From: an uncultured bacterium
GTDB lineage: Bacteria; Patescibacteriota; Minisyncoccia; Phycocordibacterales; GWA1-40-21
NCBI GenBank assembly: GCA_963804975.1
Contig: CAWDSG010000002.1
Location: 208,991-272,990, forward strand
DNA length: 64,000 nt
Reading direction: 5' to 3'
Shown here: in pieces, positions 1 through 64,000 of the stretch
Numbering within the stretch: the first letter of the stretch is position 1
Layout of the letters: every line of letters begins with the position of its first letter
Notes under the pieces: model-generated
The model's input: only the letters and a program-made list of their open reading frames with translations
What the model was told of the DNA's origin: nothing
The model's database searches: none
Translations under genes and position numbers: made by a program

Positions 1-56
1 TAACTATCATTATTGTTTTTATTAGTTCGTTTATTTTATCTATAACAATCGGTGTA

Positions 57-311
57 ATGGGCGGTTCCTCGCCAATACTTTTGCCGTTTCCTGCGTATAA
101 TGCCGGCTGTAATGAACTAAATTCTGTTTGTGATCCACATTTTATTTTTTCTGGCATTATTCTTTCAGTAATTTTTTGGCTTTTATCTTTTTTCTTGTTG
201 TTAAAATCAAAAGGACTAATATTAAAGATCGTTGCAGCCATTCTTTTAATATTTTTTGCAATTATTATGGTTAATTTATGCAGTTTAAAAGGATTTACTC
301 CATTATATTAA
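57..311 (+). CDS. small hydrophobic membrane protein (hypothetical)
   Basis: 84-aa ORF with two long hydrophobic stretches; no recognisable family. Confidence 0.25.
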   Translation: MGGSSPILLPFPAYNAGCNELNSVCDPHFIFSGIILSVIFWLLSFFLLLKSKGLILKIVAAILLIFFAIIMVNLCSLKGFTPLY

Positions 312-312
312 T

Positions 313-846
313 ATGAAAACTTTCAAAAACCTTGGTTATAGAACCCATAAACCAAAAATATACATCGGCACGGACCATGCAGGTTTTAATATGAAAGAAA
401 AGCTTGTTCCGTTCATAAAAAATCTTGGATATGAAGTTGTGGATTGCGGCGCTTACACGCTTGATCCGAAAGATGATGACCCTATTTACATTGCTCCGGT
501 TGCGAGAGCTGTCGCTTCAAATCCTGAACATATAAAAGGAATAATTCTTGGCGGTTCTGGGCAAGGCGAGGCGATTGTGGCAAATAGATTTCCGAATGTC
601 CGGGCGATAGTTTATTATGGCAAACCGGGAATGTTTTCAAAACTTGATGTCATACGGCTTGGCAGGGAGCACAACGACTCAAATGTTCTTTCGCTTGGCG
701 CAAGATTCTTGGGTTTGCGAAGCGCCAAAAAAGCGATAAAAAAATGGCTTGAAACGCCTTTTTCAAATGCAGCCAGACATATTAGAAGAAATAAAGAAAC
801 AGAAACAGTTTCCCGCGATGTGAGAAATAATATGGAATTCAAATAA
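313..846 (+). CDS. rpiB: ribose-5-phosphate isomerase B (RpiB/LacAB family)
   Basis: KIYIGTDHAGFNMKEKL N-terminus and GIILGGSGQGEAIVANR match RpiB hallmark regions. Confidence 0.85.
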   Translation: MKTFKNLGYRTHKPKIYIGTDHAGFNMKEKLVPFIKNLGYEVVDCGAYTLDPKDDDPIYIAPVARAVASNPEHIKGIILGGSGQGEAIVANRFPNVRAIVYYGKPGMFSKLDVIRLGREHNDSNVLSLGARFLGLRSAKKAIKKWLETPFSNAARHIRRNKETETVSRDVRNNMEFK

Positions 847-847
847 A

Positions 848-958
848 GGCTCGCTCGGCAATGCGATTTTGAGGTACGCATAATTTCCTGCTGGAAATTT
901 GCTCGATACTCGCGCCGCCGCGCTCCGTAGCCCTCAAAATCACATCGCCTCGCTCGCT
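848..958. repeat. hairpin-embedded intergenic repeat, copy A (downstream of rpiB)
   Basis: ~25-bp imperfect inverted arms around a 75-nt core (attttgaggtacgcataatttcctgctggaaatttgctcgatactcgcgccgccgcgctccgtagccctcaaaat). Confidence 0.8.
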
Positions 959-995
959 AACGAAAATGCAAAAATTATTGTGGTATAATTAATTT

Positions 996-1715
996 ATGGC
1001 AGAAGTCATCCCAGCAATAATTCCCGAGTCGTTTGAGGATTTGAGAGAAAAAATGTCTCTTGTGAATGAGCTTGTTCCTGTTGTGCAGGTGGATGTTTGC
1101 GATGGCAAATTTGTCCCGTCAAAGTCCTGGCCTTTTGTAAACGATAAGGGCGATTTTGAGCAGCTCATCAGAGAATCCGAGGGTTTTCCTTTTTGGGAGA
1201 CATTGGATTTTGAAGCGGATTTGATGGTGGCGAATCCTGAAGACGGCATGGCGGAAGATTGGATAAAAGCCGGTGCCAAAAGAATAATTCTGCACGAAGA
1301 ATCATCCGATAAAATCTTGAAATTCGTAAAAAAACTGAGAAAAGAATACGGATATTTCGGCGATTCGGCGATAACGATGGAAATAGGAATCGGAATAAAT
1401 GTTGATACTCCAGATGAAGTTCTTGACGTATATTTGAAAACGGACGAGCTCGGCAGGTCGCTTGCGGATTTTGTGCAATTTATGGGAATCGACAAGATTG
1501 GCTATCAGGGGCAAAGTTTTGATGAAAGAGATTTTGAAAAAATAAGAAATTTGAGGGAAAAATATCCTGAAGCGATTATTTCTGTGGATGGCGGGGTAAA
1601 TCTTGAAAATGCGCCAGATTTGGTAGAAGCCGGAGTAAATCGTCTTGTTTCCGGCTCGGCAATTTATGAAAGCGAGAATATTGAAGAGGCGATAGAGGAG
1701 ATGAAAAATATATAA
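996..1715 (+). CDS. rpe: ribulose-phosphate 3-epimerase-like TIM-barrel protein
   Basis: VQVDVCDGKFVP resembles the Rpe HxDVMDGxFVP metal-binding motif; TATAAT ends about 5 nt before the ATG. Confidence 0.6.
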   Translation: MAEVIPAIIPESFEDLREKMSLVNELVPVVQVDVCDGKFVPSKSWPFVNDKGDFEQLIRESEGFPFWETLDFEADLMVANPEDGMAEDWIKAGAKRIILHEESSDKILKFVKKLRKEYGYFGDSAITMEIGIGINVDTPDEVLDVYLKTDELGRSLADFVQFMGIDKIGYQGQSFDERDFEKIRNLREKYPEAIISVDGGVNLENAPDLVEAGVNRLVSGSAIYESENIEEAIEEMKNI

Positions 1716-1724
1716 AATAAAAAA

Positions 1725-2165
1725 ATGAAAATATACGTTTTGGGAAGCAATAGTTTCGTTAATAAAATGGTTAATTGCAGAGACGAACTTTGCCGTTTGG
1801 GTTATGACGGATGTATTCATCCGGATTATGAAGATCATGTTAAGGGTAAAAAGAGAGCTTTTATTGAAAATTCCTTGCCTGGCGAAAGCGCTGATTTCAA
1901 ACGCGAGCATGATTATATAAGAAGCCATTACAAACATATATTGGAAAGCGACGCTGTTATTATAGTGAATCTGGAAAAGAAAGGCACTAAAAATTATATA
2001 GGTGGAAATTGTTTAATGGAAATGGGAATGGCTTACGTGAATAATAAAAAAATATTTCTTTTGAACGATATACCGGCAGACAGCACATATTTGGATGAAA
2101 TAAAAGCTATGGACCCGATTTGCCTGTATGGAGATCTGAGAAATATAAGCAAATATAAAAATTAA
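1725..2165 (+). CDS. nucleoside 2-deoxyribosyltransferase-like protein
   Basis: 146 aa; flavodoxin-like pattern 'IYVLGS ... GGNCLMEMGMAY' resembles the Nuc_deoxyrib_tr / YtoQ family. Confidence 0.4.
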   Translation: MKIYVLGSNSFVNKMVNCRDELCRLGYDGCIHPDYEDHVKGKKRAFIENSLPGESADFKREHDYIRSHYKHILESDAVIIVNLEKKGTKNYIGGNCLMEMGMAYVNNKKIFLLNDIPADSTYLDEIKAMDPICLYGDLRNISKYKN

Positions 2166-2168
2166 AAA

Positions 2169-2636
2169 ATGGCAAAAATATGCGATCATACAAGCGTCGG
2201 AATGTTTGTCTGGAAAGGAGATAAATTATTATTGATTGAAAGAAAGAAATTTCCTCCGGGGTTTGCCGTTCCAGCAGGCCATGTCGATGAAGATAAAAAT
2301 TTTGAACAAGCGGCAAAGCGCGAATTAAAAGAAGAAGTCGGTCTTGATGCAACAGAGCTGAAATTAATTGCTGAAGGAAGAAAGGAAAATAAATGTCGGC
2401 GTGAGGGCGGCAGTTGGCATTATTGGAAACTTTACAAAAGCGAGACAATAGGCGATATAAAAGGAAATACGGATGAGACAAAACAGGCAGAATGGTATAC
2501 GAAAGAACAAATCAGGAAATTAGCCGAAAAAACCGAGAAATACAGCAAAAAAGAAATTTCTGAGGAAGAATGGACTGAAAATCCAGGGCTTGAACCGGTA
2601 ATGTATGAATGGTTTAAAAAATTAGGTATAATTTAA
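2169..2636 (+). CDS. NUDIX hydrolase
   Basis: Canonical Nudix box AGHVDEDKNFEQAAKRELKEEVGL (Gx5Ex7REUxEExGU). Confidence 0.85.
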   Translation: MAKICDHTSVGMFVWKGDKLLLIERKKFPPGFAVPAGHVDEDKNFEQAAKRELKEEVGLDATELKLIAEGRKENKCRREGGSWHYWKLYKSETIGDIKGNTDETKQAEWYTKEQIRKLAEKTEKYSKKEISEEEWTENPGLEPVMYEWFKKLGII

Positions 2637-2638
2637 AT

Positions 2639-3508
2639 ATGAAAACTCTAAGACAATACATAAAAGAAGCGCAAGATAAAGGGATGGCAGTCGGGCATTT
2701 TAATATTTCAAACCTGGAGATGCTTCACGGCATTTTCAATGCGGCGAAAAAACTGAATCTGCCGGTCATTATCGGCACAGCGGAAGGCGAAAGGGAATTT
2801 ATCGGTGCAAAACAAGCTGTGGCGCTCGTGAAGAGTTTGCGGGAAGAATACAACTATCCGATATACCTAAATGGCGACCATACGCATTCGTTTGAAAGTT
2901 TCAAAAAATGCGTAGATGCCGGATATGATTCAGTCATTATTGACGGTTCTGCTATGCCGTTTGAAGAAAATATAAAAATGACGAAGCAATGCGTGGAATA
3001 CGCCCGAAAAGTCAATCCTGAAATCATCGTGGAAGGCGAAATAGGCTTTATCGGCACGTCGTCAAAAGTATTGGATAAATTGCCGGAAGGAGTGAAAATC
3101 ACCGAAGAATTTTTGACCAAGCCGGAAGAAGCAAAAAGATTTATAAAAGAAACCGGCGTTGATATGCTTGCTCCTGCCGTCGGAAATATCCATGGAATGC
3201 TTGCAAACGGCAAAGAACCGGCGCTTAATATCAAAGTTGTGGGCAATTTGCGAAAAGCAATCGGACAGACCCCGATGGTGCTTCACGGCGCTTCCGGAAA
3301 TACGAAAAAAGATATCCAGGCAGCTATAAAAGCGGGAATGAATATTGTCCATATCTCGACTGAAATCCGCGTGGCTTTCAGGAAAACTCTTGAAGATGAA
3401 TTGAAATCAAAACCGGATGAAGTCGCGCCTTATAAATATATGGACAATGATATCGTCGCAGTGGAAAAGCTCGTGGAAGAAAAAATGAAAATTTTTAATT
3501 TTATGTAA
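2639..3508 (+). CDS. fba: class II fructose-bisphosphate aldolase
   Basis: N-terminus 'AVGHFNISNLEMLHGIFNAA', 'YLNGDHTHSFE' and 'VLHGASG' are class II FBA / tagatose-bisphosphate aldolase signatures. Confidence 0.85.
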   Translation: MKTLRQYIKEAQDKGMAVGHFNISNLEMLHGIFNAAKKLNLPVIIGTAEGEREFIGAKQAVALVKSLREEYNYPIYLNGDHTHSFESFKKCVDAGYDSVIIDGSAMPFEENIKMTKQCVEYARKVNPEIIVEGEIGFIGTSSKVLDKLPEGVKITEEFLTKPEEAKRFIKETGVDMLAPAVGNIHGMLANGKEPALNIKVVGNLRKAIGQTPMVLHGASGNTKKDIQAAIKAGMNIVHISTEIRVAFRKTLEDELKSKPDEVAPYKYMDNDIVAVEKLVEEKMKIFNFM

Positions 3509-3533
3509 AGATTTATTTCTGAATAAAATAAAA

Positions 3534-3568
3534 ATGCTGAGTCGAGAAGCAACTCAGCATTTCGTTTT
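3534..3568. terminator. bidirectional hairpin terminator between fba and the minus-strand membrane gene
   Basis: atgctgagt-cgagaagca-actcagcat followed by a T-rich run. Confidence 0.7.
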
Positions 3569-3575
3569 GGTAACT

Positions 3576-3935
3576 CTAATCTGACATGAATATATCAAGA
3601 CCAGTTTTGTCAGATTTGTTTTTATAGCGGTAGTGATCTATAAGAAGCAATATTATGACTAAAACCAGAAGTAGCCAAATAATAGATATTCCGCAAAAGA
3701 AAGCAGCATTTCCTTGATTTTTGTTAAAATAACTATAGGAGGACCAGAACAAAAAAACAAGAAAAAAATAAATATGAAGAAAAAGTTTTATCCACGCATA
3801 TTTCATACTTTTACTGTATATTCCTTTTGATGGCATCGGAATAAAAAAATTTATCGTAACCAGAATGATGACAGAGAGAGTTATAGTCTGACTTTCTGCA
3901 ATCCATTTTGCGAGTACGAGCATTTTTTCCTCCAA
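3576..3935 (-). CDS. membrane protein (hypothetical)
   Basis: 119 aa, three hydrophobic segments; convergent with fba; shares the terminator hairpin at ~3534-3560. Confidence 0.35.
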   Translation of the reverse strand: MEEKMLVLAKWIAESQTITLSVIILVTINFFIPMPSKGIYSKSMKYAWIKLFLHIYFFLVFLFWSSYSYFNKNQGNAAFFCGISIIWLLLVLVIILLLIDHYRYKNKSDKTGLDIFMSD

Positions 3936-4026
3936 AGAACTAAAATAACGACTTTCTAGATATTATTATAAAAATAGAAATAAGTCAAATTGATTTCTTA
4001 TTGTTTTTATGTATAATAGCAAACCT

Positions 4027-4764
4027 ATGCTTACATTGAATGTAGAAAAAAGAAATCCTAAATCAAGCTTGGGAGAGATCAGAAAAGCGGGCAAAATGCC
4101 GGCGGTTTTTTACGGCAAGAAAGAGAAATCAACTCCTATTTCATTGCCTTTTGCTGCTTTTGAAAAAACACTTGAAGAAGCCGGGGAATCCACAATCCTT
4201 CATCTCAAAGGAGAAGGAATTGATGTTGATGTTCTTATAAACGATGTTGATCTTGATCCGGTTACTGACAAGCCAAGGCATGCGGACTTTTATGCCATTG
4301 AAAAAGACAAGAAATTGGAAGTTAAAATTCCTCTTGAATTTATCGGCGTCGCTCCAGCAGTAAAAGATCTTGGCGGAGTTTTGGTCAAAGTCATGCACGA
4401 AATTGAAATTGAAGCTTTGCCTAAAGATTTACCGCGTTCACTTCTCGTTGATATTTCTACGCTTGCCACTTTTGAAAATGTTGTCAAAGCGGGAGATATA
4501 AAATTGCCGGCTGGCGTCAGTTTGAAAATAAAACCCGAGGATATCGTCGCTTCCGTTTATGAACCTAAAGAAGAAGTCGTGGAAGCTGTTCCGGTTGACC
4601 TTTCGGCTATAGAAGTTGAAAAGAAAGGCAAGGAAGCCAAGGAAGGCGAGGCTGGCGCAGAAACCGCAGCAGCAGGAGAACCGGTCAAAAAAGAGGCAAC
4701 AAAAGAAGCTCCCAAGAAAGAAGAGCCTGTCCGGTCAGGGAAAAAAGAGGAAAAAAAGAAATAA
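4027..4764 (+). CDS. rplY: 50S ribosomal protein L25 / general stress protein Ctc with a long K/E-rich C-terminal tail
   Basis: MLTLNVEKR... and 'AVFYGKK' match L25. The track ORF starts at 4009, but that ATG lies inside the -10 box (TATAAT 4012-4017), so the second ATG (4027) is preferred. The tail contains a 15-nt palindromic element. Confidence 0.8.
   Translation: MLTLNVEKRNPKSSLGEIRKAGKMPAVFYGKKEKSTPISLPFAAFEKTLEEAGESTILHLKGEGIDVDVLINDVDLDPVTDKPRHADFYAIEKDKKLEVKIPLEFIGVAPAVKDLGGVLVKVMHEIEIEALPKDLPRSLLVDISTLATFENVVKAGDIKLPAGVSLKIKPEDIVASVYEPKEEVVEAVPVDLSAIEVEKKGKEAKEGEAGAETAAAGEPVKKEATKEAPKKEEPVRSGKKEEKKK
4726..4740 (+). repeat. 15-nt palindromic variant cctgtccggtcaggg (PVRSGK) in the rplY tail
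   Basis: Matches 37157-37171 at 14 of 15 positions. Confidence 0.6.
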
Positions 4765-4779
4765 CTCGCGAAAGACAGA

Positions 4780-4855
4780 ATTTTCAGAGCACGGATATTT
4801 TTTTGCTAAAAAATTCCTCGTGCTCGCGCCGACGCGCTCGCAAGTCTCTGAAAAT
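4780..4855. repeat. hairpin-embedded intergenic repeat, copy C (downstream of rplY)
   Basis: 10-bp arms attttcagag/ctctgaaaat; the core ...tttgctaaaaaattcctcgtgctcgcgccgacgcgctcgcaag shares ctcgcgccgacgcgctc with copies A and B. Confidence 0.7.
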
Positions 4856-4873
4856 CCTATCTTTCACTCGTTT

Positions 4874-6235
4874 ATGTATATATCTAAAAAAACAATAATT
4901 ATTTTTTCTGCGGTTTTTTTCTTGTTTTCAACGCGTGCTTTTGGGCAGGCATCTGCCAATCCTACAAACCTATCCGGCACTTATCAGGCGGCGCTTCAAG
5001 CAGAGTACAACCAGATAGAATCGGAAATAAAACAGCAGGAAAACATCCTTCAGGATCAACAGTCAAAATCCGATTCGCTTTCAAAAGAAATAGCCACGTT
5101 TGATGCGACAATCAAAGAGTATCAGCTTGAGATCAAGGAAAGGAATATTTCCATACAGGAATTGACAGACCAGATAAACCAGAAGCAAAGCACAATCAAT
5201 GATTTGTCCAGCCAATTTGATGCCGAGAACCAATCACTATCGGCAATTTTGAGAAAAACAAACGAACAGGATTCAAGCACTCTTGCGGAATTTGTCCTTT
5301 CCGGAGAAGATTTGGCTAAATTTTTCAGCGATATCAGCGATTTCAAATCAATAAAATCTGCATTGCAGGATTCTTTCAGCCAGATTACCGACACTAAAGC
5401 GAAAACAGCCGACGAAAAAACGGCGCTTGAAAACCAGAAAGACGACGAAACTTCTCTGCTGAACCTGCAAAAACTCCAGCAGCAAAGAATTCAGGAAGAA
5501 AAAAACCAGGAAAATCAAATTCTGAAAGCATCAAAAGGACTCGAAGCGAATTATGAAGAAATTCTCAAGGAAAAAGCCATGACTGCAACCGAAATACGCA
5601 ATCAGCTTTTCTCGCTTCAAGGTTCAACGGCAATACCTTTTGATAAAGCGGTAGAGTATGCGACTTTTGTCGGGCAAAAAATCGGCATTCGTCCGGCATT
5701 TCTTCTCGGAGTGATTTCGGAAGAATCAAATCTAGGTGAAAATGTCGGCAAAGGCAATTGGCTTATTGATATGAAAGCACCGAGAGATACCGAACCGTTT
5801 TTGGCTATCACGAAAAATCTGGGACTTGATCCCGATCAGCAGCAGGTTTCGAAAAAGGCGTGGTACGGATACGGCGGAGCAATGGGTCCTGCGCAGATTA
5901 TTCCGTCCACATGGGTGATTTACGGTGGATACAGCAAGGATTCAAACGGAGATTGGGTTTATAACGCATCGGATGACCAGATACGGCAGGCGCTCGGTGA
6001 AAATCATTCCTCAAATCCTTGGGACCCGACAGATGCATTCACTGCTTCAGCGATTATTTTGGAAGATGGAGGGGCTGGTCTTCAGACTCCAAAAACAGAA
6101 CGGCTTGCCGCTTTACGCTACTTTGCCGGACGGGCAAATGCAAAAAAAAGAGCATATGCTTTTTATGGCGACGATGTAATGGCGCTTGCGGCGAAATATC
6201 AGGAACAAATCAATATCATTTTGGCAGTAAAATAA
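4874..6235 (+). CDS. secreted coiled-coil protein with C-terminal lytic-transglycosylase-like (SLT) domain
   Basis: Signal peptide (MYISKKTIIIFSAVFFLFSTRAFG), ~250-aa coiled coil, then 'AFLLGVISEESNLG' resembling the SLT catalytic Glu-Ser motif. The track ORF (4616) begins with 86 aa that overlap rplY out of frame and is trimmed. Confidence 0.5.
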   Translation: MYISKKTIIIFSAVFFLFSTRAFGQASANPTNLSGTYQAALQAEYNQIESEIKQQENILQDQQSKSDSLSKEIATFDATIKEYQLEIKERNISIQELTDQINQKQSTINDLSSQFDAENQSLSAILRKTNEQDSSTLAEFVLSGEDLAKFFSDISDFKSIKSALQDSFSQITDTKAKTADEKTALENQKDDETSLLNLQKLQQQRIQEEKNQENQILKASKGLEANYEEILKEKAMTATEIRNQLFSLQGSTAIPFDKAVEYATFVGQKIGIRPAFLLGVISEESNLGENVGKGNWLIDMKAPRDTEPFLAITKNLGLDPDQQQVSKKAWYGYGGAMGPAQIIPSTWVIYGGYSKDSNGDWVYNASDDQIRQALGENHSSNPWDPTDAFTASAIILEDGGAGLQTPKTERLAALRYFAGRANAKKRAYAFYGDDVMALAAKYQEQINIILAVK

Positions 6236-6278
6236 ACAATCTTGCTTTTTCGGCCATTTTTTGCTATTGTTTCTTTCT

Positions 6279-6506
6279 ATGAAAAAAGATATACATCCGA
6301 AGTATTTTAATAAGGCAAAAACGACCTGCGCATGCGGAGCTGCTTATGATTTTGGCTCAACAAAAGATGCAATACACGTGGAAATCTGTGCAAATTGCCA
6401 TCCGGTCTATACCGGCAACGAAAAGGTTCTGGATACTGCGGGAAGAGTTGAAAAGTTCAAAGCAAGAAAAGAAGCGGGAATTAAAAAGGCGAAAAAATCA
6501 AAATAA
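6279..6506 (+). CDS. rpmE: 50S ribosomal protein L31
   Basis: MKKDIHPKY ... CxC ... CANCHPVYTG: L31 with its zinc-ribbon cysteines. Confidence 0.85.
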   Translation: MKKDIHPKYFNKAKTTCACGAAYDFGSTKDAIHVEICANCHPVYTGNEKVLDTAGRVEKFKARKEAGIKKAKKSK

Positions 6507-6514
6507 CAATTTAC

Positions 6515-6611
6515 AAGACCATTCAATTTTGAGGTACGCATAATTTCCTGCTGGAAATTTGCTCGATACTCGCGCCGACGCGCTCCGTAGCCCTCAAAAT
6601 TGAATGGTCTT
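6515..6611. repeat. hairpin-embedded intergenic repeat, copy B (between rpmE and prfA)
   Basis: Perfect 20-bp arms (aagaccattcaattttgagg / cctcaaaattgaatggtctt) around the same 75-nt core as copy A, with 1 mismatch. Confidence 0.85.
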
Positions 6612-6633
6612 GTTTATTTTCAAAAACAATCAT

Positions 6634-7641
6634 ATGCAAGAATTATTAGAAGAATTCAGAAAAAATAAAAAGACGTCATATCTTGCCGAAGAATATTCCC
6701 GGCTTGAGAACGAGGAAGAGTCAATAAAAAAAATGGCTGAAAAAGATCAGGCGATGTTTTCCCTTGCCGAAGAAGAAATAAAAAGCATTTCATCGCAGAA
6801 AGAAAATCTTTTGAAGCAGATGAAAAATATTTTGGCTGGAGGCGAGGAAGAAGAAAAATTTCCGAATGAAGCTGTTATGGAAATTCGCGCCGGAGTTGGC
6901 GGGGAAGAAGCGGCGATTTTTGCCGAGGATTTGGCGAAAATGTACAAAAGATTCTGCGAGCTCAAAGGATGGTCATTTTCAAATGTTTACGAATCAAAAT
7001 CTGCTCTCGGCGGCTACAAGGAAGCGTCATTTGAAATAAAAGGAAAAGAAGTTTACAAAGAATTGAGATTTGAAACCGGAGTTCATAGAGTGCAAAGAGT
7101 TCCAGAGACGGAAAAATCGGGCAGAGTCCATACTTCCACAGCTTCGGTTGCCATATTGCCGATAAGAAAAAAATCAAAAATAGAAATCAAACCCTCGGAT
7201 ATTCAAGTGGAATTTTCACGTTCGGGAGGCGCTGGCGGGCAAAACGTAAACAAAGTTGAGACGGCTGTGAGGATTATTCACATACCTACTGGAATAGACG
7301 TTCGCTCTACCGCCGAAAGAAGCCAATTGAAAAATAAGGAAAAGGCGATGTCTATTTTAAAATCAAAGCTTGAAATGAAACAGGAAGAGGAACATGCCAA
7401 AAAATTTGCTGGCGAGAGAAAAGAGCAGATCGGCACTGCGGACAGGTCCGAAAAAATAAGAACCTACAATGTTTTGCAGGACAGAGTTACGGATCATCGG
7501 GTAAAGCATTCCTGGTACAATATTGAAAATATTTTGGCTGGCGATGGCCTGATTCCGGTTGTTGAATACATCGTAAAAGCGGAGGGAAAACCCCAGGCAG
7601 GTGATTCTGATGAAGATGAAAAAATAATAAAATTACCTTGA
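6634..7641 (+). CDS. prfA: peptide chain release factor 1
   Basis: GGQ motif ([24 protein letters not shown]) and 'RVQRVPETE' (PxT-type tripeptide region). The track start at 6604 lies inside the hairpin of repeat element B, so 6634 is preferred. Confidence 0.8.
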
Positions 7642-7674
7642 TATTTTTAGATATTTTGCTATACTCAAAAACTC

Positions 7675-8385
7675 ATGGCAACCGAAAACAAAACCAAAAA
7701 TAACGAAATTATAGATGCGATGTTCAAAGCAGGTGCTCATTTTGGCTATCAGAAATCCAGAAGAAACGCCTCAATTGCGCCATATATTTTCGGAGCCAAA
7801 AACAAAGTTGAAATAATAGACCTTGAAAAGACGGCTGAACAACTCCAAAAAGCCGAAGATTTCGTCTCAAGTATTGCAAAAATGGGAAAGCAGATCCTTT
7901 TTGTCGGCGGCAAGAATGAAGCAAAAGAATTTATAAAACTTGGTGCGATGTCCACAGACATGCCTTATGTTGCCGGAAGATGGATCGGCGGAGCTCTCAC
8001 GAATGCGCCGGAAATCAAAAAAAGAATCGCAAAATTCGAGGATTTGCAGAAACAGAAAGAAAAAGGCGAACTTGCAAAATATACGAAAAAAGAGCGTCTG
8101 CTTATAGACAGGGAAATTGCCGGCCTTGAAGATATGTTTCTCGGAATCGTCGGAATGAAAGAGCTTCCGAAAGCGGTTTTTGTCATAGATCCTAAAAAAG
8201 AATTCATTGCTGTTGCCGAAGCGAAAAAAATGGGCATACCGGTCATAGCTGTTTTGAATACCGATTGCGATATCAAGGATGTTGATTATCCGATTGTCGC
8301 AAACGATGCCTCCACCGCAAGCATTTTATTTTTTGTTTCCGAAATAGTAAAGGCCTGCAAAGCGGGCAAGGCGGCAAAAGCGTAG
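7675..8385 (+). CDS. rpsB: 30S ribosomal protein S2
   Basis: FKAGAHFGYQKSRRN and 'ILFVGGKNEAKE', 'VFVIDPKKEFIAVAEAKKMGIPVIAV' are S2 hallmarks. Confidence 0.9.
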   Translation: MATENKTKNNEIIDAMFKAGAHFGYQKSRRNASIAPYIFGAKNKVEIIDLEKTAEQLQKAEDFVSSIAKMGKQILFVGGKNEAKEFIKLGAMSTDMPYVAGRWIGGALTNAPEIKKRIAKFEDLQKQKEKGELAKYTKKERLLIDREIAGLEDMFLGIVGMKELPKAVFVIDPKKEFIAVAEAKKMGIPVIAVLNTDCDIKDVDYPIVANDASTASILFFVSEIVKACKAGKAAKA

Positions 8386-8504
8386 AGAAAAAAATTTACT
8401 TGTCCCGTACTAAATTCAGTGCGGAACTGGTATAATTACGTTTGGTAAAGATAAAAAATTCAAAAAATAAAGTCGATTTACAAAATTTAAAATTTAGTAT
8501 TGGG

Positions 8505-9113
8505 ATGGCTATATCAATGGATAAAATCAAAGAATTGCGAGAAAAAACCGGCATTTCCATAATGCAGTGCAGAAAAGCGCTTGAAGATGCCAAAGGGGAT
8601 ATGGATAAAGCCATTGTGCTTTTGCAGAAAAAAGGCGCCGAGGTGGCCGCCAAAAAAGCCGAGAGAACTTTGAAATCCGGAAGAATTGTTTCTTACATCC
8701 ACGGAGGAGGCACCGTAGGCGTACTTCTCGAGCTCTGGAGCGAATCGGATTTTGTTTCCAAGCACGAGGATTTCCAGAAGCTTGCTTATGATATTGCCAT
8801 GCAGATTGCTGCGACAGATCCTAAATATATAAAAAAAGAAGACGTCTCTTTGGAAGAAAGGAATAAAGTGACCGATGCATTTTTGGACGAAGTCAAAGGC
8901 AAGCCGGAAAATATCAGGGGAAAAATCCTTTCAGGGAAGCTCGACGCGTTTTTCAAGGAAAAAATATTGCTTGAACAGGATTTCATAAAAGATCCGAGTA
9001 TTACGGTAAATACCTTGATTCAGAATGCCATCCAGAAATTCGGAGAAAAAATAGAAGTGGGGAGATTTGTCCGGTTCAGTGCGATGAAAAGCGAAATAAA
9101 CGTATGTCAATAA
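8505..9113 (+). CDS. tsf: elongation factor Ts (short form)
   Basis: 'IKELREKTGISIMQCRKALEDAKGDMDKAI' is the EF-Ts UBA-like N-domain; downstream of rpsB as usual; start chosen at an internal ATG. Confidence 0.8.
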   Translation: MAISMDKIKELREKTGISIMQCRKALEDAKGDMDKAIVLLQKKGAEVAAKKAERTLKSGRIVSYIHGGGTVGVLLELWSESDFVSKHEDFQKLAYDIAMQIAATDPKYIKKEDVSLEERNKVTDAFLDEVKGKPENIRGKILSGKLDAFFKEKILLEQDFIKDPSITVNTLIQNAIQKFGEKIEVGRFVRFSAMKSEINVCQ

Positions 9114-9481
9114 TTTTATTTTACATAGCTTTGGTTCTTCTTATCGGCATAATTACAATAAAATATTTCGGCATGCCGATTTTCGGCAATACCGCGCTTT
9201 CCGATATGGTGTCCGAGCATGAGCATAAAATCCATAAAATCGCCAAAGGTGGGAAAAATTTTGCCTCAAAAATCAAATACAAAAACTTTCACAAACTTGT
9301 TGTCATGGTTGCGGATTTTTTAAAAAAAGAATCAATCGCCTTGAAAAGGAGATTTGACAGCCAGCAGCCGAAATTTTTCCTGCAAGTGGAAAAGCCGAGC
9401 GAGAAGCATAAGAATTCGGTGTCTTTCTTCCTGCGAAGCGTGTCGGAACACAAAAAATCTTTGAAAAAAAAAGATTTGTAA
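9104..9481 (+). CDS. membrane-anchored hypothetical protein
   Basis: N-terminal TM helix (ILFYIALVLLIGIITI), basic C-terminus; overlaps the tsf stop by 10 nt. Confidence 0.3.
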   Translation: MSIILFYIALVLLIGIITIKYFGMPIFGNTALSDMVSEHEHKIHKIAKGGKNFASKIKYKNFHKLVVMVADFLKKESIALKRRFDSQQPKFFLQVEKPSEKHKNSVSFFLRSVSEHKKSLKKKDL

Positions 9482-9513
9482 TTTCTATTTTTTTCTGTTA
9501 AATTATCTCTTAA

Positions 9514-9586
9514 GCCACCTTAGCTCAGTTGGTAGAGCAATTGTTTTGTAAACAATAGGTCCCCGGTTCAAGCCCGGGAGGTGGCT
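9514..9586 (+). tRNA. tRNA-Thr (anticodon TGT)
   Basis: Cloverleaf folded by hand: acceptor GCCACCT/AGGTGGC, D-stem GCTC/GAGC, anticodon stem ATTGT/ACAAT, loop TTTGTAA, T-arm CCCGG-TTCAAGC-CCGGG; no encoded CCA. Confidence 0.85.
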
Positions 9587-9635
9587 CAAGTAAAAACATC
9601 TTTGATTTTTGGCCTATTTTCGCTATAATTGGCAA

Positions 9636-10376
9636 ATGCAAGATCAAAATAAAAAAACTATCCACATTCATCCCATAACAAGGGTTATAAACGACATAAA
9701 CAGGATATTTTTTGAAATGGGCTTCACCCTTGCGGATGGTCCCGAACTTGAAACGGAGTACTACAATTTTGACGCACTCAACATTCCAAAAGATCATCCG
9801 GCAAGGGATATGCACGATACTTTTTGGCTGAAAAATAAGCCGGGATTTTTAATGCGCACACATACAAGCTCGATGCAGATTCGCTTTATGGAAAAAAATA
9901 ATCCGCCATTCGGAATTATTTGTCCGGGCAGAGTATTCAGAAACGAGGCGACAGACGCGCGGCATGAAGCGCTTTTTCACCAGGTTGAAGGGCTTTATGT
10001 AGATAAGGATGTTTCTCTTGCGTCTTTAAAATCAGTACTGAACGATTTTTTTGACAGATTTTTTGAAAAAGATGTTGATATAAGATTCAGGCCGAGCTAT
10101 TTTCCTTTTGTCGAGCCCGGAGTCGAAATAGATGTTTCTTGCTTTAAATGCAAAGGGAAAGGAAAGTGCCAGGTTTGCGGAGGTTCCGGATGGCTTGAAG
10201 TCGTGGGTGCCGGCATGGTCCATCCGAAAGTATTGAATGGTGTCGGAATAAACCCGAACGAATGGCGCGGTTTTGCGTTTGGCGTCGGGATAGATCGCCT
10301 TGCCATGCTTAAATACGGCATAGACGATATTCGCCTGTTTTATTCCGGAGATTTGAGATTGGTAAATCAATTTTAA
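9636..10376 (+). CDS. pheS: phenylalanine--tRNA ligase alpha subunit
   Basis: 'HPARDMHDTFWL', 'FRNEATDARHEALFHQVEG', 'GWLEVVGAGMVHP' and 'GFAFGVGIDRLAML' are class II aaRS PheS motifs; contains an extra CxxC...CxxC knuckle; TATAAT 6 nt upstream of the ATG. Confidence 0.9.
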   Translation: MQDQNKKTIHIHPITRVINDINRIFFEMGFTLADGPELETEYYNFDALNIPKDHPARDMHDTFWLKNKPGFLMRTHTSSMQIRFMEKNNPPFGIICPGRVFRNEATDARHEALFHQVEGLYVDKDVSLASLKSVLNDFFDRFFEKDVDIRFRPSYFPFVEPGVEIDVSCFKCKGKGKCQVCGGSGWLEVVGAGMVHPKVLNGVGINPNEWRGFAFGVGIDRLAMLKYGIDDIRLFYSGDLRLVNQF

Positions 10377-10379
10377 TTT

Positions 10380-12308
10380 ATGAAAGTATCTTACAATTGG
10401 CTCAATGAATTTTTAAAAGGAAAGGCGCCCAAACCGGAAAAACTGGCCGATCTTTTGACTATGCATTCAATGGATGTTGAAGGAATAGAAAAAGTCGGCA
10501 GTGATTTTGTCATAGATGCAAAAACCACTCCGAATCTGAATCATTACTGTCTGTGCCATAGAGGAATTGCAAGAGAGATTGCCGCCATAATCAATATTAA
10601 ACCGGAAAAATATTCAAGAATATTCAAGGATTATGAAATATCCGGAACATCAAAAAAACTTTCCGTGGAAATCGCCGATAAGAAACTCTGCAGAAGATAT
10701 ATCGGCAGGGCAGTCGAGAATATAAAAGTTGGCCCATCGCCGGAATGGCTCAGAAAAAAACTTGAGATATTAGGCCAAAGATCAATCAATAATATCGTTG
10801 ACGCCACAAATTTTGTAATGCTTGAAATCGGCCAGCCATTGCATGCTTTTGATGCCGATAAGCTTAGATCAAACAAAATTGTCGTGAAGAATGCTGTTTC
10901 CGGCCAAAAAATAACGACGCTTGATAGGAAAAATGTTGAACTCGATGAAAGTGTCATCCTTATTACCGACGGCCAGAATCCTTTGGCGATTGCCGGCATC
11001 AAAGGCGGAACATATGCCGAACTTGGCGATACGACAACCGATATCGTTCTTGAATCGGCAAATTTTGATCCAATTTTGATAAGAAAAACCGCGCAAAATA
11101 TAAAAATTCAGACGGAAGCATCAAGAAGATATGAAAATGATTTGACGCCGGAACTCTGCTTGGAAGCAATGGATATTCTGACAAAACTTATAGTGGAAAT
11201 CGCCGGCACAAAAGATACGAAAGTCGGTGAAATAGTTGATAATTATCCAAACAAAGCCGAAAAATATAAACTTGGCATCACGGCCGAAGAAGCAAGCGAT
11301 ATTATCGGCGTTAAAATATCCGGCAAAGACATCGAAAAAATTTTTGACAGATTCGGATTTGAATGGAAAAAGGAAGGAGATGAAATTGTCATTGCTGTGC
11401 CCAATGAACGTCTTGATCTTAGGATCAAAGAAGATTTAGCCGAAGAAATAGGAAGGATTTATGGCTATGAAAAAATAAAAGATATTAAAATACCAAAACC
11501 GGAAAAAACTGCCGGAATAGACAAAGGATTTGCATATAAGGAAAAAATCAGAGAAATTTTTTATGATCAAGGTTTTTCGGAAGTGATGAATTATACATTC
11601 AGAGACAGAGGTAATACGGAAATCGCAAATCCTATGTCTCCGGAGAAAAAATTTTTAAGAATGAATCTTACCGACGGCTTGAAAGAGTCGCTAGAATTTA
11701 ATGCCAGATACTCGGAGCTTGTTGATATGCCGCAGATAAGAATTTTTGAATTCGGCCATGTTTTCCCGGAAAGCGGCGAACAGGATAATTTTGCAACCGG
11801 TGTGAAAAATCCTCTCGGTTTGAAAACTCCGAAAGAAAAAGACATTTTGGAGCTGGCAATAAAAGCGCTTTCAGAAAATTTTAGCATTGAATTTCCCAGA
11901 ATAAATAAAGAAGAAAATATCGCCGAATTTGATTTTACAAAAATTCTTGAAAAACTACCCGAACTTAAAGAGTATGATTTATCGGAAATGGGGAATAAAA
12001 ACGCCAAATTCAAGAAGATTTCCCAGTATCCGTATATGATCCGAGATATCGCCGTATTTGTACCGGAAAATATAAAAGCCGAAAAGGTGCTTGAGATAAT
12101 TTTGCAAAATACCGGAGAGCTTATGATAAAAAACCGGCTTTTTGACGTATTCACAAAAAAATTCCCCGATGGTTCCGCAAAAATTTCCTATGCATTTCGT
12201 CTTATATTCCAATCATTTGAAAGAACTTTATCTGATGAAGAAGTCAACGCGATAATGAAAAAAATAGCCGATAAAATGAATAAAAATTCCGGCTGGCAGG
12301 TAAGATAA
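10380..12308 (+). CDS. pheT: phenylalanine--tRNA ligase beta subunit (minimal form)
   Basis: MKVSYNWLNEF N-terminus, B3/B4 and B5 regions; lacks the N-terminal tRNA-binding domain of long PheT (642 aa). Confidence 0.85.
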   Translation: MKVSYNWLNEFLKGKAPKPEKLADLLTMHSMDVEGIEKVGSDFVIDAKTTPNLNHYCLCHRGIAREIAAIINIKPEKYSRIFKDYEISGTSKKLSVEIADKKLCRRYIGRAVENIKVGPSPEWLRKKLEILGQRSINNIVDATNFVMLEIGQPLHAFDADKLRSNKIVVKNAVSGQKITTLDRKNVELDESVILITDGQNPLAIAGIKGGTYAELGDTTTDIVLESANFDPILIRKTAQNIKIQTEASRRYENDLTPELCLEAMDILTKLIVEIAGTKDTKVGEIVDNYPNKAEKYKLGITAEEASDIIGVKISGKDIEKIFDRFGFEWKKEGDEIVIAVPNERLDLRIKEDLAEEIGRIYGYEKIKDIKIPKPEKTAGIDKGFAYKEKIREIFYDQGFSEVMNYTFRDRGNTEIANPMSPEKKFLRMNLTDGLKESLEFNARYSELVDMPQIRIFEFGHVFPESGEQDNFATGVKNPLGLKTPKEKDILELAIKALSENFSIEFPRINKEENIAEFDFTKILEKLPELKEYDLSEMGNKNAKFKKISQYPYMIRDIAVFVPENIKAEKVLEIILQNTGELMIKNRLFDVFTKKFPDGSAKISYAFRLIFQSFERTLSDEEVNAIMKKIADKMNKNSGWQVR

Positions 12309-12314
12309 AAATGT

Positions 12315-12974
12315 ATGGGACAAATTGTAAAAAATCTGCCGAAAAGCGCGTGGAATGAGGTTATTGTTCATGAAAATAATGAGCCAATAATAACTCTGCA
12401 TGAAACAGATAAATTAATTTTTTGGGGAAAATTATCGTCATTTTCTGTAAATGAATATAAGGTAAGAAAAACAATCGCTAATATGCTGTATAAAGTTTCT
12501 GAAATTTTGCCAGAGAAATATAAATTAGTGATTATTGAAGGAGTTCGCTCATTATCAAAACAGAAAAAACAATGGGATGATAAAATTGAAGAATTAAAAA
12601 AATTATATCCTGATTTATCAAAGGAAGAAGTTGAACATAAAGCCGGATTGGAAAACGCGAGGCCAACTCCGCTTGCAAACCATAACTGCGGCGGAGCTGT
12701 TGATGTCGCTTTGGCTTACGTAGACGGTGTGCTTGTTGATATGGGAACATTGCCGCAATCTTCAACGCATGAAAAAGAAAAATTAGAAATGTTTTCTTTG
12801 TTTATAACAGAAAAACAAAAACATAACAGAAAAATTCTTCGCGATGCGATGGTAGAAATCGGCTTTATCTGGTATCCGGGAGAATGGTGGCATTATTGCT
12901 ATGGCGATCGAATGTGGGCCGTGTATTCAGGCAGAACAGAATGCTTTTATGGTCCACTAGAATCTGACAAATAA
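12315..12974 (+). CDS. D-Ala-D-Ala dipeptidase-like M15 metallopeptidase (VanX/DdpX family)
   Basis: Zn-ligand style 'NHNCGGAVDV' (H...D) and the C-terminal 'GEWWHY' motif characteristic of VanX/DdpX. Confidence 0.6.
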   Translation: MGQIVKNLPKSAWNEVIVHENNEPIITLHETDKLIFWGKLSSFSVNEYKVRKTIANMLYKVSEILPEKYKLVIIEGVRSLSKQKKQWDDKIEELKKLYPDLSKEEVEHKAGLENARPTPLANHNCGGAVDVALAYVDGVLVDMGTLPQSSTHEKEKLEMFSLFITEKQKHNRKILRDAMVEIGFIWYPGEWWHYCYGDRMWAVYSGRTECFYGPLESDK

Positions 12975-12982
12975 TAAAAAAA

Positions 12983-13020
12983 TACCAAACCTCTGTAGTG
13001 CATAATGTAGAGGTTTGGTA
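12983..13020. terminator. bidirectional hairpin between the VanX-like gene and the 13042-13254 gene
   Basis: Perfect 12-bp stem taccaaacctct...agaggtttggta. Confidence 0.65.
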
Positions 13021-13041
13021 TATGTTTGGGTATATTGTTTT

Positions 13042-13254
13042 TTAGGAAAGAGCTTGCCAACGACGATGCAACAATTCGCTGATATCTTCCTTTGCGAGCT
13101 CTTTTCCTGCTTTTTGGCTAGCTTCGGTGGTAATCCTCATCAAAGCAATATCTGATATGCCATCTTTGCCTTTTTTGGATTTTTTCGCCCGTTTGATTAA
13201 TCCGTCCAATCTTTCGGTTATAAAACCTTCAACTGTGCCATCCGCTATTGCCAT
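13042..13254 (-). CDS. small helical basic protein (hypothetical)
   Basis: 70 aa, K-rich; convergent with the VanX-like gene and sharing a perfect 12-bp-stem hairpin. Confidence 0.3.
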   Translation of the reverse strand: MAIADGTVEGFITERLDGLIKRAKKSKKGKDGISDIALMRITTEASQKAGKELAKEDISELLHRRWQALS

Positions 13255-13502
13255 ATAATCGGCTCCTTTTTGTCAAAAATTTACCCAGAAAAAAACTGTA
13301 ACATAATATATTTAGCTTTGCAAACATAAAGCAACATTTAATTACACTGGTGCCGTAATGTCTTTTGTTTAGGCCATTTAATCCACATATTAATCGCCAA
13401 TTTTTGTTTCCTTTTATGCTTTAAAAATGCTATAATTCAGGCATAAAAAGCCATCATACCTTCGGTAGATCTGCCATAGGCACGATAAGCTGTTTTAATT
13501 TT

Positions 13503-15593
13503 ATGCCTAAAAACAAGGACAAAGAAGATATAAAGGAATCCGCGGGCGGGCACCATTATGATGCCAGTTCCATTCAGGTTCTTGAGGGCCTGGAGCCGGT
13601 CAGAAAGCGTCCCGGAATGTATATCGGCACCACCGGGCCGGAAGGCCTGCAGCATCTCGTTACGGAGATTTTTGACAATTCGCGCGATGAAGCGATGGGC
13701 GGTTTTTGCGATCATATTGAGATTGCGCTTCTGCCCGGAAATAAAGTGAGAGTGGCCGATAACGGCAGAGGCATTCCGGTTGATATTCATAAACAGACAA
13801 AAGTTTCCGCACTTGAGACGATTATGACTACGCTTCACGCTGGAGGAAAGTTCGGCGGGGAAGAAACGGGATATAAGGTCTCGGGAGGTCTTCACGGCGT
13901 CGGCGCTTCCGTTGTAAACGCTCTTTCCGTTTATATGAAAGCCGTCGTGTATAAGGACGGAGGAATTTATTTTCAGGAATATTCAAAAGGCAAGAAAAAA
14001 GCTACGGTTAAAAAGATCGGGAAAACGGACAAGCACGGCACGATAATCACTTTTGAACCGGATCCGGAAATTTTCAAAGAAGGGATATCTTTTGATTTTG
14101 AGGAAATCATTTCCCATATGAGGCAGCAGGCATATCTTGTTAAGGGTTTGAAAATTTCGATTTTGGACGCAAGGGAATTTTTGGGAAAAATTGATGATGA
14201 AGGAATATTTTATTTTTCGGAGCTTGGGCTTGAAGTTCCTTCCCAATCATTTTGTTTTGAAGGCGGACTTTTGTCGCTTGTAAAATTTTATAATCAATTC
14301 CAAAAGCCGATACACAAGAATATTTTTTATGTCGAGAAGAAAACATTAACCGTAGAGTCCGTGGAAATTTCTTTACAGTATGTTGACGATATTTCATCAA
14401 GAGTTATGGCATTTGCGAACAATATTTACAATCCGGAAGGCGGTATGCATGTCACGGGATTCAAAACGTCGCTTACAAGAAGCCTGAACAACTATGCCAG
14501 AAAAAATAATCTAGTGAAAGAAAACGAAGATAATTTTACCGGCGACGACGCACTTGAGGGTTTGACAGTCGTTATTTCGGTCAAGATCCGCGAACCTCAA
14601 TTTGAAGGGCAGACGAAAGCAAAACTAGGTTCTGTTGAAGCCAGGGGTGCGGTGGAGGAGGTCTTTGGAGAGGCATTTTCGGCCTTTCTTGAAGAAAATC
14701 CGGATGATGCAAGGTCTATAATATCCAAAGTTATTTTGGCCCTGAAAGCCAGAAAAGCGGCAAAGGCGGCAAAGGATTCCATACTCCGAAAGGGCGCTTT
14801 GGAGGGCATGACTTTGCCGGGCAAACTTGCGGATTGCCAGAGCAAAGACGCTTCGGAATCAGAGTTGTTTATCGTGGAGGGAGATTCTGCGGGCGGCACG
14901 GCGAAAATGGGGCGAAACAGAAAAACTCAGGCCATACTTCCGCTCCGGGGAAAAATCTTGAATATTGAAAGGGCGCGGCTTGATAAGATGCTTGATTCGG
15001 AACAGATTAAGAATTTGGTGGTTGCGCTTGGTACGGCAATCGGAGATACATTTGATATTCAGAATTTGAGATACCACAAAATAATAATAGCTACCGATGC
15101 CGATGTTGACGGCGCGCATATCCGCACACTTTTACTGACTTTATTTTACAGATATTTCAGGCCGCTTATCGACGGAGGACACATTTGTATTGCCCAGCCG
15201 CCGCTTTATAAAGTAAAAATCGGAAAAGACACGAATTATTTTTATGATGACAAGGAAAAAGAAGCTTTTTTCAAGAAAGAAAAAATTTCCGATACCGAAG
15301 TTGCTGAAATACCCGAAGAAACTTCCGAAGAAATTTCAACGGGCAAGGAGCCTCTTGAAGCTGGTAAAAAGATTCAAAAAGTTTCCGTACAAAGATATAA
15401 AGGTTTGGGAGAAATGAACGCCGAAGAACTCTGGGAAACGACCATGGATCCTGCGAGAAGAATGATGAAAAGAGTGACTGTGGAAAATGCCGAGAATGCC
15501 GACAAGATTTTTGAAATGCTCATGGGCACTGATGTTCCGGCAAGGAAAGCATTTATTCAATCAAACGCGAAGCTGGCGAATATTGATATTTAA
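13503..15593 (+). CDS. gyrB: DNA gyrase subunit B
   Basis: GHKL ATPase motifs (LHHLVTEIFDNSRDEA, GLHGVGASVVNALS), Toprim 'ELFIVEGDSAGG', 'PLRGKILN'. Confidence 0.95.
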   Translation: MPKNKDKEDIKESAGGHHYDASSIQVLEGLEPVRKRPGMYIGTTGPEGLQHLVTEIFDNSRDEAMGGFCDHIEIALLPGNKVRVADNGRGIPVDIHKQTKVSALETIMTTLHAGGKFGGEETGYKVSGGLHGVGASVVNALSVYMKAVVYKDGGIYFQEYSKGKKKATVKKIGKTDKHGTIITFEPDPEIFKEGISFDFEEIISHMRQQAYLVKGLKISILDAREFLGKIDDEGIFYFSELGLEVPSQSFCFEGGLLSLVKFYNQFQKPIHKNIFYVEKKTLTVESVEISLQYVDDISSRVMAFANNIYNPEGGMHVTGFKTSLTRSLNNYARKNNLVKENEDNFTGDDALEGLTVVISVKIREPQFEGQTKAKLGSVEARGAVEEVFGEAFSAFLEENPDDARSIISKVILALKARKAAKAAKDSILRKGALEGMTLPGKLADCQSKDASESELFIVEGDSAGGTAKMGRNRKTQAILPLRGKILNIERARLDKMLDSEQIKNLVVALGTAIGDTFDIQNLRYHKIIIATDADVDGAHIRTLLLTLFYRYFRPLIDGGHICIAQPPLYKVKIGKDTNYFYDDKEKEAFFKKEKISDTEVAEIPEETSEEISTGKEPLEAGKKIQKVSVQRYKGLGEMNAEELWETTMDPARRMMKRVTVENAENADKIFEMLMGTDVPARKAFIQSNAKLANIDI

Positions 15594-15596
15594 AAA

Positions 15597-15617
15597 CCCC
15601 GAGGTTTAACCTCGGGG
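15597..15617 (+). terminator. intrinsic terminator after gyrB (ccccgaggtttaacctcgggg + T-run)
   Basis: 8-bp GC stem, T-run follows; identical 21-mer at 47259-47279. Confidence 0.8.
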
Positions 15618-15640
15618 TTTTTATCAACAGAGTTTATTTT

Positions 15641-16711
15641 TTAATACACCATAGCGCTACACTGAGTGGTAATCGTTTGTCCGTTTGAAGTGACAGCTAC
15701 ATTTGCGATTTTTTGGCCGGAAATGTAGTAGGTATGGGACACAGTGTTGTTTGTTGAATACAATCCGTCGGTTCCGGTCCAGTTGTAAGAGAAGTATCCA
15801 TTTCCGCCTGTTGCAGAAACAAACCAGTTTATTGTTCCGCCTGGATAAGTTGTCTGCGGATTGGCATAGCAAGTGGCATTGATATTTGTCCACGTATAGA
15901 TTGTGCCGTAGCCAAGCGTTGTTTGGACAGGGTAGACGCTTCCCGAATAATTCACATAGCCGCTGTTTCCGTAATAGCCGTTCGTATAATTCGTGCCTTC
16001 TATATTTATAGGAACTGTCAAAGAATTGTTGAATTTATTTGATTCGGCAACCAAACCCAACGGATCAACGGTTATATAACCTGTATTTATTCCTTGCGCA
16101 ACCGGGCTGTCAAAGCTTCCGGTAAAGACCATTTCATCACCCGGCCTTATTGATTGCTGATACGCCGAATCGTAATTCGGAGTTGTTCTTGAAGGCATGG
16201 TCAATCTGAGCGTCCAAGGGCCTGAAACATTCGTACCGATATTTCTGACTGCGAATTTTATTGCGACAGTATCGTTTGTGCCCGCATAAGGAGTTGCAAC
16301 GAACTGCCCTGAAGAATCAAGAACTCCGGTTCCGATCAAACTGATCGCCAAATCCGGCAAGCCATAATAACTCGGTGTGGCGGGAGCTGCGTATGTGTTG
16401 TATGTGTTATAGGTATTTGATGTTGAAGGCGCGGATGTTTTTGCTCCGCTTGTTGCCGGCTGTTCGGAATTTGCGTTTGTATTTTGTGAATTTGCGGAAG
16501 TTGATGTGGCGGGAATAAGAGTTGACGAAAGCGTGGTGGCTACGAAATTTGATCCGCTTGAAAAAAGAGCCGGAATCAATTTAAACGGTATCCAGATAAA
16601 AAGCGCGATCACGAGAATAATGCCGGCCGCTATGGCTGCCGTTATAAAATGATGTTTTGCAGTCATTGTTGGGACAACGTTGACTGTTTGTGGTGTTGTT
16701 TTGTCAGGCAT
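15641..16711 (-). CDS. membrane-anchored surface protein with CARDB-like and PKD-like domains
   Basis: N-terminal TM helix, S/T/N-rich linker, CARDB-like block (ISLIGTGVLD...NIGTNVSGPWTLRL), C-terminal PKD-like 'FSYNWTGTDG...TVSHTY'. Confidence 0.5.
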   Translation of the reverse strand: MPDKTTPQTVNVVPTMTAKHHFITAAIAAGIILVIALFIWIPFKLIPALFSSGSNFVATTLSSTLIPATSTSANSQNTNANSEQPATSGAKTSAPSTSNTYNTYNTYAAPATPSYYGLPDLAISLIGTGVLDSSGQFVATPYAGTNDTVAIKFAVRNIGTNVSGPWTLRLTMPSRTTPNYDSAYQQSIRPGDEMVFTGSFDSPVAQGINTGYITVDPLGLVAESNKFNNSLTVPINIEGTNYTNGYYGNSGYVNYSGSVYPVQTTLGYGTIYTWTNINATCYANPQTTYPGGTINWFVSATGGNGYFSYNWTGTDGLYSTNNTVSHTYYISGQKIANVAVTSNGQTITTQCSAMVY

Positions 16712-16817
16712 GATAATATTTGATAATAAATTATTAAATTTTTAGACAAAAGCATTATACACTACTTGACTTTTAATGTCAAGCTAGTATTATAAAGTAT
16801 ATAAAAATCGCCAAAAT

Positions 16818-17468
16818 ATGGAGGTAAATAAGGATAAAAACAAAATAGGCGTCAAAGAACTTATCTGGAAACACAAATTCCATTTTTTCCTCGATGTCAT
16901 CGTCATTTTTTTGATTACTTTCGCAATCTTGTACCTTTTTGGCCTGGTACCGAATGAATTCAACAGCACTATCGGCAGATATCCGGATAAAGAATCTGCT
17001 GGCAATCAAATTGGCGAGCTTCCTTTGACTTTGACAGCGCCGGAAGTCGGCATCAATACGGAGGTCTATAATCCGGACAGCACAAGCACGGAAGTTTTGG
17101 ACAGCTATCTTTTGAAAGGGGCGGTGCGATATCCCGGCTCCGGACTCCCGGGCGGAAGCGGAAATATTTTTATTTTCGGGCACAGCACCGGATTTAAAAT
17201 CGTGAATAATCAGGCGTTCAAGACCTTTGTCGGGCTTGATAAATTAAAAACAGGGGATCCGATCTATGTTTTTTCGGCAGGCAATGAATATATGTATAAA
17301 GTGCAATGGGTAAAATTGGAAACTGCCGACCAAGCGCTTGTTGTTTTTAATACGAAAGAAAATCTGCTTACAATTTCAACTTGCGACAGTTTTGGCGCAA
17401 AGGAGGACAGATATGTCGCACAGGCGCAATTTGTAAGCAGAGAACCATTACAGGCAAATACCAAATAA
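16818..17468 (+). CDS. sortase family transpeptidase
   Basis: N-terminal TM anchor, catalytic His 'FIFGHS', and the 'LLTISTCD' TLxTC Cys motif. Confidence 0.7.
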   Translation: MEVNKDKNKIGVKELIWKHKFHFFLDVIVIFLITFAILYLFGLVPNEFNSTIGRYPDKESAGNQIGELPLTLTAPEVGINTEVYNPDSTSTEVLDSYLLKGAVRYPGSGLPGGSGNIFIFGHSTGFKIVNNQAFKTFVGLDKLKTGDPIYVFSAGNEYMYKVQWVKLETADQALVVFNTKENLLTISTCDSFGAKEDRYVAQAQFVSREPLQANTK

Positions 17469-17480
17469 TAATTTTATTTC

Positions 17481-19247
17481 CTATTTCCTATTTTCTTTTT
17501 CTTCTTTTATTTTTTTCAAAAAATCTTCAAGTTTCATCTGGCCGAGCGCTCCGCGGGCGCGCGATTCCACGGAAATCTTTTTCGCCTCAATATCTTTGTC
17601 GCCGATGATGATTGTGTAAGGAATTTTCATATTTTTTGCATCCCTGACTTTTCCGCCCATATTGCCTTCATTCGTATCGCAATCAACTCTGAAGCCGGCA
17701 TTTTTCAATTCCTTTGCAATTTTTTCCGCATGAGAATTGTGATTTTCCCTGACAGGCACAATTTTTATCTGAACGGGCGAAAGCCAAAGAGGAAAGTTGC
17801 CGGCATAGTGTTCTATGAGAAAGCCGACAAATCTTTCATGAGTTCCAAGCGGCGCTCTGTGGATGCAAAGCGGCGTTTCTTCTTTTCCTTCTTTATTTAT
17901 GTAGGTTAAGCCGAATCTTTTCGGCACCGCAAAATCCACCTGGTTTGTAGCGAGCGTGAATTCTCTGCCAATAGCGCTCCAAACCTGAACATCAATTTTC
18001 GGCCCATAAAATGCGGCTTCATTCGGTACTTCTATAAAAGGAATTTTTGAATCAACCAAAACTTTTCTGACCATTTTTTCCGTTTTCTCCCAAAGTTTCG
18101 GCTCGTTTACGAATTTTTCCCCGAGTTTTTTCGGGTTGTGAGTGGAAAATCTCATCACATATTTATCAATGCCGAATATCTTGAAATATTTCAAATACAT
18201 ATCGTTGACCGCTCTGAATTCATCCGCAAATTGTTCCTCAGCGCAATATATGTGAGCATCGTTCATGGAAAGCATCCTGACTCTCATAAGTCCGAAAAGC
18301 TCGCCAGATTTTTCATTCCTATAGCATGTTCCATATTCTGCAAGACGAATAGGCAAATCTTTATAGCTTCTTCTTTCACTGCCAAAAATTTTGTGATGAT
18401 GAGGGCAATTCATTGCCTTCAAGTAGTATTTCACGCCTTCAAGTTCCATTGGCGGATACATACTTTCGGCGTAATATGGCAAATGTCCGCTTGTGATATA
18501 CATTGATTCTTTTGCGATATGAGGAGTTCTGACTCTGACATATCCGCCATCACACTCGGTTTCTTTGGCCAGATTTTCCAGTTCATCAACTATTACCGTG
18601 CCGTTTGGAAGCCAAAGCGGAAGTCCTGGGCCGACATCTTCATCAAACATAAAGATTTTTAATTCTTTGCCAAGTTTTCTGTGGTCTCTTTTTTCCGCTT
18701 CTATCATTTGCTTTTCATAAACATCCAATTCTTCTTTTGTATTAAAAGCCAAACCGTAAATTCTGGTAAGCATTTTATTTTTCTCGTTTCCTTTCCAGTA
18801 TGCGCCGGCGATTCTTTCCAGTTTCCATGCGCTGTTTTTCAAATCGTCGATTTTTTCCACATGAGGTCCGGCGCAAAGATCCGTAAAATTTCCGGAAGTG
18901 TAAATCGTAATGACTTGTCCGTCTTTTGCATATTCTTTTATGAGTTCAAGCTTGTATGGATTTTCGGCAAAAAGTTTTTTTGCATCTTTTTCCGAAATTT
19001 CCGCTTTGTCAAAAGATTTCCACTTTTTCAAAAGTTCCCGCATTTTTTGTCCAATCCTTCCTAGATCCTTGTCGGTGATAGGTGTTGTAAAACCTGCCTG
19101 GCCGGTAGGCAGGTCAAAGTCATAATAAAAGCCGTTGTCTATCGCCGGGCCTGTGGCGATTTTCACGTCCGGATATAATTCCGTAACAGCCGCGCCAAGC
19201 AAATGGGCGAGGGAATGGCGTATTTTGAAAATCTTATTTTCATTCAT
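17481..19247 (-). CDS. thrS: threonine--tRNA ligase (lacks N-terminal TGS domain)
   Basis: 'FKIRHSLAHLLGAAV' zinc/editing-domain start; class II motifs in the catalytic core; C-terminal anticodon-binding domain. The start is ambiguous: TTG at 19274 or ATG at 19247. Carries the in-frame 23-nt element. Confidence 0.9.
   Translation of the reverse strand: MNENKIFKIRHSLAHLLGAAVTELYPDVKIATGPAIDNGFYYDFDLPTGQAGFTTPITDKDLGRIGQKMRELLKKWKSFDKAEISEKDAKKLFAENPYKLELIKEYAKDGQVITIYTSGNFTDLCAGPHVEKIDDLKNSAWKLERIAGAYWKGNEKNKMLTRIYGLAFNTKEELDVYEKQMIEAEKRDHRKLGKELKIFMFDEDVGPGLPLWLPNGTVIVDELENLAKETECDGGYVRVRTPHIAKESMYITSGHLPYYAESMYPPMELEGVKYYLKAMNCPHHHKIFGSERRSYKDLPIRLAEYGTCYRNEKSGELFGLMRVRMLSMNDAHIYCAEEQFADEFRAVNDMYLKYFKIFGIDKYVMRFSTHNPKKLGEKFVNEPKLWEKTEKMVRKVLVDSKIPFIEVPNEAAFYGPKIDVQVWSAIGREFTLATNQVDFAVPKRFGLTYINKEGKEETPLCIHRAPLGTHERFVGFLIEHYAGNFPLWLSPVQIKIVPVRENHNSHAEKIAKELKNAGFRVDCDTNEGNMGGKVRDAKNMKIPYTIIIGDKDIEAKKISVESRARGALGQMKLEDFLKKIKEEKENRK
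19093..19115 (-). repeat. in-frame palindromic 23-nt element (encodes DLPTGQAG) in thrS
   Basis: The plus strand reads cctgcctggccggtaggcaggtc; in gene sense this is gacctgcctaccggccaggcagg. Confidence 0.9.
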
Positions 19248-19379
19248 ATTTTCATTGTAGCAAAAATACGGCAAAAATCTATACCGGCGATTTGACTAAA
19301 ACAGGGAAACTGATAGTATAAAATCTGGATTTCCAAGAGGTCAGAGGCCTCTGAAACTAGTTTTTCAAGGAGTATAGAA

Positions 19380-19607
19380 ATGAAAAGGATAAATAAAAAT
19401 CCGATAGTGCTTTTGGTAACTAATACTGATGTTCTTCGTAAACGCCAAGTCATACGCCGTGTTCTCAATACGCCACCCCATGTTTTAAAAGAGGCAATGC
19501 AACTTAGTTTAACGGTTAAAAATTGCTTCTTTGAGGTGCTGAATGATAAGGTTTTTGCCAAAGAAGAAAAGCTCATAGCTCATATTAAAGCGGCCTTGGA
19601 AGCTTAA
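19380..19607 (+). CDS. hypothetical small protein
   Basis: 75 aa; AAGGAG RBS 8 nt upstream; followed by a bidirectional terminator. Confidence 0.3.
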   Translation: MKRINKNPIVLLVTNTDVLRKRQVIRRVLNTPPHVLKEAMQLSLTVKNCFFEVLNDKVFAKEEKLIAHIKAALEA

Positions 19608-19616
19608 TGATTTTTT

Positions 19617-19650
19617 AAAAACCGCCCAGTTTCAATCGGGCGGTTTTTTA
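19617..19650. terminator. bidirectional terminator between the 19380 ORF and dnaE
   Basis: aaaaaccgcccag-tttcaat-cgggcggtttttt. Confidence 0.75.
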
Positions 19651-22600
19651 CTCCAGCACCTTCAACCTCTCAATAATCAAGCTTGTTTCTCCGTTTCGGT
19701 CGGAAATTTTGCAGACGGCGGCTATGCATTTATCCGTTTCAATCGCACTCCTGAATTGCTCATAGGTTCTCGGAAAAACCACTGCTTCAATCGAGCCGGT
19801 AAAATCGGCAATTTTTATGAAAGCCATCTGCTCGTTGTTTTTTGTCGTTATGACTCTCACATCTTCAATAATTCCGCCGATCGGCTTTCCGTTGTCGATC
19901 TCACTTCTTACATCTTTTGTTTCCTCTTTTATTTTTTTGATATTTATCGGCTGTTTTTCCAAAATCGTCCTGAATTTATCCAAAGGATGTCCGGAAATAT
20001 AAAGTCCGAGCAATTCTTTTTCCCAGGCGAGCCTGTCTTTCATGCTTGCAGCTTCTGCCGGTTCAAGGCGGAAATTTTCATAAACGCCGCCTGCCTGACT
20101 AGTAAGCAGGCCAGAAAAAACTCCGAAAAGCGAATCTTGATTTTGATTTTTATTGCCGACTTCTTTGTTGTATTTGAGCATATTTTCAATATTCGCCAGT
20201 AGCTGGCCTCTTTCTCCAAACCCTGCCTGGCCGGCAGGCAGGTCATCCATCGCGCCGGATTTTATGAGAGCTTCAAGCGAACGTTTATTCAGATTCTTGC
20301 TCACAATCCTTTCAAGGAAATCAGAAAGCGATTTGAATTTGCCCCTGTCCAATCTTTCTCTGATAATCGCTTTGGAAATATCTTCGCCGAAATTCTTGAT
20401 TGTCATAAGGCCGAAGCGGATTTTGTCCCTATTCGGTCCTGTGTCGTGCGGCGAGACCTCGGGAGTTTTTACCACGGTAAAATCGCTGTAGCTTTCGTTT
20501 ACTGACGGAGGCAGGACGGGAATGCCCATCTTTTTGCAGTCCGAAATAAATTCGCCGATTTTTTCCACATCGCCGGAATCGGCGGTGAGGACGGCAGACA
20601 TATAAATGGCAGGGAAATTCGCTTTCATATATGCTGTCTGATATGACACGCGCCCGTAGCTTGCCGCATGAGCTTTGTTGAAACCGTATCCCTGGAAAGG
20701 TTCAAACAAATTCCACAATTCCTCGGCTTTTTTTTGTGTCATCTTTCCGTGTTTTATGCATCCTTCCACGAATTTGATATGCTGCCTGATCATTTCTTCC
20801 GGAATTTTCTTGCCGACGGCTTTTCTGAATTTATCCACTTCGCCCCAAGTGTAGCTGGCAACCTCAATGGCCGTCATAAGCAAATCATCCTGATAAACCA
20901 AGACGCCGAATGTGGTATCCAAATAATCTTTCATTTCTGGATGTAGATATATTGCGGGTTTTTCGCCGTGCTTCCTAGCAATATACTCATAAATGTTGTT
21001 CATCGGGCCCGGACGGTAAAGCGCGACCATTACATTGATATCGTGTATATTTGTCGGCCTCAATTCTTTAAGCGCTTTGGTCATGCCTTGGCCGTTGAGC
21101 TGAAAGACCCCTACGGTTTCTCCGCGTGCAAGCATGGCAAAAGTTTTTTTGTCATCAAGCGGAATTTTTTCTATGTCTATATTTATGTTTTCAATTACTT
21201 TCACGCGATGTACGGCATCGGCAAGGACCGAAAGATTCCTGATCCCCAGAAAATCAAATTTCAAAAGTCCGACGCCGTCTTCTCCGACCGAATCCATATC
21301 GTATTGAGTGATGATTTTATTTCCTTCTTTCTGGTCGTATTGGAGAGGGACATAATTTATAAGCGGTTCCGGAGCTATCACAACTCCGGCGGCATGGACG
21401 CTGATGTGCCTTGCGCACCCTTCGATTTTTTTCGCCATATCCATAATTATTTTTGCATCTTTTTCCTTGTCATATATTTCTTTGAGCTCTGGAACAATTT
21501 CAAGCGCTTTATCTATTGTCATTGGTGAACCTTGAGCCCCAAAAGGTATGAATTTGGCGATTTTGTCGGCAAGCGGCAAAGGATAACCCATAGCGCGAGC
21601 CACATCCCGCACGGCTCCGCGTGCCATCATAGTGCCGAAAGTGCCGATCTGCGCCACATTGTCTTTGCCATATTTTTCCCGCACATAATCAATGACTTCA
21701 TCGCGCCTGTTGTCCGCAAGATCCATGTCGATATCCGGCGCCGAAGGCCTTTCGGGATTCAGAAATCTTTCAAAAGGAAGCTTGTATTCGATCGGGTTGA
21801 CTTTTGTGATGCCGGTAAGATAGGAAACCATGGAGCCGGCTACGGAACCTCTGGTATTTGAAAAAATATTATGCTCAGCCGCATATTTTAAAAGATCGGC
21901 CACAACCAAAAAATATTGAGAATATTTTTTATTCTTGATGACCTCAAGCTCATATTCAAGCCGCTCTATGACTTCTCTCGAATGATGCAGATCTCTTTTG
22001 TCTATTCCTTCGTAAGCGATCCTTTCAAGCTCTTCATCGTAGGAAAGCTCGCTTTCCACGACAAATTTCGGAAAAACCCACGCGGCTTTGCCGAGAACAA
22101 TTTCCAAATTGCACATATCGGCGATTTTTACCGAATTCCCGAGAGCATTCGGTTCATTTTTAAAATATTTTTCCGCCGTCTCTGCCGATATGAATGAAAA
22201 ATTGTCGGTATCCCCGTTTAAATCTCTGTCGGAAAAATCTGAATGCGAATTCACTTGCACAAGCGTATCTCGCGCCGCTTTATCCTCCGGTTTCAGATAA
22301 TAGACATCATGTGCAGCCACAAGCTCAGTATCGGTTTTTTCCGCCAATTTCTTGATTTTTTCTTTGAGCTCAAGCTGGCCTTCTATTTCGGGATGATGCG
22401 TTATTTCCAGAAAAAAATTGTCCTTGCCAAAAACTTTTTTGTACCAATCGACTATTTTTTCCGCTTTTTCACTATCGCCATTTTTTAAAGCAACGGAACT
22501 TTCTCCGGAAAAATGAGGCATAATGCAGACGAGTCCGTCTTTATATTTTTCCATGAGCTCCTTATCGATTCTTGGCTTGTAATAAAAACCTTCAAAAAAT

Positions 22601-22929
22601 GAGAGCGTCACAAGTTTGATGAGATTTTTATAGCCCGCATTATTTTTTGCGAGAAGGATGAGGCGAGTTCTGCGATTATCAATCCCGGTTTGTTTGTCGT
22701 TTCGCGTCCGTGCAGCGATATAAAAGTCCACGCCTATTATCGGCTTGATATCGTTTTTCTTGCAGGCCTGATAAAACTCAATCGTGCCGTACATATTGCC
22801 GGCATCGGTAAGGGCCAAAGCCGGCATTTTAAAATCTTTTGCCGCTTTTACAAGATCGGGAATTTTCGGCAAGGCATTCAAAAGAGAAAAATGGGAATGG
22901 GTGTGCAAATGTACAAATTTGACCGGCAT
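19648..22929 (-). CDS. dnaE: DNA polymerase III alpha subunit
   Basis: PHP domain N-terminus (HLHTHSHFSLLNALPKI), polymerase core and C-terminal OB fold; 1093 aa; carries the in-frame 23-nt element. Confidence 0.95.
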   Translation of the reverse strand: MPVKFVHLHTHSHFSLLNALPKIPDLVKAAKDFKMPALALTDAGNMYGTIEFYQACKKNDIKPIIGVDFYIAARTRNDKQTGIDNRRTRLILLAKNNAGYKNLIKLVTLSFFEGFYYKPRIDKELMEKYKDGLVCIMPHFSGESSVALKNGDSEKAEKIVDWYKKVFGKDNFFLEITHHPEIEGQLELKEKIKKLAEKTDTELVAAHDVYYLKPEDKAARDTLVQVNSHSDFSDRDLNGDTDNFSFISAETAEKYFKNEPNALGNSVKIADMCNLEIVLGKAAWVFPKFVVESELSYDEELERIAYEGIDKRDLHHSREVIERLEYELEVIKNKKYSQYFLVVADLLKYAAEHNIFSNTRGSVAGSMVSYLTGITKVNPIEYKLPFERFLNPERPSAPDIDMDLADNRRDEVIDYVREKYGKDNVAQIGTFGTMMARGAVRDVARAMGYPLPLADKIAKFIPFGAQGSPMTIDKALEIVPELKEIYDKEKDAKIIMDMAKKIEGCARHISVHAAGVVIAPEPLINYVPLQYDQKEGNKIITQYDMDSVGEDGVGLLKFDFLGIRNLSVLADAVHRVKVIENINIDIEKIPLDDKKTFAMLARGETVGVFQLNGQGMTKALKELRPTNIHDINVMVALYRPGPMNNIYEYIARKHGEKPAIYLHPEMKDYLDTTFGVLVYQDDLLMTAIEVASYTWGEVDKFRKAVGKKIPEEMIRQHIKFVEGCIKHGKMTQKKAEELWNLFEPFQGYGFNKAHAASYGRVSYQTAYMKANFPAIYMSAVLTADSGDVEKIGEFISDCKKMGIPVLPPSVNESYSDFTVVKTPEVSPHDTGPNRDKIRFGLMTIKNFGEDISKAIIRERLDRGKFKSLSDFLERIVSKNLNKRSLEALIKSGAMDDLPAGQAGFGERGQLLANIENMLKYNKEVGNKNQNQDSLFGVFSGLLTSQAGGVYENFRLEPAEAASMKDRLAWEKELLGLYISGHPLDKFRTILEKQPINIKKIKEETKDVRSEIDNGKPIGGIIEDVRVITTKNNEQMAFIKIADFTGSIEAVVFPRTYEQFRSAIETDKCIAAVCKISDRNGETSLIIERLKVLE
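20222..20244 (-). repeat. in-frame palindromic 23-nt element (DLPAGQAG) in dnaE
   Basis: The plus strand reads cctgcctggccggcaggcaggtc. Confidence 0.9.
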
Positions 22930-23106
22930 ATTAGTTTAAGTATAACAAAATAAAAAAGAAAAAGTGAATTTTTACAGCTTAAAATAACAACGAAATTATG
23001 AACCTTTTTAATTGACATCAAAATACTAACTGTTTTATAATTATAATAAAAGTCGGCGTTCTTTGAAAAGATACGCTGTTCAATCTGCTGCTTAGAGGAG
23101 CTGAAG

Positions 23107-23568
23107 ATGTTTAATTTTGGATTTGTAATCCAACTCATAGAAAGATTTAATTTTGGCCACAAGGATTTGGAATGGGCACTGAATAGTGTTCTAAATCGCC
23201 ATGCCACCAGAAATGCTTATAGATGCGATGATATGCTTTTATTCGATCATCCCGAGCTTTTAATTATCAATTATGTTAAGAATGGAGGGTTGTTAAATCC
23301 TATTCAAGACAATAAGAAGATAATTTTGGGAGATAACAAGGCAAGTATTGATCTTTTAATTCAAGAAATTATAGCTCTTACTTGTCCTATGAATCGCCAT
23401 GTAACAAAAATTAAATATGATATGTTGAATGAACAAGGCGAAAAATTTTTAGAAGACAACCTGGATTTGTTGATTTGGAATTATTTGGAAACATCCGGGG
23501 CTTCATGGTACAGAGCCGGTGTGGAGGAAGAAGAAAAGAAAAAAGTTTTACGCTTAGAAACGGCGTAG
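23107..23568 (+). CDS. hypothetical protein
   Basis: 153 aa, very AT-rich; no recognisable motif. Confidence 0.3.
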   Translation: MFNFGFVIQLIERFNFGHKDLEWALNSVLNRHATRNAYRCDDMLLFDHPELLIINYVKNGGLLNPIQDNKKIILGDNKASIDLLIQEIIALTCPMNRHVTKIKYDMLNEQGEKFLEDNLDLLIWNYLETSGASWYRAGVEEEEKKKVLRLETA

Positions 23569-23648
23569 GGGAGAAAATAAAGGCGTAAGTGATAACGCGA
23601 TAGTGTTATCGCTTACGCCTATTTTTTTATGATATCATAATCATTAAA

Positions 23649-24281
23649 GTGATTAAAAATAATCCAAAAATTAAATATATCATCGGAATAGATGAGGTTG
23701 GCAGGGGGCCGCTTGCCGGACCGATCGCTTTTTGCGCTTTTAAGATGCCGGTTGATTTCAGCTTCAGGGGATTCGGCAGAATAAAAGATTCTAAAAGATT
23801 AATGCCGGAGAAAAGAAAAGAAATTTTTTGCAAGCTGAAAAAACTGAAAATGAAAAAATTGGTTGATTATGCCGTATGTTTTGAAAGTGCAAAAACCATT
23901 GACCATATAAATATTGCCAAGGCAGGCAGCATTTGCATCAAAAGATCGCTTAAAAAAATAAAAGCGAAACCGTCCGAGTGCATGGTCTTGCTTGACGGCG
24001 GAATAAAAGCGCCGAAAAAATTCAAGAATCAGAAAACGATTATCAGAGGCGATGAGAAAGAGAGGGCGATAGCATTCGCTTCAATCATAGCTAAAGTTTC
24101 AAGGGATGCGCTGATGTGCAGATTGGCAAAAAAATATCCGCAATACCATTTTGAAATCCATAAAGGATACGGCACGAAAATGCACAGGGAATTGATAAAA
24201 AAACACGGCCTTTGCGCCATTCACAGAAGGTCTTTTTGCAAGAATTTTATAATCTTGACAAAAAAGATTAAATGTGTATAA
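23649..24281 (+). CDS. rnhB: ribonuclease HII
   Basis: 'IIGIDEVGRGPLAGPIAF' RNase HII active-site N-terminus. Confidence 0.85.
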   Translation: MIKNNPKIKYIIGIDEVGRGPLAGPIAFCAFKMPVDFSFRGFGRIKDSKRLMPEKRKEIFCKLKKLKMKKLVDYAVCFESAKTIDHINIAKAGSICIKRSLKKIKAKPSECMVLLDGGIKAPKKFKNQKTIIRGDEKERAIAFASIIAKVSRDALMCRLAKKYPQYHFEIHKGYGTKMHRELIKKHGLCAIHRRSFCKNFIILTKKIKCV

Positions 24282-24360
24282 TTAAGAGTAGATGTGTGAA
24301 TCTTCAATAATGATTCATCTAGTTGTTTGATTTTGAAAATCTAATACTGCGAGGACTGGC

Positions 24361-24978
24361 ATGAACCCACTAAAAAATAGCGACGAAAAAAGTCACAATG
24401 TTTTTTTGTTTTTGCCTAAATGGTTTCCTGTTGTCGGCTGGTGTATATTAGCTGTTAAAGAAAAGAGCGAATTTGCACATAAAGCTCCGGGAGGAACAGG
24501 TTTTGATGAACCGCCGTTTGCTACGGCGAGAAGGAAAGGCATCGAAGAAGCAGGTATCTTAATAAAAAAAGCCACAGTATTTTTTAAAGAGGAAATAGAA
24601 GAACACATAAAATATTCTTATTTTATTGAGAGATATAAAATAAGGTCTTCCTTTGTGTATGGTACCGAAATATCGAATGGAAAAGGCATTACGGCTTTCT
24701 GGATGCCGATACGAGAATTTATCGGCAGTGGTTTTCTATGGACACAGAGAGATCCGGTCGATGAATTGATCATTGAGATTTTACCGACAGTAAAAGGTTT
24801 TACCGAAGATTGCGCGGATTTGATTGAAATGATCAAATTAAAACGTATCAGCAGAGAAATCCAACAAGAACCGGAATTGAAAGATAGTTTCAATGCTTTG
24901 TCTTTTCTAACATTTTCTTATCTGAAATGTTTTATCAAAAAGATTTTCAAAAAGTTATATATGGAAATAAGATATTGA
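24361..24978 (+). CDS. hypothetical protein with degenerate NUDIX-like box
   Basis: 'PGGTGFDEPPFATARRKGIEEAGI' fits Gx5Ex7R(K)UxEExGU with the RE-to-RK substitution; TTGACA-17-TATAAT promoter inside the rnhB 3' end. Confidence 0.3.
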   Translation: MNPLKNSDEKSHNVFLFLPKWFPVVGWCILAVKEKSEFAHKAPGGTGFDEPPFATARRKGIEEAGILIKKATVFFKEEIEEHIKYSYFIERYKIRSSFVYGTEISNGKGITAFWMPIREFIGSGFLWTQRDPVDELIIEILPTVKGFTEDCADLIEMIKLKRISREIQQEPELKDSFNALSFLTFSYLKCFIKKIFKKLYMEIRY

Positions 24979-25152
24979 ATTCCGGGGGCTGCACGCGCGG
25001 CTTCCGGATTTTTATTTGTTGAAGGTATACAAACTCTTGACAAATCAAAATAATCATGTAAAATATAAGACAGAAGCATAGTTTTGCATGTAAGAATTTC
25101 TTCCTTGGCACGTCTTTATCAATAGGCGTACTTTGGAAAAGGAGGGTTTGTC

Positions 25153-25653
25153 ATGGATGAAAAAACCAAAAAAACCATTGTATTTGGTATATTACCAAAG
25201 CAATACGCGGACAAGTTGCAAGTGCCAACATGGATTGTTGGAGACGATCTTATGTTTCCACAAGCTTTGCTGAGTTACTATTTGTCCGAGGAACACGATT
25301 CGACCATGCCGAGCGAACTGAGAATCGTCTTTGAAAAACTTGGCTTTGAGATCTCTAAGATTAAAAACGATGTAGTGGTGGTTTATCGCGAAGAAACGGA
25401 AACCTTTGTGTTCATTGGTTACCTTATCAAAGCGGCTCAAGATAAAGAGATTATCGTCAATGGAGAAATGAAAACTGAAGACGGTCTAATCATCAATTAT
25501 TCGTTGCAACCGGTAGACGACCAACTAATGGATAAGTTACCGGAAAATCGTCGGAAGGCGCTTATCAATGCTTTGGAAGAAAGGCGAAAAGAAAACAACG
25601 CTTTTCAGATGCCGGTTTTCAAAAAAATGCGAATTGTAATGGACAAAAAATAA
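25153..25653 (+). CDS. hypothetical protein (possible YceD/DUF177 equivalent by position upstream of rpmF)
   Basis: 166 aa, own TTGACA/TAAAAT promoter and GGAGGG RBS; the assignment is synteny-based only, with no sequence support. Confidence 0.25.
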   Translation: MDEKTKKTIVFGILPKQYADKLQVPTWIVGDDLMFPQALLSYYLSEEHDSTMPSELRIVFEKLGFEISKIKNDVVVVYREETETFVFIGYLIKAAQDKEIIVNGEMKTEDGLIINYSLQPVDDQLMDKLPENRRKALINALEERRKENNAFQMPVFKKMRIVMDKK

Positions 25654-25665
25654 AATTTGCATTTT

Positions 25666-25700
25666 GGGGCCTTGTGTGAAAACACAAGGCCTTTTCTTTT
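25666..25700 (+). terminator. intrinsic terminator upstream of rpmF
   Basis: ggggccttgtgt-gaaaa-cacaaggcc + TTTTCTTTTTT. Confidence 0.8.
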
Positions 25701-25729
25701 TTAAAAAAATAAGCTATACTCTCGGGACT

Positions 25730-25951
25730 ATGGTAAATCGAATGAGGCACAATAGGTCGCAGAGGGGAAGCACGAGATCGCATCATGCGCTTTCGGGAGT
25801 TTCCATTACAAAATGTCCGGATTGCGGGATGCCGGTATCAAGGCACAGAGCTTGCTCAAACTGCGGAAAATACAGAGGAAAAGTAGTTGTAGATTTAGAA
25901 GCAAAAGCAGCAAAGGCAAAAAAGAAAACGGAAAAAAGCAAGAAAAAATAA
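25730..25951 (+). CDS. rpmF: 50S ribosomal protein L32
   Basis: 'RSHHALS...CPDCG...HRACSNCGKYRGK' is the L32 zinc-ribbon; the track ORF (25664) is trimmed to the first ATG after the upstream terminator. Confidence 0.8.
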   Translation: MVNRMRHNRSQRGSTRSHHALSGVSITKCPDCGMPVSRHRACSNCGKYRGKVVVDLEAKAAKAKKKTEKSKKK

Positions 25952-25956
25952 GATTA

Positions 25957-26046
25957 AAAAGGGCGGCATAATAAAAATTTTCTTCTCGGAAAACTCGCTT
26001 CGCTCAGACAGTTCCTCGCAGAAAATTTTTATTATGCCGCCCTTTT
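25957..26046. repeat. hairpin-embedded intergenic element, copy E (downstream of rpmF), a divergent family member
   Basis: Perfect 25-bp arms aaaagggcggcataataaaaatttt/...; GC-rich core cttctcggaaaactcgcttcgctcagacagttcctcgcag. Confidence 0.5.
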
Positions 26047-26113
26047 CTTTTTACGCTTTCTGTTATAGGATACAATCAGCAGTTAAACAAGCCAAAAGTT
26101 ATAATTAAACATT

Positions 26114-27016
26114 ATGTCTAGCAGGCACCTTGCAAGGGGAATAGTTCTACAGACCGCTTTTGAGTGGGATTTTCGAAATCTTAATAGGGACGAAGCTTTG
26201 GAATCCTTAGCCAGAAATATCAAGGAATTCGGCGACGGCGATTCGGAAGAATCTTTTTCGGAAAATCTTCTGAAGGGCGTCATTGATAAGAAAACGGATC
26301 TTGACACTATCATCGTGAAAGCGGCTCCGGACTGGCCGATTGAAAAAATTTCTATTGCGGATAGGAATATTTTGCGCATCGGCCTGTATGAATTACTGTT
26401 TAGTGACAGGAAAGAAGTGCCGGCAAAAGTCGCGATAAACGAAGCCATAGAGCTTGCAAAAGTTTATGGCGGAGAAAAAAGCGGCGGTTTTATTAACGGA
26501 GTTCTCGGTACGATATATAAAGAGCTTGGCGAGCCGGGCAAAGAGGAAACATCGAAAAAGAACAATAGGAATGTTCCATTTGAAAAAATGCCCATCAAAC
26601 GCCTTGCCGGAGCGGTAGTGTACTGTATCAAAGACGATACGATATATTTCGCTTTTGTCCATGATGTTTTTGGACGTTGGACTCTTTCCAAAGATAAAAT
26701 AAAAGAAAATGAAGAATTAAAGGACGGAGCAATAAGAGGGGTAAAAGAAGAAATGGGGATAGACGTTGTAGTTGAAAATGAACTTTCACAAAACGAATAT
26801 GTCGCGAACCATCCGGAAGAGGGCAAGATCAGAAAACAAGTCACTTATTTTCTCGCAAGCGCCGAAATGAAAGATCTGAAACTTGGTGATTCCGGCGGGC
26901 TTGATGACGCGAAATGGTTCAAATTGCAGGATATTCAGAGTCTCAATTTTTATAACGATATTTTGCCTATTATCACAAAGGCAATCACCATAATTTCAGG
27001 CAGGAAGCCAAAATAA
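26114..27016 (+). CDS. nusB: transcription antitermination factor NusB fused to a C-terminal NUDIX hydrolase domain
   Basis: N-terminal NusB helices (ARGIVLQTAFEWDF..., 'ILRIGLYELLF'); the C-terminal half carries the Nudix box 'GAIRGVKEEMGI'. Confidence 0.7.
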   Translation: MSSRHLARGIVLQTAFEWDFRNLNRDEALESLARNIKEFGDGDSEESFSENLLKGVIDKKTDLDTIIVKAAPDWPIEKISIADRNILRIGLYELLFSDRKEVPAKVAINEAIELAKVYGGEKSGGFINGVLGTIYKELGEPGKEETSKKNNRNVPFEKMPIKRLAGAVVYCIKDDTIYFAFVHDVFGRWTLSKDKIKENEELKDGAIRGVKEEMGIDVVVENELSQNEYVANHPEEGKIRKQVTYFLASAEMKDLKLGDSGGLDDAKWFKLQDIQSLNFYNDILPIITKAITIISGRKPK

Positions 27017-27040
27017 AATTTAAAATTATAAAAACAAAGG

Positions 27041-27745
27041 ATGACACAGCCGGATTTCTCAAAATTTGAAAAGACCATAGGAATAAACTTCAAAAACAAA
27101 GATCTTTTGAAGCAGGCATTTACCCATAGATCTTATCTGAATGAGCACAGGGATATTGAGCTTGAACACAACGAAAGATTGGAATTTTTGGGCGATGCCG
27201 TGCTTGAGCTTATCATCACCGAATATCTTTATAATAAATATCCTGACAGCAATGAGGGTGATCTGACTTCATACAGGTCTGCTCTGGTTAATGCAATCAC
27301 CTTATCAGATGCGGCAAGCAAAATAGGCATGAATGATTATCTTTTGCTTTCAAAAGGCGAGGCAAAAGATATGGGCAAAGCCAGGCAGATTATTTTGGCC
27401 AACACCATTGAGGCTCTGATAGGCGCAATATTTCTTGATCAGGGATATGATACGGCGAAATATTTCATTTCAAACAATATTTTTAATCTCATAGAAAAAA
27501 TCATCGCGGAAAAAACATGGCTTGATGCAAAAAGCAAATTTCAAGAGCAGGCGCAGGAACACGAAAGCATCACTCCACTTTATAAAACGCTTAAAGAGGA
27601 AGGGCCGGACCATGACAAAAAGTTTACGGTTGGCGTATATTTGGAAAAGCATAAAGTGGCGGAAGGTGAAGGAAAATCAAAACAAGAGGCCGAGCAAGTT
27701 GCCGCAAGCAATGCGTTAAAAGTCAAAGGATGGCTTGAAGATTAA
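27041..27745 (+). CDS. rnc: ribonuclease III
   Basis: 'ERLEFLGDAVLELIITEYLY' RNase III signature plus C-terminal dsRBD. Confidence 0.9.
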   Translation: MTQPDFSKFEKTIGINFKNKDLLKQAFTHRSYLNEHRDIELEHNERLEFLGDAVLELIITEYLYNKYPDSNEGDLTSYRSALVNAITLSDAASKIGMNDYLLLSKGEAKDMGKARQIILANTIEALIGAIFLDQGYDTAKYFISNNIFNLIEKIIAEKTWLDAKSKFQEQAQEHESITPLYKTLKEEGPDHDKKFTVGVYLEKHKVAEGEGKSKQEAEQVAASNALKVKGWLED

Positions 27746-27756
27746 TTTAAATTATT

Positions 27757-28077
27757 ATGAACCCAGAAAATCCTGATTATGAAAAGATACCGTCATGGTT
27801 AAATACCGAACAAATTGAAATTTTAGAAAAAATAACTAAAATTTTGGATGATTATGCTCAAGATGTGCATGAAAATAAAATACCTCAAGATATTATGATT
27901 GAAAAGTCAAAAAAAGTTGTTGAATTTGGCAACAAATTAAAAAAAGAAGGTTTTTTCCCGAAAAGGTATCTTTTATGGCACAAAGTTAAGCATAGCACAC
28001 CGCACAAAAGTATTAGTGAATTTGACATATCTGATAATAGAATAGAATATTTTATAAGAGATACATTTTCAAAATAA
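27757..28077 (+). CDS. hypothetical protein
   Basis: 106 aa, AT-rich insertion between rnc and the smc-like gene. Confidence 0.3.
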   Translation: MNPENPDYEKIPSWLNTEQIEILEKITKILDDYAQDVHENKIPQDIMIEKSKKVVEFGNKLKKEGFFPKRYLLWHKVKHSTPHKSISEFDISDNRIEYFIRDTFSK

Positions 28078-28110
28078 AATGTGTATAATATATAAATAAA
28101 AACAAATTGT

Positions 28111-28380
28111 ATGGCAAAAATGATGGAAATGGAAAAAGAGAATAGTTTGTCTTTTGAACAGCAAGAAAAGCTCGATAGATTTTTGGAAGAAATAAGACCA
28201 ACTGTTGAAGCTTTCATTTTTGATAGATTAAATGAATCGGATTATTCATACGAAATGGGTCAAATGATAGGGAAATTTAGAGAACAAAATAAGGATATAC
28301 TCATTACACAAATAACCGAACGTAAAAAAGAAATTGAAAATGAAATTGAACAATTGAAGCTGGAGCAATTAAAACTTTAG
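28111..28380 (+). CDS. hypothetical coiled-coil protein
   Basis: 89 aa, heptad-rich, followed by a strong terminator (28423-28458). Confidence 0.3.
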   Translation: MAKMMEMEKENSLSFEQQEKLDRFLEEIRPTVEAFIFDRLNESDYSYEMGQMIGKFREQNKDILITQITERKKEIENEIEQLKLEQLKL

Positions 28381-28422
28381 GATGAAGATGAAAAAATGGC
28401 GTAATCTTTAAAATCAACCGTA

Positions 28423-28462
28423 AAAATGCCGTTTTCCGCTGGCGGAAAACGGCATTTTTTGT
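28423..28462 (+). terminator. intrinsic terminator before the smc-like gene
   Basis: 17-bp stem aaaatgccgttttccgc/gcggaaaacggcatttt. Confidence 0.8.
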
Positions 28463-28491
28463 TAGAATTGTACCTATAAGCGCATAACAGA

Positions 28492-30762
28492 ATGTACCTA
28501 AAAGGCATAGAAATTTCCGGTTTTAAATCATTTGGCAAGAAAAGTTCGCTTGATTTCAGCGCGCCTATTTCTGCGATAGTCGGCCCGAACGGCTCCGGCA
28601 AATCAAATGTAGCCGAAGCTTTTTCTTTTGTGCTTGGCGAGCAGTCCATAAAATCTCTGCGTGGGAAAAAGGCTGAAGATCTTATTTTTAACGGCGGAAA
28701 AGAGGCATCTCGTTCAAACCGCGCTTCCGTAAAGCTCATTCTTAACAATGTCCAAAGAATTCTCAATATAGATTTTGACGAAGTTGCCATTGAGCGCGTG
28801 GTCAATCGCGATTCCACAAGCGAATATATTATAAATGGAAGTCCGGTTCGTCTTAAAGATATCATTGAACTATTATCCGGTGCGCATATCGGAGCTTCAG
28901 GACATCAGATAATTTCCCAGGGCGAGGCGGACAAGGTTCTGAACTCAAATATCCGCGAAAGAAGAGACATGATAGAAGACGCTTTAGGCCTTAAAATTTT
29001 TCAATACAAAAAAGAAGAAAGCGAAAGGAAACTTGAAAAGACGGAAGAAAATATAAAACAAGTTGAATCACTCCGAAGAGAAATCGCTCCGCACATCCGT
29101 TTTCTAAAAAAACAGGTGGAGAAAATAGAGAAAACGTTTGAAATGAAAAACAATTTGACTTCCATGTATCACGAATATTTCAGACGCGAGGAAGAATATA
29201 TAAATTATGAGAAAAAAACGATTGCCGGAGAAAAAGAGCCGCTTTTAAAAACAAAAGAAAAACTCGAAAAAGATTTGGCGGCGGCTAGAGAAACTCTCAA
29301 CAAGTCATCCCTGAAAGACAAAAAAAGCGACGAAGTGATGAAGGTTGAAAGCAAGCTAAAGGATGCGAGATTTTCAAAAGATAATCTGACGAGGAGCATC
29401 GGCCGCATTGAAGGGGAAATTTCCTCGCTTCTTAAAATTCTGAAAAAACAAAACGAGGAAAGCGCAAGTGCCCAGAAAAAAACAGTGGAACTGTCACAGG
29501 TGGAAAATATCGCAAAACAGATAAATCTGGAAATAGACGATGCCTTGGAAAGCTCGGACATTTCAAAAATAAAAGAGATTTTCAAATCCATAAAAAATAT
29601 TTTGAAAGATTTTATTGAAAGGCACAAAGAAAGCGAGAGCAAGGAAGCGGCGAGCGAATTGGAAAATGAGATAAAAACGCTTGAAAGCGAGAAAAAGGGC
29701 TATGAAGTGAAAATAAATGAGGCAAACGAACTTGAAACCAAGCTTTTGGAGGAATATTCCTTTCTTAAAAACGAAATAGAAAAGGAAAAGGATTCCAATA
29801 GAGATGCGGAAAAGACAATGTTTCGGATAGTTGCCGAGCAAAATGATATTCGCGGAAAAATATCTGCACTTGAGAGCAGAGAGGCAAGATTGAGGCACGA
29901 CGAGGAAGAATTTCAGAGAGAACTTCAGGAAGGATCTGTTCTTATCGGCGTTTCGGCCTTGCATTATAAGGATTTCCTGCCTACCGGCCAGGCAGGTTGG
30001 CCTATAGAAGATCGTCAGGTGCAAGAAGACAGAAGGCGAGCGTTGGAAAAAATAAAAATCCGCCTTGAGGACGCGGGAATTTCCGGCAGCGATGAAGTCG
30101 TGAAAGAATACAAGGAAACTACAGAAAGAGACAGTTTTTTGGAGCGCGAGCTTGAAGACCTGATAAAGTCATCGCAATCACTGAAAGATCTGATAACGGA
30201 GCTTGGCGAAAAACTTACGACCGAATTCAAGAACGGCGTTGAAAAAATAAACAAGGAGTTCCAAAGATTTTTCATGGCGATGTTCGGCGGAGGCAACGCT
30301 TCGCTTTCTGTCGTAAAAGAAAAAAAGAAGAAAAAATCCGAAACGGAATTGCCGTCCACTTTAGCTGAAGATGAAAGTGAGGACCTTGAGGAAGAAGAGG
30401 AATTGGAAGAGGGGATTGATATTGAAGTTTCTCTGCCGAGGAAAAAAATAAAAGGGCTGATGATGCTCTCCGGAGGTGAGCGGGCGCTTACATCCATCGC
30501 TCTTCTTTTTGCGATTTCTGCAGTAAATCCGCCTCCGTTTATCGTGCTTGATGAGACGGATGCGGCGCTTGATGAGGCCAACTCAAAAAAATACGGCGAT
30601 ATGATTGCCGAGCTTTCAAAATATTCCCAGCTTATTCTCATTACCCACAACAGGGAAACAATGTCCCGCGCCGGAGTTATCTACGGCGTGACAATGGGTT
30701 CTGATGGCGTTTCGCGGCTCCTTTCAATCCAGTTTGAAGAAGCAGTGCAAGTAGCAAAATAG
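28492..30762 (+). CDS. smc: SMC-like chromosome segregation ATPase (short, reduced hinge)
   Basis: 'MYLKGIEISGFKSFG', Walker A GPNGSGKSN, long coiled coil, C-terminal signature 'LSGGERALTSIALLFA' and D-loop 'FIVLDETDAALD'; 756 aa versus ~1150 typical; the in-frame 23-nt element sits in the mid region. Confidence 0.7.
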   Translation: MYLKGIEISGFKSFGKKSSLDFSAPISAIVGPNGSGKSNVAEAFSFVLGEQSIKSLRGKKAEDLIFNGGKEASRSNRASVKLILNNVQRILNIDFDEVAIERVVNRDSTSEYIINGSPVRLKDIIELLSGAHIGASGHQIISQGEADKVLNSNIRERRDMIEDALGLKIFQYKKEESERKLEKTEENIKQVESLRREIAPHIRFLKKQVEKIEKTFEMKNNLTSMYHEYFRREEEYINYEKKTIAGEKEPLLKTKEKLEKDLAAARETLNKSSLKDKKSDEVMKVESKLKDARFSKDNLTRSIGRIEGEISSLLKILKKQNEESASAQKKTVELSQVENIAKQINLEIDDALESSDISKIKEIFKSIKNILKDFIERHKESESKEAASELENEIKTLESEKKGYEVKINEANELETKLLEEYSFLKNEIEKEKDSNRDAEKTMFRIVAEQNDIRGKISALESREARLRHDEEEFQRELQEGSVLIGVSALHYKDFLPTGQAGWPIEDRQVQEDRRRALEKIKIRLEDAGISGSDEVVKEYKETTERDSFLERELEDLIKSSQSLKDLITELGEKLTTEFKNGVEKINKEFQRFFMAMFGGGNASLSVVKEKKKKKSETELPSTLAEDESEDLEEEEELEEGIDIEVSLPRKKIKGLMMLSGGERALTSIALLFAISAVNPPPFIVLDETDAALDEANSKKYGDMIAELSKYSQLILITHNRETMSRAGVIYGVTMGSDGVSRLLSIQFEEAVQVAK
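29974..29996 (+). repeat. in-frame palindromic element (FLPTGQAG) in the smc-like gene
   Basis: ttcctgcctaccggccaggcagg. Confidence 0.9.
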
Positions 30763-30788
30763 TAATAATTTGTTATAATTATTTTATT

Positions 30789-31451
30789 ATGGAAGGAACG
30801 GAACGACAAAATAATAATGAGCAGATTGTATATGCTGGTTTTTGGATTCGAGCTGGGGCCGCTTTAATTGATGGTTTGATAATTAATATTATAATGGGAA
30901 TTCTAGTTGTTTTATTTACACCTAATGGTTCCCACACATCTATTTTTTACAGCCTCATTCCTCTTTGGATTTATGAAATCGTATTGACATATTATTTTAG
31001 CGCTACATTAGGGAAAATGGCAATGGGTATAAAAGTTGTTTCCAATAATCTTGGCAAAATATCTTTTATCCAAGTTCTTTTAAGAGAAACTATTGGCAAA
31101 TTTCTTTCCAGTGTTCTTTTGATGATTGGTTTTATTATGATTGCGTTTGATGGAAAAAAACAAGGATTGCACGATAAAATTGCTCGATCTTTGGTTATAA
31201 AAGAACCGACGAAAAAAGTTAAAAAATGGATTCTTGTTTTGGCTATTTTGCTAATTTTAGTGCCGTCAATAATAGGTTTTGTTTTAATCGGTGCTGTTAT
31301 GCATGATTTCAATTTAATCAAATCTGGCAGTCAAATATCTTCTTCCACGTCTGCTTTTAGGGTAGTATCAAAAGATAATGGCGAGGTAATTTTTACAACT
31401 AAAATGATGCCATCCTTTTTTGATGAGCTGGCAAAAAAGTTATTAAAATAA
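30789..31451 (+). CDS. RDD family membrane protein
   Basis: 'YAGFWIRAGAALIDGLIINII' RDD-domain N-terminus; three TM segments. Confidence 0.6.
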   Translation: MEGTERQNNNEQIVYAGFWIRAGAALIDGLIINIIMGILVVLFTPNGSHTSIFYSLIPLWIYEIVLTYYFSATLGKMAMGIKVVSNNLGKISFIQVLLRETIGKFLSSVLLMIGFIMIAFDGKKQGLHDKIARSLVIKEPTKKVKKWILVLAILLILVPSIIGFVLIGAVMHDFNLIKSGSQISSSTSAFRVVSKDNGEVIFTTKMMPSFFDELAKKLLK

Positions 31452-31494
31452 AAAAAGCCACGGGATATCATCCAATGGCTTTTGGGAATGTGCT

Positions 31495-31878
31495 TTAAAT
31501 TATAGGAATAAACTTGGCACAATTCTTAGGAAAAACCAAACATCTTCCGTAATGGAAAGCAGCTGGCACGTTTGCTTTCCACCACCCGGCGGCTTTTGAA
31601 TTATTTTTTTGGAGCAACTCCATCGCTCCTTCAGCATTTACTTGATAACCCTTGCCATCCGTGAATTTACCGGAACGAATCTCCCGTGTTGGTAATTTTT
31701 GGTGTTCGAGCACTGGCAATACCAAACCAATCCATGCTTTTCTGACCCACTTCGGGGCTTCACTTGGCGGTGCTGAAATAATTTTAATTCTGCCAATCGG
31801 TTTTTCAGGAATTGGACCGATCTGATGATCCATTGGATCACTTTCCAAATTTCTGTCGCACGAACGACATTTTGCCAT
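31495..31878 (-). CDS. hypothetical protein with N-terminal CxxC pair
   Basis: The internal start MAKCRSCD... has a perfect AGGAGGTGA RBS; the track ORF (to 31941) would overlap the rnr 3' end. Confidence 0.35.
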   Translation of the reverse strand: MAKCRSCDRNLESDPMDHQIGPIPEKPIGRIKIISAPPSEAPKWVRKAWIGLVLPVLEHQKLPTREIRSGKFTDGKGYQVNAEGAMELLQKNNSKAAGWWKANVPAAFHYGRCLVFPKNCAKFIPII

Positions 31879-31933
31879 TTTTCTCACCTCCTTGGAATGA
31901 ACAGCTAAAGTAATCCTAGCAAATAGAAACTTA

Positions 31934-33946
31934 CTATTCAACTACCTCATAATCCATCTGCTTTCTGTCTAGGTCTGCGCTGACAAGCTTGATTTTTACC
32001 TTTTGTCCTAGCGAAAAAGTTCTTTTTGTTTTTTCGCCGACAATGGCGTATTTTTTGGGATTGAAGACATAAAAATCGTCTCCGAGTGAAGAAAGCTTAA
32101 TCATTCCTTCGGCTCTGGTTTGCGTATCTTCCGCATATATGCCCCATTCGGTGACGCCGGTAATAAGTCCGTCAAAAATTTGCCCGACTTTATCCTGCAT
32201 AAATTCCACCTGCTTGTATTTTCTTGCGTCTCGCTCGGCTTCCGAAGCTTTTATTTCTTGGTCGGTGGAATGTTGGCAAGCTTTCTCATAAAAAGCCAGA
32301 TTTTTTTCCTGAACGGAATTTTTTGAAAGAATGTTTCCGAGAATTCTGTGCACCAAAAGGTCCGGATATCTTCTGATAGGCGAGGTGAAGTGCGCGTAAT
32401 ATTCAAACGCAAGTCCGAAATGGCCGATATTTTTTACCGAATAAATCGCTTTGGCCATTGAGCGCACTGCGGCAGTTTTTACCAAAGCTTCCTCCGCCTT
32501 TCCTTCCACTTGAGCGAAAAGCGCCTGCATATCCTTGCCGGTGATGCTTCCGTTTTTGCCGATGATAAGCTCATGCCCCAGTGCTTTTACAAACACCGAA
32601 AGTTCGGTGATCTTTTCTCTGTCCGGAAAATCGTGTATCCTGTACGGAATGGGGAAAAGTTTCCCGGATTTCTTTTCAAATTTATAAACAAACTCGGCGA
32701 CTTCTTTGTTTGCAAGAAGCATAAATTCCTCCACGAGTTTGTGGGTATCAAGCCATTCTTTTTTGTAAATTCTTATCGGTTTGCCGCTCTGGTCAAGCTC
32801 AAAAGCGATCTCTTCCTGCTCAAAATCAATCGCGCCTTTTTGCCATTTTTCTTTTCTCAATATTTTTGCAATTTTGTTTAGAGTATCCAGTTCCTCAAAG
32901 AATCGCCCGGATTTTTGATTGATAATTTCCTGCGCGCTTTCGTATGAAAATCTTTTATCCGATTTGATGACAGTTCTTCCGAACCATTTTGAATGCACTT
33001 TTGCCCACGCATCCATTTCAAATATCGCGGAAAATGTGAGTTTATCTTCATTTTCATTCAAACTGCAGAGATTGTCGGAAAGCTCAAAGGGAAGCATCGG
33101 TATTGTTCTGTCAGGCAAATACACCGAACATCCTCGATTGTAGGCCTCCTTATCAAGTTCACTTCTTTCTTTTACATAATAAGATACATCGGCAATATGA
33201 ATACCGATTTCAAAATTTCCATTTTGAAGTTTTTTGAAAGATATGGCGTCGTCAAAATCTTTTGCGTTTTTCGGGTCAATGGTAAAAGTGAGTGTGTTTC
33301 GCAAATCTTTTCTATTTGCAATTTCTTCTTTTGGAATATTTCTATTTTGTTCAAAAATTACTTTTGATTCTCTGGAAGCACTCTCGGGAAATTCAATATT
33401 AAAACCTTTATCAATGGCAATAGAATTCATTTCCGTGGAGTTTTCGCCCTTTTTTCCAAGAACGGCTATGATTTCTCCTTCGGCAAAATTTTGCATTGGA
33501 ACCCACTTCGTAATTTTTATTTTTACTTTATCTTCGTCTTTTGCACTGCCTATTTTTTCACGTGGAATTTTTACGGACATCTTTAATTTCTTGTCATCTG
33601 GCGCAAAAGCAATTCCTTTTCCTGCCTGGCCGGCAGGCAGGTCTGAAATTAAAACAGTGCCGACAAAATAACTTTTTGCTCTCTCTATAACTCTCACAAC
33701 TTCTCCGCCCGATAATCCGGATTTGCTTTTTCCGTAGATTTTTACTTCAACTTTGTCTCCGGACATCGCGGAGTTCAAATCTCTCGCGGATATTTCAGCC
33801 TCAACATCTCCTTTTTCAGCCAAAAAATAGGCGATATTGCCTCGTATGGATTTTATCGTGCCGATAAATATTTTACTTTTTCCATTTTGTCCGGATTTTT
33901 CGTGGAGATTTTTTCTATCTCTTCTGAATCTTTTATAGTTTTTCAT
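31934..33946 (-). CDS. rnr: ribonuclease R (RNB family 3'-5' exoribonuclease)
   Basis: N-terminal cold-shock/OB, RNB domain ('HIADVSYYV', 'YLPDRTIPMLP'), C-terminal S1; carries the in-frame 23-nt element near the N-terminus. Confidence 0.85.
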   Translation of the reverse strand: MKNYKRFRRDRKNLHEKSGQNGKSKIFIGTIKSIRGNIAYFLAEKGDVEAEISARDLNSAMSGDKVEVKIYGKSKSGLSGGEVVRVIERAKSYFVGTVLISDLPAGQAGKGIAFAPDDKKLKMSVKIPREKIGSAKDEDKVKIKITKWVPMQNFAEGEIIAVLGKKGENSTEMNSIAIDKGFNIEFPESASRESKVIFEQNRNIPKEEIANRKDLRNTLTFTIDPKNAKDFDDAISFKKLQNGNFEIGIHIADVSYYVKERSELDKEAYNRGCSVYLPDRTIPMLPFELSDNLCSLNENEDKLTFSAIFEMDAWAKVHSKWFGRTVIKSDKRFSYESAQEIINQKSGRFFEELDTLNKIAKILRKEKWQKGAIDFEQEEIAFELDQSGKPIRIYKKEWLDTHKLVEEFMLLANKEVAEFVYKFEKKSGKLFPIPYRIHDFPDREKITELSVFVKALGHELIIGKNGSITGKDMQALFAQVEGKAEEALVKTAAVRSMAKAIYSVKNIGHFGLAFEYYAHFTSPIRRYPDLLVHRILGNILSKNSVQEKNLAFYEKACQHSTDQEIKASEAERDARKYKQVEFMQDKVGQIFDGLITGVTEWGIYAEDTQTRAEGMIKLSSLGDDFYVFNPKKYAIVGEKTKRTFSLGQKVKIKLVSADLDRKQMDYEVVE
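33621..33643 (-). repeat. in-frame palindromic 23-nt element (DLPAGQAG) in rnr
   Basis: The plus strand reads cctgcctggccggcaggcaggtc. Confidence 0.9.
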
Positions 33947-34027
33947 TATAAATAAAGTTTAGCACAAAATTATTATATTGGCATTAATCTTGCATATTTG
34001 CGGTTTTTTGCTAGTATGTACGCTACA

Positions 34028-34477
34028 ATGTTAATAATAAGATTACAAAGAAAAGGCAGAGTGCACGAACCGACTTTTCGCATAGTTGTCACCGATTCAA
34101 AATTCGGGGTAAAATCCGGCAAACCTGTCGAGGTTATCGGCTCTTATGATCCAAGAAAAGGAAAAGGCAATAACAGCGTAGATGGAGAAAGAGTGAAATA
34201 CTGGATATCAAAAGGAGCACAAGTTTCCGATACGGTATATAATTTTATGATAGACCAGAAAGTTCTTACAGGGAAAAAGATAAATGTACTTCCCAAGAAT
34301 AAAATAATAAACGCAAAGAAAGCCAAAGACCTGCCTACCGGCCAGGCAGGAGCGGAAGCGGCGGCAAAAGCTTCAAAACCGGATTTGACAAGCTCACCGC
34401 AAGAAAAGCCGGCAAAAGAAATGCCAGCTGCAGAAGCAAAAGTAGAACCGGCTCCAGAACCGGCCGTTGTTCAATAA
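34028..34477 (+). CDS. rpsP: 30S ribosomal protein S16 with C-terminal extension
   Basis: 'MLIIRLQRKGRVHEPTFRIVVTDSK' S16 N-terminus; A/K/E-rich tail hosting the in-frame 23-nt element. Confidence 0.85.
   Translation: MLIIRLQRKGRVHEPTFRIVVTDSKFGVKSGKPVEVIGSYDPRKGKGNNSVDGERVKYWISKGAQVSDTVYNFMIDQKVLTGKKINVLPKNKIINAKKAKDLPTGQAGAEAAAKASKPDLTSSPQEKPAKEMPAAEAKVEPAPEPAVVQ
34328..34350 (+). repeat. in-frame palindromic 23-nt element (DLPTGQAG) in the rpsP tail
   Basis: gacctgcctaccggccaggcagg. Confidence 0.9.
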
Positions 34478-34498
34478 ACCGGCTCACTCGGCAAATGT

Positions 34499-34590
34499 TT
34501 TGAAATGCACGAAAATTTAATGCTTTAAATTTTCTCTGTCCGTCGCCGTCGCTCCTCCCAAGGCATTTAAAAACATCCGCTTCGCTCGCC
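34499..34590. repeat. intergenic GC-rich element, copy F (downstream of rpsP), a divergent family member
   Basis: Arms tttgaaatgc/gcatttaaaa (1 mismatch); the core tctctgtccgtcgccgtcgctcc shares gccgtcgctc with copy D, and the following ccgcttcgctcgcc resembles copy E. Confidence 0.4.
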
Positions 34591-34601
34591 AATTTTCTTA
34601 T

Positions 34602-34629
34602 TTGCCAACTTTTTTCTTTGTGATATTAT
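34602..34629 (+). promoter_or_regulatory. TTGCCA-16-TATTAT promoter upstream of the KH-protein/trmD genes
   Basis: The same -35 flavour outside the island, so this is probably the organism's general housekeeping promoter type. Confidence 0.4.
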
Positions 34630-34705
34630 TCAAAATAGGCAGTATTTTATAAATTATATACCGGTCGAATTACTGCAGATACTAAATCAGAATCATATTA
34701 AAAAA

Positions 34706-35032
34706 ATGTCAGAAAACGATGCAAAATTCCTGGAATTCGTTATAAAGGCTTTGGTTGACAGTCCGGATAAGGTAAAAATCAAGAGGACTGTGGACGAAAT
34801 GGGCGTGTTGCTGACTCTCGTCGTGGATAATGCCGATATGGGCAAAGTCATCGGAAGATCAGGTAATACCGCAAAAGCCATCAGAACGCTTTTGAGAGTT
34901 GTCGGGATGAAGAACAATTCAAGAGTGAATTTGAAAATCGAAGAACCGGAGGGTAGCACAAGAATGGTGCCTGTTTCGAAAGAGCAAGGTTCAAAGACAG
35001 TGGACGAAGCAATGGCAGATTTGAATCTCTAA
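34706..35032 (+). CDS. KH-domain RNA-binding protein (YlqC/UPF0109 family)
   Basis: 'VIGRSGNTAKAIRTLL' GXXG KH loop; canonical position between rpsP and trmD. Confidence 0.75.
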   Translation: MSENDAKFLEFVIKALVDSPDKVKIKRTVDEMGVLLTLVVDNADMGKVIGRSGNTAKAIRTLLRVVGMKNNSRVNLKIEEPEGSTRMVPVSKEQGSKTVDEAMADLNL

Positions 35033-35123
35033 ATAGAAAATTGGTTTTAAAAAAGGCGCTCCGACCAAAAGTCGGAGTGCCTTTTGATTTGTATTTTTAA
35101 GTTTTTTGTTTTAATCTAACCAT

Positions 35124-35792
35124 ATGAATTTTCATATTATCACATTATTTCCGGAATCTTTCAGTTCGTATTTAAACGAGTCAATTTTGGCGAGGGCGAT
35201 AAGAGAGAAAAAAATCAAAGTAAATTTTTACAATCCTCGTGATTTTGCAAAAATTACAAAAGTTCAAAAAGCCAAAAGCAAGCCGTATAAAAGAGTGGAT
35301 GATATTCCGTATGGCGGCGGCCCAGGTATGGTGATGCAGGCTGAGCCGGTAGTGAAAGCCATTGAAAAAGCGGTTAAAAAAAGCAAAAAAGCAAAGACGA
35401 AAATAATCTTTTTATCGCCAGCTGGCAAGCAGTTTGATACTGCCTATGCGAAGTCGGTTGCGAATAAATATACCGACATAATTATTATTTCCGGAAGATA
35501 TGAGGGGATAGACGAGCGAGTAAATAAAATTTTTAAAACAGAAAAAATTACTGTCGGACCGTTTGTACTTACCGGCGGTGAACTTCCAGCTATGATCATA
35601 ATGGATTGTATTTCGCGCCAAGTAAAAGGAGTCCTAGGTAATAAAAGCTCGCTTGAAGAAGAGCGGATTTCAAGCAGTGAAGTTTACACTCGCCCGGAAG
35701 TTCTCATATATAAAAGCAAAAAATATAGCGTGCCGAAAGTCCTGCTTTCCGGAAATCATAAATTGATTGATGTATGGAGAAAAGATAAATAG
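35124..35792 (+). CDS. trmD: tRNA (guanine37-N1)-methyltransferase
   Basis: 'FHIITLFPESF', 'YGGGPGMVMQAEPV', 'GRYEGIDERV' are TrmD SPOUT motifs. Confidence 0.9.
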   Translation: MNFHIITLFPESFSSYLNESILARAIREKKIKVNFYNPRDFAKITKVQKAKSKPYKRVDDIPYGGGPGMVMQAEPVVKAIEKAVKKSKKAKTKIIFLSPAGKQFDTAYAKSVANKYTDIIIISGRYEGIDERVNKIFKTEKITVGPFVLTGGELPAMIIMDCISRQVKGVLGNKSSLEEERISSSEVYTRPEVLIYKSKKYSVPKVLLSGNHKLIDVWRKDK

Positions 35793-35812
35793 AAAATGCT
35801 ACAATCATTTCC

Positions 35813-37501
35813 ATGACCCAAAAGGAAGCGATGGAAATTTTAAAGATGGGATACAACTGCTACGTTACCGGCGCGGCAGGTTCAGGCAAAACGCATCTTT
35901 TGAATGAGTATGTGAAATTTTTAAAAAACAAAGGTGTTGAAGTTGGTGTTACGGCTTCCACCGGCATTGCAGCTACTCACATGGGAGGAATGACAATTCA
36001 TTCGTGGTCTGGACTTGGAATTGCCGATACTCTTACGGAATACGATTTGGAAGAATTGGAAACGAAAAAATATTTGCAGGACAGATTGAAAAGTACCCAA
36101 GTGCTCATTATTGATGAAATTTCAATGCTTCATCATTATCGCTTTGATCTTGTGGAAAGAATCGCAAGACACTTGAAAAGAAATAGCTTGCCGTTTGGCG
36201 GAATGCAGATTATTCTTTGCGGCGATTTTTTCCAGCTTCCGCCGGTTTCTCGTGCGGGCGATTTGGAATCGTTTTTCTCATACAAATCCGAGACATGGAA
36301 AAAACTTAATCTAAAAATTTGTTATTTGGAAGAGCAGTACAGGCACAAAGACGACAAAATTTTGAAAGTCCTGAACGAAATCAGAAAAAACTGTGTGAGC
36401 GAAGAATCTCTATTTCATTTAAAATCGTGTTTTGACAGGAATTTAACTGACGAAATTTATCCGACAAAACTTCATACGCATAATATTGACGTTGATTCAA
36501 TAAACGATGCTGAATTGAATAAATTGCCTGGGCAAATATATGTTTTTAATATGGAAAGCAAAGGCAGGAGGCCTCTCGTGGACGCGCTCAAAAAAAGCTG
36601 TCTTGCACCGGACATGCTTCGCTTGAAAAAAGGAGCAAGAGTGATGTTTGTGAAAAATAATTTTGATGAAGGATATGCAAATGGCACTCTTGGCAAAGTA
36701 ATTGAATGTTCATCAATGGGGCCGAAAATTATGCTTGCTTCCGGAAAAATAATCGTGCCGGAAAAAGTTTCCTGGGTGGTGGAAGAAGAGGGAAAAAGAA
36801 AAGCGATGATAGAACAATATCCGCTCCGGCTTGCTTGGGCTATTACAGTGCATAAAAGCCAAGGGATGAGCTTGGAAGCCGCGGAAATTGATTTATCAAA
36901 ATCTTTTGAAAAAGGAATGGGCTATGTGGCGCTTTCCCGTGTCCGCGAGCTTTCAGGACTCCGGCTTCTTGGTTTGAACAAAAATGCTCTTGAAGTCAGA
37001 GGCGATATTTTGGAATTTGATGAGGATTTGAGGGAAATGTCGGCGGAAGATAAAAAGTGGCTTTATTCTCTTGATGATAAAGAAGTGAAAGATAAGCAGG
37101 AGAAATTTTTGAAAAAAATTTCGCCTATTGATGGTACACCTGCAAAGAAAAATAAACCTGCCCGGTCAGGGAAGAACCGAATTTCTCTGGTGGAGCAGAC
37201 AAAAAATATGTTAAAAGAGGGAATGGGGCTGAAAGAAATTTTAAATATCAGGGGTGTGACTATCGGTACGATACTTGATCACATAGAAAAAATTTTGGAA
37301 AAAGAGCCGAATTTTGACATCAATCATTTGAAAAAGGAAGTGCCGCCGGGAAAATTCAAAAAAGCTTACATGGCTTTCAGAGAACTTTACGGAGTAAACC
37401 GAGATTTTCTTCTGGCTCCCGTGAAAAACAAGCTCGGCGACGGAATTTCTTACGAAGAACTTCGTATTGTCAGATTGTTCGTGAAAAACGCCATTTCATA
37501 A
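35813..37501 (+). CDS. Pif1/RecD-family ATP-dependent DNA helicase
   Basis: Walker A 'VTGAAGSGKTHLL', 'LIIDEISML', 'GDFFQLPPV' and 'AITVHKSQGMSLE' are Pif1 motifs; the C-terminal linker contains the 15-nt element. Confidence 0.75.
   Translation: MTQKEAMEILKMGYNCYVTGAAGSGKTHLLNEYVKFLKNKGVEVGVTASTGIAATHMGGMTIHSWSGLGIADTLTEYDLEELETKKYLQDRLKSTQVLIIDEISMLHHYRFDLVERIARHLKRNSLPFGGMQIILCGDFFQLPPVSRAGDLESFFSYKSETWKKLNLKICYLEEQYRHKDDKILKVLNEIRKNCVSEESLFHLKSCFDRNLTDEIYPTKLHTHNIDVDSINDAELNKLPGQIYVFNMESKGRRPLVDALKKSCLAPDMLRLKKGARVMFVKNNFDEGYANGTLGKVIECSSMGPKIMLASGKIIVPEKVSWVVEEEGKRKAMIEQYPLRLAWAITVHKSQGMSLEAAEIDLSKSFEKGMGYVALSRVRELSGLRLLGLNKNALEVRGDILEFDEDLREMSAEDKKWLYSLDDKEVKDKQEKFLKKISPIDGTPAKKNKPARSGKNRISLVEQTKNMLKEGMGLKEILNIRGVTIGTILDHIEKILEKEPNFDINHLKKEVPPGKFKKAYMAFRELYGVNRDFLLAPVKNKLGDGISYEELRIVRLFVKNAIS
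37157..37171 (+). repeat. 15-nt palindromic variant cctgcccggtcaggg (PARSGK) in the Pif1 helicase linker
   Basis: Matches 4726-4740 at 14 of 15 positions. Confidence 0.6.
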
Positions 37502-37634
37502 ATGTATTTGACAATTTCTTTCTTTCGTGTATACTTGCTCTAATTAAGAAGTATCTTGGTTATGTTAGAGATTAGTCGTCTTTTCGTTTCAAAAGGGTCT
37601 TAAGGTTTATTAAGTGCGGGTAATTATTTTTAGG

Positions 37635-37901
37635 ATGAAGAAATTATACGTTGGTGGTGTTTCTTACAACACTACAGAGGATGGTTTAAGAGTTGCTTTT
37701 TCAAAAGCAGGAGAGGTCGCGTCAGTAGCTATTATCACGGATAAAATGACCGGGAGATCAAAAGGATTCGGTTTCGTCGAAATGGCTTCGGAAGCAGACG
37801 CAAAGGCCGCCATAGAAATGTGGAATGGCAAAGAGCTTGACGGCAGAAAATTGACCGTCAACGAAGCAAGACCAAAAGAAGAGAGACCTTCAAGATACTA
37901 A
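37635..37901 (+). CDS. RRM-type RNA-binding protein
   Basis: RNP-2 'LYVGGV' and RNP-1 'KGFGFVEM'; GC-clamp hairpin terminator downstream. Confidence 0.8.
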   Translation: MKKLYVGGVSYNTTEDGLRVAFSKAGEVASVAIITDKMTGRSKGFGFVEMASEADAKAAIEMWNGKELDGRKLTVNEARPKEERPSRY

Positions 37902-37926
37902 TTTAATTTTTAAATTAAATCTGAAA

Positions 37927-37958
37927 AAAGAGGCGCGCCCGGAGGGCGCGCCTCTTTC
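37927..37958 (+). terminator. GC-clamp hairpin after the RRM gene
   Basis: aaagaggcgcgccc-ggag-gggcgcgcctcttt. Confidence 0.8.
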
Positions 37959-37961
37959 ATT

Positions 37962-38732
37962 GTGTGGTATAATCTTTTTGTGAAAAACAAACTGATTTTT
38001 TTGGATACCGAAACGACCGGCAATGAAATCGGCAAAGACCGCCTTTGTCAAATTTGTTTTGAAACGGAAAAAGGGATAGAGACGTGCTATTTCAAACCGC
38101 CATTGCCGGTATCAGTAAAATCCACAAGCATTACTCATATCACAAATAAGATGCTTGCCGATAAAGAAAAGTTTTTAAACAGCAAGATGGCGAAAGAATT
38201 AAAAACTATTTTGAAAAACGGAATACTGGTTGCCCATAATGCAAAATTTGATATTGCCATGCTCGAAGCAGAGGGACTTTCCGTTCCAAAATTCATTTGT
38301 ACCTTGCGTGTCGCGAGATTTTTGGATAAGGAAAATAAAATTCCGGAATATGGCTTGCAGTATTTGCGGTATTACCTTGATCTTGATGTGGAAGCTCACG
38401 CACATAATGCCGAGGATGATGTAAAGGTATTACATGCGCTTTTCGAACGGCTTTTGGCGAAAATAAAAGACCCCAGTGAAGTAAAAAATTCAAAACTTCA
38501 CGGGGCAGGAGAAACTGGAAATGAAGATAAAGCTATTGAAAAAATGATTGAAATTTCTAAAAATCCTTCTTTGTTTGTAAAATTTAATTTTGGCAAATAC
38601 AAAGATCAGGTAATTGAAGATGTTTTAAAATCAGACAGAAGATACCTTGAATGGCTTCTTGGCGAGAAGCTTAAAAATGATGCTAACGATGAGGACTGGA
38701 TTTACACTCTGCAATATTATCTGGATAAATAA
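37962..38732 (+). CDS. DEDDh 3'-5' exonuclease (DnaQ / Pol III epsilon-like) with extra C-terminal domain
   Basis: Exo I 'LIFLDTETTG', Exo II 'VAHNAKFDIAML', Exo III 'HNAEDDV'. Confidence 0.75.
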   Translation: MWYNLFVKNKLIFLDTETTGNEIGKDRLCQICFETEKGIETCYFKPPLPVSVKSTSITHITNKMLADKEKFLNSKMAKELKTILKNGILVAHNAKFDIAMLEAEGLSVPKFICTLRVARFLDKENKIPEYGLQYLRYYLDLDVEAHAHNAEDDVKVLHALFERLLAKIKDPSEVKNSKLHGAGETGNEDKAIEKMIEISKNPSLFVKFNFGKYKDQVIEDVLKSDRRYLEWLLGEKLKNDANDEDWIYTLQYYLDK

Positions 38733-38739
38733 TCATAAA

Positions 38740-39216
38740 ATGGAACCGATTGTTATAAAAGAAAAAAGCATATTCAAGATTTTCAGGATAGGAATTTTCC
38801 TGAAAGGCATCAGTACGATAGTAGAAATATCCGGCGGACTCATAATCCTTTTGGTCAGCAAGGTATATCTGATAACTTTTGTCCTCAATCTCCTGCAATC
38901 TGAACTTTCGGACGACCCGAAAGATTTTGTGGCGAATTTTATCGTCAATTCTGCCGCGGCATATTACGTAAGTTCGCAATATTTTTTCGGATTTTATCTT
39001 CTGGTCCACGGCCTCATTAAAATCGTCCTGATTATTGCGCTTTTGAAAAATAAATTATGGGCGTATCCAGCCGCAATAACGGTTTTTTCCCTGTTCATAT
39101 TATACGAATTATATCGATTTTATTTCACCCATTCTCCATGGATTTTAGCCATTATTATTTTTGATGTTATTGTTATTCTGCTTGCTATTCATGAATACCG
39201 CGTAAGAAAAAAATGA
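38740..39216 (+). CDS. integral membrane protein (hypothetical)
   Basis: 4 TM helices; the track ORF (38647) overlaps the exonuclease out of frame, so it is trimmed to the in-frame ATG at 38740. Confidence 0.35.
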   Translation: MEPIVIKEKSIFKIFRIGIFLKGISTIVEISGGLIILLVSKVYLITFVLNLLQSELSDDPKDFVANFIVNSAAAYYVSSQYFFGFYLLVHGLIKIVLIIALLKNKLWAYPAAITVFSLFILYELYRFYFTHSPWILAIIIFDVIVILLAIHEYRVRKK

Positions 39217-39265
39217 TATAATATAAACCAAAGAAAGGTCGTTTATATAATACAATTTTATTATA

Positions 39266-39481
39266 ATGATAAAACTAAATTGGTTGGATTGGCTCGCTCT
39301 TATTCTCGTTATTATTGGAGGCTTGAATTGGGGTTTGGTGGCTTTGAATTTCAATCTTGTTGATGCGGTTTTTGGAACAGGTTCAGCCCTTTCGACGATC
39401 ATCTACGGCTTGGTGGGATTATCGGCTATATATGTCATTTTCTTGGTGAAAAAAATGACAAAATCGGCTCCAGCGATGTAA
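39266..39481 (+). CDS. DUF378-family small membrane protein
   Basis: 'LIIGGLNWGLV...IYGLVGLSAIY' two-helix DUF378 pattern. Confidence 0.55.
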   Translation: MIKLNWLDWLALILVIIGGLNWGLVALNFNLVDAVFGTGSALSTIIYGLVGLSAIYVIFLVKKMTKSAPAM

Positions 39482-39503
39482 AATTTTCACTTCCGTTGAA
39501 ATA

Positions 39504-39538
39504 AAAGCCGCTCGGCGAAAGTTGAGCGGCTTTTATTA
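39504..39538 (+). terminator. intrinsic terminator after the DUF378 gene
   Basis: aaaagccgctc...gagcggctttt + T-run. Confidence 0.75.
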
Positions 39539-39559
39539 AAATTGTGTATAATAATGGAA

Positions 39560-41431
39560 ATGAAAAAATTCTCCAAATTTAAATATTCGGATATAATATT
39601 GCTTATCTTATTGCTGATCGCTTTACCTGCCAGTTATCTCAATTATCCGATTGAAAAGTTTTTTCTGATTGCTTTATCAATCGTAGCAACATTGCCGGTT
39701 GTTGTGAGCGCATTCAAATCGATACTGAATAAAAAATTATCAATAGATCTTCTCGCAAGTGTTGCTTTGATTTTTTCTATTTTGGCGCATCAGTGGATAT
39801 CCGCAGTATTTATCAACCTTATGCTTACGTTTTCCAGAATATTCCTTTCATACAACGAAGCAAGGGCGAGAAAAAATATAGAAAAACTGCTTAAATTCAA
39901 GCCGAAAAAAATCAAAATAAAAAAAACTGACGGAAGCGTTGTTGAAATAAATCCAAAGGATGTAAAAGTCGGGGATCTTGTGGTCGTTGATTTGGGAGAA
40001 AGAGTTCCTGTTGATGGTTTTGTCATATCCGGACAAGCTTCATTGGACGAATCGTCTATAACCGGGGAATCAATCCCTGTTTCAAAAGCGAAAAGCGATA
40101 AAGTTTTTAGTTCCACACTTATTTCAAGCGGAAATCTTTTGGTAAAAGCGGAAAAAATCGGCAGCGAAACAACGCTTGAAAAAATTATCAAGCTTGTGGA
40201 AGAAGCTCAGATAGACAAGCCGGATATTCATACCACGGCGGAAAAATTCACAATGTGGTATCTCATAATTATTTTTTTCGGCTCAATAATCGCTCTTTTA
40301 ATCAGTAAAGATATTGCATTCGTACTCGCTATCATGCTTGTCGTTTGCGCCGATGACGTAGCTGTGGCAGTGCCGCTGACATTCCTTTCGGCAATCAGCT
40401 ACTCGGCCAAAATCGGCGTTATCGTAAAAGGCGCAAGTTTTTTGGAAGCAATCAAGGATGTCAAAGTTATTTTTGTGGATAAAACAGGCACGCTTACCAA
40501 AGGCAAATTGAAGGTTGAAAATTTTGTATGCGAATCGCTGGATAAGGCAAAAATATTGAAATACAGCGGAATACTGGCTGCTTTATCCGATCATCCGATA
40601 TCAAAAGCAATAGCGTATTATGTCGGATGCAATAAAGGAAAAGGAATCTGTACGGAAACTCCGGATCATTTTCAGGAATTAAGCGGGAAGGGAATTACGG
40701 GAAATTTTTCCAAGGACACATTTACTTTCGGCAAACTCTCGTATCTTATTGAGCTTGGATTGAAAATCAAACCGGAAACGCAAAATGAAATTTTAGCCGA
40801 GCAGAATCGCGGCTATAATACGACCGTTGTATCTCTCAACAATGAATTCAAAGGATATTTTGTGGTTGCCGATGAAATTAAAATTGATATCAAAGACGAT
40901 GTGGCGGGACTTAAAGAACTTGGGGTCAAAAGGATTATTATGCTGACCGGAGACAACGAAAATGTTGCAAAAAGAATCGCGAAAATGCTCGGGCTTACGG
41001 AATATCATTCCGGACTGCTTCCGGATCAAAAACTGGCTTTCATCAAAAAAACGCTCAGCGATAAATATAAAACGATGATGGTCGGCGACGGCATAAACGA
41101 TGCGGCGGCGCTTTCTTTAGCGGACGTCGGTGTGGCGATGGGCGCTATCGGCTACGATGTGACGATAGAATCTGCGGATGTCATACTGATGAAAGATGAT
41201 TTTTCCAAGATTCCCGACTTAATCCGGCTTTCGCAGTACGTCATGAGGATTTCGCGGGAGGATTTTTTCATCTGGGGCGCGACGAATATCGTCGGTTTGT
41301 TCCTTGTATTCGCCAATATCCTAAAACCAACAGGAGCTGCGGCGTATAATTTCCTGACGGATTTTGTACCGCTTTTCAATTCCACAAGAATTTTCAAGAT
41401 GTACTTCAGGAGAACCTACTCTAAAAAATAA
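39560..41431 (+). CDS. P-type cation-transporting ATPase
   Basis: Phosphorylation motif 'DKTGTLTKG', 'TGDN', hinge 'MVGDGINDAAAL'; TM6 has 'CADD' rather than a CPC/CPH metal motif; start chosen after the TGn-TATAAT box. Confidence 0.8.
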   Translation: MKKFSKFKYSDIILLILLLIALPASYLNYPIEKFFLIALSIVATLPVVVSAFKSILNKKLSIDLLASVALIFSILAHQWISAVFINLMLTFSRIFLSYNEARARKNIEKLLKFKPKKIKIKKTDGSVVEINPKDVKVGDLVVVDLGERVPVDGFVISGQASLDESSITGESIPVSKAKSDKVFSSTLISSGNLLVKAEKIGSETTLEKIIKLVEEAQIDKPDIHTTAEKFTMWYLIIIFFGSIIALLISKDIAFVLAIMLVVCADDVAVAVPLTFLSAISYSAKIGVIVKGASFLEAIKDVKVIFVDKTGTLTKGKLKVENFVCESLDKAKILKYSGILAALSDHPISKAIAYYVGCNKGKGICTETPDHFQELSGKGITGNFSKDTFTFGKLSYLIELGLKIKPETQNEILAEQNRGYNTTVVSLNNEFKGYFVVADEIKIDIKDDVAGLKELGVKRIIMLTGDNENVAKRIAKMLGLTEYHSGLLPDQKLAFIKKTLSDKYKTMMVGDGINDAAALSLADVGVAMGAIGYDVTIESADVILMKDDFSKIPDLIRLSQYVMRISREDFFIWGATNIVGLFLVFANILKPTGAAAYNFLTDFVPLFNSTRIFKMYFRRTYSKK

Positions 41432-41504
41432 AATAAAAAATTTTCGTAATCTTACTTCACATTTTTATCTGGCGTTTGTCAAATATTTGTGATATAATTC
41501 CAGT

Positions 41505-42611
41505 ATGAAATTACCGGCGAAAAACAAAATCAAAATATCCGTTTTATTGCTTGCGTTATTGCCGATTTTCCTATTTTTTAATATTTCTGTCGCTAAAGCC
41601 GATGTATTTTCGGAAATGACTTCCGGAGTTGCGACTTTTGTGCATTTTGTTGTTCAAGCTTTTTCCGAATTGAAAAATAAACAGACAGTATCTACGGGAC
41701 AGGCAATATCGTCAAACTTGGGTATTTTTTCCATTTTCTCCATTCCCGGTTTCCTTATGCCGAATTTCAATAATCTGAATATCGCATCAGGCACATCATA
41801 CGATTTTTCCGTCAATTTTTCTTCAAATAATAATTCTTCCGTTTTTACCACAAACACCACGACTGCGATAAATACCCCTGTGGCAATGACAACAGAAACA
41901 CAGACAACGATTCTTCCAGGCGGACTTTCGGGAAGCACTGCTCCAAACGGCGTTAGTTTGAATGACAGCCAGATTATGTATTGGACAAATATTGAAAGAA
42001 ATGACAACGGCGGGCTTTCGGCACTAAGCGAAAATAATATTTTGGATAAAATTGCCGCTATCCGCGTGGAAGATATGTTCGCAAAACAATATTTTGATCA
42101 CTACTCTCCGAGTGGCGACAATGTCTCGAAAGAAGCCGATGCGAACGGCTATTCATACATCACAATCGGCGAAAATATCGCGGAAGGCAATTTTGGCAGT
42201 TCGCGGGATCTTGTAACGGCATGGATGAATAGTCCCGGACACAGGGCGAATATTTTAAACACCAGCTATACGGAAATCGGCGTGGCGGCAGAGCAGGGAA
42301 TGTATCAGGGAAACGAGGTCTGGATATCCTCGGAAGTATTCGGCAAACCGCTTTCAAATTGTCCAGGCCCGGACGTTTCAATCAAACAGCAAATATCGGC
42401 TGATCAGGCCAAAGCGACAAATTTAAACACGGAGCTTGCGTCCGCAAAAGCAAAGCTTACAGAAGATAGCTCTGATTCAAGCGCATATAATGCGGAAGCG
42501 ACGATTTATAACAATTTGGCCAACCAATACAACAATCTTGTCGCTGAAATGAAAACTCTGGCGAGCCAGTATAATCAGCAAGTTGCGGCGTTTAATGCTT
42601 GTATTAAATAA
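41505..42611 (+). CDS. secreted CAP/SCP/PR-1-like domain protein with C-terminal coiled coil
   Basis: Signal peptide; 'AWMNSPGHRANIL...YTEIGVA' CAP signature. Confidence 0.6.
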   Translation: MKLPAKNKIKISVLLLALLPIFLFFNISVAKADVFSEMTSGVATFVHFVVQAFSELKNKQTVSTGQAISSNLGIFSIFSIPGFLMPNFNNLNIASGTSYDFSVNFSSNNNSSVFTTNTTTAINTPVAMTTETQTTILPGGLSGSTAPNGVSLNDSQIMYWTNIERNDNGGLSALSENNILDKIAAIRVEDMFAKQYFDHYSPSGDNVSKEADANGYSYITIGENIAEGNFGSSRDLVTAWMNSPGHRANILNTSYTEIGVAAEQGMYQGNEVWISSEVFGKPLSNCPGPDVSIKQQISADQAKATNLNTELASAKAKLTEDSSDSSAYNAEATIYNNLANQYNNLVAEMKTLASQYNQQVAAFNACIK

Positions 42612-42619
42612 AATTTTTT

Positions 42620-43153
42620 ATGACGCTCACTACTCACGCCATTGTCGGTGCAGCTATTACAAATCTCGTGCCGGCAAATCCGGAGCTTGGCTTTGCTTTG
42701 GCTTTTGCCAGCCATTATTTGTCGGATATAATACCTCACGCCGAACTTGTGCCGGAAGATTCAATAATTGAAAAATCAGAGGCCGGCAATTCGTTTGATA
42801 AAAATAATCTTAAATCGGTATTTCATGATGCAAAATCTTCATTCGGCTTTTTGCTTATCGGGCTTGATTTTATCATAGCGGTAATTTTATGCATGATTAT
42901 TTTTGCAAGAGACGAAAAAACTCTTTTTTTGACAATTCTCGGCATAATCGGCGGGTTATTGCCGGATTTCCTGCAATTTTTGTATTACAAAATCAGAAAA
43001 GGGCCGTTTATATTTTTCCAAAAGATCCATCATTTTTTCCATTCTTTGGGAGAACCTGTCCAGTCAGGAAATATGAAAGAAACTGCTTTTGCATATTTAT
43101 CGCCGATAATTCTGCCGGTATTATTTATTGCGATCTATTTTTTGGTTAAATAG
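42620..43153 (+). CDS. membrane-bound metal-dependent hydrolase-like protein (DUF457/YdjM-like)
   Basis: 'MTLTTHAIVGAAI' N-terminus typical of DUF457; several TM helices. Confidence 0.35.
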   Translation: MTLTTHAIVGAAITNLVPANPELGFALAFASHYLSDIIPHAELVPEDSIIEKSEAGNSFDKNNLKSVFHDAKSSFGFLLIGLDFIIAVILCMIIFARDEKTLFLTILGIIGGLLPDFLQFLYYKIRKGPFIFFQKIHHFFHSLGEPVQSGNMKETAFAYLSPIILPVLFIAIYFLVK

Positions 43154-43862
43154 ATAAAGATTCCAAAAAAGTTTTCAATTCTTCGCCTTCTATTTTTCTG
43201 AATTGCCCGGGTTTCAGATTGCCAAGGTGAATATTCATAACACGGATTCTTTTAAGCGATTCTATCGGCAGGGAAAAAGCATCGCACATTCTTCTTATCT
43301 GGTGTTTTTTGCCTTCGGAAAGAGTAATTGTAAAAACGCGTTCGTTTATATATTTTGTCTTGCAGGGTTTGGTGGAAATATCTCCTTCAAGATTCATTCC
43401 GCGTTCCATTACCCGAAGCTGATGCTGTTTTATCGACGTGCGGGTTTTCACCATGTATTCTTTGTCGTGGTCATATTCAGGATTTAAAAGTTTATCGGTA
43501 ATTCTTCCGTTGTTTGTGAGTAATATCAAACCTTCTGAATCTTTATCCAATCTGCCGATAGGGAACACGCCTTTGATATTGACCGCATCGGCGACATCTT
43601 TTTCGCCAATTTTCTGCTTGTTTGTTATCAGGCCTCTCGGCTTATAGTAAGCATAATAGGAAAAATCTTTCTTGATTTTATCTTTTACTTCCACTTTATC
43701 TTCTGCTTTGACTTTATCTCCAAGAACAGCTTTTCTACCACTAATAAAAACTTTGCCAGATTCAATCACTTTGTCGGCATTTCTTCTTGATAAGCTGTAC
43801 TTGTCGGCTAAATATTTATTTATTCTGATTTGCCCGTCTTTCATATCTGATGAATATACCAT
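43146..43862 (-). CDS. RsuA/RluB-family pseudouridine synthase
   Basis: S4 domain (RINKYLADKYSLSRRNADKVI) and catalytic 'IGRLDKDSEGLILLTNNG'. Confidence 0.8.
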   Translation of the reverse strand: MVYSSDMKDGQIRINKYLADKYSLSRRNADKVIESGKVFISGRKAVLGDKVKAEDKVEVKDKIKKDFSYYAYYKPRGLITNKQKIGEKDVADAVNIKGVFPIGRLDKDSEGLILLTNNGRITDKLLNPEYDHDKEYMVKTRTSIKQHQLRVMERGMNLEGDISTKPCKTKYINERVFTITLSEGKKHQIRRMCDAFSLPIESLKRIRVMNIHLGNLKPGQFRKIEGEELKTFLESLSI

Positions 43863-43891
43863 TAATGATAATAATTTAAAATTATGCTAAT

Positions 43892-44518
43892 ATGTTTCTC
43901 GTTATGCATGAAGTGTACGTCATCAATTCAATCGAGCAATTTTCCTACGTAGCCATATTTGCTTTTGCGCTTTTTGCCGGTTATCTTATTCCTGTTCCGG
44001 AAGAAATCATCCTGCTTATCAGCGGCTATATGGCCAGCGAATATTTCATACGGCTTACACCGGCTATTTTTATCGTAATCATCGCTTTTATAATCGGAGA
44101 CAACATTCTTTATCGCCTGACGCTTAAAAACAACAAACATGTGACAAAACTGATCCATGAGGTGCTATCTATGAAAATCATAACCAAAAACGAAGCGCTT
44201 CTTGAAAAACATATAAATACTACGATTTTTCTCACCAGATTTGTGCCGTTTTTGAGGTTCGTAGGCCCTGTTTTTGCCGGATATACGAAGACAAAAGAAA
44301 AGACATTTATGCTTTTTAATACGCTGGCAATCGTCATTTACGCGCCTTTTGTCATGTGGCTGGGATATTTTTTCCATAACGATTTTACTCTGATTGTAAA
44401 TGATATAGGCAGAGTGAGACACACCGCAGTTATTTTTGTCTGGATTATTATCGGCCTTATTATCACCAGAATTGTGGATTATTTATTTAAGAAAGATGAG
44501 GAAGCAAATGGGAAGTAG
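43892..44518 (+). CDS. DedA/VTT-family membrane protein
   Basis: 'LIPVPEEIILLISGY' DedA signature. Confidence 0.7.
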   Translation: MFLVMHEVYVINSIEQFSYVAIFAFALFAGYLIPVPEEIILLISGYMASEYFIRLTPAIFIVIIAFIIGDNILYRLTLKNNKHVTKLIHEVLSMKIITKNEALLEKHINTTIFLTRFVPFLRFVGPVFAGYTKTKEKTFMLFNTLAIVIYAPFVMWLGYFFHNDFTLIVNDIGRVRHTAVIFVWIIIGLIITRIVDYLFKKDEEANGK

Positions 44519-44524
44519 CGGTAC

Positions 44525-44638
44525 GCAAATGGCGAGGCGCTTCACCGAAAAAGCACGGATATTTTTCTGCTGAAAAATTCCTCGAGCTTGCGCCGTCGCT
44601 CTCGCTAGGCTTTTTCAATGAAGCGCCTCGCCATTTGC
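44525..44638. repeat. hairpin-embedded intergenic repeat, copy D (between convergent dedA and LOG genes)
   Basis: Perfect 20-bp arms gcaaatggcgaggcgcttca/tgaagcgcctcgccatttgc; the core gcacggatatttttctgctgaaaaattcctcgagcttgcgccgtcgctc is ~85% identical to the core of copy C. Confidence 0.75.
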
Positions 44639-44645
44639 TTTTATT

Positions 44646-45353
44646 TTATTCCTGCCTGTACGGGGCTTTTCTGATGATATCAATGATTTCATCCTCGGAA
44701 TCCACTATTTTATAGATGCTCATGTCTTCTTCGCCAATCGTGCTGTTTTCCATGAAAAGTTTTTGTTTTATCACTTTCATAAACGGCATCCAGAATTCGC
44801 TGCCCACGAGTATGACGGGAGTTCTCTGTATTTTTTTTGTCTGGATTGAAGTGACAAGCGAAAACAGTTCATCAAAAGTGCCGAACCCGCCCGGGTAATA
44901 AACGTACGCTTCGGCGGAAAAAAACATGATTGTCTGCCTGTCAAAAAAATATTGGAAATTTGCCATTTCGGTCAGATATGAATTTATAATCTGCTCTTTT
45001 GGAAGCTTGATTGTAAATCCTATGGATACGCCTTTTGCTTCATACGCGCCTTTATTCGCTGCTTCCATGATTCCCGGGCCGCCTCCGGTAACTACCGCAT
45101 ATTTGAGTTCTTTGACAATTTTTCCTGCCAGAGATTCTGCATGTTTGTAATAAACGCTTCCTGGTTTAAAACGGGCAGAGCCGAGAATGCTTACGGATCT
45201 CGGATATTTTTTTATCAAGGAGTAGCCCTTATCAAGCTCCGCAAGGGCGATTTTTTCCCTATTTTTGATTACGCGCTCCATCTGCTTTACGGTAATAGGC
45301 CCGGCCTCAATATGGTTATCGGTGATGATTTCTTGATCTTTTTTTGACTTCAT
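44646..45353 (-). CDS. LOG-family protein (TIGR00730 Rossmann fold)
   Basis: 'VVTGGGPGIMEAANKGA' and 'YYPGGFGTFDELF' (PGGxGTxxE) motifs. Confidence 0.8.
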   Translation of the reverse strand: MKSKKDQEIITDNHIEAGPITVKQMERVIKNREKIALAELDKGYSLIKKYPRSVSILGSARFKPGSVYYKHAESLAGKIVKELKYAVVTGGGPGIMEAANKGAYEAKGVSIGFTIKLPKEQIINSYLTEMANFQYFFDRQTIMFFSAEAYVYYPGGFGTFDELFSLVTSIQTKKIQRTPVILVGSEFWMPFMKVIKQKLFMENSTIGEEDMSIYKIVDSEDEIIDIIRKAPYRQE

Positions 45354-45465
45354 AAATTTAGTAAATAAATTTTAACATACTTTGCCTGCAAAAAACAGGT
45401 ATTGGCATTATTTTGATATCTGGTATAATTTGTATATATTATAAGTTTAAGAATTTAACAAATAT

Positions 45466-45957
45466 ATGGATAAAAAAACAACAATAGCTGTCGTGGCCGG
45501 AATCGTGATCGTACTCATTTTGTTTGGCGGTCAGAGTTTGATCAGCGGTTTGTTTACCAGTTCAAATGCGAATAATACAAATACTCAAGCCGCAAACAAC
45601 GGTACGAGTACTCAAAATGCAAACATGCAAAATCCAACGCAATTACAAATACAGGATGTCACTGTCGGCACGGGGACCGAAGCTGTTGCCGGAAAACAAA
45701 TAACGGTGAATTATACCGGCACCCTCCAGGACGGAACAAAATTTGACAGTTCATATGATGCAGGAAAGCCGTTCACTTTTACGCTTGGAGCAGGACAGGT
45801 TATTAAAGGATGGGATACTGGCGTAGTGGGAATGAAAGTCGGAGGAAAAAGAATCCTTGTAATTCCTGCAGAACTTGCATACGGAAATCAAGCAGTTGGT
45901 TCAATTCCGGCAAATTCAACTTTGATTTTCCAGATAGAATTACTGAGTGTAAAATAA
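45466..45957 (+). CDS. membrane-anchored FKBP-type peptidyl-prolyl isomerase
   Basis: 'YTGTLQDGTKFDSS', 'GAGQVIKGWDTGVVGMKVGGKR...IPAELAYG' FKBP core. Confidence 0.85.
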   Translation: MDKKTTIAVVAGIVIVLILFGGQSLISGLFTSSNANNTNTQAANNGTSTQNANMQNPTQLQIQDVTVGTGTEAVAGKQITVNYTGTLQDGTKFDSSYDAGKPFTFTLGAGQVIKGWDTGVVGMKVGGKRILVIPAELAYGNQAVGSIPANSTLIFQIELLSVK

Positions 45958-45978
45958 AAGTTCGCTCGTTTAAATAAC

Positions 45979-46006
45979 AAAACCGCCAAATGGCGGTTTT
46001 GTTTTT
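45979..46006 (+). terminator. intrinsic terminator after the FKBP gene
   Basis: aaaaccgcca-aa-tggcggtttt + gtttttg. Confidence 0.8.
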
Positions 46007-46021
46007 GTATGCTATATTATT

Positions 46022-47245
46022 TTGGTGAATTCAATCAATTTTAAAATAGAAAAAAAGCTGGAAGGAAAGCTCGGCAGGGCGGGGATTTTGGAAACACCGC
46101 ACGGCTCTATTGAGACGCCGGCTTTTGTCGTAGTTGGCACAAAAGCTACCGTTAAATCGCTAAATCCGGAGCAGGTGAGAGACGCAGGTGTCCAAGCCAT
46201 TCTTGCAAACACATATCACTTGTATCTTCAGCCAGGCGATGAATCGGTCAAAAAAATGGGTGGGCTTCACAAAATGATGAATTGGAATGGACCTATAATG
46301 ACCGACTCCGGAGGTTTTCAGGTTTTTTCTCTTGGCGCCGCTTATGGAAAAGGAATTTCAAAAATTCTGCAAATTACCAATCCGTCGCTTTTGATTCCGG
46401 AGAGGTTTGACGATTCTGATGCACCACGGCTTGCAAAAATAGGGCAGGATGGCGTTTCTTTCACGTCCCATCTTGACGGTTCGGTTCATTATATTACTCC
46501 GGAAAAATCCATAGAGATTCAGCACAATCTGGGTGCGGATATTATTTTTGCTTTTGATGAATGCACTTCACCGTCGGAAGATTTAAAATATCAGGAAGAA
46601 GCACTTGAAAGAACCCACAGTTGGGCAAAAAGATCTCTTATGGAGCATAATAAACTGAATAAAAAAAATAAAGTTGCCTTATTCGGAATAGTGCAAGGAG
46701 GCAGGAAAGAAAAGCTTAGGAAAAAATCTGCAAAAATCATTTCCGAAATGGAGGTGGATGGAAAAAAGTTTGACGGATTCGGCATCGGCGGTTCGTTTGC
46801 AAAAGAAGATATGTCCACGGCGGTAAAATGGGTAAATGGAGTTTTGCCGCCCGATAAGCCGAGGCATCTTCTCGGTATCGGCGAGCCGGAAGATTTGTTT
46901 ATGGGAATTGAAAACGGAATAGACCTTTTTGACTGCGTCCTGCCCACACGGCTTGGCAGAAATGGAACTTTATATACAAAAAATGGCAAAATTCACATAA
47001 TGAATTCGGAATACAGAGGAGATTTAGCGCCAGTTGAAAAAGATTGCGAATGCTATACCTGCGAGAATTATTCAAAAGCTTATCTGGCGCATCTTTTCCA
47101 CGGAAAAGAAATGCTCGGTGGTACGCTTGCATCAATTCACAATATTTATTTTATTGTGAATCTGGTAAAAAAAATCCGCCAGTCCATTTTTGACGGCAAT
47201 TTTGATGAATTTAAAAAAGAGTTTTTGAAAAATTATAAGAAATAA
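46022..47245 (+). CDS. tgt: queuine tRNA-ribosyltransferase
   Basis: 'ILANTYHLYL', 'TDSGGFQVFSL', zinc site 'CECYTCENYSKAYLAHL'. Confidence 0.9.
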   Translation: MVNSINFKIEKKLEGKLGRAGILETPHGSIETPAFVVVGTKATVKSLNPEQVRDAGVQAILANTYHLYLQPGDESVKKMGGLHKMMNWNGPIMTDSGGFQVFSLGAAYGKGISKILQITNPSLLIPERFDDSDAPRLAKIGQDGVSFTSHLDGSVHYITPEKSIEIQHNLGADIIFAFDECTSPSEDLKYQEEALERTHSWAKRSLMEHNKLNKKNKVALFGIVQGGRKEKLRKKSAKIISEMEVDGKKFDGFGIGGSFAKEDMSTAVKWVNGVLPPDKPRHLLGIGEPEDLFMGIENGIDLFDCVLPTRLGRNGTLYTKNGKIHIMNSEYRGDLAPVEKDCECYTCENYSKAYLAHLFHGKEMLGGTLASIHNIYFIVNLVKKIRQSIFDGNFDEFKKEFLKNYKK

Positions 47246-47258
47246 ACCTCAAAACAAA

Positions 47259-47279
47259 CCCCGAGGTTTAACCTCGGGG
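47259..47279 (+). terminator. intrinsic terminator after tgt, identical hairpin to 15597-15617
   Basis: ccccgaggtttaacctcgggg. Confidence 0.75.
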
Positions 47280-47355
47280 GAATTGTCAACAATTAAAAAT
47301 AAAAAAACCGGCTTGCAAATGGCGCAGGCCGGTAATTACATAAAAGACGAAAGTT

Positions 47356-47484
47356 TTAATCGTTGCGGAATACTTTTTCTCCAGCTTTTCCGATTTTAAC
47401 TGCACTGGATTCTTCAAAACGATTTGCTTTTTTTCGCTTCTTACTGATCAACAATTTCATTTTTTTGGTTTTTCCTTTTTTCAT
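47356..47484 (-). CDS. 42-aa lysine-rich peptide, translationally coupled (TGATG) to the upstream ORF
   Basis: Not in the ORF track (<60 aa): MKKGKTKKMKLLISKKRKKANRFEESSAVKIGKAGEKVFRND; its ATG overlaps the stop of the 47484-47696 ORF. Confidence 0.2.
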   Translation of the reverse strand: MKKGKTKKMKLLISKKRKKANRFEESSAVKIGKAGEKVFRND

Positions 47485-47696
47485 CACTTTCTCCTTTTCT
47501 TTTTTGGCTTTCGTCTTTCTAAAATAATCTTTACCTCAGCCAAACGTTTTCTCGCAGCTTCAAAAATACTTGGTTTGTTGTTAAGAAGTTGCTGAAGTGT
47601 TGATGTGAACATAAACGAACTCTGACTTATTCTCATCTGGTTATTACCATGGCAAAAATTTTTGGCCAATTTTAGCATTTCCAAATTCATTGACAT
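47484..47696 (-). CDS. hypothetical small protein
   Basis: 70 aa; AAAGGAG RBS; TTGACT-17-TAATCT promoter shared with the next module. Confidence 0.3.
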   Translation of the reverse strand: MSMNLEMLKLAKNFCHGNNQMRISQSSFMFTSTLQQLLNNKPSIFEAARKRLAEVKIILERRKPKKKRRK

Positions 47697-47818
47697 GAAT
47701 TTTTCTCCTTTTCTAAGAACTTGTTTCTATTGAAAGATTACATAAAAAAGCAAGTAAAGTCAATAAAAAAACCACAATTCTAAAATACAAATTGTGGTTT
47801 TAGGAAACGAAAAAACGA

Positions 47819-48136
47819 TTATTTTTTTTGTCTGATTGCAAGTAAATAATTTACGTAAACTCTGAAGACTCTTGTAACAGAGTTTCCACGGAGAATACAG
47901 ATAACCAGTTTAATCTTCGCCATGTCTTCCTTTGGCGGAAGAAGATTTCTTTTTTGAAGATCAAGCAAAACCTTAATATCAACTTTCGTTAGTGTGTCCG
48001 GAACATCCGACGGCTCAAATATTTCTTGAAGACGACCCAAGTCAGTATTGGTAAACCCATAATCACTCCCATATTTTTTCAGGATCTGATTTTGAGTTTT
48101 TTCCTCTGTCTTCCCCCCATCTCTTCTTTTTGCCAT
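47819..48136 (-). CDS. hypothetical small protein
   Basis: 105 aa; GGGAGG RBS; TTGACT-17-TAGTAT promoter (minus strand, 48180-48210); palindromic terminator at ~47763-47795. Confidence 0.3.
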   Translation of the reverse strand: MAKRRDGGKTEEKTQNQILKKYGSDYGFTNTDLGRLQEIFEPSDVPDTLTKVDIKVLLDLQKRNLLPPKEDMAKIKLVICILRGNSVTRVFRVYVNYLLAIRQKK

Positions 48137-48216
48137 ACATCCTCCCTTTTCAATTTTTCAACTCAACTTGATTTCCGAGGTAGAATACTACATAATAAAG
48201 CAAATAAAGTCAAGAT

Positions 48217-50265
48217 ATGAGCAAATTCAAGATAAAAGCAGAATATAAGCCGGCGGGAGATCAGCCACAGGCCATAAACGAGCTTGTGGATGGCATAGAA
48301 GCGGGTCTGAATAAGCAGACCCTTTTTGGCGTTACCGGAAGCGGGAAAACTTTCACCATCGCAAATGTCATAGAAAAAACTCAAAAGCCGACGCTTGTCA
48401 TTGCTCACAACAAAACTCTCGCTGCCCAGCTCGCCCAAGAATACAAAGAATTTTTCCCCGACAACGCCGTGCATTATTTCGTTTCGTATTACGACTACTA
48501 TCAGCCGGAGGCCTATATGCCGATCACGGACACTTATATTGAAAAAGAAGCGATGATAAATGAGGAGATCGACCGCCTTCGCCACGCTTCCACGCAGGCA
48601 TTGCTGACAAGAAAGGATGTGATCATTGTTGCCTCGGTTTCCTGCATTTACGGCTTGGGTTCTCCGGAAGATTATGAAAAGGTAAATATCAAACTCAATA
48701 TCGGCGACAAAACCACACGGCAGGATTTGATTAAAAAACTTATAAATGTTCATTTTAAAAGGACAAACTCGGACATTACCGCTGGCTCGTTCCGCGCAAT
48801 CGGCAATGCTATTGAAGTGATGCCGGTAAATGAAAAAATTCTCATTAGAATTGACCTCGCGGATGACCAGATAAAAAATATCTCGCGGATTGATTCGGTT
48901 TCAAGAAAGCTCGTGAAAGACAGTTTGAAATCAGTTTTCATTTTTCCGGCAAAACATTTTATTACGGATAAGGACCAGCAAAAGCGGGCGATAGCGAGCA
49001 TAAAAATTGAGCTTGAAGAGCAATTGAAAAAGCTGAAAAAGGAAGGCAGGCTTCTTGAAGCGGAAAGATTGCGAAGAAGAACCGCGCACGACTTGTCGCT
49101 CATAAGAGAAGTTGGTTATTGCAACGGCATTGAAAATTATTCAAGGCATTTTTCGGGGAAAGTTGCAGGAGAACCGCCGGATACCTTGCTTTCATATTTT
49201 CCAAAAGATTTTCTGACAGTAATAGACGAATCGCATGTCACGGTTTCGCAGATAAGAGGAATGTATGCCGGCGATGCTTCCAGAAAAAAGACACTTATTG
49301 ATTATGGTTTCAGATTGCCGTCTGCAAAAGACAACAGACCGCTCAAGTTTGAAGAATTTGAAAAGAAAGTCGGACAGACGATTTACACTTCCGCTACGCC
49401 GGGAGATTATGAAAGAGAAAATTCCAAGAAGATTGTGGAACAGATTATCAGGCCGACGGGTTTGATAGACCCGGTTATGGATATAAAACCGATTACCGAG
49501 GTAAAAGGTCGTAATAAATCGCAGGTTTATGATTTTATTGATGAAGCGCTGAAAGTTATAAAAAATGGGGGAAGAGTGATAGCAACAACGCTTACAAAAA
49601 AGATGGCGGAAGATTTGAGCGAATATCTGAAAGACCTGCCTACCGGCCAGGCAGGGAAAGGTAAAATCAAAGCGGAATATTTGCACAGCGAAATAAAAAC
49701 GATAGACAGAATAGATATTTTGACGAATTTCCGCAAAGGCAAATTTGATTGTATTGTCGGCGTGAACCTTTTGAGAGAGGGTTTGGATTTGCCGGAAGTG
49801 GAGTTTATCGGAATTCTTGATGCGGACAAGGAAGGATTTTTGCGTTCAGACACTTCGCTGATACAGACCATCGGCAGAGCTGCGAGAAATATTGCAGGCC
49901 GAGTGGTGCTTTATGCAGACCGAATTACCGGCTCAATTGAAAGGGCAGTGGATGAGACAAATAGACGAAGGGAAAAACAGATTGCTTACAACACAAAGCA
50001 TGGCATTACTCCAAAAACGATCGTCAAAAAGATCCACGATATTACCGAGCATATGCGAAGCGACCACGACAGAGCTGTTGCCGAACTTGTCAAAATTGAC
50101 GAGCAAATGGCAGAAAAAAGTCCCGCAAAATTGATTAAGCAAAAAGAAATTCAAATGAACGCCGCTGTGAAAATCCTGGATTTCGAATCCGCCGCGATTT
50201 TAAGGGATGAAATAGCAATATTAAAGAAACGACCAGAAACCAAACCTACAAAAGTAACAATCTAA
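48217..50265 (+). CDS. uvrB: excinuclease ABC subunit B
   Basis: 'GDQPQAINELVDG', Walker A 'GVTGSGKTFT', beta-hairpin, C-terminal UVR domain 'AAILRDEIAILKK'; in-frame 23-nt element at 49633-49655. Confidence 0.95.
   Translation: MSKFKIKAEYKPAGDQPQAINELVDGIEAGLNKQTLFGVTGSGKTFTIANVIEKTQKPTLVIAHNKTLAAQLAQEYKEFFPDNAVHYFVSYYDYYQPEAYMPITDTYIEKEAMINEEIDRLRHASTQALLTRKDVIIVASVSCIYGLGSPEDYEKVNIKLNIGDKTTRQDLIKKLINVHFKRTNSDITAGSFRAIGNAIEVMPVNEKILIRIDLADDQIKNISRIDSVSRKLVKDSLKSVFIFPAKHFITDKDQQKRAIASIKIELEEQLKKLKKEGRLLEAERLRRRTAHDLSLIREVGYCNGIENYSRHFSGKVAGEPPDTLLSYFPKDFLTVIDESHVTVSQIRGMYAGDASRKKTLIDYGFRLPSAKDNRPLKFEEFEKKVGQTIYTSATPGDYERENSKKIVEQIIRPTGLIDPVMDIKPITEVKGRNKSQVYDFIDEALKVIKNGGRVIATTLTKKMAEDLSEYLKDLPTGQAGKGKIKAEYLHSEIKTIDRIDILTNFRKGKFDCIVGVNLLREGLDLPEVEFIGILDADKEGFLRSDTSLIQTIGRAARNIAGRVVLYADRITGSIERAVDETNRRREKQIAYNTKHGITPKTIVKKIHDITEHMRSDHDRAVAELVKIDEQMAEKSPAKLIKQKEIQMNAAVKILDFESAAILRDEIAILKKRPETKPTKVTI
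49633..49655 (+). repeat. in-frame palindromic 23-nt element (DLPTGQAG) in uvrB
   Basis: gacctgcctaccggccaggcagg. Confidence 0.9.
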
Positions 50266-50344
50266 TTGAAGTTGTTTGTACTGTGGATAACTAAGTGTTG
50301 CAAAAAAGGGTATAATAGGCACGTAAAAGGATCTGAATTTTTTC

Positions 50345-50373
50345 TTGCTAATTAAAAATATTTGTGTTATAAT
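50345..50373 (+). promoter_or_regulatory. sigma70-type promoter TTGCTA-17-TATAAT abutting the Panacea gene ATG (leaderless-type)
   Basis: The -10 box ends 6 nt before the ATG at 50380; no SD. Confidence 0.55.
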
Positions 50374-50379
50374 CAAGGC

Positions 50380-50922
50380 ATGAAAATACCCATCACAAAA
50401 CTTAAGGCAATATTGTTGTATTTTTATACTTATACAGATTCACGACTTCTTGGAAAAGTGAAGTTAATGAAACTGTTTTATTTTCTTGATTTTACTCACA
50501 TAAAAAAATATGGTGTTCCTGTAACATTTGATACTTATGTAAAATTGGAACACGGACCAATACCTTCCACAATAAAAAACCTTATCGATACTGCAGATGA
50601 TGATATTGATAACTCATTCTTATCAGATACAATTTCTATTGAAATGTCTGAAGAAAATAAAATGCACCGTATTGTTGGATCAAGAAAATTCAATGACAAA
50701 GATAGCAAATTATTCTCTGAAAATGAATTAAAAATTCTTCAGGAAGTATGTTTACGATTTGGAGATAAAAATACAGGATATATTGAAAAAGCTTCTCATG
50801 AAGAAGCTCCTTGGAAATTATCAAACATGTTTGATAATATTTCTTATTCTTTGGCGGCAAAAGATACTGATAGTTTGATTTCAGAAGAACAAATAAAATT
50901 TTTTGAAGAAATAACAAAATAA
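50380..50922 (+). CDS. Panacea-domain (DUF4065, SocA-like) antitoxin-type protein
   Basis: 'KLMKLFYFLDFTHIKKYGVPVTFDTYVKLEHGPIPSTI' matches the DUF4065/Panacea core. The track uses TTG at 50362; the first ATG is 50380, directly after TTGCTA-17-TATAAT. Confidence 0.65.
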   Translation: MKIPITKLKAILLYFYTYTDSRLLGKVKLMKLFYFLDFTHIKKYGVPVTFDTYVKLEHGPIPSTIKNLIDTADDDIDNSFLSDTISIEMSEENKMHRIVGSRKFNDKDSKLFSENELKILQEVCLRFGDKNTGYIEKASHEEAPWKLSNMFDNISYSLAAKDTDSLISEEQIKFFEEITK

Positions 50923-50926
50923 TTCA

Positions 50927-51316
50927 ATGGATGGAACTCTTGTAACATTTGGAGACGTTTTTAGATACAACGAAGAATTTTATGTTTATTTAGCATTAAA
51001 CGCAGATGCGGGTATATTATATGCTGCAAGAATATTAAATGAAGGTCAAACCAAGGCGTTTGATAAGATGAGTATTAAAAGTAAGATTGACGATGAAAAA
51101 AACTTGACCTTTTGTTATGTTATGCTCAAAACGGAAAATTTTAAAAATAGAGCGGCTCATTTTTATCAAAATGAACATGAAAGTTCAAATATCTATATAG
51201 AAAAATTTTGTTCACTTGATAAAGAAGATTTAATAAAGATAAAAGCCCAGGTAATGGATAGTAAGGCAATATCTCAAAACTTGAAAGATGCAGTCAAAGA
51301 TATTACTCTGTCATAA
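50927..51316 (+). CDS. hypothetical protein, candidate toxin partner of the Panacea gene
   Basis: 129 aa, starts 4 nt after the Panacea stop, no recognisable domain. Confidence 0.35.
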   Translation: MDGTLVTFGDVFRYNEEFYVYLALNADAGILYAARILNEGQTKAFDKMSIKSKIDDEKNLTFCYVMLKTENFKNRAAHFYQNEHESSNIYIEKFCSLDKEDLIKIKAQVMDSKAISQNLKDAVKDITLS

Positions 51317-51365
51317 CTATAAATGGTAAGGTTGAACTTTGCCATTTATAATAATTTTGATTTAT

Positions 51366-51397
51366 TTGCCAAACTTTAAAACTAAGAATAGTATAAT
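51366..51397 (+). promoter_or_regulatory. TTGCCA-17-TAGTAT(AAT) promoter of module 51405
   Basis: Conserved 'atttgccaaa' -35 context. Confidence 0.5.
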
Positions 51398-51404
51398 TTA
51401 ACAT

Positions 51405-51956
51405 ATGTATATATCAACTTGGATCATTATAATTATAGTTATTGTTGGAATATATTTTTACCGTAAATCCAAAAAGCAAAATAAGAGTATATCAGAAAAT
51501 CAATTGCTAACCGCTGATGAAATGTGGGTACGAGCAGAAGTATATATGGAAAGAGTAATGAGAAAAAGTCCTAATATAGAAAAATATCTGCAAGATGAAA
51601 GAGATATGGTAAAAGCTATGGAAAGAGACATGGTACGCCTTCGGGAACGTTTTAAACATGATCCAAAAAAACAACTTGAGATTGCACAAGGTTGGATGGA
51701 TTATTCTCATGCAGTAGAAAGGATAAAATTTTCTAGAGAGTTATTAGATGTTGATATGGAACATAATGCTTATGATTCGCATGATGAACGAACTAAGGAA
51801 GCGTGGATTACTATACCAGAAATTGCAAAACGAGTTGAAAATATACTTGGAAAAGATTCGAGTTCTAAGTTAGTGCATGACAGGCTTTATAGAAATGCAG
51901 AAGCTACAGGAGAGGTTGTTACTGATTTTGTTCTTAAAAATAAAAATAAATCTTAA
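51405..51956 (+). CDS. membrane-anchored hypothetical protein
   Basis: N-terminal TM (WIIIIIVIVGIYFY), charged helical remainder; own TTGCCA-17-TAGTAT promoter abutting the ATG. Confidence 0.3.
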   Translation: MYISTWIIIIIVIVGIYFYRKSKKQNKSISENQLLTADEMWVRAEVYMERVMRKSPNIEKYLQDERDMVKAMERDMVRLRERFKHDPKKQLEIAQGWMDYSHAVERIKFSRELLDVDMEHNAYDSHDERTKEAWITIPEIAKRVENILGKDSSSKLVHDRLYRNAEATGEVVTDFVLKNKNKS

Positions 51957-52006
51957 GAAATTTTGATATCATTGTTGATTTCAGCAATTTTAATTAATTT
52001 CCCAAT

Positions 52007-52042
52007 CTCCAAAACCAAAATAAAAGAAAATCCCACGAAAAC
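52007..52042 (+). repeat. 36-nt direct repeat, left copy (ctccaaaaccaaaataaaagaaaatcccacgaaaac)
   Basis: About 33 of 36 identical to 52674-52709; flanks the two-gene module 52133-52614. Confidence 0.75.
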
Positions 52043-52058
52043 CGTGCGGTTTTTTTAT

Positions 52059-52087
52059 TTGCCAAAAATACAAACTCGGCGTAGTAT
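52059..52087 (+). promoter_or_regulatory. TTGCCA-17-TAGTAT promoter of module 52133
   Basis: tttatttgccaaaaatacaaactcggcgtagtat. Confidence 0.5.
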
Positions 52088-52132
52088 TTAAGATAGAAGT
52101 AAATTGACTAAATCCGATTCAAGGAGATAGCG

Positions 52133-52381
52133 ATGAAAAAAACATTTAAGAGATTATGGTTGCATGTTTTATTAATCGGCAAGACGTTGAACACTAGTGG
52201 AATCATTTGTTTCTTCAGGCTAAGACACAAGTTTGATCCGATTGAAGTTGAAGCTCATTATTTGCATGCCAAATGTTATCTATGCAAAAAAAAGCTTTAT
52301 TACGCCAAATCTTCCAACGAGTATAAAAACTTGTTGGAAGAAAATTCGCGATTCTTGAAAACGAAAGGAATGGAATCATGA
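52133..52381 (+). CDS. hypothetical small protein (module gene 1)
   Basis: 82 aa; AAGGAG RBS; its stop overlaps the next gene's start (ATGA). Confidence 0.3.
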   Translation: MKKTFKRLWLHVLLIGKTLNTSGIICFFRLRHKFDPIEVEAHYLHAKCYLCKKKLYYAKSSNEYKNLLEENSRFLKTKGMES

Positions 52382-52614
52382 AAAAAGTTGAATTGACATT
52401 TATGGTCGTCCCCGAGTTTTTGAAAAGCCATTGTTTCATCAAAGATCCGGTCAAGATCAAGATCATTGATCCAGGAGCCATTTTTCTTACAGGCATTCTC
52501 GGCGAAAGCGGAAGAAAAATGGTGAAGGCGGGCATTCCATTTTATTTCAAACGGAAGCTTGCCGAACATTTGATCAATAAAGGAATCGCGGTACGAATAC
52601 CAAGCAGGAAATAA
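52378..52614 (+). CDS. hypothetical small protein (module gene 2)
   Basis: 78 aa, translationally coupled to the upstream gene. Confidence 0.3.
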   Translation: MKKVELTFMVVPEFLKSHCFIKDPVKIKIIDPGAIFLTGILGESGRKMVKAGIPFYFKRKLAEHLINKGIAVRIPSRK

Positions 52615-52673
52615 TATCGCATTTCCAACAAAAGCACACGACCTTCTGGTACGGTGCTTTTTTATTTGCTAAC

Positions 52674-52709
52674 CTCCAAAACCAAAATAAACGAAAACCC
52701 CACAAAAAC
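52674..52709 (+). repeat. 36-nt direct repeat, right copy (ctccaaaaccaaaataaacgaaaaccccacaaaaac)
   Basis: See the left copy. Confidence 0.75.
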
Positions 52710-52710
52710 T

Positions 52711-52932
52711 CTAAGGTCTTCGTGGGGATTTTTTTCTTCTTGGCTTGGTTCCCAAACAGCACAAACCAGTCCTTATCTTTTTTGAATGAATCGGATGTTC
52801 TGTTTCAAATCCGCATTCAGGACACGGATGGCCGCGATAAGGTTTGAATGTTCGCGCCTTTACAGATGCGGCATGACCAGTAGACCCATTTAAATTAAAA
52901 AGCAATTCTTCTTTTATAGTTTTAAGTTTCAT
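52711..52932 (-). CDS. hypothetical small protein with zinc-ribbon-like CPECG motif
   Basis: 73 aa; AAAGGAG RBS on the minus strand; 'HPCPECGFETEHPIH...CC'. Confidence 0.25.
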   Translation of the reverse strand: MKLKTIKEELLFNLNGSTGHAASVKARTFKPYRGHPCPECGFETEHPIHSKKIRTGLCCLGTKPRRKKSPRRP

Positions 52933-53000
52933 GGCAAACTCCTTTCGTTTTCAATCTATTTTCAGTATAAACAAATAATAATATTTGTCTAGATTTAAAT

Positions 53001-53028
53001 TTGCCAAAATCCAAAATAGGTGTAATAT
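53001..53028 (+). promoter_or_regulatory. TTGCCA-16-TAATAT promoter of module 53109
   Basis: aaatttgccaaaatccaaaataggtgtaatat. Confidence 0.45.
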
Positions 53029-53108
53029 CCAATCAGAAGCAAAAATCGATAAACCGGAGAAGTTGAGTCATCAGCGCAATCTAAAATTCTTTTGAAAAGG
53101 AGAAAACA

Positions 53109-53771
53109 GTGAAAAAATTGTTCGCCGTCGTCGTTTTGTTTTTAGTCGTTGTTTCAAATGTTTCGGCAGGAAGCAGTGAATTTAAAGTAGGAATCGGACC
53201 GGAAATAAACTGGACGAACGTTCCTATCACCTCTGATCCGACAATTGGAAACGTGGTTTTGGGAAATCCTGCGATAGGGGAGAATATTTTTTTACAGTAC
53301 AGGCCGAAATATCTTTTCGGAACAATCGCCGTGAAAGCCGAAGCGAGCATGTTCGGAAAACAGGACTTTGCCTCGGAGAACCTGAGCGTGTCGGGAAGCG
53401 AAACGACAAGCTCATGTGGCTTTATTTTGAAAGTTTATCCTCCGGTCAAAGGACATATTGAACCGTATGGCGGAATCGGCGCCGATTATGTCAGCGTTAT
53501 AGGCGGATATTCTCGCCCGACAACCCAGACGATAAATATTTACGGCCAATCGGTTGATATTCCGACGATGACCACGACAGCGGTTTGTCTCGGATCATGG
53601 ATACCCAAAGCAGAGGTTGGCGCGGATATATCCATTATCGATGATCATTTCTCAATATATATAGAAGGATTTGATATGTTTTTAAATGAAATGAAAGGCG
53701 GCGAAGCCGATAATCTTGCAAAGAAAGCCAGCAGTATCGGATTATCGGTAGGAGGAGCCATATCGTTTTAA
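53109..53771 (+). CDS. secreted beta-rich protein resembling an 8-strand outer-membrane beta-barrel (OmpW/OMP_b-brl-like)
   Basis: GTG start after AGGAG; signal peptide ...VSA/GS; alternating hydrophobic dyads; C-terminal '...GLSVGGAISF' ending in Phe, as in OMP beta-signal. Confidence 0.4.
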   Translation: MKKLFAVVVLFLVVVSNVSAGSSEFKVGIGPEINWTNVPITSDPTIGNVVLGNPAIGENIFLQYRPKYLFGTIAVKAEASMFGKQDFASENLSVSGSETTSSCGFILKVYPPVKGHIEPYGGIGADYVSVIGGYSRPTTQTINIYGQSVDIPTMTTTAVCLGSWIPKAEVGADISIIDDHFSIYIEGFDMFLNEMKGGEADNLAKKASSIGLSVGGAISF

Positions 53772-53837
53772 TTAAAAAGATATATTAAAATTAAAAACCC
53801 GTTTCAAAGAAAAGAAACGGGTTTTTTATTGCAAAAT

Positions 53838-53886
53838 TTGCCAAAACTCTTATTTTCTTGACTTTACTAAATATTAATGATACTAT
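53838..53886 (+). promoter_or_regulatory. promoter region of module 53925 (TTGCCA context; TTGACT-17-TACTAT)
   Basis: aaatttgccaaaactcttattttcttgactttactaaatattaatgatactat. Confidence 0.4.
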
Positions 53887-53924
53887 TGCTTTAGAGTAAA
53901 ACATCCGCCACGAGGGAGGATCAC

Positions 53925-54371
53925 ATGTTATCTGATAAATCAAATAAGATTGATTTGTCTGAGGAAATTATGTGTGCATTGATATTTGCAAGAAGCATAA
54001 TACGGAAATTTTTTGGCCGAAACATTGTCTTTAAACAAGCGACTATTTATCAAGAAAACAAAGAGGTTGATAGGTATGAAGTCGAAATCAAAACGGTAAT
54101 AAAAACTGAAGATAGCTGCAACCCATTTCTCTTTGGAGTTGTATTTGGTTTTACGCTTGCCGGCACGAATGGCTTTTCGCCTGAACCAAATGGCGAAGTA
54201 GCAATGCGGTTGGTGTACGGTATGGGGAAAAAGGATGAAGACCTTTCTTTCGTTTATAATCAAGGAGGGTTTAATTTCTCCGACAACACACGAAAACTTT
54301 TGAATGAACTACGCGCAAAGATAGGTTTACCAGAAATAGATTTGCCGGAATTCATTCAAAACCCATCTTGA
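53925..54371 (+). CDS. hypothetical protein
   Basis: 148 aa; GGGAGG RBS; own promoter and terminator. Confidence 0.3.
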   Translation: MLSDKSNKIDLSEEIMCALIFARSIIRKFFGRNIVFKQATIYQENKEVDRYEVEIKTVIKTEDSCNPFLFGVVFGFTLAGTNGFSPEPNGEVAMRLVYGMGKKDEDLSFVYNQGGFNFSDNTRKLLNELRAKIGLPEIDLPEFIQNPS

Positions 54372-54434
54372 TAAATATCGACAACGCCCACGAAAAGCCC
54401 AGTGCTTCTCGCGGGCTTTTTGTTTGTAAAATAT

Positions 54435-54463
54435 TTGCCAAATTTATAAACTAAGAGTAATAT
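54435..54463 (+). promoter_or_regulatory. TTGCCA-17-TAATAT promoter of uvrA
   Basis: atatttgccaaatttataaactaagagtaatat. Confidence 0.5.
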
Positions 54464-54513
54464 GCTCGTACATAACCCTATGGGGCAAACCCGAGGGTAA
54501 TTTGGCTTTATAT

Positions 54514-57204
54514 ATGAAAACAACATTTAACGAAAAGTCACCAAAAATCATTGTAAAAGGGGCGAGAACTCACAATCTTAAGAATATTACTGTTGAGATG
54601 CCTCGCAATAAGATGATCGCCATTACAGGGATTTCCGGCTCAGGGAAGTCGTCTTTTGCATTTGACACTATTTTTGCCGAAGGCCAGAGGCGATATGTTG
54701 AATCGCTTTCTTCTTATGCAAGGCAATTTTTGCATCAGATGCAGAAGCCGGATGTGGACGAAATAGTCGGGCTTTCGCCTGCAATTTCAATAGACCAAAA
54801 ATCCCGTTCAAACAATCCTCGTTCAACCGTGGCGACTATCACGGAAATTTACGATTATTTGAGAATTTTATATGCAAGAATCGGCAAACCGCACTGCCTT
54901 GTCTGCGGACGCGAAATTAAAAAACTTTCAAAAGAGGAAATTTTGGAAACAATTATTCATACTGTTACGCATATCAAATCTCCGCAGAAATCCAAAGAAG
55001 TGCTCGGGGTGAAAGTAACAAGCGACCCCGGTGAAGTAAAAAACGCACTACTTCACGGGGCAAGCAAGATCAGAATTTTTTCTCCGGTTGTTGTCGGCAG
55101 AAAAGGGGAGTACTACCAGCTTCTTTACGATTTGATAGAAAAGGGCTATGAATACGTAAAAATAGACGGCGAGCTTAAAAAGCTCCGCAACCAGATAATT
55201 CTCGCCAAAAACAAAAAGCACGATATTGATGTGCTTGTTGATGAATTTTACATAAGCGAGTTTATTTTGACAAAAACTGGCACAAGCAAGGCAGTTGAAG
55301 CGGATAGGCAAAGATTTGAAAATGTAAAAACCCGACTTTCAGACGCGGTGGAAAAAGCCATTGAGGAATCAAAAGGGCTTTTGAAAATTGAAACGCCTGA
55401 AGACCTGCCTACCGGCCAGGCAGGAACCAAAATGATCTCCGTTAAATTTATGTGCCCTTACGATGGCTATTCATATCCAGAAATAGAACCGCGGCTTTTT
55501 TCATTCAATTCGCCATATGGCGCATGTCTAACTTGCCACGGCCTCGGCACAAAAGATTTTTGGACTGACGAACCTTGCGAAACGTGTCATGGCAAGAGAT
55601 TGCGAGAAGAAGCGCTGCATGTACTTATTGGAGATATAAATATCGTGGAATATACCGCTAAATCAATCGGAGATGCGAAAAATTTTATGGAAAATCTGAA
55701 ATTGACCGAGCTTGAACAGGAAATTTCCCGGGTAATTCTGAAAGAAATTGACTCACGGCTCCAATTTATGATGGATGTCGGCATTGAATATCTTTCGCTT
55801 GATAGACGGGCAAATACTCTTTCAAACGGCGAAGCGCAAAGAATCCGCCTTGCTTCGCAGCTCGGCTCCGGCCTTGTCGGCGCTCTTTATGTGCTGGATG
55901 AACCGACAATCGGCTTGCATCAGAGAGACAACGACAAGCTTATAAAAACATTGATAAATCTGCGCGATCTGGGAAATACGATTCTTGTGGTTGAACACGA
56001 CGAAGATACGATGTTTGCTTCGGATTATATCGTTGATATCGGTCCCGGTGCCGGAGTGCACGGAGGAAAAGTCGTTGTTTCCGGATATATGGACGAGCTT
56101 TTGACCGCGAAAGAAAATAAATCCGGTTCAATCACGCTTGATTATCTTCGCGGTGATATGAAAATTGAAATGCCGAAAAAAAGACGCGATCAAGACAAGG
56201 GAAAAATAAAAGTGCGAGGCGGAAAAATTTTCAATATAAAAAATATGAATGTTGAAGTGCCGCTTGGAAAATTTGTGACTATCACGGGAGTGTCCGGCTC
56301 GGGAAAGTCATCTCTGGTATATGAGATTTTGCACAAAAACCTGCGGGCACGGCTTGAAAGAAAATTTCGCAACGCAAATACTTACAATTGCGAGTCATTT
56401 GCCGGCTCGGAATATGTTTCAAGGACGATTATGATAGACCAGTCGCCGATAGGAAGGACTCCTCGTTCAAATCCGGCAACTTATATCGGTGCGTGGACTT
56501 TTATCCGCGATATGTTTGCTATGACGGCGATGGCGCGAGAAAGAGGCTGGGGAGCAAACAGATTTTCATTTAACGTAAAAGGCGGAAGATGCGAAGCATG
56601 CCAAGGAAACGGAACGATTGAAGTGGAAATGCACTTTTTGCCGACGATTTATGTGCCGTGCGACATTTGCCATGGAAAAAGATTTACCAAGGAGACATTG
56701 GAAGTGAAATACAAAGGGAAAAATGTCCATCAAGTGCTTGAAATGACTGCAGAGGAAGCTTTGGAATTTTTTGCCGATTTGCCGGCGGTTTACGACAGGT
56801 TGAAATGCGTGAATGAAGTCGGACTTGGATATTTGAAACTCGGGCAATCTGCCACGACGCTTTCCGGCGGAGAAGCGCAGAGAGTGAAAATCGCTTCGGA
56901 ACTTTACAGGCCGGATTTGCACAAGACAATTTATTTTTTGGACGAGCCGACAATCGGGCTTCATTACGAAGATGTAAAAAAACTTATTGAAATTTTACAG
57001 AAGCTTGTTGATAACGGAAATACTGTCGTAGTTATTGAGCACAATATGGATCTGATAAAAAATTCCGATTATGTGATAGATATCGGGCCGGAAGGCGGAG
57101 ACAGGGGCGGGGAAATTGTCGCCAAAGGGACGCCGGAGAGTGTAGCGGAAAATGAAAAGAGTTATACTGGTAAATATTTGAAGAGAATTTTGAAGAGAAA
57201 ATAG
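54514..57204 (+). CDS. uvrA: excinuclease ABC subunit A
   Basis: '[14 protein letters not shown]', two ABC modules (GISGSGKSS..., GVSGSGKSS...), zinc fingers; the track start TTG at 54502, and the ATG at 54514 aligns with the canonical UvrA N-terminus; in-frame 23-nt element at 55402-55424. Confidence 0.95.
55402..55424 (+). repeat. in-frame palindromic 23-nt element (DLPTGQAG) in uvrA
   Basis: gacctgcctaccggccaggcagg. Confidence 0.9.
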
Positions 57205-57208
57205 GAAA

Positions 57209-58426
57209 ATGAACAGTCAATATCTGAAAAAAATAAAATTGCCTAACAGTCCGGGAATATACATCTTTAAAAAAGATAGGCGAATTCTTTATATTGGAAA
57301 AGCGACATTGCTTAAAGACAGAGTGAGAAGCTATTTTGCTAATGATTTGATTACGACTCGCGGACCTGTAATCGTTGACATGGTTTTTAAGGCAAACAAA
57401 ATTGATTTTATAAAAACCGATTCCGTGCTTGAAGCCCTGATACTTGAGAGCAATCTGATAAAAAAGTATCAGCCAAAATACAATACAATTGATAAGGATG
57501 ATAGAAGCTATAACTATGCGGTGATTACAAAAGAAGATTTTCCGAGAGTTTTAGTTATCCGCGGAAAAGAATCGTTTGGCGGGAAAAGGTTCAACCTTGA
57601 GGAGCCAAAACTTTCAAAAATTTTCGGGCCTTTTGTTAACGGAACACAGCTCAAAGAAGCATTAAAAATTATCCGCAAAATTTTCCCATTTATTGATAAT
57701 TATTCGGAAAAGAAAACCGGATACAAATTTTACAGGGAAATCGGACTTGCGCCGGAAGTCGGCAGTGCCGAAGCGAAAAAAGATTATGAAAAAACGATCA
57801 GGAATATAAAACTGTTTTTTGAAGGTAAAAAAACAAGCATTATTAAAAACCTGAAAGGAGAAATGAAAGGCCTTGCCAAAAATCAGGAATTTGAAAAAGC
57901 CGATAAGGCGAAAAGAACCATTTTTGCTTTAAATCATATCCAAGATATTGCATTACTTAAAGACGAAAGTAAAAAGTTTGATATTGAAAACGGATTTCGC
58001 ATTGAAGCGTATGATGTGGCGCATACGAGCGGGACAAATACGGTTGGAGTTATGACGGTGATTGAAAACAGGAAAATAAACAAGAATGAATACAGAAAGT
58101 TCAAGATAAACAACAGCATTCGGAATGATATTGCCGCTCTTGAAGAAATATTAGAAAGACGGCTTAAACACACGGAATGGAAATTCCCGGATATAATCGT
58201 AGTTGACGGGGGAATCGCGCAGAAAAATATCGCTGAAAAAATCATAAGAAAATCCGGTCTGAAAATTGATGTGATAGCTGTCATAAAAAACGAAGCACAT
58301 AAACCAAAAAATATTCAGGGGAAATCAGATATTTTGGATAAATACAAAAACGAAATTATTCTTGCAAACAGCGAAGCGCACAGGTTCGCGATAAGTTATC
58401 ACAGAAATATCAGGGATAAATTTTAG
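57209..58426 (+). CDS. uvrC: excinuclease ABC subunit C lacking the C-terminal (HhH)2 domain
   Basis: GIY-YIG ('PGIYIFKK...ILYIGKA'), UVR motif, RNase-H-like endonuclease region ('AYDVAHTSGTN', 'IVVDGGIAQ'); ends before the helix-hairpin-helix pair. Confidence 0.75.
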   Translation: MNSQYLKKIKLPNSPGIYIFKKDRRILYIGKATLLKDRVRSYFANDLITTRGPVIVDMVFKANKIDFIKTDSVLEALILESNLIKKYQPKYNTIDKDDRSYNYAVITKEDFPRVLVIRGKESFGGKRFNLEEPKLSKIFGPFVNGTQLKEALKIIRKIFPFIDNYSEKKTGYKFYREIGLAPEVGSAEAKKDYEKTIRNIKLFFEGKKTSIIKNLKGEMKGLAKNQEFEKADKAKRTIFALNHIQDIALLKDESKKFDIENGFRIEAYDVAHTSGTNTVGVMTVIENRKINKNEYRKFKINNSIRNDIAALEEILERRLKHTEWKFPDIIVVDGGIAQKNIAEKIIRKSGLKIDVIAVIKNEAHKPKNIQGKSDILDKYKNEIILANSEAHRFAISYHRNIRDKF

Positions 58427-58491
58427 ATATTGACAAATTTTCATATTTTTGATATAAAGATAATAGAATTAAAAAACCACGGAGGTGGAAA

Positions 58492-58713
58492 ATGAAAATA
58501 TATGTTTTAAACGGGATAGTCACAATCGCAATCGGATTGGGTGAAAAAAATCGTTTGATCATGGACCATTTTTGTTTCATCCATTTGTCTGCCCATAAAG
58601 AACCACCAAAAGAATGTGTTGTTGTCTGTGCTGAGGGAAATTTTTCAATGAAAGTCCGCTTGGTAGGTTTGGTTCGGGGCAGTACCTCAACATGGAAATA
58701 TGCACCTTGTTGA
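58492..58713 (+). CDS. hypothetical small protein
   Basis: 73 aa; GGAGGTGG RBS; TTGACA-17-TATAAA promoter; terminator at ~58720-58760. Confidence 0.3.
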   Translation: MKIYVLNGIVTIAIGLGEKNRLIMDHFCFIHLSAHKEPPKECVVVCAEGNFSMKVRLVGLVRGSTSTWKYAPC

Positions 58714-58887
58714 GATTGATTCAGCGGTACCCGCCGGGCGAAAATGTCCGGCGGTTTTTTTATCATTTATTCTTACTGATAAAGAAGCAATTAAATCAGT
58801 TTGACAAAAAAATATTTTAACGTATTATAAAATAAATTGTTGTTTTAATTTTTTCTTTTGTCATAATCTCTGCGGAAAGGGGGAGGC

Positions 58888-59187
58888 ATGATCTGTTCAG
58901 ATTCAGATTGCAAATTCGAAGAGGGTTTGGACAAATGCGCCAAATGCGTTGAGTACGAATTGTTTTTAATGATTCATTCCATACCGGAGAGCGAGTTTCA
59001 GATATTATTTAACGCCAGTGATCATAGCAATTCAAACAGCGATGATATATATACGGCCATAACAAAGATACTTATTGATGGAGCAAAGCGTATGAAAAAA
59101 TCTCTTCCTGAAACAATAAGGAGAATTAAATCAGAAGGAACCCTGGGTTCTATTTTGGAAAATGAACTTAAAAAGAATCGGAGGTGA
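58888..59187 (+). CDS. hypothetical small cysteine-containing protein
   Basis: 99 aa; GGGGGAGG RBS; 'CSDSDCKFEEGLDKCAKC' N-terminus. Confidence 0.3.
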   Translation: MICSDSDCKFEEGLDKCAKCVEYELFLMIHSIPESEFQILFNASDHSNSNSDDIYTAITKILIDGAKRMKKSLPETIRRIKSEGTLGSILENELKKNRR

Positions 59188-59251
59188 AAACGCCGTCAGA
59201 ATCATGGCGGCTTTTACTTTTTTATATTTTTATAAATGATATAATTTAGGA

Positions 59252-60220
59252 ATGCACAGAATCAAAGTTGCGGTGCTGCGGGGCGGACCAAGCTCAGAAA
59301 GCGAAATTTCCTGGAAGACAGGGAAGAATGTTTTGAATAATCTGCCGGACAAATATATTCCGACGGATGTTTTTATTTCAAAAAAAGGAGAATGGCTGGT
59401 GGAAGGCGCCAAGGTTTCTCCGCAGAAGATTTTTCAAAGCAATGATGTTGTTTTCAACGCGCTTCACGGAGAATATGGCGAGGACGGCAAACTTCAGCAA
59501 TTGCTTGACTATTCTCAAATTAAATACACTGGTTCAGGCGCACTTGCCTCGGCGCTTGCTATGAACAAGCTGATGGCAAAAGAGATTTTCAAGACCGCCG
59601 AAATGAAAACACCGGTCTTCAATGTCCTTAAAAAAGGAGAAATCACCCGCGACATAGCGCATAAACTTTTTAAAACTTTTCCCATGCCGGCCATAATAAA
59701 ACCGAACGGAAGCGGTTCGTCTTTCGGAGTATCGCTTGTGAAAACTTTGAAAGATATAATTCCGGCGATAGATAAAGCATTTAAATATGCTGATGTTGCA
59801 CTGATAGAAGAATTTATTCCGGGAAAAGAAGCGACCTGCGGAGTGGTGGAAAAATTCAAAGGAAAGAAATTATATCCTTTGCTGCCGATTGAGATTGTTG
59901 CGCAGAAAGGAAACGATTTTTTTGATTTTGGCGCGAAATATTCCGGCAAATCGAAAGAAATCTGTCCGGGAAATTTTTCCAAAAAAGAAAGCGAGATGAT
60001 ACAAAATATGGCAATAAAGGCGCACGAAGTGCTTGGTTTGAGGCATTATTCAAGATCTGATTTTATCGTCAATTCAAAAAGGGGAGTGTATATCCTTGAA
60101 ACGAATACTTTACCTGGACTGACAAATGAATCTCTGCTGCCGAAATCTTTGGAAGCCATCGGATGCACATTGCCGCAATTTCTGGATCATATTCTGACGC
60201 TGGCGCTTGAGAAGAAATAA
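59252..60220 (+). CDS. ddl: D-alanine--D-alanine ligase
   Basis: 'KVAVLRGGPSSESEIS', ATP-grasp core 'IIKPNGSGSSFGV', 'EICPG'. Confidence 0.9.
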   Translation: MHRIKVAVLRGGPSSESEISWKTGKNVLNNLPDKYIPTDVFISKKGEWLVEGAKVSPQKIFQSNDVVFNALHGEYGEDGKLQQLLDYSQIKYTGSGALASALAMNKLMAKEIFKTAEMKTPVFNVLKKGEITRDIAHKLFKTFPMPAIIKPNGSGSSFGVSLVKTLKDIIPAIDKAFKYADVALIEEFIPGKEATCGVVEKFKGKKLYPLLPIEIVAQKGNDFFDFGAKYSGKSKEICPGNFSKKESEMIQNMAIKAHEVLGLRHYSRSDFIVNSKRGVYILETNTLPGLTNESLLPKSLEAIGCTLPQFLDHILTLALEKK

Positions 60221-60260
60221 TTTGGAAAAACCTAGATAATATGTTATTCTGCCTCCTCAA

Positions 60261-60334
60261 GGGCCCGTAGTTCATCTGGCTAGAACGCCTCATTTGCAAT
60301 GAGGAGGTAAGCGGTTCAAGTCCGCTCGGGTCCA
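60261..60334 (+). tRNA. tRNA-Ala (anticodon TGC)
   Basis: Cloverleaf folded by hand: acceptor GGGCCCG/CGGGTCC with the G3:U70 AlaRS identity pair, anticodon loop TTTGCAA, T-arm AGCGG-TTCAAGT-CCGCT; the D-arm is atypical. Confidence 0.6.
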
Positions 60335-60451
60335 CTACGACTTTACAATAAATAGATTTTATTCTAATATGAAAAACAGATCGGTTTCAGTCAAATACTG
60401 GGCCGGTTCTTTGTTAAATAAGCTTTAAAATTCAAAAAAGGGCGGTGCCTA

Positions 60452-62434
60452 ATGGGAAAGACAGCTTTTCAAAAAATTATCGACTCGCATCTCTTGAGGA
60501 CACTGCCTGATGGCAGGATGGTTCTAAGGTTGGATTGGGTCTGGGGTCATGAGATTACGACTCCGAACGCAATTCTTGATGTGAAAGAGCGTGGTTGTGA
60601 TGTGGTTTTCAATCCGAACAGGGTGAAGACCATGATTGATCATGTAAACCCAGCAAAAGATAAACTTTCAGCGGTCCAGGGCAAATTACTTCGTGATTGG
60701 AGCAGGGAACACAACATTGAATTTCTCGAAGTCGGAAGAAACGGCGTCTGTCATGCCATCATTCCTGAAAAGGGATGGATTCTTCCGGGCCAGATCGGAA
60801 TCATGGGCGATAGCCATACTTGTACGCACGGCGCTTTCTGCGCCTTCACGGCAGGTGTCGGAACGACTGAACAAGAGATCGGCGTCATAACCGGCCTCTG
60901 GGTCTGTCCTCCGCAAAAGGTTATCCGAGTGAACTTTACTGGCAATTTGCCGCCAAATGTTTTCTCGAAAGATCTTATCCTCTATCTCATCAACAAGATC
61001 GGAGTCAATGGCGCGACGAACGCAGTGCTCGAATTCGGCGGTCCAGTCATCGAGAAGATGAGCATTCAAGCTCGTATGACCATGACCAACATGGCTGTCG
61101 AAGCCGGTGCAACCTCGGGAATGATGATGGTGGACGAAAGGACCATCACTTTTCCGGCGTATCGGGCTCTTTGCGACGAATATCGCAAGAAAGAAAAGTA
61201 CTACAACCACAAAGATTTGAGTGATCTTGTTGCCGCCCAATGGAATAGCGATTCTGACGCGGTCTATGACCAAGTCATCGACATCGATGTTTCTAATATG
61301 ATTCCGGTTGTGACCGACGGCTATTCTCCCGGTGATGTGAAGAAGGTATCAGAACTTACCGGAAAAAAAGTCAACCAGGTCTATATCGGTTCCTGCACGA
61401 ACGGCAGAATCGAGGATTTGCAGATTGTTGCCGAGATTTTCTCAAGGATGAAACGAAAAGTGGCGGACAGTGTCCGTTGCATCATCGTTCCCGCTACGCG
61501 ACATATATTCGAGATGGCACTCAAGGAAGGCCTCATTGCGGAGTTTGTCCAGGCCGGCTGTTATGTAAGCGGTCCAACTTGCGGAGCATGCCTCGGCATG
61601 AGTTGCGGGGTAATTGCTCCGGGAGAAGTTTGCGTTTCGACGACGAATCGCAATTTTCCCGGACGCATGGGCAAAGATGGGATGGTGCATCTGGTATCTC
61701 CAGCAACCGCGGCAATGACTGCGATTGAAGGATGTATTACGGAAGCAACGCCTGTTTTTTGCGGGGAAATTCTTGGGGATTATTCCGTACCATCCTTTGA
61801 TACCAATGAAACCGATGATAGGACGACTGATTGGAAGGATGTTTCATTTACTCCGCCAGTCTATAAGGACCTGCTCGAAAAGATCAGCGCCGGTAAGAAA
61901 AAAGATTTTTCCGGCGCAACAACCTTTTTGCCGGTGTCCAACGTAGACACCGACCAGATCATTCCAGCCAGGCACTTAACCGAAACCGACAAGGTTGAAC
62001 TCGGGAAACATTGTCTCGAGGACGTTCCAACCATTTCGGCTGAGGAAAGATCGAACCTCGGTTCGATTTTAGTGGCCGGAGAAAACTTTGGTTGCGGTTC
62101 GTCTCGTGAACACGCCCCTTGGGCGCTTGAAGCTGCTGGTATTCGGTGCGTCATTGCCCCGAGTTTCGCCCGCATCTTCGAGAACAATATGTTCGTGAAC
62201 GGATTGTTGTGCATCACTCTTCCGAAGGAGATCGTGCAGAAAATCTTCGATTCGAAAACGGGTCACATTGAGATCAACTGGGAGGAAGGTCTCGTCAAAT
62301 GGGGCAGTTCGGAGAATGAAGAAGCTAAGTTCATTCTTTCCGACTACCAGAAGGACTTGATCCGCGCCGGTGGAAGCTTGGGCGTAAGTTTGAAGTTTGC
62401 CGCCGAACTTCAAGAAGAAGGAAAACTGCAATAA
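60452..62434 (+). CDS. aconitase-superfamily hydro-lyase, fused large (LeuC-like) and small (LeuD-like) subunits
   Basis: Fe-S ligand motifs 'GSCTNGRIEDL' and 'CGACLGM', C-terminal swivel domain 'GENFGCGSSREHAPWAL'; the coding region is visibly GC-richer than the rest of the window. Confidence 0.8.
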   Translation: MGKTAFQKIIDSHLLRTLPDGRMVLRLDWVWGHEITTPNAILDVKERGCDVVFNPNRVKTMIDHVNPAKDKLSAVQGKLLRDWSREHNIEFLEVGRNGVCHAIIPEKGWILPGQIGIMGDSHTCTHGAFCAFTAGVGTTEQEIGVITGLWVCPPQKVIRVNFTGNLPPNVFSKDLILYLINKIGVNGATNAVLEFGGPVIEKMSIQARMTMTNMAVEAGATSGMMMVDERTITFPAYRALCDEYRKKEKYYNHKDLSDLVAAQWNSDSDAVYDQVIDIDVSNMIPVVTDGYSPGDVKKVSELTGKKVNQVYIGSCTNGRIEDLQIVAEIFSRMKRKVADSVRCIIVPATRHIFEMALKEGLIAEFVQAGCYVSGPTCGACLGMSCGVIAPGEVCVSTTNRNFPGRMGKDGMVHLVSPATAAMTAIEGCITEATPVFCGEILGDYSVPSFDTNETDDRTTDWKDVSFTPPVYKDLLEKISAGKKKDFSGATTFLPVSNVDTDQIIPARHLTETDKVELGKHCLEDVPTISAEERSNLGSILVAGENFGCGSSREHAPWALEAAGIRCVIAPSFARIFENNMFVNGLLCITLPKEIVQKIFDSKTGHIEINWEEGLVKWGSSENEEAKFILSDYQKDLIRAGGSLGVSLKFAAELQEEGKLQ

Positions 62435-62452
62435 AGCTTTTTAATCAGTACA

Positions 62453-62528
62453 GCGCCGCCCCTTAAAAAAGGACGGCGTTTTTTTATTAATAAAAAAACG
62501 CCGTCTCCGTTTCCGAAGGCGGCGTTTA
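62453..62528. terminator. pair of GC hairpins forming convergent terminators between the LeuCD-like and LeuB-like genes
   Basis: cgccgcccc..ggacggcg+T7 and A7+cgccgtctccgtttccgaaggcggcg. Confidence 0.65.
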
Positions 62529-62537
62529 TCCTCAACT

Positions 62538-63695
62538 TCACATAAAGGAACGGATTTTCTTTCCCATCTCGACAGTTCCGAGAAGCTTGTTCGCCTCAAA
62601 TTTGCCGGCGACCAAATCCGCAGTCCGGAAACCTTCCTCAAGAGTTGTCGAGACAGCTTGCTCAATCGCGTTCGCACCCTTGACCGCGCCAATATGCCGG
62701 AGCATCATCGCGCCAGTTAAAATGCGCCCGATCGGATTGGCTTTATCCAAACCTTTTAGGGTCGGGGCAGTGCCGGCGCCGCTTTCAAACATAGCGTCTC
62801 CAGTATCAGGATTGACGGCAGAACTGCACATCAGACCCATACTGCCGAAAATCTGGGCTGCTCCGTCCGAAACGATATCGCCGTGTTCGTTTCCGCATAT
62901 GATGACTCCATGGAGCAATTCCGGTTTGCACAAAAGCGCATTCGCGGAATCAACATACTGATGCCCAATGAATTTCACCTGCGGAAATTCTTCTTTTGCG
63001 ATTCGCGTAACGATTTTCCTCCAGAATTCGTAACGCGCCATCACATTGGCCTTGTCCACGGAAATTACCGGTAGTTCCGCCGTAACAGCATATTTAAATG
63101 CCGCTCTGACATACTTCTCGATCGTTGCCTTGCGGTAGTAGGCGATGTCCGAGACGATCTCTTCATTTCCCGTGACATCTTTCTTCATCATCATACCGAT
63201 TATCTTGCGAGTTTCCTCCGGAACATCATGAAAAAGATCGGCATTTCCGTAGTAGCTGTCCTCAAGCAAAAAACGAAGCCAGATTTGTCGGATGATCTTG
63301 TCCGGGATCAGTTCCGGTTTCAGCGCTGAGAGATGCTTGAGCTCAGGATACCAAATCAAGGGACGGAAGTTTTGCAACAATCCCATTCCTTTCCTGATCC
63401 TAAGCAAACTGCGAGGTTCCGGTTTCATTTCCGGTTCAATCTCGCCGATAGTATCGTCATATTTTGGATCTCCTACGCCGCCCGAGTAAAGTATCCCAAG
63501 CTCGGCGGCTTTTTCGTACGACTCGTCAGGGCAAGTATCGCTATACTTTTGGTAAGCGTTCCAACCCATCGGCGTATCCACGAATTCGACGTAGATGCCG
63601 TCCATTTCTGCCGCCTCAATTACAAGAGGACAAGCGACATCCATCATTTCCGGACCGGCACCATCTCCTCTTGCCAAAGCAATAAACTTTTTCAT
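62538..63695 (-). CDS. isopropylmalate/isocitrate/homoisocitrate dehydrogenase family protein
   Basis: 'IALARGDGAGPEMM' N-terminus and the beta-decarboxylating dehydrogenase fold motifs ('NEHGDIVSDGAAQIFGSMGL'); GGA-rich RBS; GC-rich. Confidence 0.8.
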   Translation of the reverse strand: MKKFIALARGDGAGPEMMDVACPLVIEAAEMDGIYVEFVDTPMGWNAYQKYSDTCPDESYEKAAELGILYSGGVGDPKYDDTIGEIEPEMKPEPRSLLRIRKGMGLLQNFRPLIWYPELKHLSALKPELIPDKIIRQIWLRFLLEDSYYGNADLFHDVPEETRKIIGMMMKKDVTGNEEIVSDIAYYRKATIEKYVRAAFKYAVTAELPVISVDKANVMARYEFWRKIVTRIAKEEFPQVKFIGHQYVDSANALLCKPELLHGVIICGNEHGDIVSDGAAQIFGSMGLMCSSAVNPDTGDAMFESGAGTAPTLKGLDKANPIGRILTGAMMLRHIGAVKGANAIEQAVSTTLEEGFRTADLVAGKFEANKLLGTVEMGKKIRSFM

Positions 63696-63819
63696 TTCCT
63701 TTTCCTTTCATTCATTTTTAATGAGCTAAAATTTCTTTACTTTTAAACTTTGTTCTAGGATTAAACTACAAAATAATAAGTAAATTGTCAATCCGCAACA
63801 GTGCGGATTTTAATGCTTG

Positions 63820-63892
63820 TGGACCGCACCGGGATCGAACCGGTCGCCTCATCCATGCCATGGATGCGCTCTACCAAATGAGCTAGCGGCCC
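63820..63892 (-). tRNA. tRNA-Ala (anticodon GGC)
   Basis: Reverse complement folds as acceptor GGGCCGC/GCGGTCC (G3:U70), D-arm TAGCTCATTTGGTAGAGC, anticodon loop ATGGCAT, T-arm ACCGG-TTCGATC-CCGGT. Confidence 0.8.
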
Positions 63893-64000
63893 CTTAATAA
63901 CCCGCCAAGTATATTATAAAAATAATTAAAAATCAAAAAAATAGAATTAAAACTTTTTTTGTGTTATAAATTATATGTTGAAGGCGGGGCGATTAGCTCA

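Follow-up and report, generated by a model that had tools for sequence, protein, structure and literature searches.

A leucine-pathway-type LeuC-LeuD fusion and a divergent LeuB in a tRNA-bounded variable slot of a patescibacterial genome: a candidate for lateral acquisition

Two convergent genes of one of the Patescibacteria (CPR) lie between two tRNA-Ala genes and are richer in GC than their surroundings, raising the questions of which reactions their products catalyze and of how they came to occupy this site. The locus belongs to a 64,000-nucleotide stretch of contig CAWDSG010000002.1 (assembly GCA_963804975.1), referred to below as the window. An earlier note on this DNA had described an island encoding a fused aconitase-family hydratase and a beta-decarboxylating dehydrogenase and had argued for its horizontal acquisition. 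Both tRNA genes and both proteins were found where that note had placed them, as was the convergent orientation of the coding sequences (Table 1). A homologue search of the window also confirmed the reported absence of leuA.

Table 1. Features of the slot between the tRNA genes (window coordinates)
Feature	Position	Strand	Basis or remark
tRNA-Ala(TGC)	60261..60335	+	ARAGORN and Rfam; left border of variable slot
Promoter-like site of fused leuCD gene, TTTACA-N17-TAATAT	60342..60370	+	Consensus scan; putative
Candidate 5' leader hairpin followed by U-rich tract	60375..60415	+	Fold -16.7 kcal/mol, z only -1.1
Fused LeuC-LeuD, 660 aa	60452..62434	+	Pfam Aconitase and Aconitase_C
Intrinsic-terminator-like hairpin and T-run, end of leuCD transcript	62453..62486	+	Sequence reading
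Intrinsic-terminator-like hairpin and T-run, end of leuB transcript	62489..62527	-	Sequence reading
Divergent LeuB-like beta-decarboxylating dehydrogenase (type A), 385 aa	62538..63695	-	Pfam Iso_dh
leuB promoter-like site, TTGACA-N17-TAGTTT	63763..63791	-	Putative, identified by eye; below scan threshold
tRNA-Ala(GGC)	63819..63892	-	ARAGORN and Rfam; right border of slot
tRNA-Val(CAC), 5' start, truncated by window end	63988..64000	+	Matches tRNA-Val of L033 and L035

In other copies of the cassette, TTGACT-N17-TAATGT occupies the position equivalent to that of the putative leuCD promoter. Covariance model R1, which describes the leader family of a sister subclade, had no match in the window, and the candidate leader hairpin is not a detectable member of that family. 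Repeat and terminator scans both detected a palindrome (62472-62505) adjacent to the leuCD terminator-like hairpin; the arms of inverted repeat I22 (62496-62509 and 62514-62527) lie within the leuB hairpin. The tRNA-Val(CAC) gene, which is the partner of tRNA-Ala(GGC) in relatives, is continued beyond the window edge by the independent contig L037.

The first gene is predicted to encode a LeuC-LeuD fusion of the 3-isopropylmalate/citramalate isomerase type. The proposed family and the fusion of large and small subunits were borne out by the presence of both Pfam domains on one chain, which consists of a LeuC-like part (residues ~1 to 432), a poorly conserved linker (residues 433 to 495), and a LeuD-like part (residues 496 to 660). 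The protein passed models NF001614 (484 bits; cut-off, 385), TIGR01343 (440; 385.7), and TIGR02087 (114; 109), and contains motifs for Fe-S ligation and catalysis (GDSHT, SCTNGR, CGAC, NRNFPGR, and GSSREHA). The best solved structure was the isopropylmalate/citramalate isomerase of Methanocaldococcus jannaschii for the large part (333 bits) and Campylobacter jejuni LeuD (3Q3W; 97 bits) for the small part, followed by the M. jannaschii protein (91 bits).

The second gene would, from its sequence, encode a divergent LeuB. The best solved structures for its product were 3-isopropylmalate dehydrogenases (IPMDH), namely, bacterial and plant LeuB (PDB 3U1H, 1A05, and 5J32; 170 to 176 bits). Every residue involved in substrate or metal binding or in catalysis was conserved (E..LL..R..R, R/Y, K, D, and D..D), including the hydrophobic Leu-Leu pocket. 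In contrast, identity to LeuB was only ~35%, the motif RELTGG was replaced by RFLLED, and HGSAPDIAG was replaced by AGTAPTL(A/K)G, with Thr in place of the NAD-specifying Asp. An insertion of ~28 residues follows the catalytic Tyr. The TIGR00169 score was 215 bits versus a cut-off of 353, and neither cassette enzyme reached the NCBIfam equivalog cut-offs. These type-A dehydrogenases form a discrete, CPR-centred subfamily, and the partner of the fusion is swapped for a canonical LeuB equivalog at loci L011 and L022 (522 and 460 bits, respectively; cut-off, 393).

Gene context was informative with respect to the substrate. In some CPR genomes the cassette lies inside complete leuA-ilv clusters, with the order acn-idh-LeuA-IlvE-IlvD at L013 (LeuA, 771 bits; cut-off, 532) and LeuA-like-acn-idh-...-IlvD-IlvB-IlvC at L021, and the nearest non-CPR relatives are located in leuA-leuC-leuD-leuB operons. 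It is because of these contexts that we designate the proteins fused LeuCD and divergent LeuB, and the same contexts point to isopropylmalate or citramalate chemistry. The two-step hydratase plus oxidative decarboxylase logic put forward in the earlier note holds. The contexts narrow the chemistries that it had left open, favoring isopropylmalate and citramalate over homocitrate or citrate. We consider improbable a module of the tricarboxylic acid or lysine type, in which aconitase would be paired with isocitrate dehydrogenase, or homoaconitase with homoisocitrate dehydrogenase. Such a module would account for the passing of the hacA_fam subfamily model and for the alignment of PRK07229 (fused aconitate hydratase) along the entire protein, but the PRK07229 and HacA_Meth scores were only 342 and 353 versus cut-offs of 612 and 550, respectively, and the orthologues reside in leuA/ilv clusters. 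The specificity residues, which the note had singled out for inspection, argue for IPMDH and against homoaconitase: the small-domain loop reads YLTE, or HLTE in the window protein, and lacks the Arg of the homoaconitase YLRT, and the dehydrogenase keeps the Leu-Leu of IPMDH. Counting against the proposed identities are the sub-cut-off equivalog scores and the replacement of Asp by Thr, and counting against a clear pathway role are the lack of leuA in the window and the rarity of L013-type leuA among CPR. Both enzymes are ordinary leucine-pathway types; we infer their exact substrate and cofactor, as well as the physiological role of a pair with no leuA in the window.

Fused isopropylmalate isomerases of the fungal Leu1 type also carry the large part followed by the small part on a single chain. 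This domain order is shared by the fused aconitases (PRK07229 and TIGR01342), although the window protein scored far below the cut-offs of these families. Unlike Leu1 and the fused aconitases, the fusion found in CPR constitutes a separate clade with unfused bacterial leuC and leuD genes as nearest relatives, and the fusion therefore probably arose independently. M. jannaschii LeuCD (PDB 4KP1 and 4NQY for the large subunit, 3VBA for the small one) has the Fe-S hydro-lyase motifs in common with the window protein, and its specificity loop likewise lacks the Arg. It differs by consisting of two separate subunits, whereas the window protein is fused via a linker of ~60 residues, and by the loop sequence (YLVY versus YLTE or HLTE in the CPR cassette). 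In length, the small domain of the window protein comes nearer to bacterial LeuD, whose long FG-motif loop it also has, than to the M. jannaschii subunit.

The cassette was detected at more than 45 loci across Patescibacteria, with 59 to 72% identity to the window proteins. It is a tandem operon at all other loci; the convergent order, with leuB inverted, occurs only in the window. The expectation that both proteins would nest outside the host lineage was contradicted, as they belong to a Patescibacteria-wide clade, and any donor would therefore be another CPR bacterium. A donor outside Patescibacteria, whether a free-living bacterium or an archaeon, is thus very improbable, even though the large-subunit part scored best with LeuC/HacA models and structures of the archaeal type, a possible trace of an ancient origin of the entire CPR clade. 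The 59 to 72% matches all came from Patescibacteria metagenome-assembled genomes or from AT-rich, CPR-like contigs in which the two subunits are likewise fused. Outside CPR, the closest relatives (Desulfobacteraceae and Planctomycetes) were only 45 to 55% identical and unfused, and the type-A dehydrogenase is CPR centred.

Comparison with relatives revealed that the slot is variable and prone to integration, as the earlier note had supposed. Four relatives (L033, L035, L080, and L081) share with the window the synteny TGT-uvrB-uvrA-uvrC-ddl-tRNA-Ala(tgc), with Ddl and UvrA/B proteins 75 to 79% and 80 to 85% identical, respectively, and the sequences diverge immediately after the tRNA gene. No acn or idh gene was present within 10 kb of the slot in any of them. 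The cargo differed from that of the window and between relatives, and two of the four harbor large serine recombinases at the tRNA. Their tRNA-Ala(GGC) is on the ddl strand; it is inverted in the window. The locus resembles tRNA-associated genomic islands and integrative elements by its position directly 3' of a tRNA gene, its atypical codons, the lack of the cassette in the slot of close relatives, and the recombinase elements found there at the same tRNA. Unlike such islands, it has no integrase or direct repeats, and its cargo is a single transcription unit of the housekeeping type. In the window we found no integrase, att-like direct repeat, partial tRNA copy, or other mobile-element gene. 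Genetic exchange is reported to shape the metabolic capacities of groundwater Patescibacteria (PMC12455944), and several of the related contigs are from groundwater metagenomes, as in that setting; isopropylmalate, leu genes, and aconitase-family genes are not mentioned in that article.

The pair is indeed GC-richer than the rest of the window. The leuCD and leuB genes have GC contents of 0.493 and 0.495 and GC3 values of 0.54 and 0.55, respectively, versus means of 0.394 (standard deviation [SD], 0.035; maximum, 0.447) and 0.387 (SD, 0.066; maximum, 0.47) for the other 43 long open reading frames, making them the top two outliers (z of ~2.8 for GC and 2.4 to 2.5 for GC3). Fourfold-site GC (0.555) is within the window range (mean, 0.47; SD, 0.10; maximum, 0.61), and the excess of ~0.10 comprises ~0.055 due to amino acid composition and ~0.04 due to codon choice. 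The codons are not dominated by GCC, GGC, and CGC, as had been claimed, the commonest being GAA, ATC, GAT, AAA, ATG, and ATT. Codon usage is nonetheless atypical for the host: ATA represents 4 to 10% of Ile codons and AGA 11 to 12% of Arg codons, versus 22 to 56% and 25 to 75% elsewhere in the window, and two-fold codons ending in C or G are commoner. This signature was not seen in the S2, EF-Ts, and aldolase genes of the window. It is also missing from the compositionally at-home copies L013 and L021 and is therefore not intrinsic to the cassette genes. CPR lineages with a host GC of 0.45 to 0.47, in which the cassette is at home, have a GC3 equal to that of the window copy. The GC excess by itself is weak evidence of transfer because it is found in essentially all CPR loci, vertically inherited copies included, and because over half of it is due to amino acid composition.

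These data are best read as lateral acquisition from a CPR donor of higher GC content, in our estimation a fairly probable explanation, based on the different cargo of relatives, the atypical codons, and the precedent of unit exchange in CPR. At loci L012, L046, and L049, an identity of 91 to 93% (pS, 0.10 to 0.38) spans precisely the unit from promoter to terminator, whereas the flanks are 70% identical (pS, 0.71 to 0.74) or unrelated; in these other CPR lineages, the whole transcription unit has demonstrably been exchanged horizontally. When and in which direction the transfer to the window lineage took place is inferred. Vertical inheritance, with a cassette ancestral at its present position, lost from the sampled relatives through mobile-element turnover of the slot, and retaining its composition through amino acid constraint and selection on synonymous sites, appears unlikely but deserves serious attention. 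The cassette is widespread over CPR classes, and its GC excess persists in locus pairs in which the synonymous divergence of cassette and flanks is equal or saturated (L038/L070, L009/L039, L021/L057, and L055/L057), equality that indicates vertical descent in such pairs. In addition, uvrB and uvrC adjoin the cassette not only in the window but also in the distant lineages L017/L062 and L022, a possible old linkage. These observations, together with the lack of an integrase, att repeat, or partial tRNA, count against transfer. They have to be set against the slots of four distinct relatives, each with different cargo and no cassette, against a codon signature that is not intrinsic, and against the lack of any cassette protein more than 72% identical in a database of 5.8 billion proteins that included the relatives' contigs (one of 681 kb), whose UvrA and UvrB are 80 to 85% identical.

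The joining of a foreign fragment at the tRNA genes by assembly or binning is barely credible. A second, independent assembly of this sample into short contigs does break inside tRNA-Ala(tgc), at 60310, and at the palindrome, at 62476, so that independent confirmation exists for the right junction only and not for the left. However, contig L037 shows 100% identity to the window over 62476-64000, linking leuB, tRNA-Ala(ggc), the spacer, and tRNA-Val; this tRNA region is 80 to 88% identical to that of relatives; and Ddl and the dehydrogenase were both recorded from the same sample.

We therefore retain lateral acquisition as the preferred reading. The island is a free-standing copy of a leucine-pathway cassette specific to Patescibacteria, lodged in a hypervariable slot that extends from the tRNA-Ala(TGC) just downstream of ddl to the tRNA-Ala(GGC)/tRNA-Val(CAC) pair. 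It most likely entered by transfer from another, GC-richer Patescibacterium, after which leuB would have been inverted, acquiring a separate promoter and terminator, and the tRNA-Ala(GGC)/tRNA-Val pair would have been inverted too. The fusion, a predicted [4Fe-4S] hydro-lyase, would convert 2-isopropylmalate (or citramalate) to the 3-alkylmalate, and the divergent LeuB would oxidatively decarboxylate this product to the 2-oxoacid (4-methyl-2-oxopentanoate or 2-oxobutyrate) with reduction of NAD(P)+. A CPR bacterium with a small genome thus carries a two-gene module of the leucine pathway where its relatives hold other cargo.

The two enzyme genes, one encoding a hydratase with fused LeuC and LeuD parts (leuCD) and the other a dehydrogenase (leuB), are convergent ORFs between two tRNA-Ala genes, with nothing else in the island (see the table). 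A promoter-like site was found for each gene. The 103-nt spacer contains a separate terminator-like hairpin for each of them, and there the tails of the two convergent terminators form a perfect 17+17-nt palindrome (GACGGCGTTTTTTTATT / AATAAAAAAACGCCGTC). In an independent assembly of the same sample, the contig breaks precisely at this palindrome and inside tRNA-Ala(tgc). The leuB-tRNA-Ala(ggc)-tRNA-Val junction was reproduced in an independent short-read assembly, thereby excluding mis-binning. The exact sequence of the fused protein was absent from protein and gene collections, in which no match exceeded 72% identity, whereas two other proteins encoded by this genome, Ddl and the dehydrogenase, are on record there; possible reasons are gene calling and a gap in indexing. 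The earlier note had described the tRNAs and the convergent genes essentially correctly, codon usage excepted.

Coordinates of features in the window and in the loci compared with it
Sequence	Feature	Coordinates	Strand	Basis or remark
Window	ORF, 539 aa	4616-6235		No Pfam match
Window	300-aa protein	26114-27016		NusB domain + NUDIX domain
Window	uvrB	48217-50265		
Window	Second variable slot	50300-54400		Between uvrB and uvrA
Window	ORF in second slot	50362-50922		Low GC
Window	ORF in second slot	51405-51956		Low GC
Window	uvrA	54502-57204		
Window	tRNA-Ala(tgc)	60261-60335	+	ARAGORN, Rfam
Window	Fused LeuCD, 660 aa	60452-62434	+	Pfam Aconitase + Aconitase_C
Window	Palindrome	62472-62505		
Window	LeuB-like dehydrogenase, 385 aa	62538-63695	-	Pfam Iso_dh
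Window	tRNA-Ala(ggc)	63819-63892	-	ARAGORN, Rfam
Window	Start of tRNA-Val(cac)	63988-64000	+	Match to L033, L035 tRNA region
L033	Serine recombinase	11021-12190	-	
L080	Serine recombinase	2988-4652	-	
L011	Type B LeuB	2163-3296		
L022	Type B LeuB	12130-13212		
L071	Type B LeuB	1049-2158		
L013	612-616-aa fusion protein	6090-7928		
L021	612-616-aa fusion protein	13319-15169		
L020	leuCD-leuB	9971-13648		
L021	leuCD-leuB	9980-13086		
L003	Sister-subclade leader	7904-8007		
L007	Sister-subclade leader	9897-9997		
L008	Sister-subclade leader	9900-9997		
L012	Sister-subclade leader	509-618		
L014	Sister-subclade leader	7383-7483		
L018	Sister-subclade leader	9905-9994		
L038	Sister-subclade leader	9904-10003		
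L044	Sister-subclade leader	9904-9997		

The hydratase comprises Aconitase domains 1 to 3 (PF00330, 1.8e-101) and the swivel domain Aconitase_C (PF00694, 7e-25), and its translation contains the three cluster Cys ligands and the motifs IMGDSHTCTHG, GSCTNGR, PTCGACLG, TNRNFPGRMG, and GCGSSREHAPW, whose individual roles we take to be those established for aconitases and LeuCD. The protein passed the subfamily models NF001614 (484; cut-off 385), TIGR01343 (440; 386), and TIGR02087 (114; 109) and remained below every equivalog cut-off (TIGR02083, 395/611; TIGR00170, 294/560; TIGR00171, 109/116; TIGR02084, 122/246). Its closest solved structure is the isopropylmalate/citramalate isomerase of M. jannaschii. 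The small-domain specificity loop, which reads YLVY in that enzyme and YLRT in homoaconitase, has the sequence HLTE in the window; among the other 38 aligned fused sequences, 36 have YLTE and one (L006) has YLNE. The window loop contains neither the Arg nor any other positively charged residue for a gamma-carboxylate. Judged by its sequence, the hydratase would be a LeuCD-type 3-isopropylmalate/citramalate isomerase. A mosaic origin, prompted by the AR..ELG that its LeuD loop shares with loci L020, L021, L055, and L057, was rejected, since per-domain identities are uniform.

The dehydrogenase has the Iso_dh fold (PF00180, 3.6e-79) and belongs to a divergent subfamily of LeuB, centred on CPR (Patescibacteria) and here called type A. 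Its substrate and metal residues (three Arg, Tyr, Lys, and three Asp) align with those of 1A05, 3U1H, and 5J32 and are conserved in 27 type-A sequences. With its upstream Glu, the alkyl-pocket motif (PEPRSLLRIRK in the window; consensus PEAR(A/C)LL.LRK) presents the hydrophobic Leu-Leu of isopropylmalate dehydrogenase (IPMDH), in contrast to the Ser/Asn of isocitrate dehydrogenase (ICDH) and the Arg of homoisocitrate dehydrogenase (HICDH); the pocket residues presumably play the roles assigned to them in established IPMDH structures. The enzyme nevertheless scored below the LeuB equivalog cut-offs (TIGR00169, 215 versus 353; NF002898, 140 versus 393). Type A is a discrete subfamily of ~12 clusters at 50% identity, scoring 250 to 455 bits versus at most 205 bits for ordinary LeuB, with one named member, from Uhrbacteria; it is marked by RFLLED for RELTGG, an insertion of ~28 aa, and AGTAPTL(A/K)G for HGSAPDIAG. 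None of the 27 sequences retains the NAD-specifying Asp of the latter motif (24 have Thr, 2 have Ser, and 1 has Leu); the window reads AGTAPTLKG, with Thr in its place, so that cofactor preference is uncertain. A canonical LeuB equivalog scoring above the cut-off replaces type A in loci L011 and L022, and L017 and L071 have a replacement of the same type (330 bits in L017, versus a cut-off of 393). Type B partners carrying GGSAPKY(A/T)G were observed in L011, L022, and L071, and also in the Planctomycetes loci L025 and L026; the Lys-Tyr pair is a motif known from NADP-dependent isocitrate dehydrogenase. The NAD-specifying Asp is thus missing from both types of partner of the fused LeuCD, A and B, a hint that they use NADP.

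Gene context was decisive in identifying the pair as fused LeuCD plus LeuB. In L013, the fused leuCD is followed by the type-A dehydrogenase, LeuA (771 bits; cut-off 532), a ThrC/IlvA-like protein, IlvE, and IlvD; in L021 and its relatives L020, L055, and L057, the order is LeuA-like, fused LeuCD, dehydrogenase, ThrC-like, then IlvD, IlvB, and IlvC; the non-CPR relatives L026 and L064 have leuA-leuC-leuD-leuB operons; and canonical LeuB replaces the type-A enzyme in L011 and L022. The window itself contains leuB as the sole adjoining leucine-pathway gene and no leuA in its 64 kb. Readings as aconitase plus ICDH (PRK07229, 342 versus 612) or homoaconitase plus HICDH (HacA_Meth, 353 versus 550) were rejected at the level that sequence allows: the ICDH and HICDH models are far under their cut-offs, the loop contains no Arg, and the dehydrogenase has Leu-Leu. 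The chemistry, which the earlier note had left open, thus narrows to isopropylmalate/citramalate, and its homocitrate option was not borne out. The 612-616-aa proteins encoded in the branched-chain amino acid (BCAA) clusters of L013 and L021 are an unusual fusion, the N-terminal part matching threonine synthase and threonine ammonia-lyase models and the C-terminal part matching the regulatory (LeuA_dimer) region of 2-isopropylmalate synthase.

The closest relatives of the window are L033 (a 681-kb contig), L035/L036, L080, and L081-L083, with Ddl 75-79%, UvrC 68-70%, and UvrA/B 80-85% identical. All share the order TGT-uvrB-...-uvrA-uvrC-ddl-tRNA-Ala(tgc) with the window, and homology ends at the 3' end of that tRNA. 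Beyond it lie a large serine recombinase abutting the tRNA in L080; recombinases, an ice-binding protein, and a sortase in L033; an HNH protein, a CI-like repressor, and two-component genes in L081; and a pilin-like protein and a PAS protein in L035. No homologue of the hydratase or dehydrogenase was found within 10 kb in the relatives. Homology picks up again in L033 and L035 at tRNA-Val(cac)(-) and tRNA-Ala(ggc)(+), a pair that is inverted in the window. The interval between the two tRNA-Ala genes is a hypervariable, integration-prone region, and the suggestion of a tRNA integration site held in that the slot is genuinely variable, with a different cargo in each relative. The serine recombinase genes of L080 and L033 abut or overlap tRNA-Ala(tgc) downstream of ddl, so that integrative elements of the lineage appear to use this tRNA for attachment. 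The window island contains no integrase or recombinase, and neither att-like direct repeats above chance nor a partial tRNA copy was detected between its two borders. Recombination between the two tRNA-Ala genes acting as inverted repeats was rejected, as they are different tRNAs with little identity.

Outside the cassette, gene content is typical of a patescibacterial genome (Rpe, class II aldolase, RF, S2, EF-Ts, PheST, GyrB, sortase, ThrRS, DnaE, NusB, RNase III, SMC, RNase R, TGT, UvrB, UvrA, UvrC, and Ddl), and the homologues of Ddl carry the names Paceibacterota, Minisyncoccia, or Patescibacteria. A 539-aa ORF and a protein combining NusB and NUDIX domains were also present. A second variable slot, between uvrB and uvrA, encodes a SocA/Panacea antitoxin-domain protein and ORFs without Pfam matches, with a GC content of 0.28-0.32 for the two ORFs listed in the table. 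Between or beside their uvr genes, relatives carry a TIR-domain protein (L033), an ASCH protein (L035), or an NgoPII restriction enzyme with a methylase (L081).

The pair has a GC content of 0.493/0.495 and a GC3 of 0.54/0.55, versus 0.394 (maximum 0.447) and 0.387 (maximum 0.47) for the 43 other long ORFs, and both genes are the top outliers (z of ~2.8 for GC and 2.4-2.5 for GC3). The earlier note was right about this enrichment but not about codons dominated by GCC/GGC/CGC, since GAA, ATC, GAT, and AAA are the commonest. At window-average synonymous usage the GC content of the pair would already be 0.452-0.455, indicating that ~0.055 of the 0.10 excess comes from amino acid composition and ~0.04 from codon choice. 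The latter excess is the largest of the 45 window ORFs but a moderate signal only, and GC at fourfold sites (0.555) is inside the range of the window. ATA and AGA are avoided and C/G-ending two-fold codons are commoner; host expression bias was rejected as the source of this signature because S2, EF-Ts, and aldolase in the window lack it. GC exceeded that of the flanks by 0.02 to 0.16 in every cassette locus tested, except for the L055 hydratase, which equals its flank. In ilv-leu clusters (L013; L021, host GC 0.47), the cassette matches the neighboring biosynthetic genes, indicating that a baseline excess of ~0.03-0.05 is just amino acid composition. The large codon-level excess is limited to some lineages, chiefly the subclade nearest the window. 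GC alone is therefore a weak argument for horizontal acquisition, contrary to the use first made of it, the excess being general among cassettes.

More than 120 full-length homologues match the fused protein at 61-70% identity, and all those with names are from Patescibacteria. Scanning species-representative genomes and metagenomes revealed ~45 distinct CPR cassette loci (59-72% identity), including Nealsonbacteria (a complete genome), Falkowbacteria, Gribaldobacteria, and Paceibacterota; the closest non-CPR relatives are from Desulfobacteraceae (52-55%) and Planctomycetes (45%), and leuC and leuD are separate in the non-CPR loci checked (L023, L076, L026, and L064). The proteins do not nest outside the host lineage, as had been considered, but form a CPR-wide cassette. 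Our searches of the accessible literature turned up no account of the cassette in CPR, and it goes unmentioned in a paper on genetic exchange among groundwater Patescibacteria (PMC12455944). The dehydrogenase gene is on the same strand and directly downstream in all two-gene loci, the convergent arrangement occurring only in the window, and no other cassette locus has tRNA-Ala flanks. Deriving the window order from a tandem cassette and the tRNA orientation of the relatives requires at least two rearrangements, with breakpoints that lie beyond the window.

Synonymous divergence (pS) was compared between cassettes and flanks. Similar values indicated vertical descent for L021/L057, L055/L057, L038/L070, and L009/L039, and the cassette was somewhat lower for L040/L041 (0.28-0.36; flank, 0.48-0.57). 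For L003/L007 (0.54-0.58; flank, 0.81-0.83), the cassette is younger or its synonymous sites are constrained. In L012/L046/L049, cassette pS of 0.10-0.38 with flanks at 0.71-0.74 or unrelated indicated horizontal replacement, and the common block extends exactly from the -35 box to the terminator, at 91-93% DNA identity. For L020/L021, the cassette is older (0.63; three flank genes at 0.46-0.54 and a fourth at 0.66) and inverted between conserved flanks. Inside this collinear ilv-leu cluster, leuCD-leuB is inverted relative to both flanks, with amino acid identities of 75-78% versus 86-94% for most flanking genes, suggesting that the unit alone was replaced or inverted. Descent of the unit is thus mostly vertical, with episodic horizontal replacement.

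For the window cassette, lateral gain from another Patescibacterium is the best reading and a probable one. Copies with the strongest codon excess are those showing signs of recent exchange, and the window GC3 (0.54-0.55) equals that of cassettes in GC-richer CPR lineages with BCAA clusters (0.50-0.54), which fits an import from such a background that is not yet ameliorated. Ancestral vertical presence followed by loss in the sampled relatives is a serious rival, though distinctly less probable. Lateral gain agrees with the acquisition first proposed, with a donor inside Patescibacteria and with little weight on GC.

No Rfam riboswitch, T-box, or known leader matched upstream of leuCD or leuB at gathering level or convincingly. 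In a sister subclade, the cassettes carry a conserved TTGACT-N17-TAATGT promoter followed by a conserved ~95-nt 5' leader (see the table), made up, in order, of hairpin 1, a U-run, a conserved TTGTTCGTT.ACAACG stretch, hairpin 2, and a purine-rich RBS. Hairpin 1 and the U-run look like a terminator or attenuator. Compensatory changes occur in 9 of 11 predicted pairs, no Rfam family matched, and in 743 kb the only significant hits of the covariance model (R1) were to 15 cassette leaders. The window leader had no match to R1 and was rejected as a member.

Patescibacteria are generally portrayed as lacking the ability to synthesize amino acids. Many retain a fused leuCD together with a divergent leuB, complete leuA-ilv clusters occur in a minority, and horizontal exchange of the whole unit, promoter through terminator, takes place in some lineages at least. 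Neither the chemistry nor the island mechanism is out of the ordinary, the LeuCD/LeuB pair and the tRNA-side island being of known kinds; the main interest, a moderate one, is the distribution of a stand-alone cassette in organisms thought to lack amino acid synthesis. The window locus neatly illustrates how a transcription unit of the housekeeping type can occupy a tRNA-bounded hot spot in an ultra-small genome. For most cassettes, this one included, leuA is not within reach. The database contains far fewer CPR-type LeuA sequences than cassettes (~25 clusters above 60% identity before non-CPR phyla appear), and none was found on large cassette-bearing contigs, a test blind to divergent leuA-like genes such as that of L021. 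We raise as a speculative and rather unlikely reading that a stand-alone, horizontally circulating leuCD-leuB module, leuA-less in most hosts, serves as a salvage and redox device, under attenuator-like leader control in a subclade. If so, 2-alkylmalates derived from a partner (2-isopropylmalate, citramalate) would be converted into 2-oxoacids and transaminated to Leu/Ile, which would not be de novo leucine synthesis; NAD(P)H would be gained as well, perhaps as NADPH in view of the missing Asp, and one subclade would control its cassette through a dedicated, previously undescribed attenuator-like 5' leader. Should leuA prove to be truly missing from most hosts, the cassette would point to a hand-off of metabolites involving partner cells.
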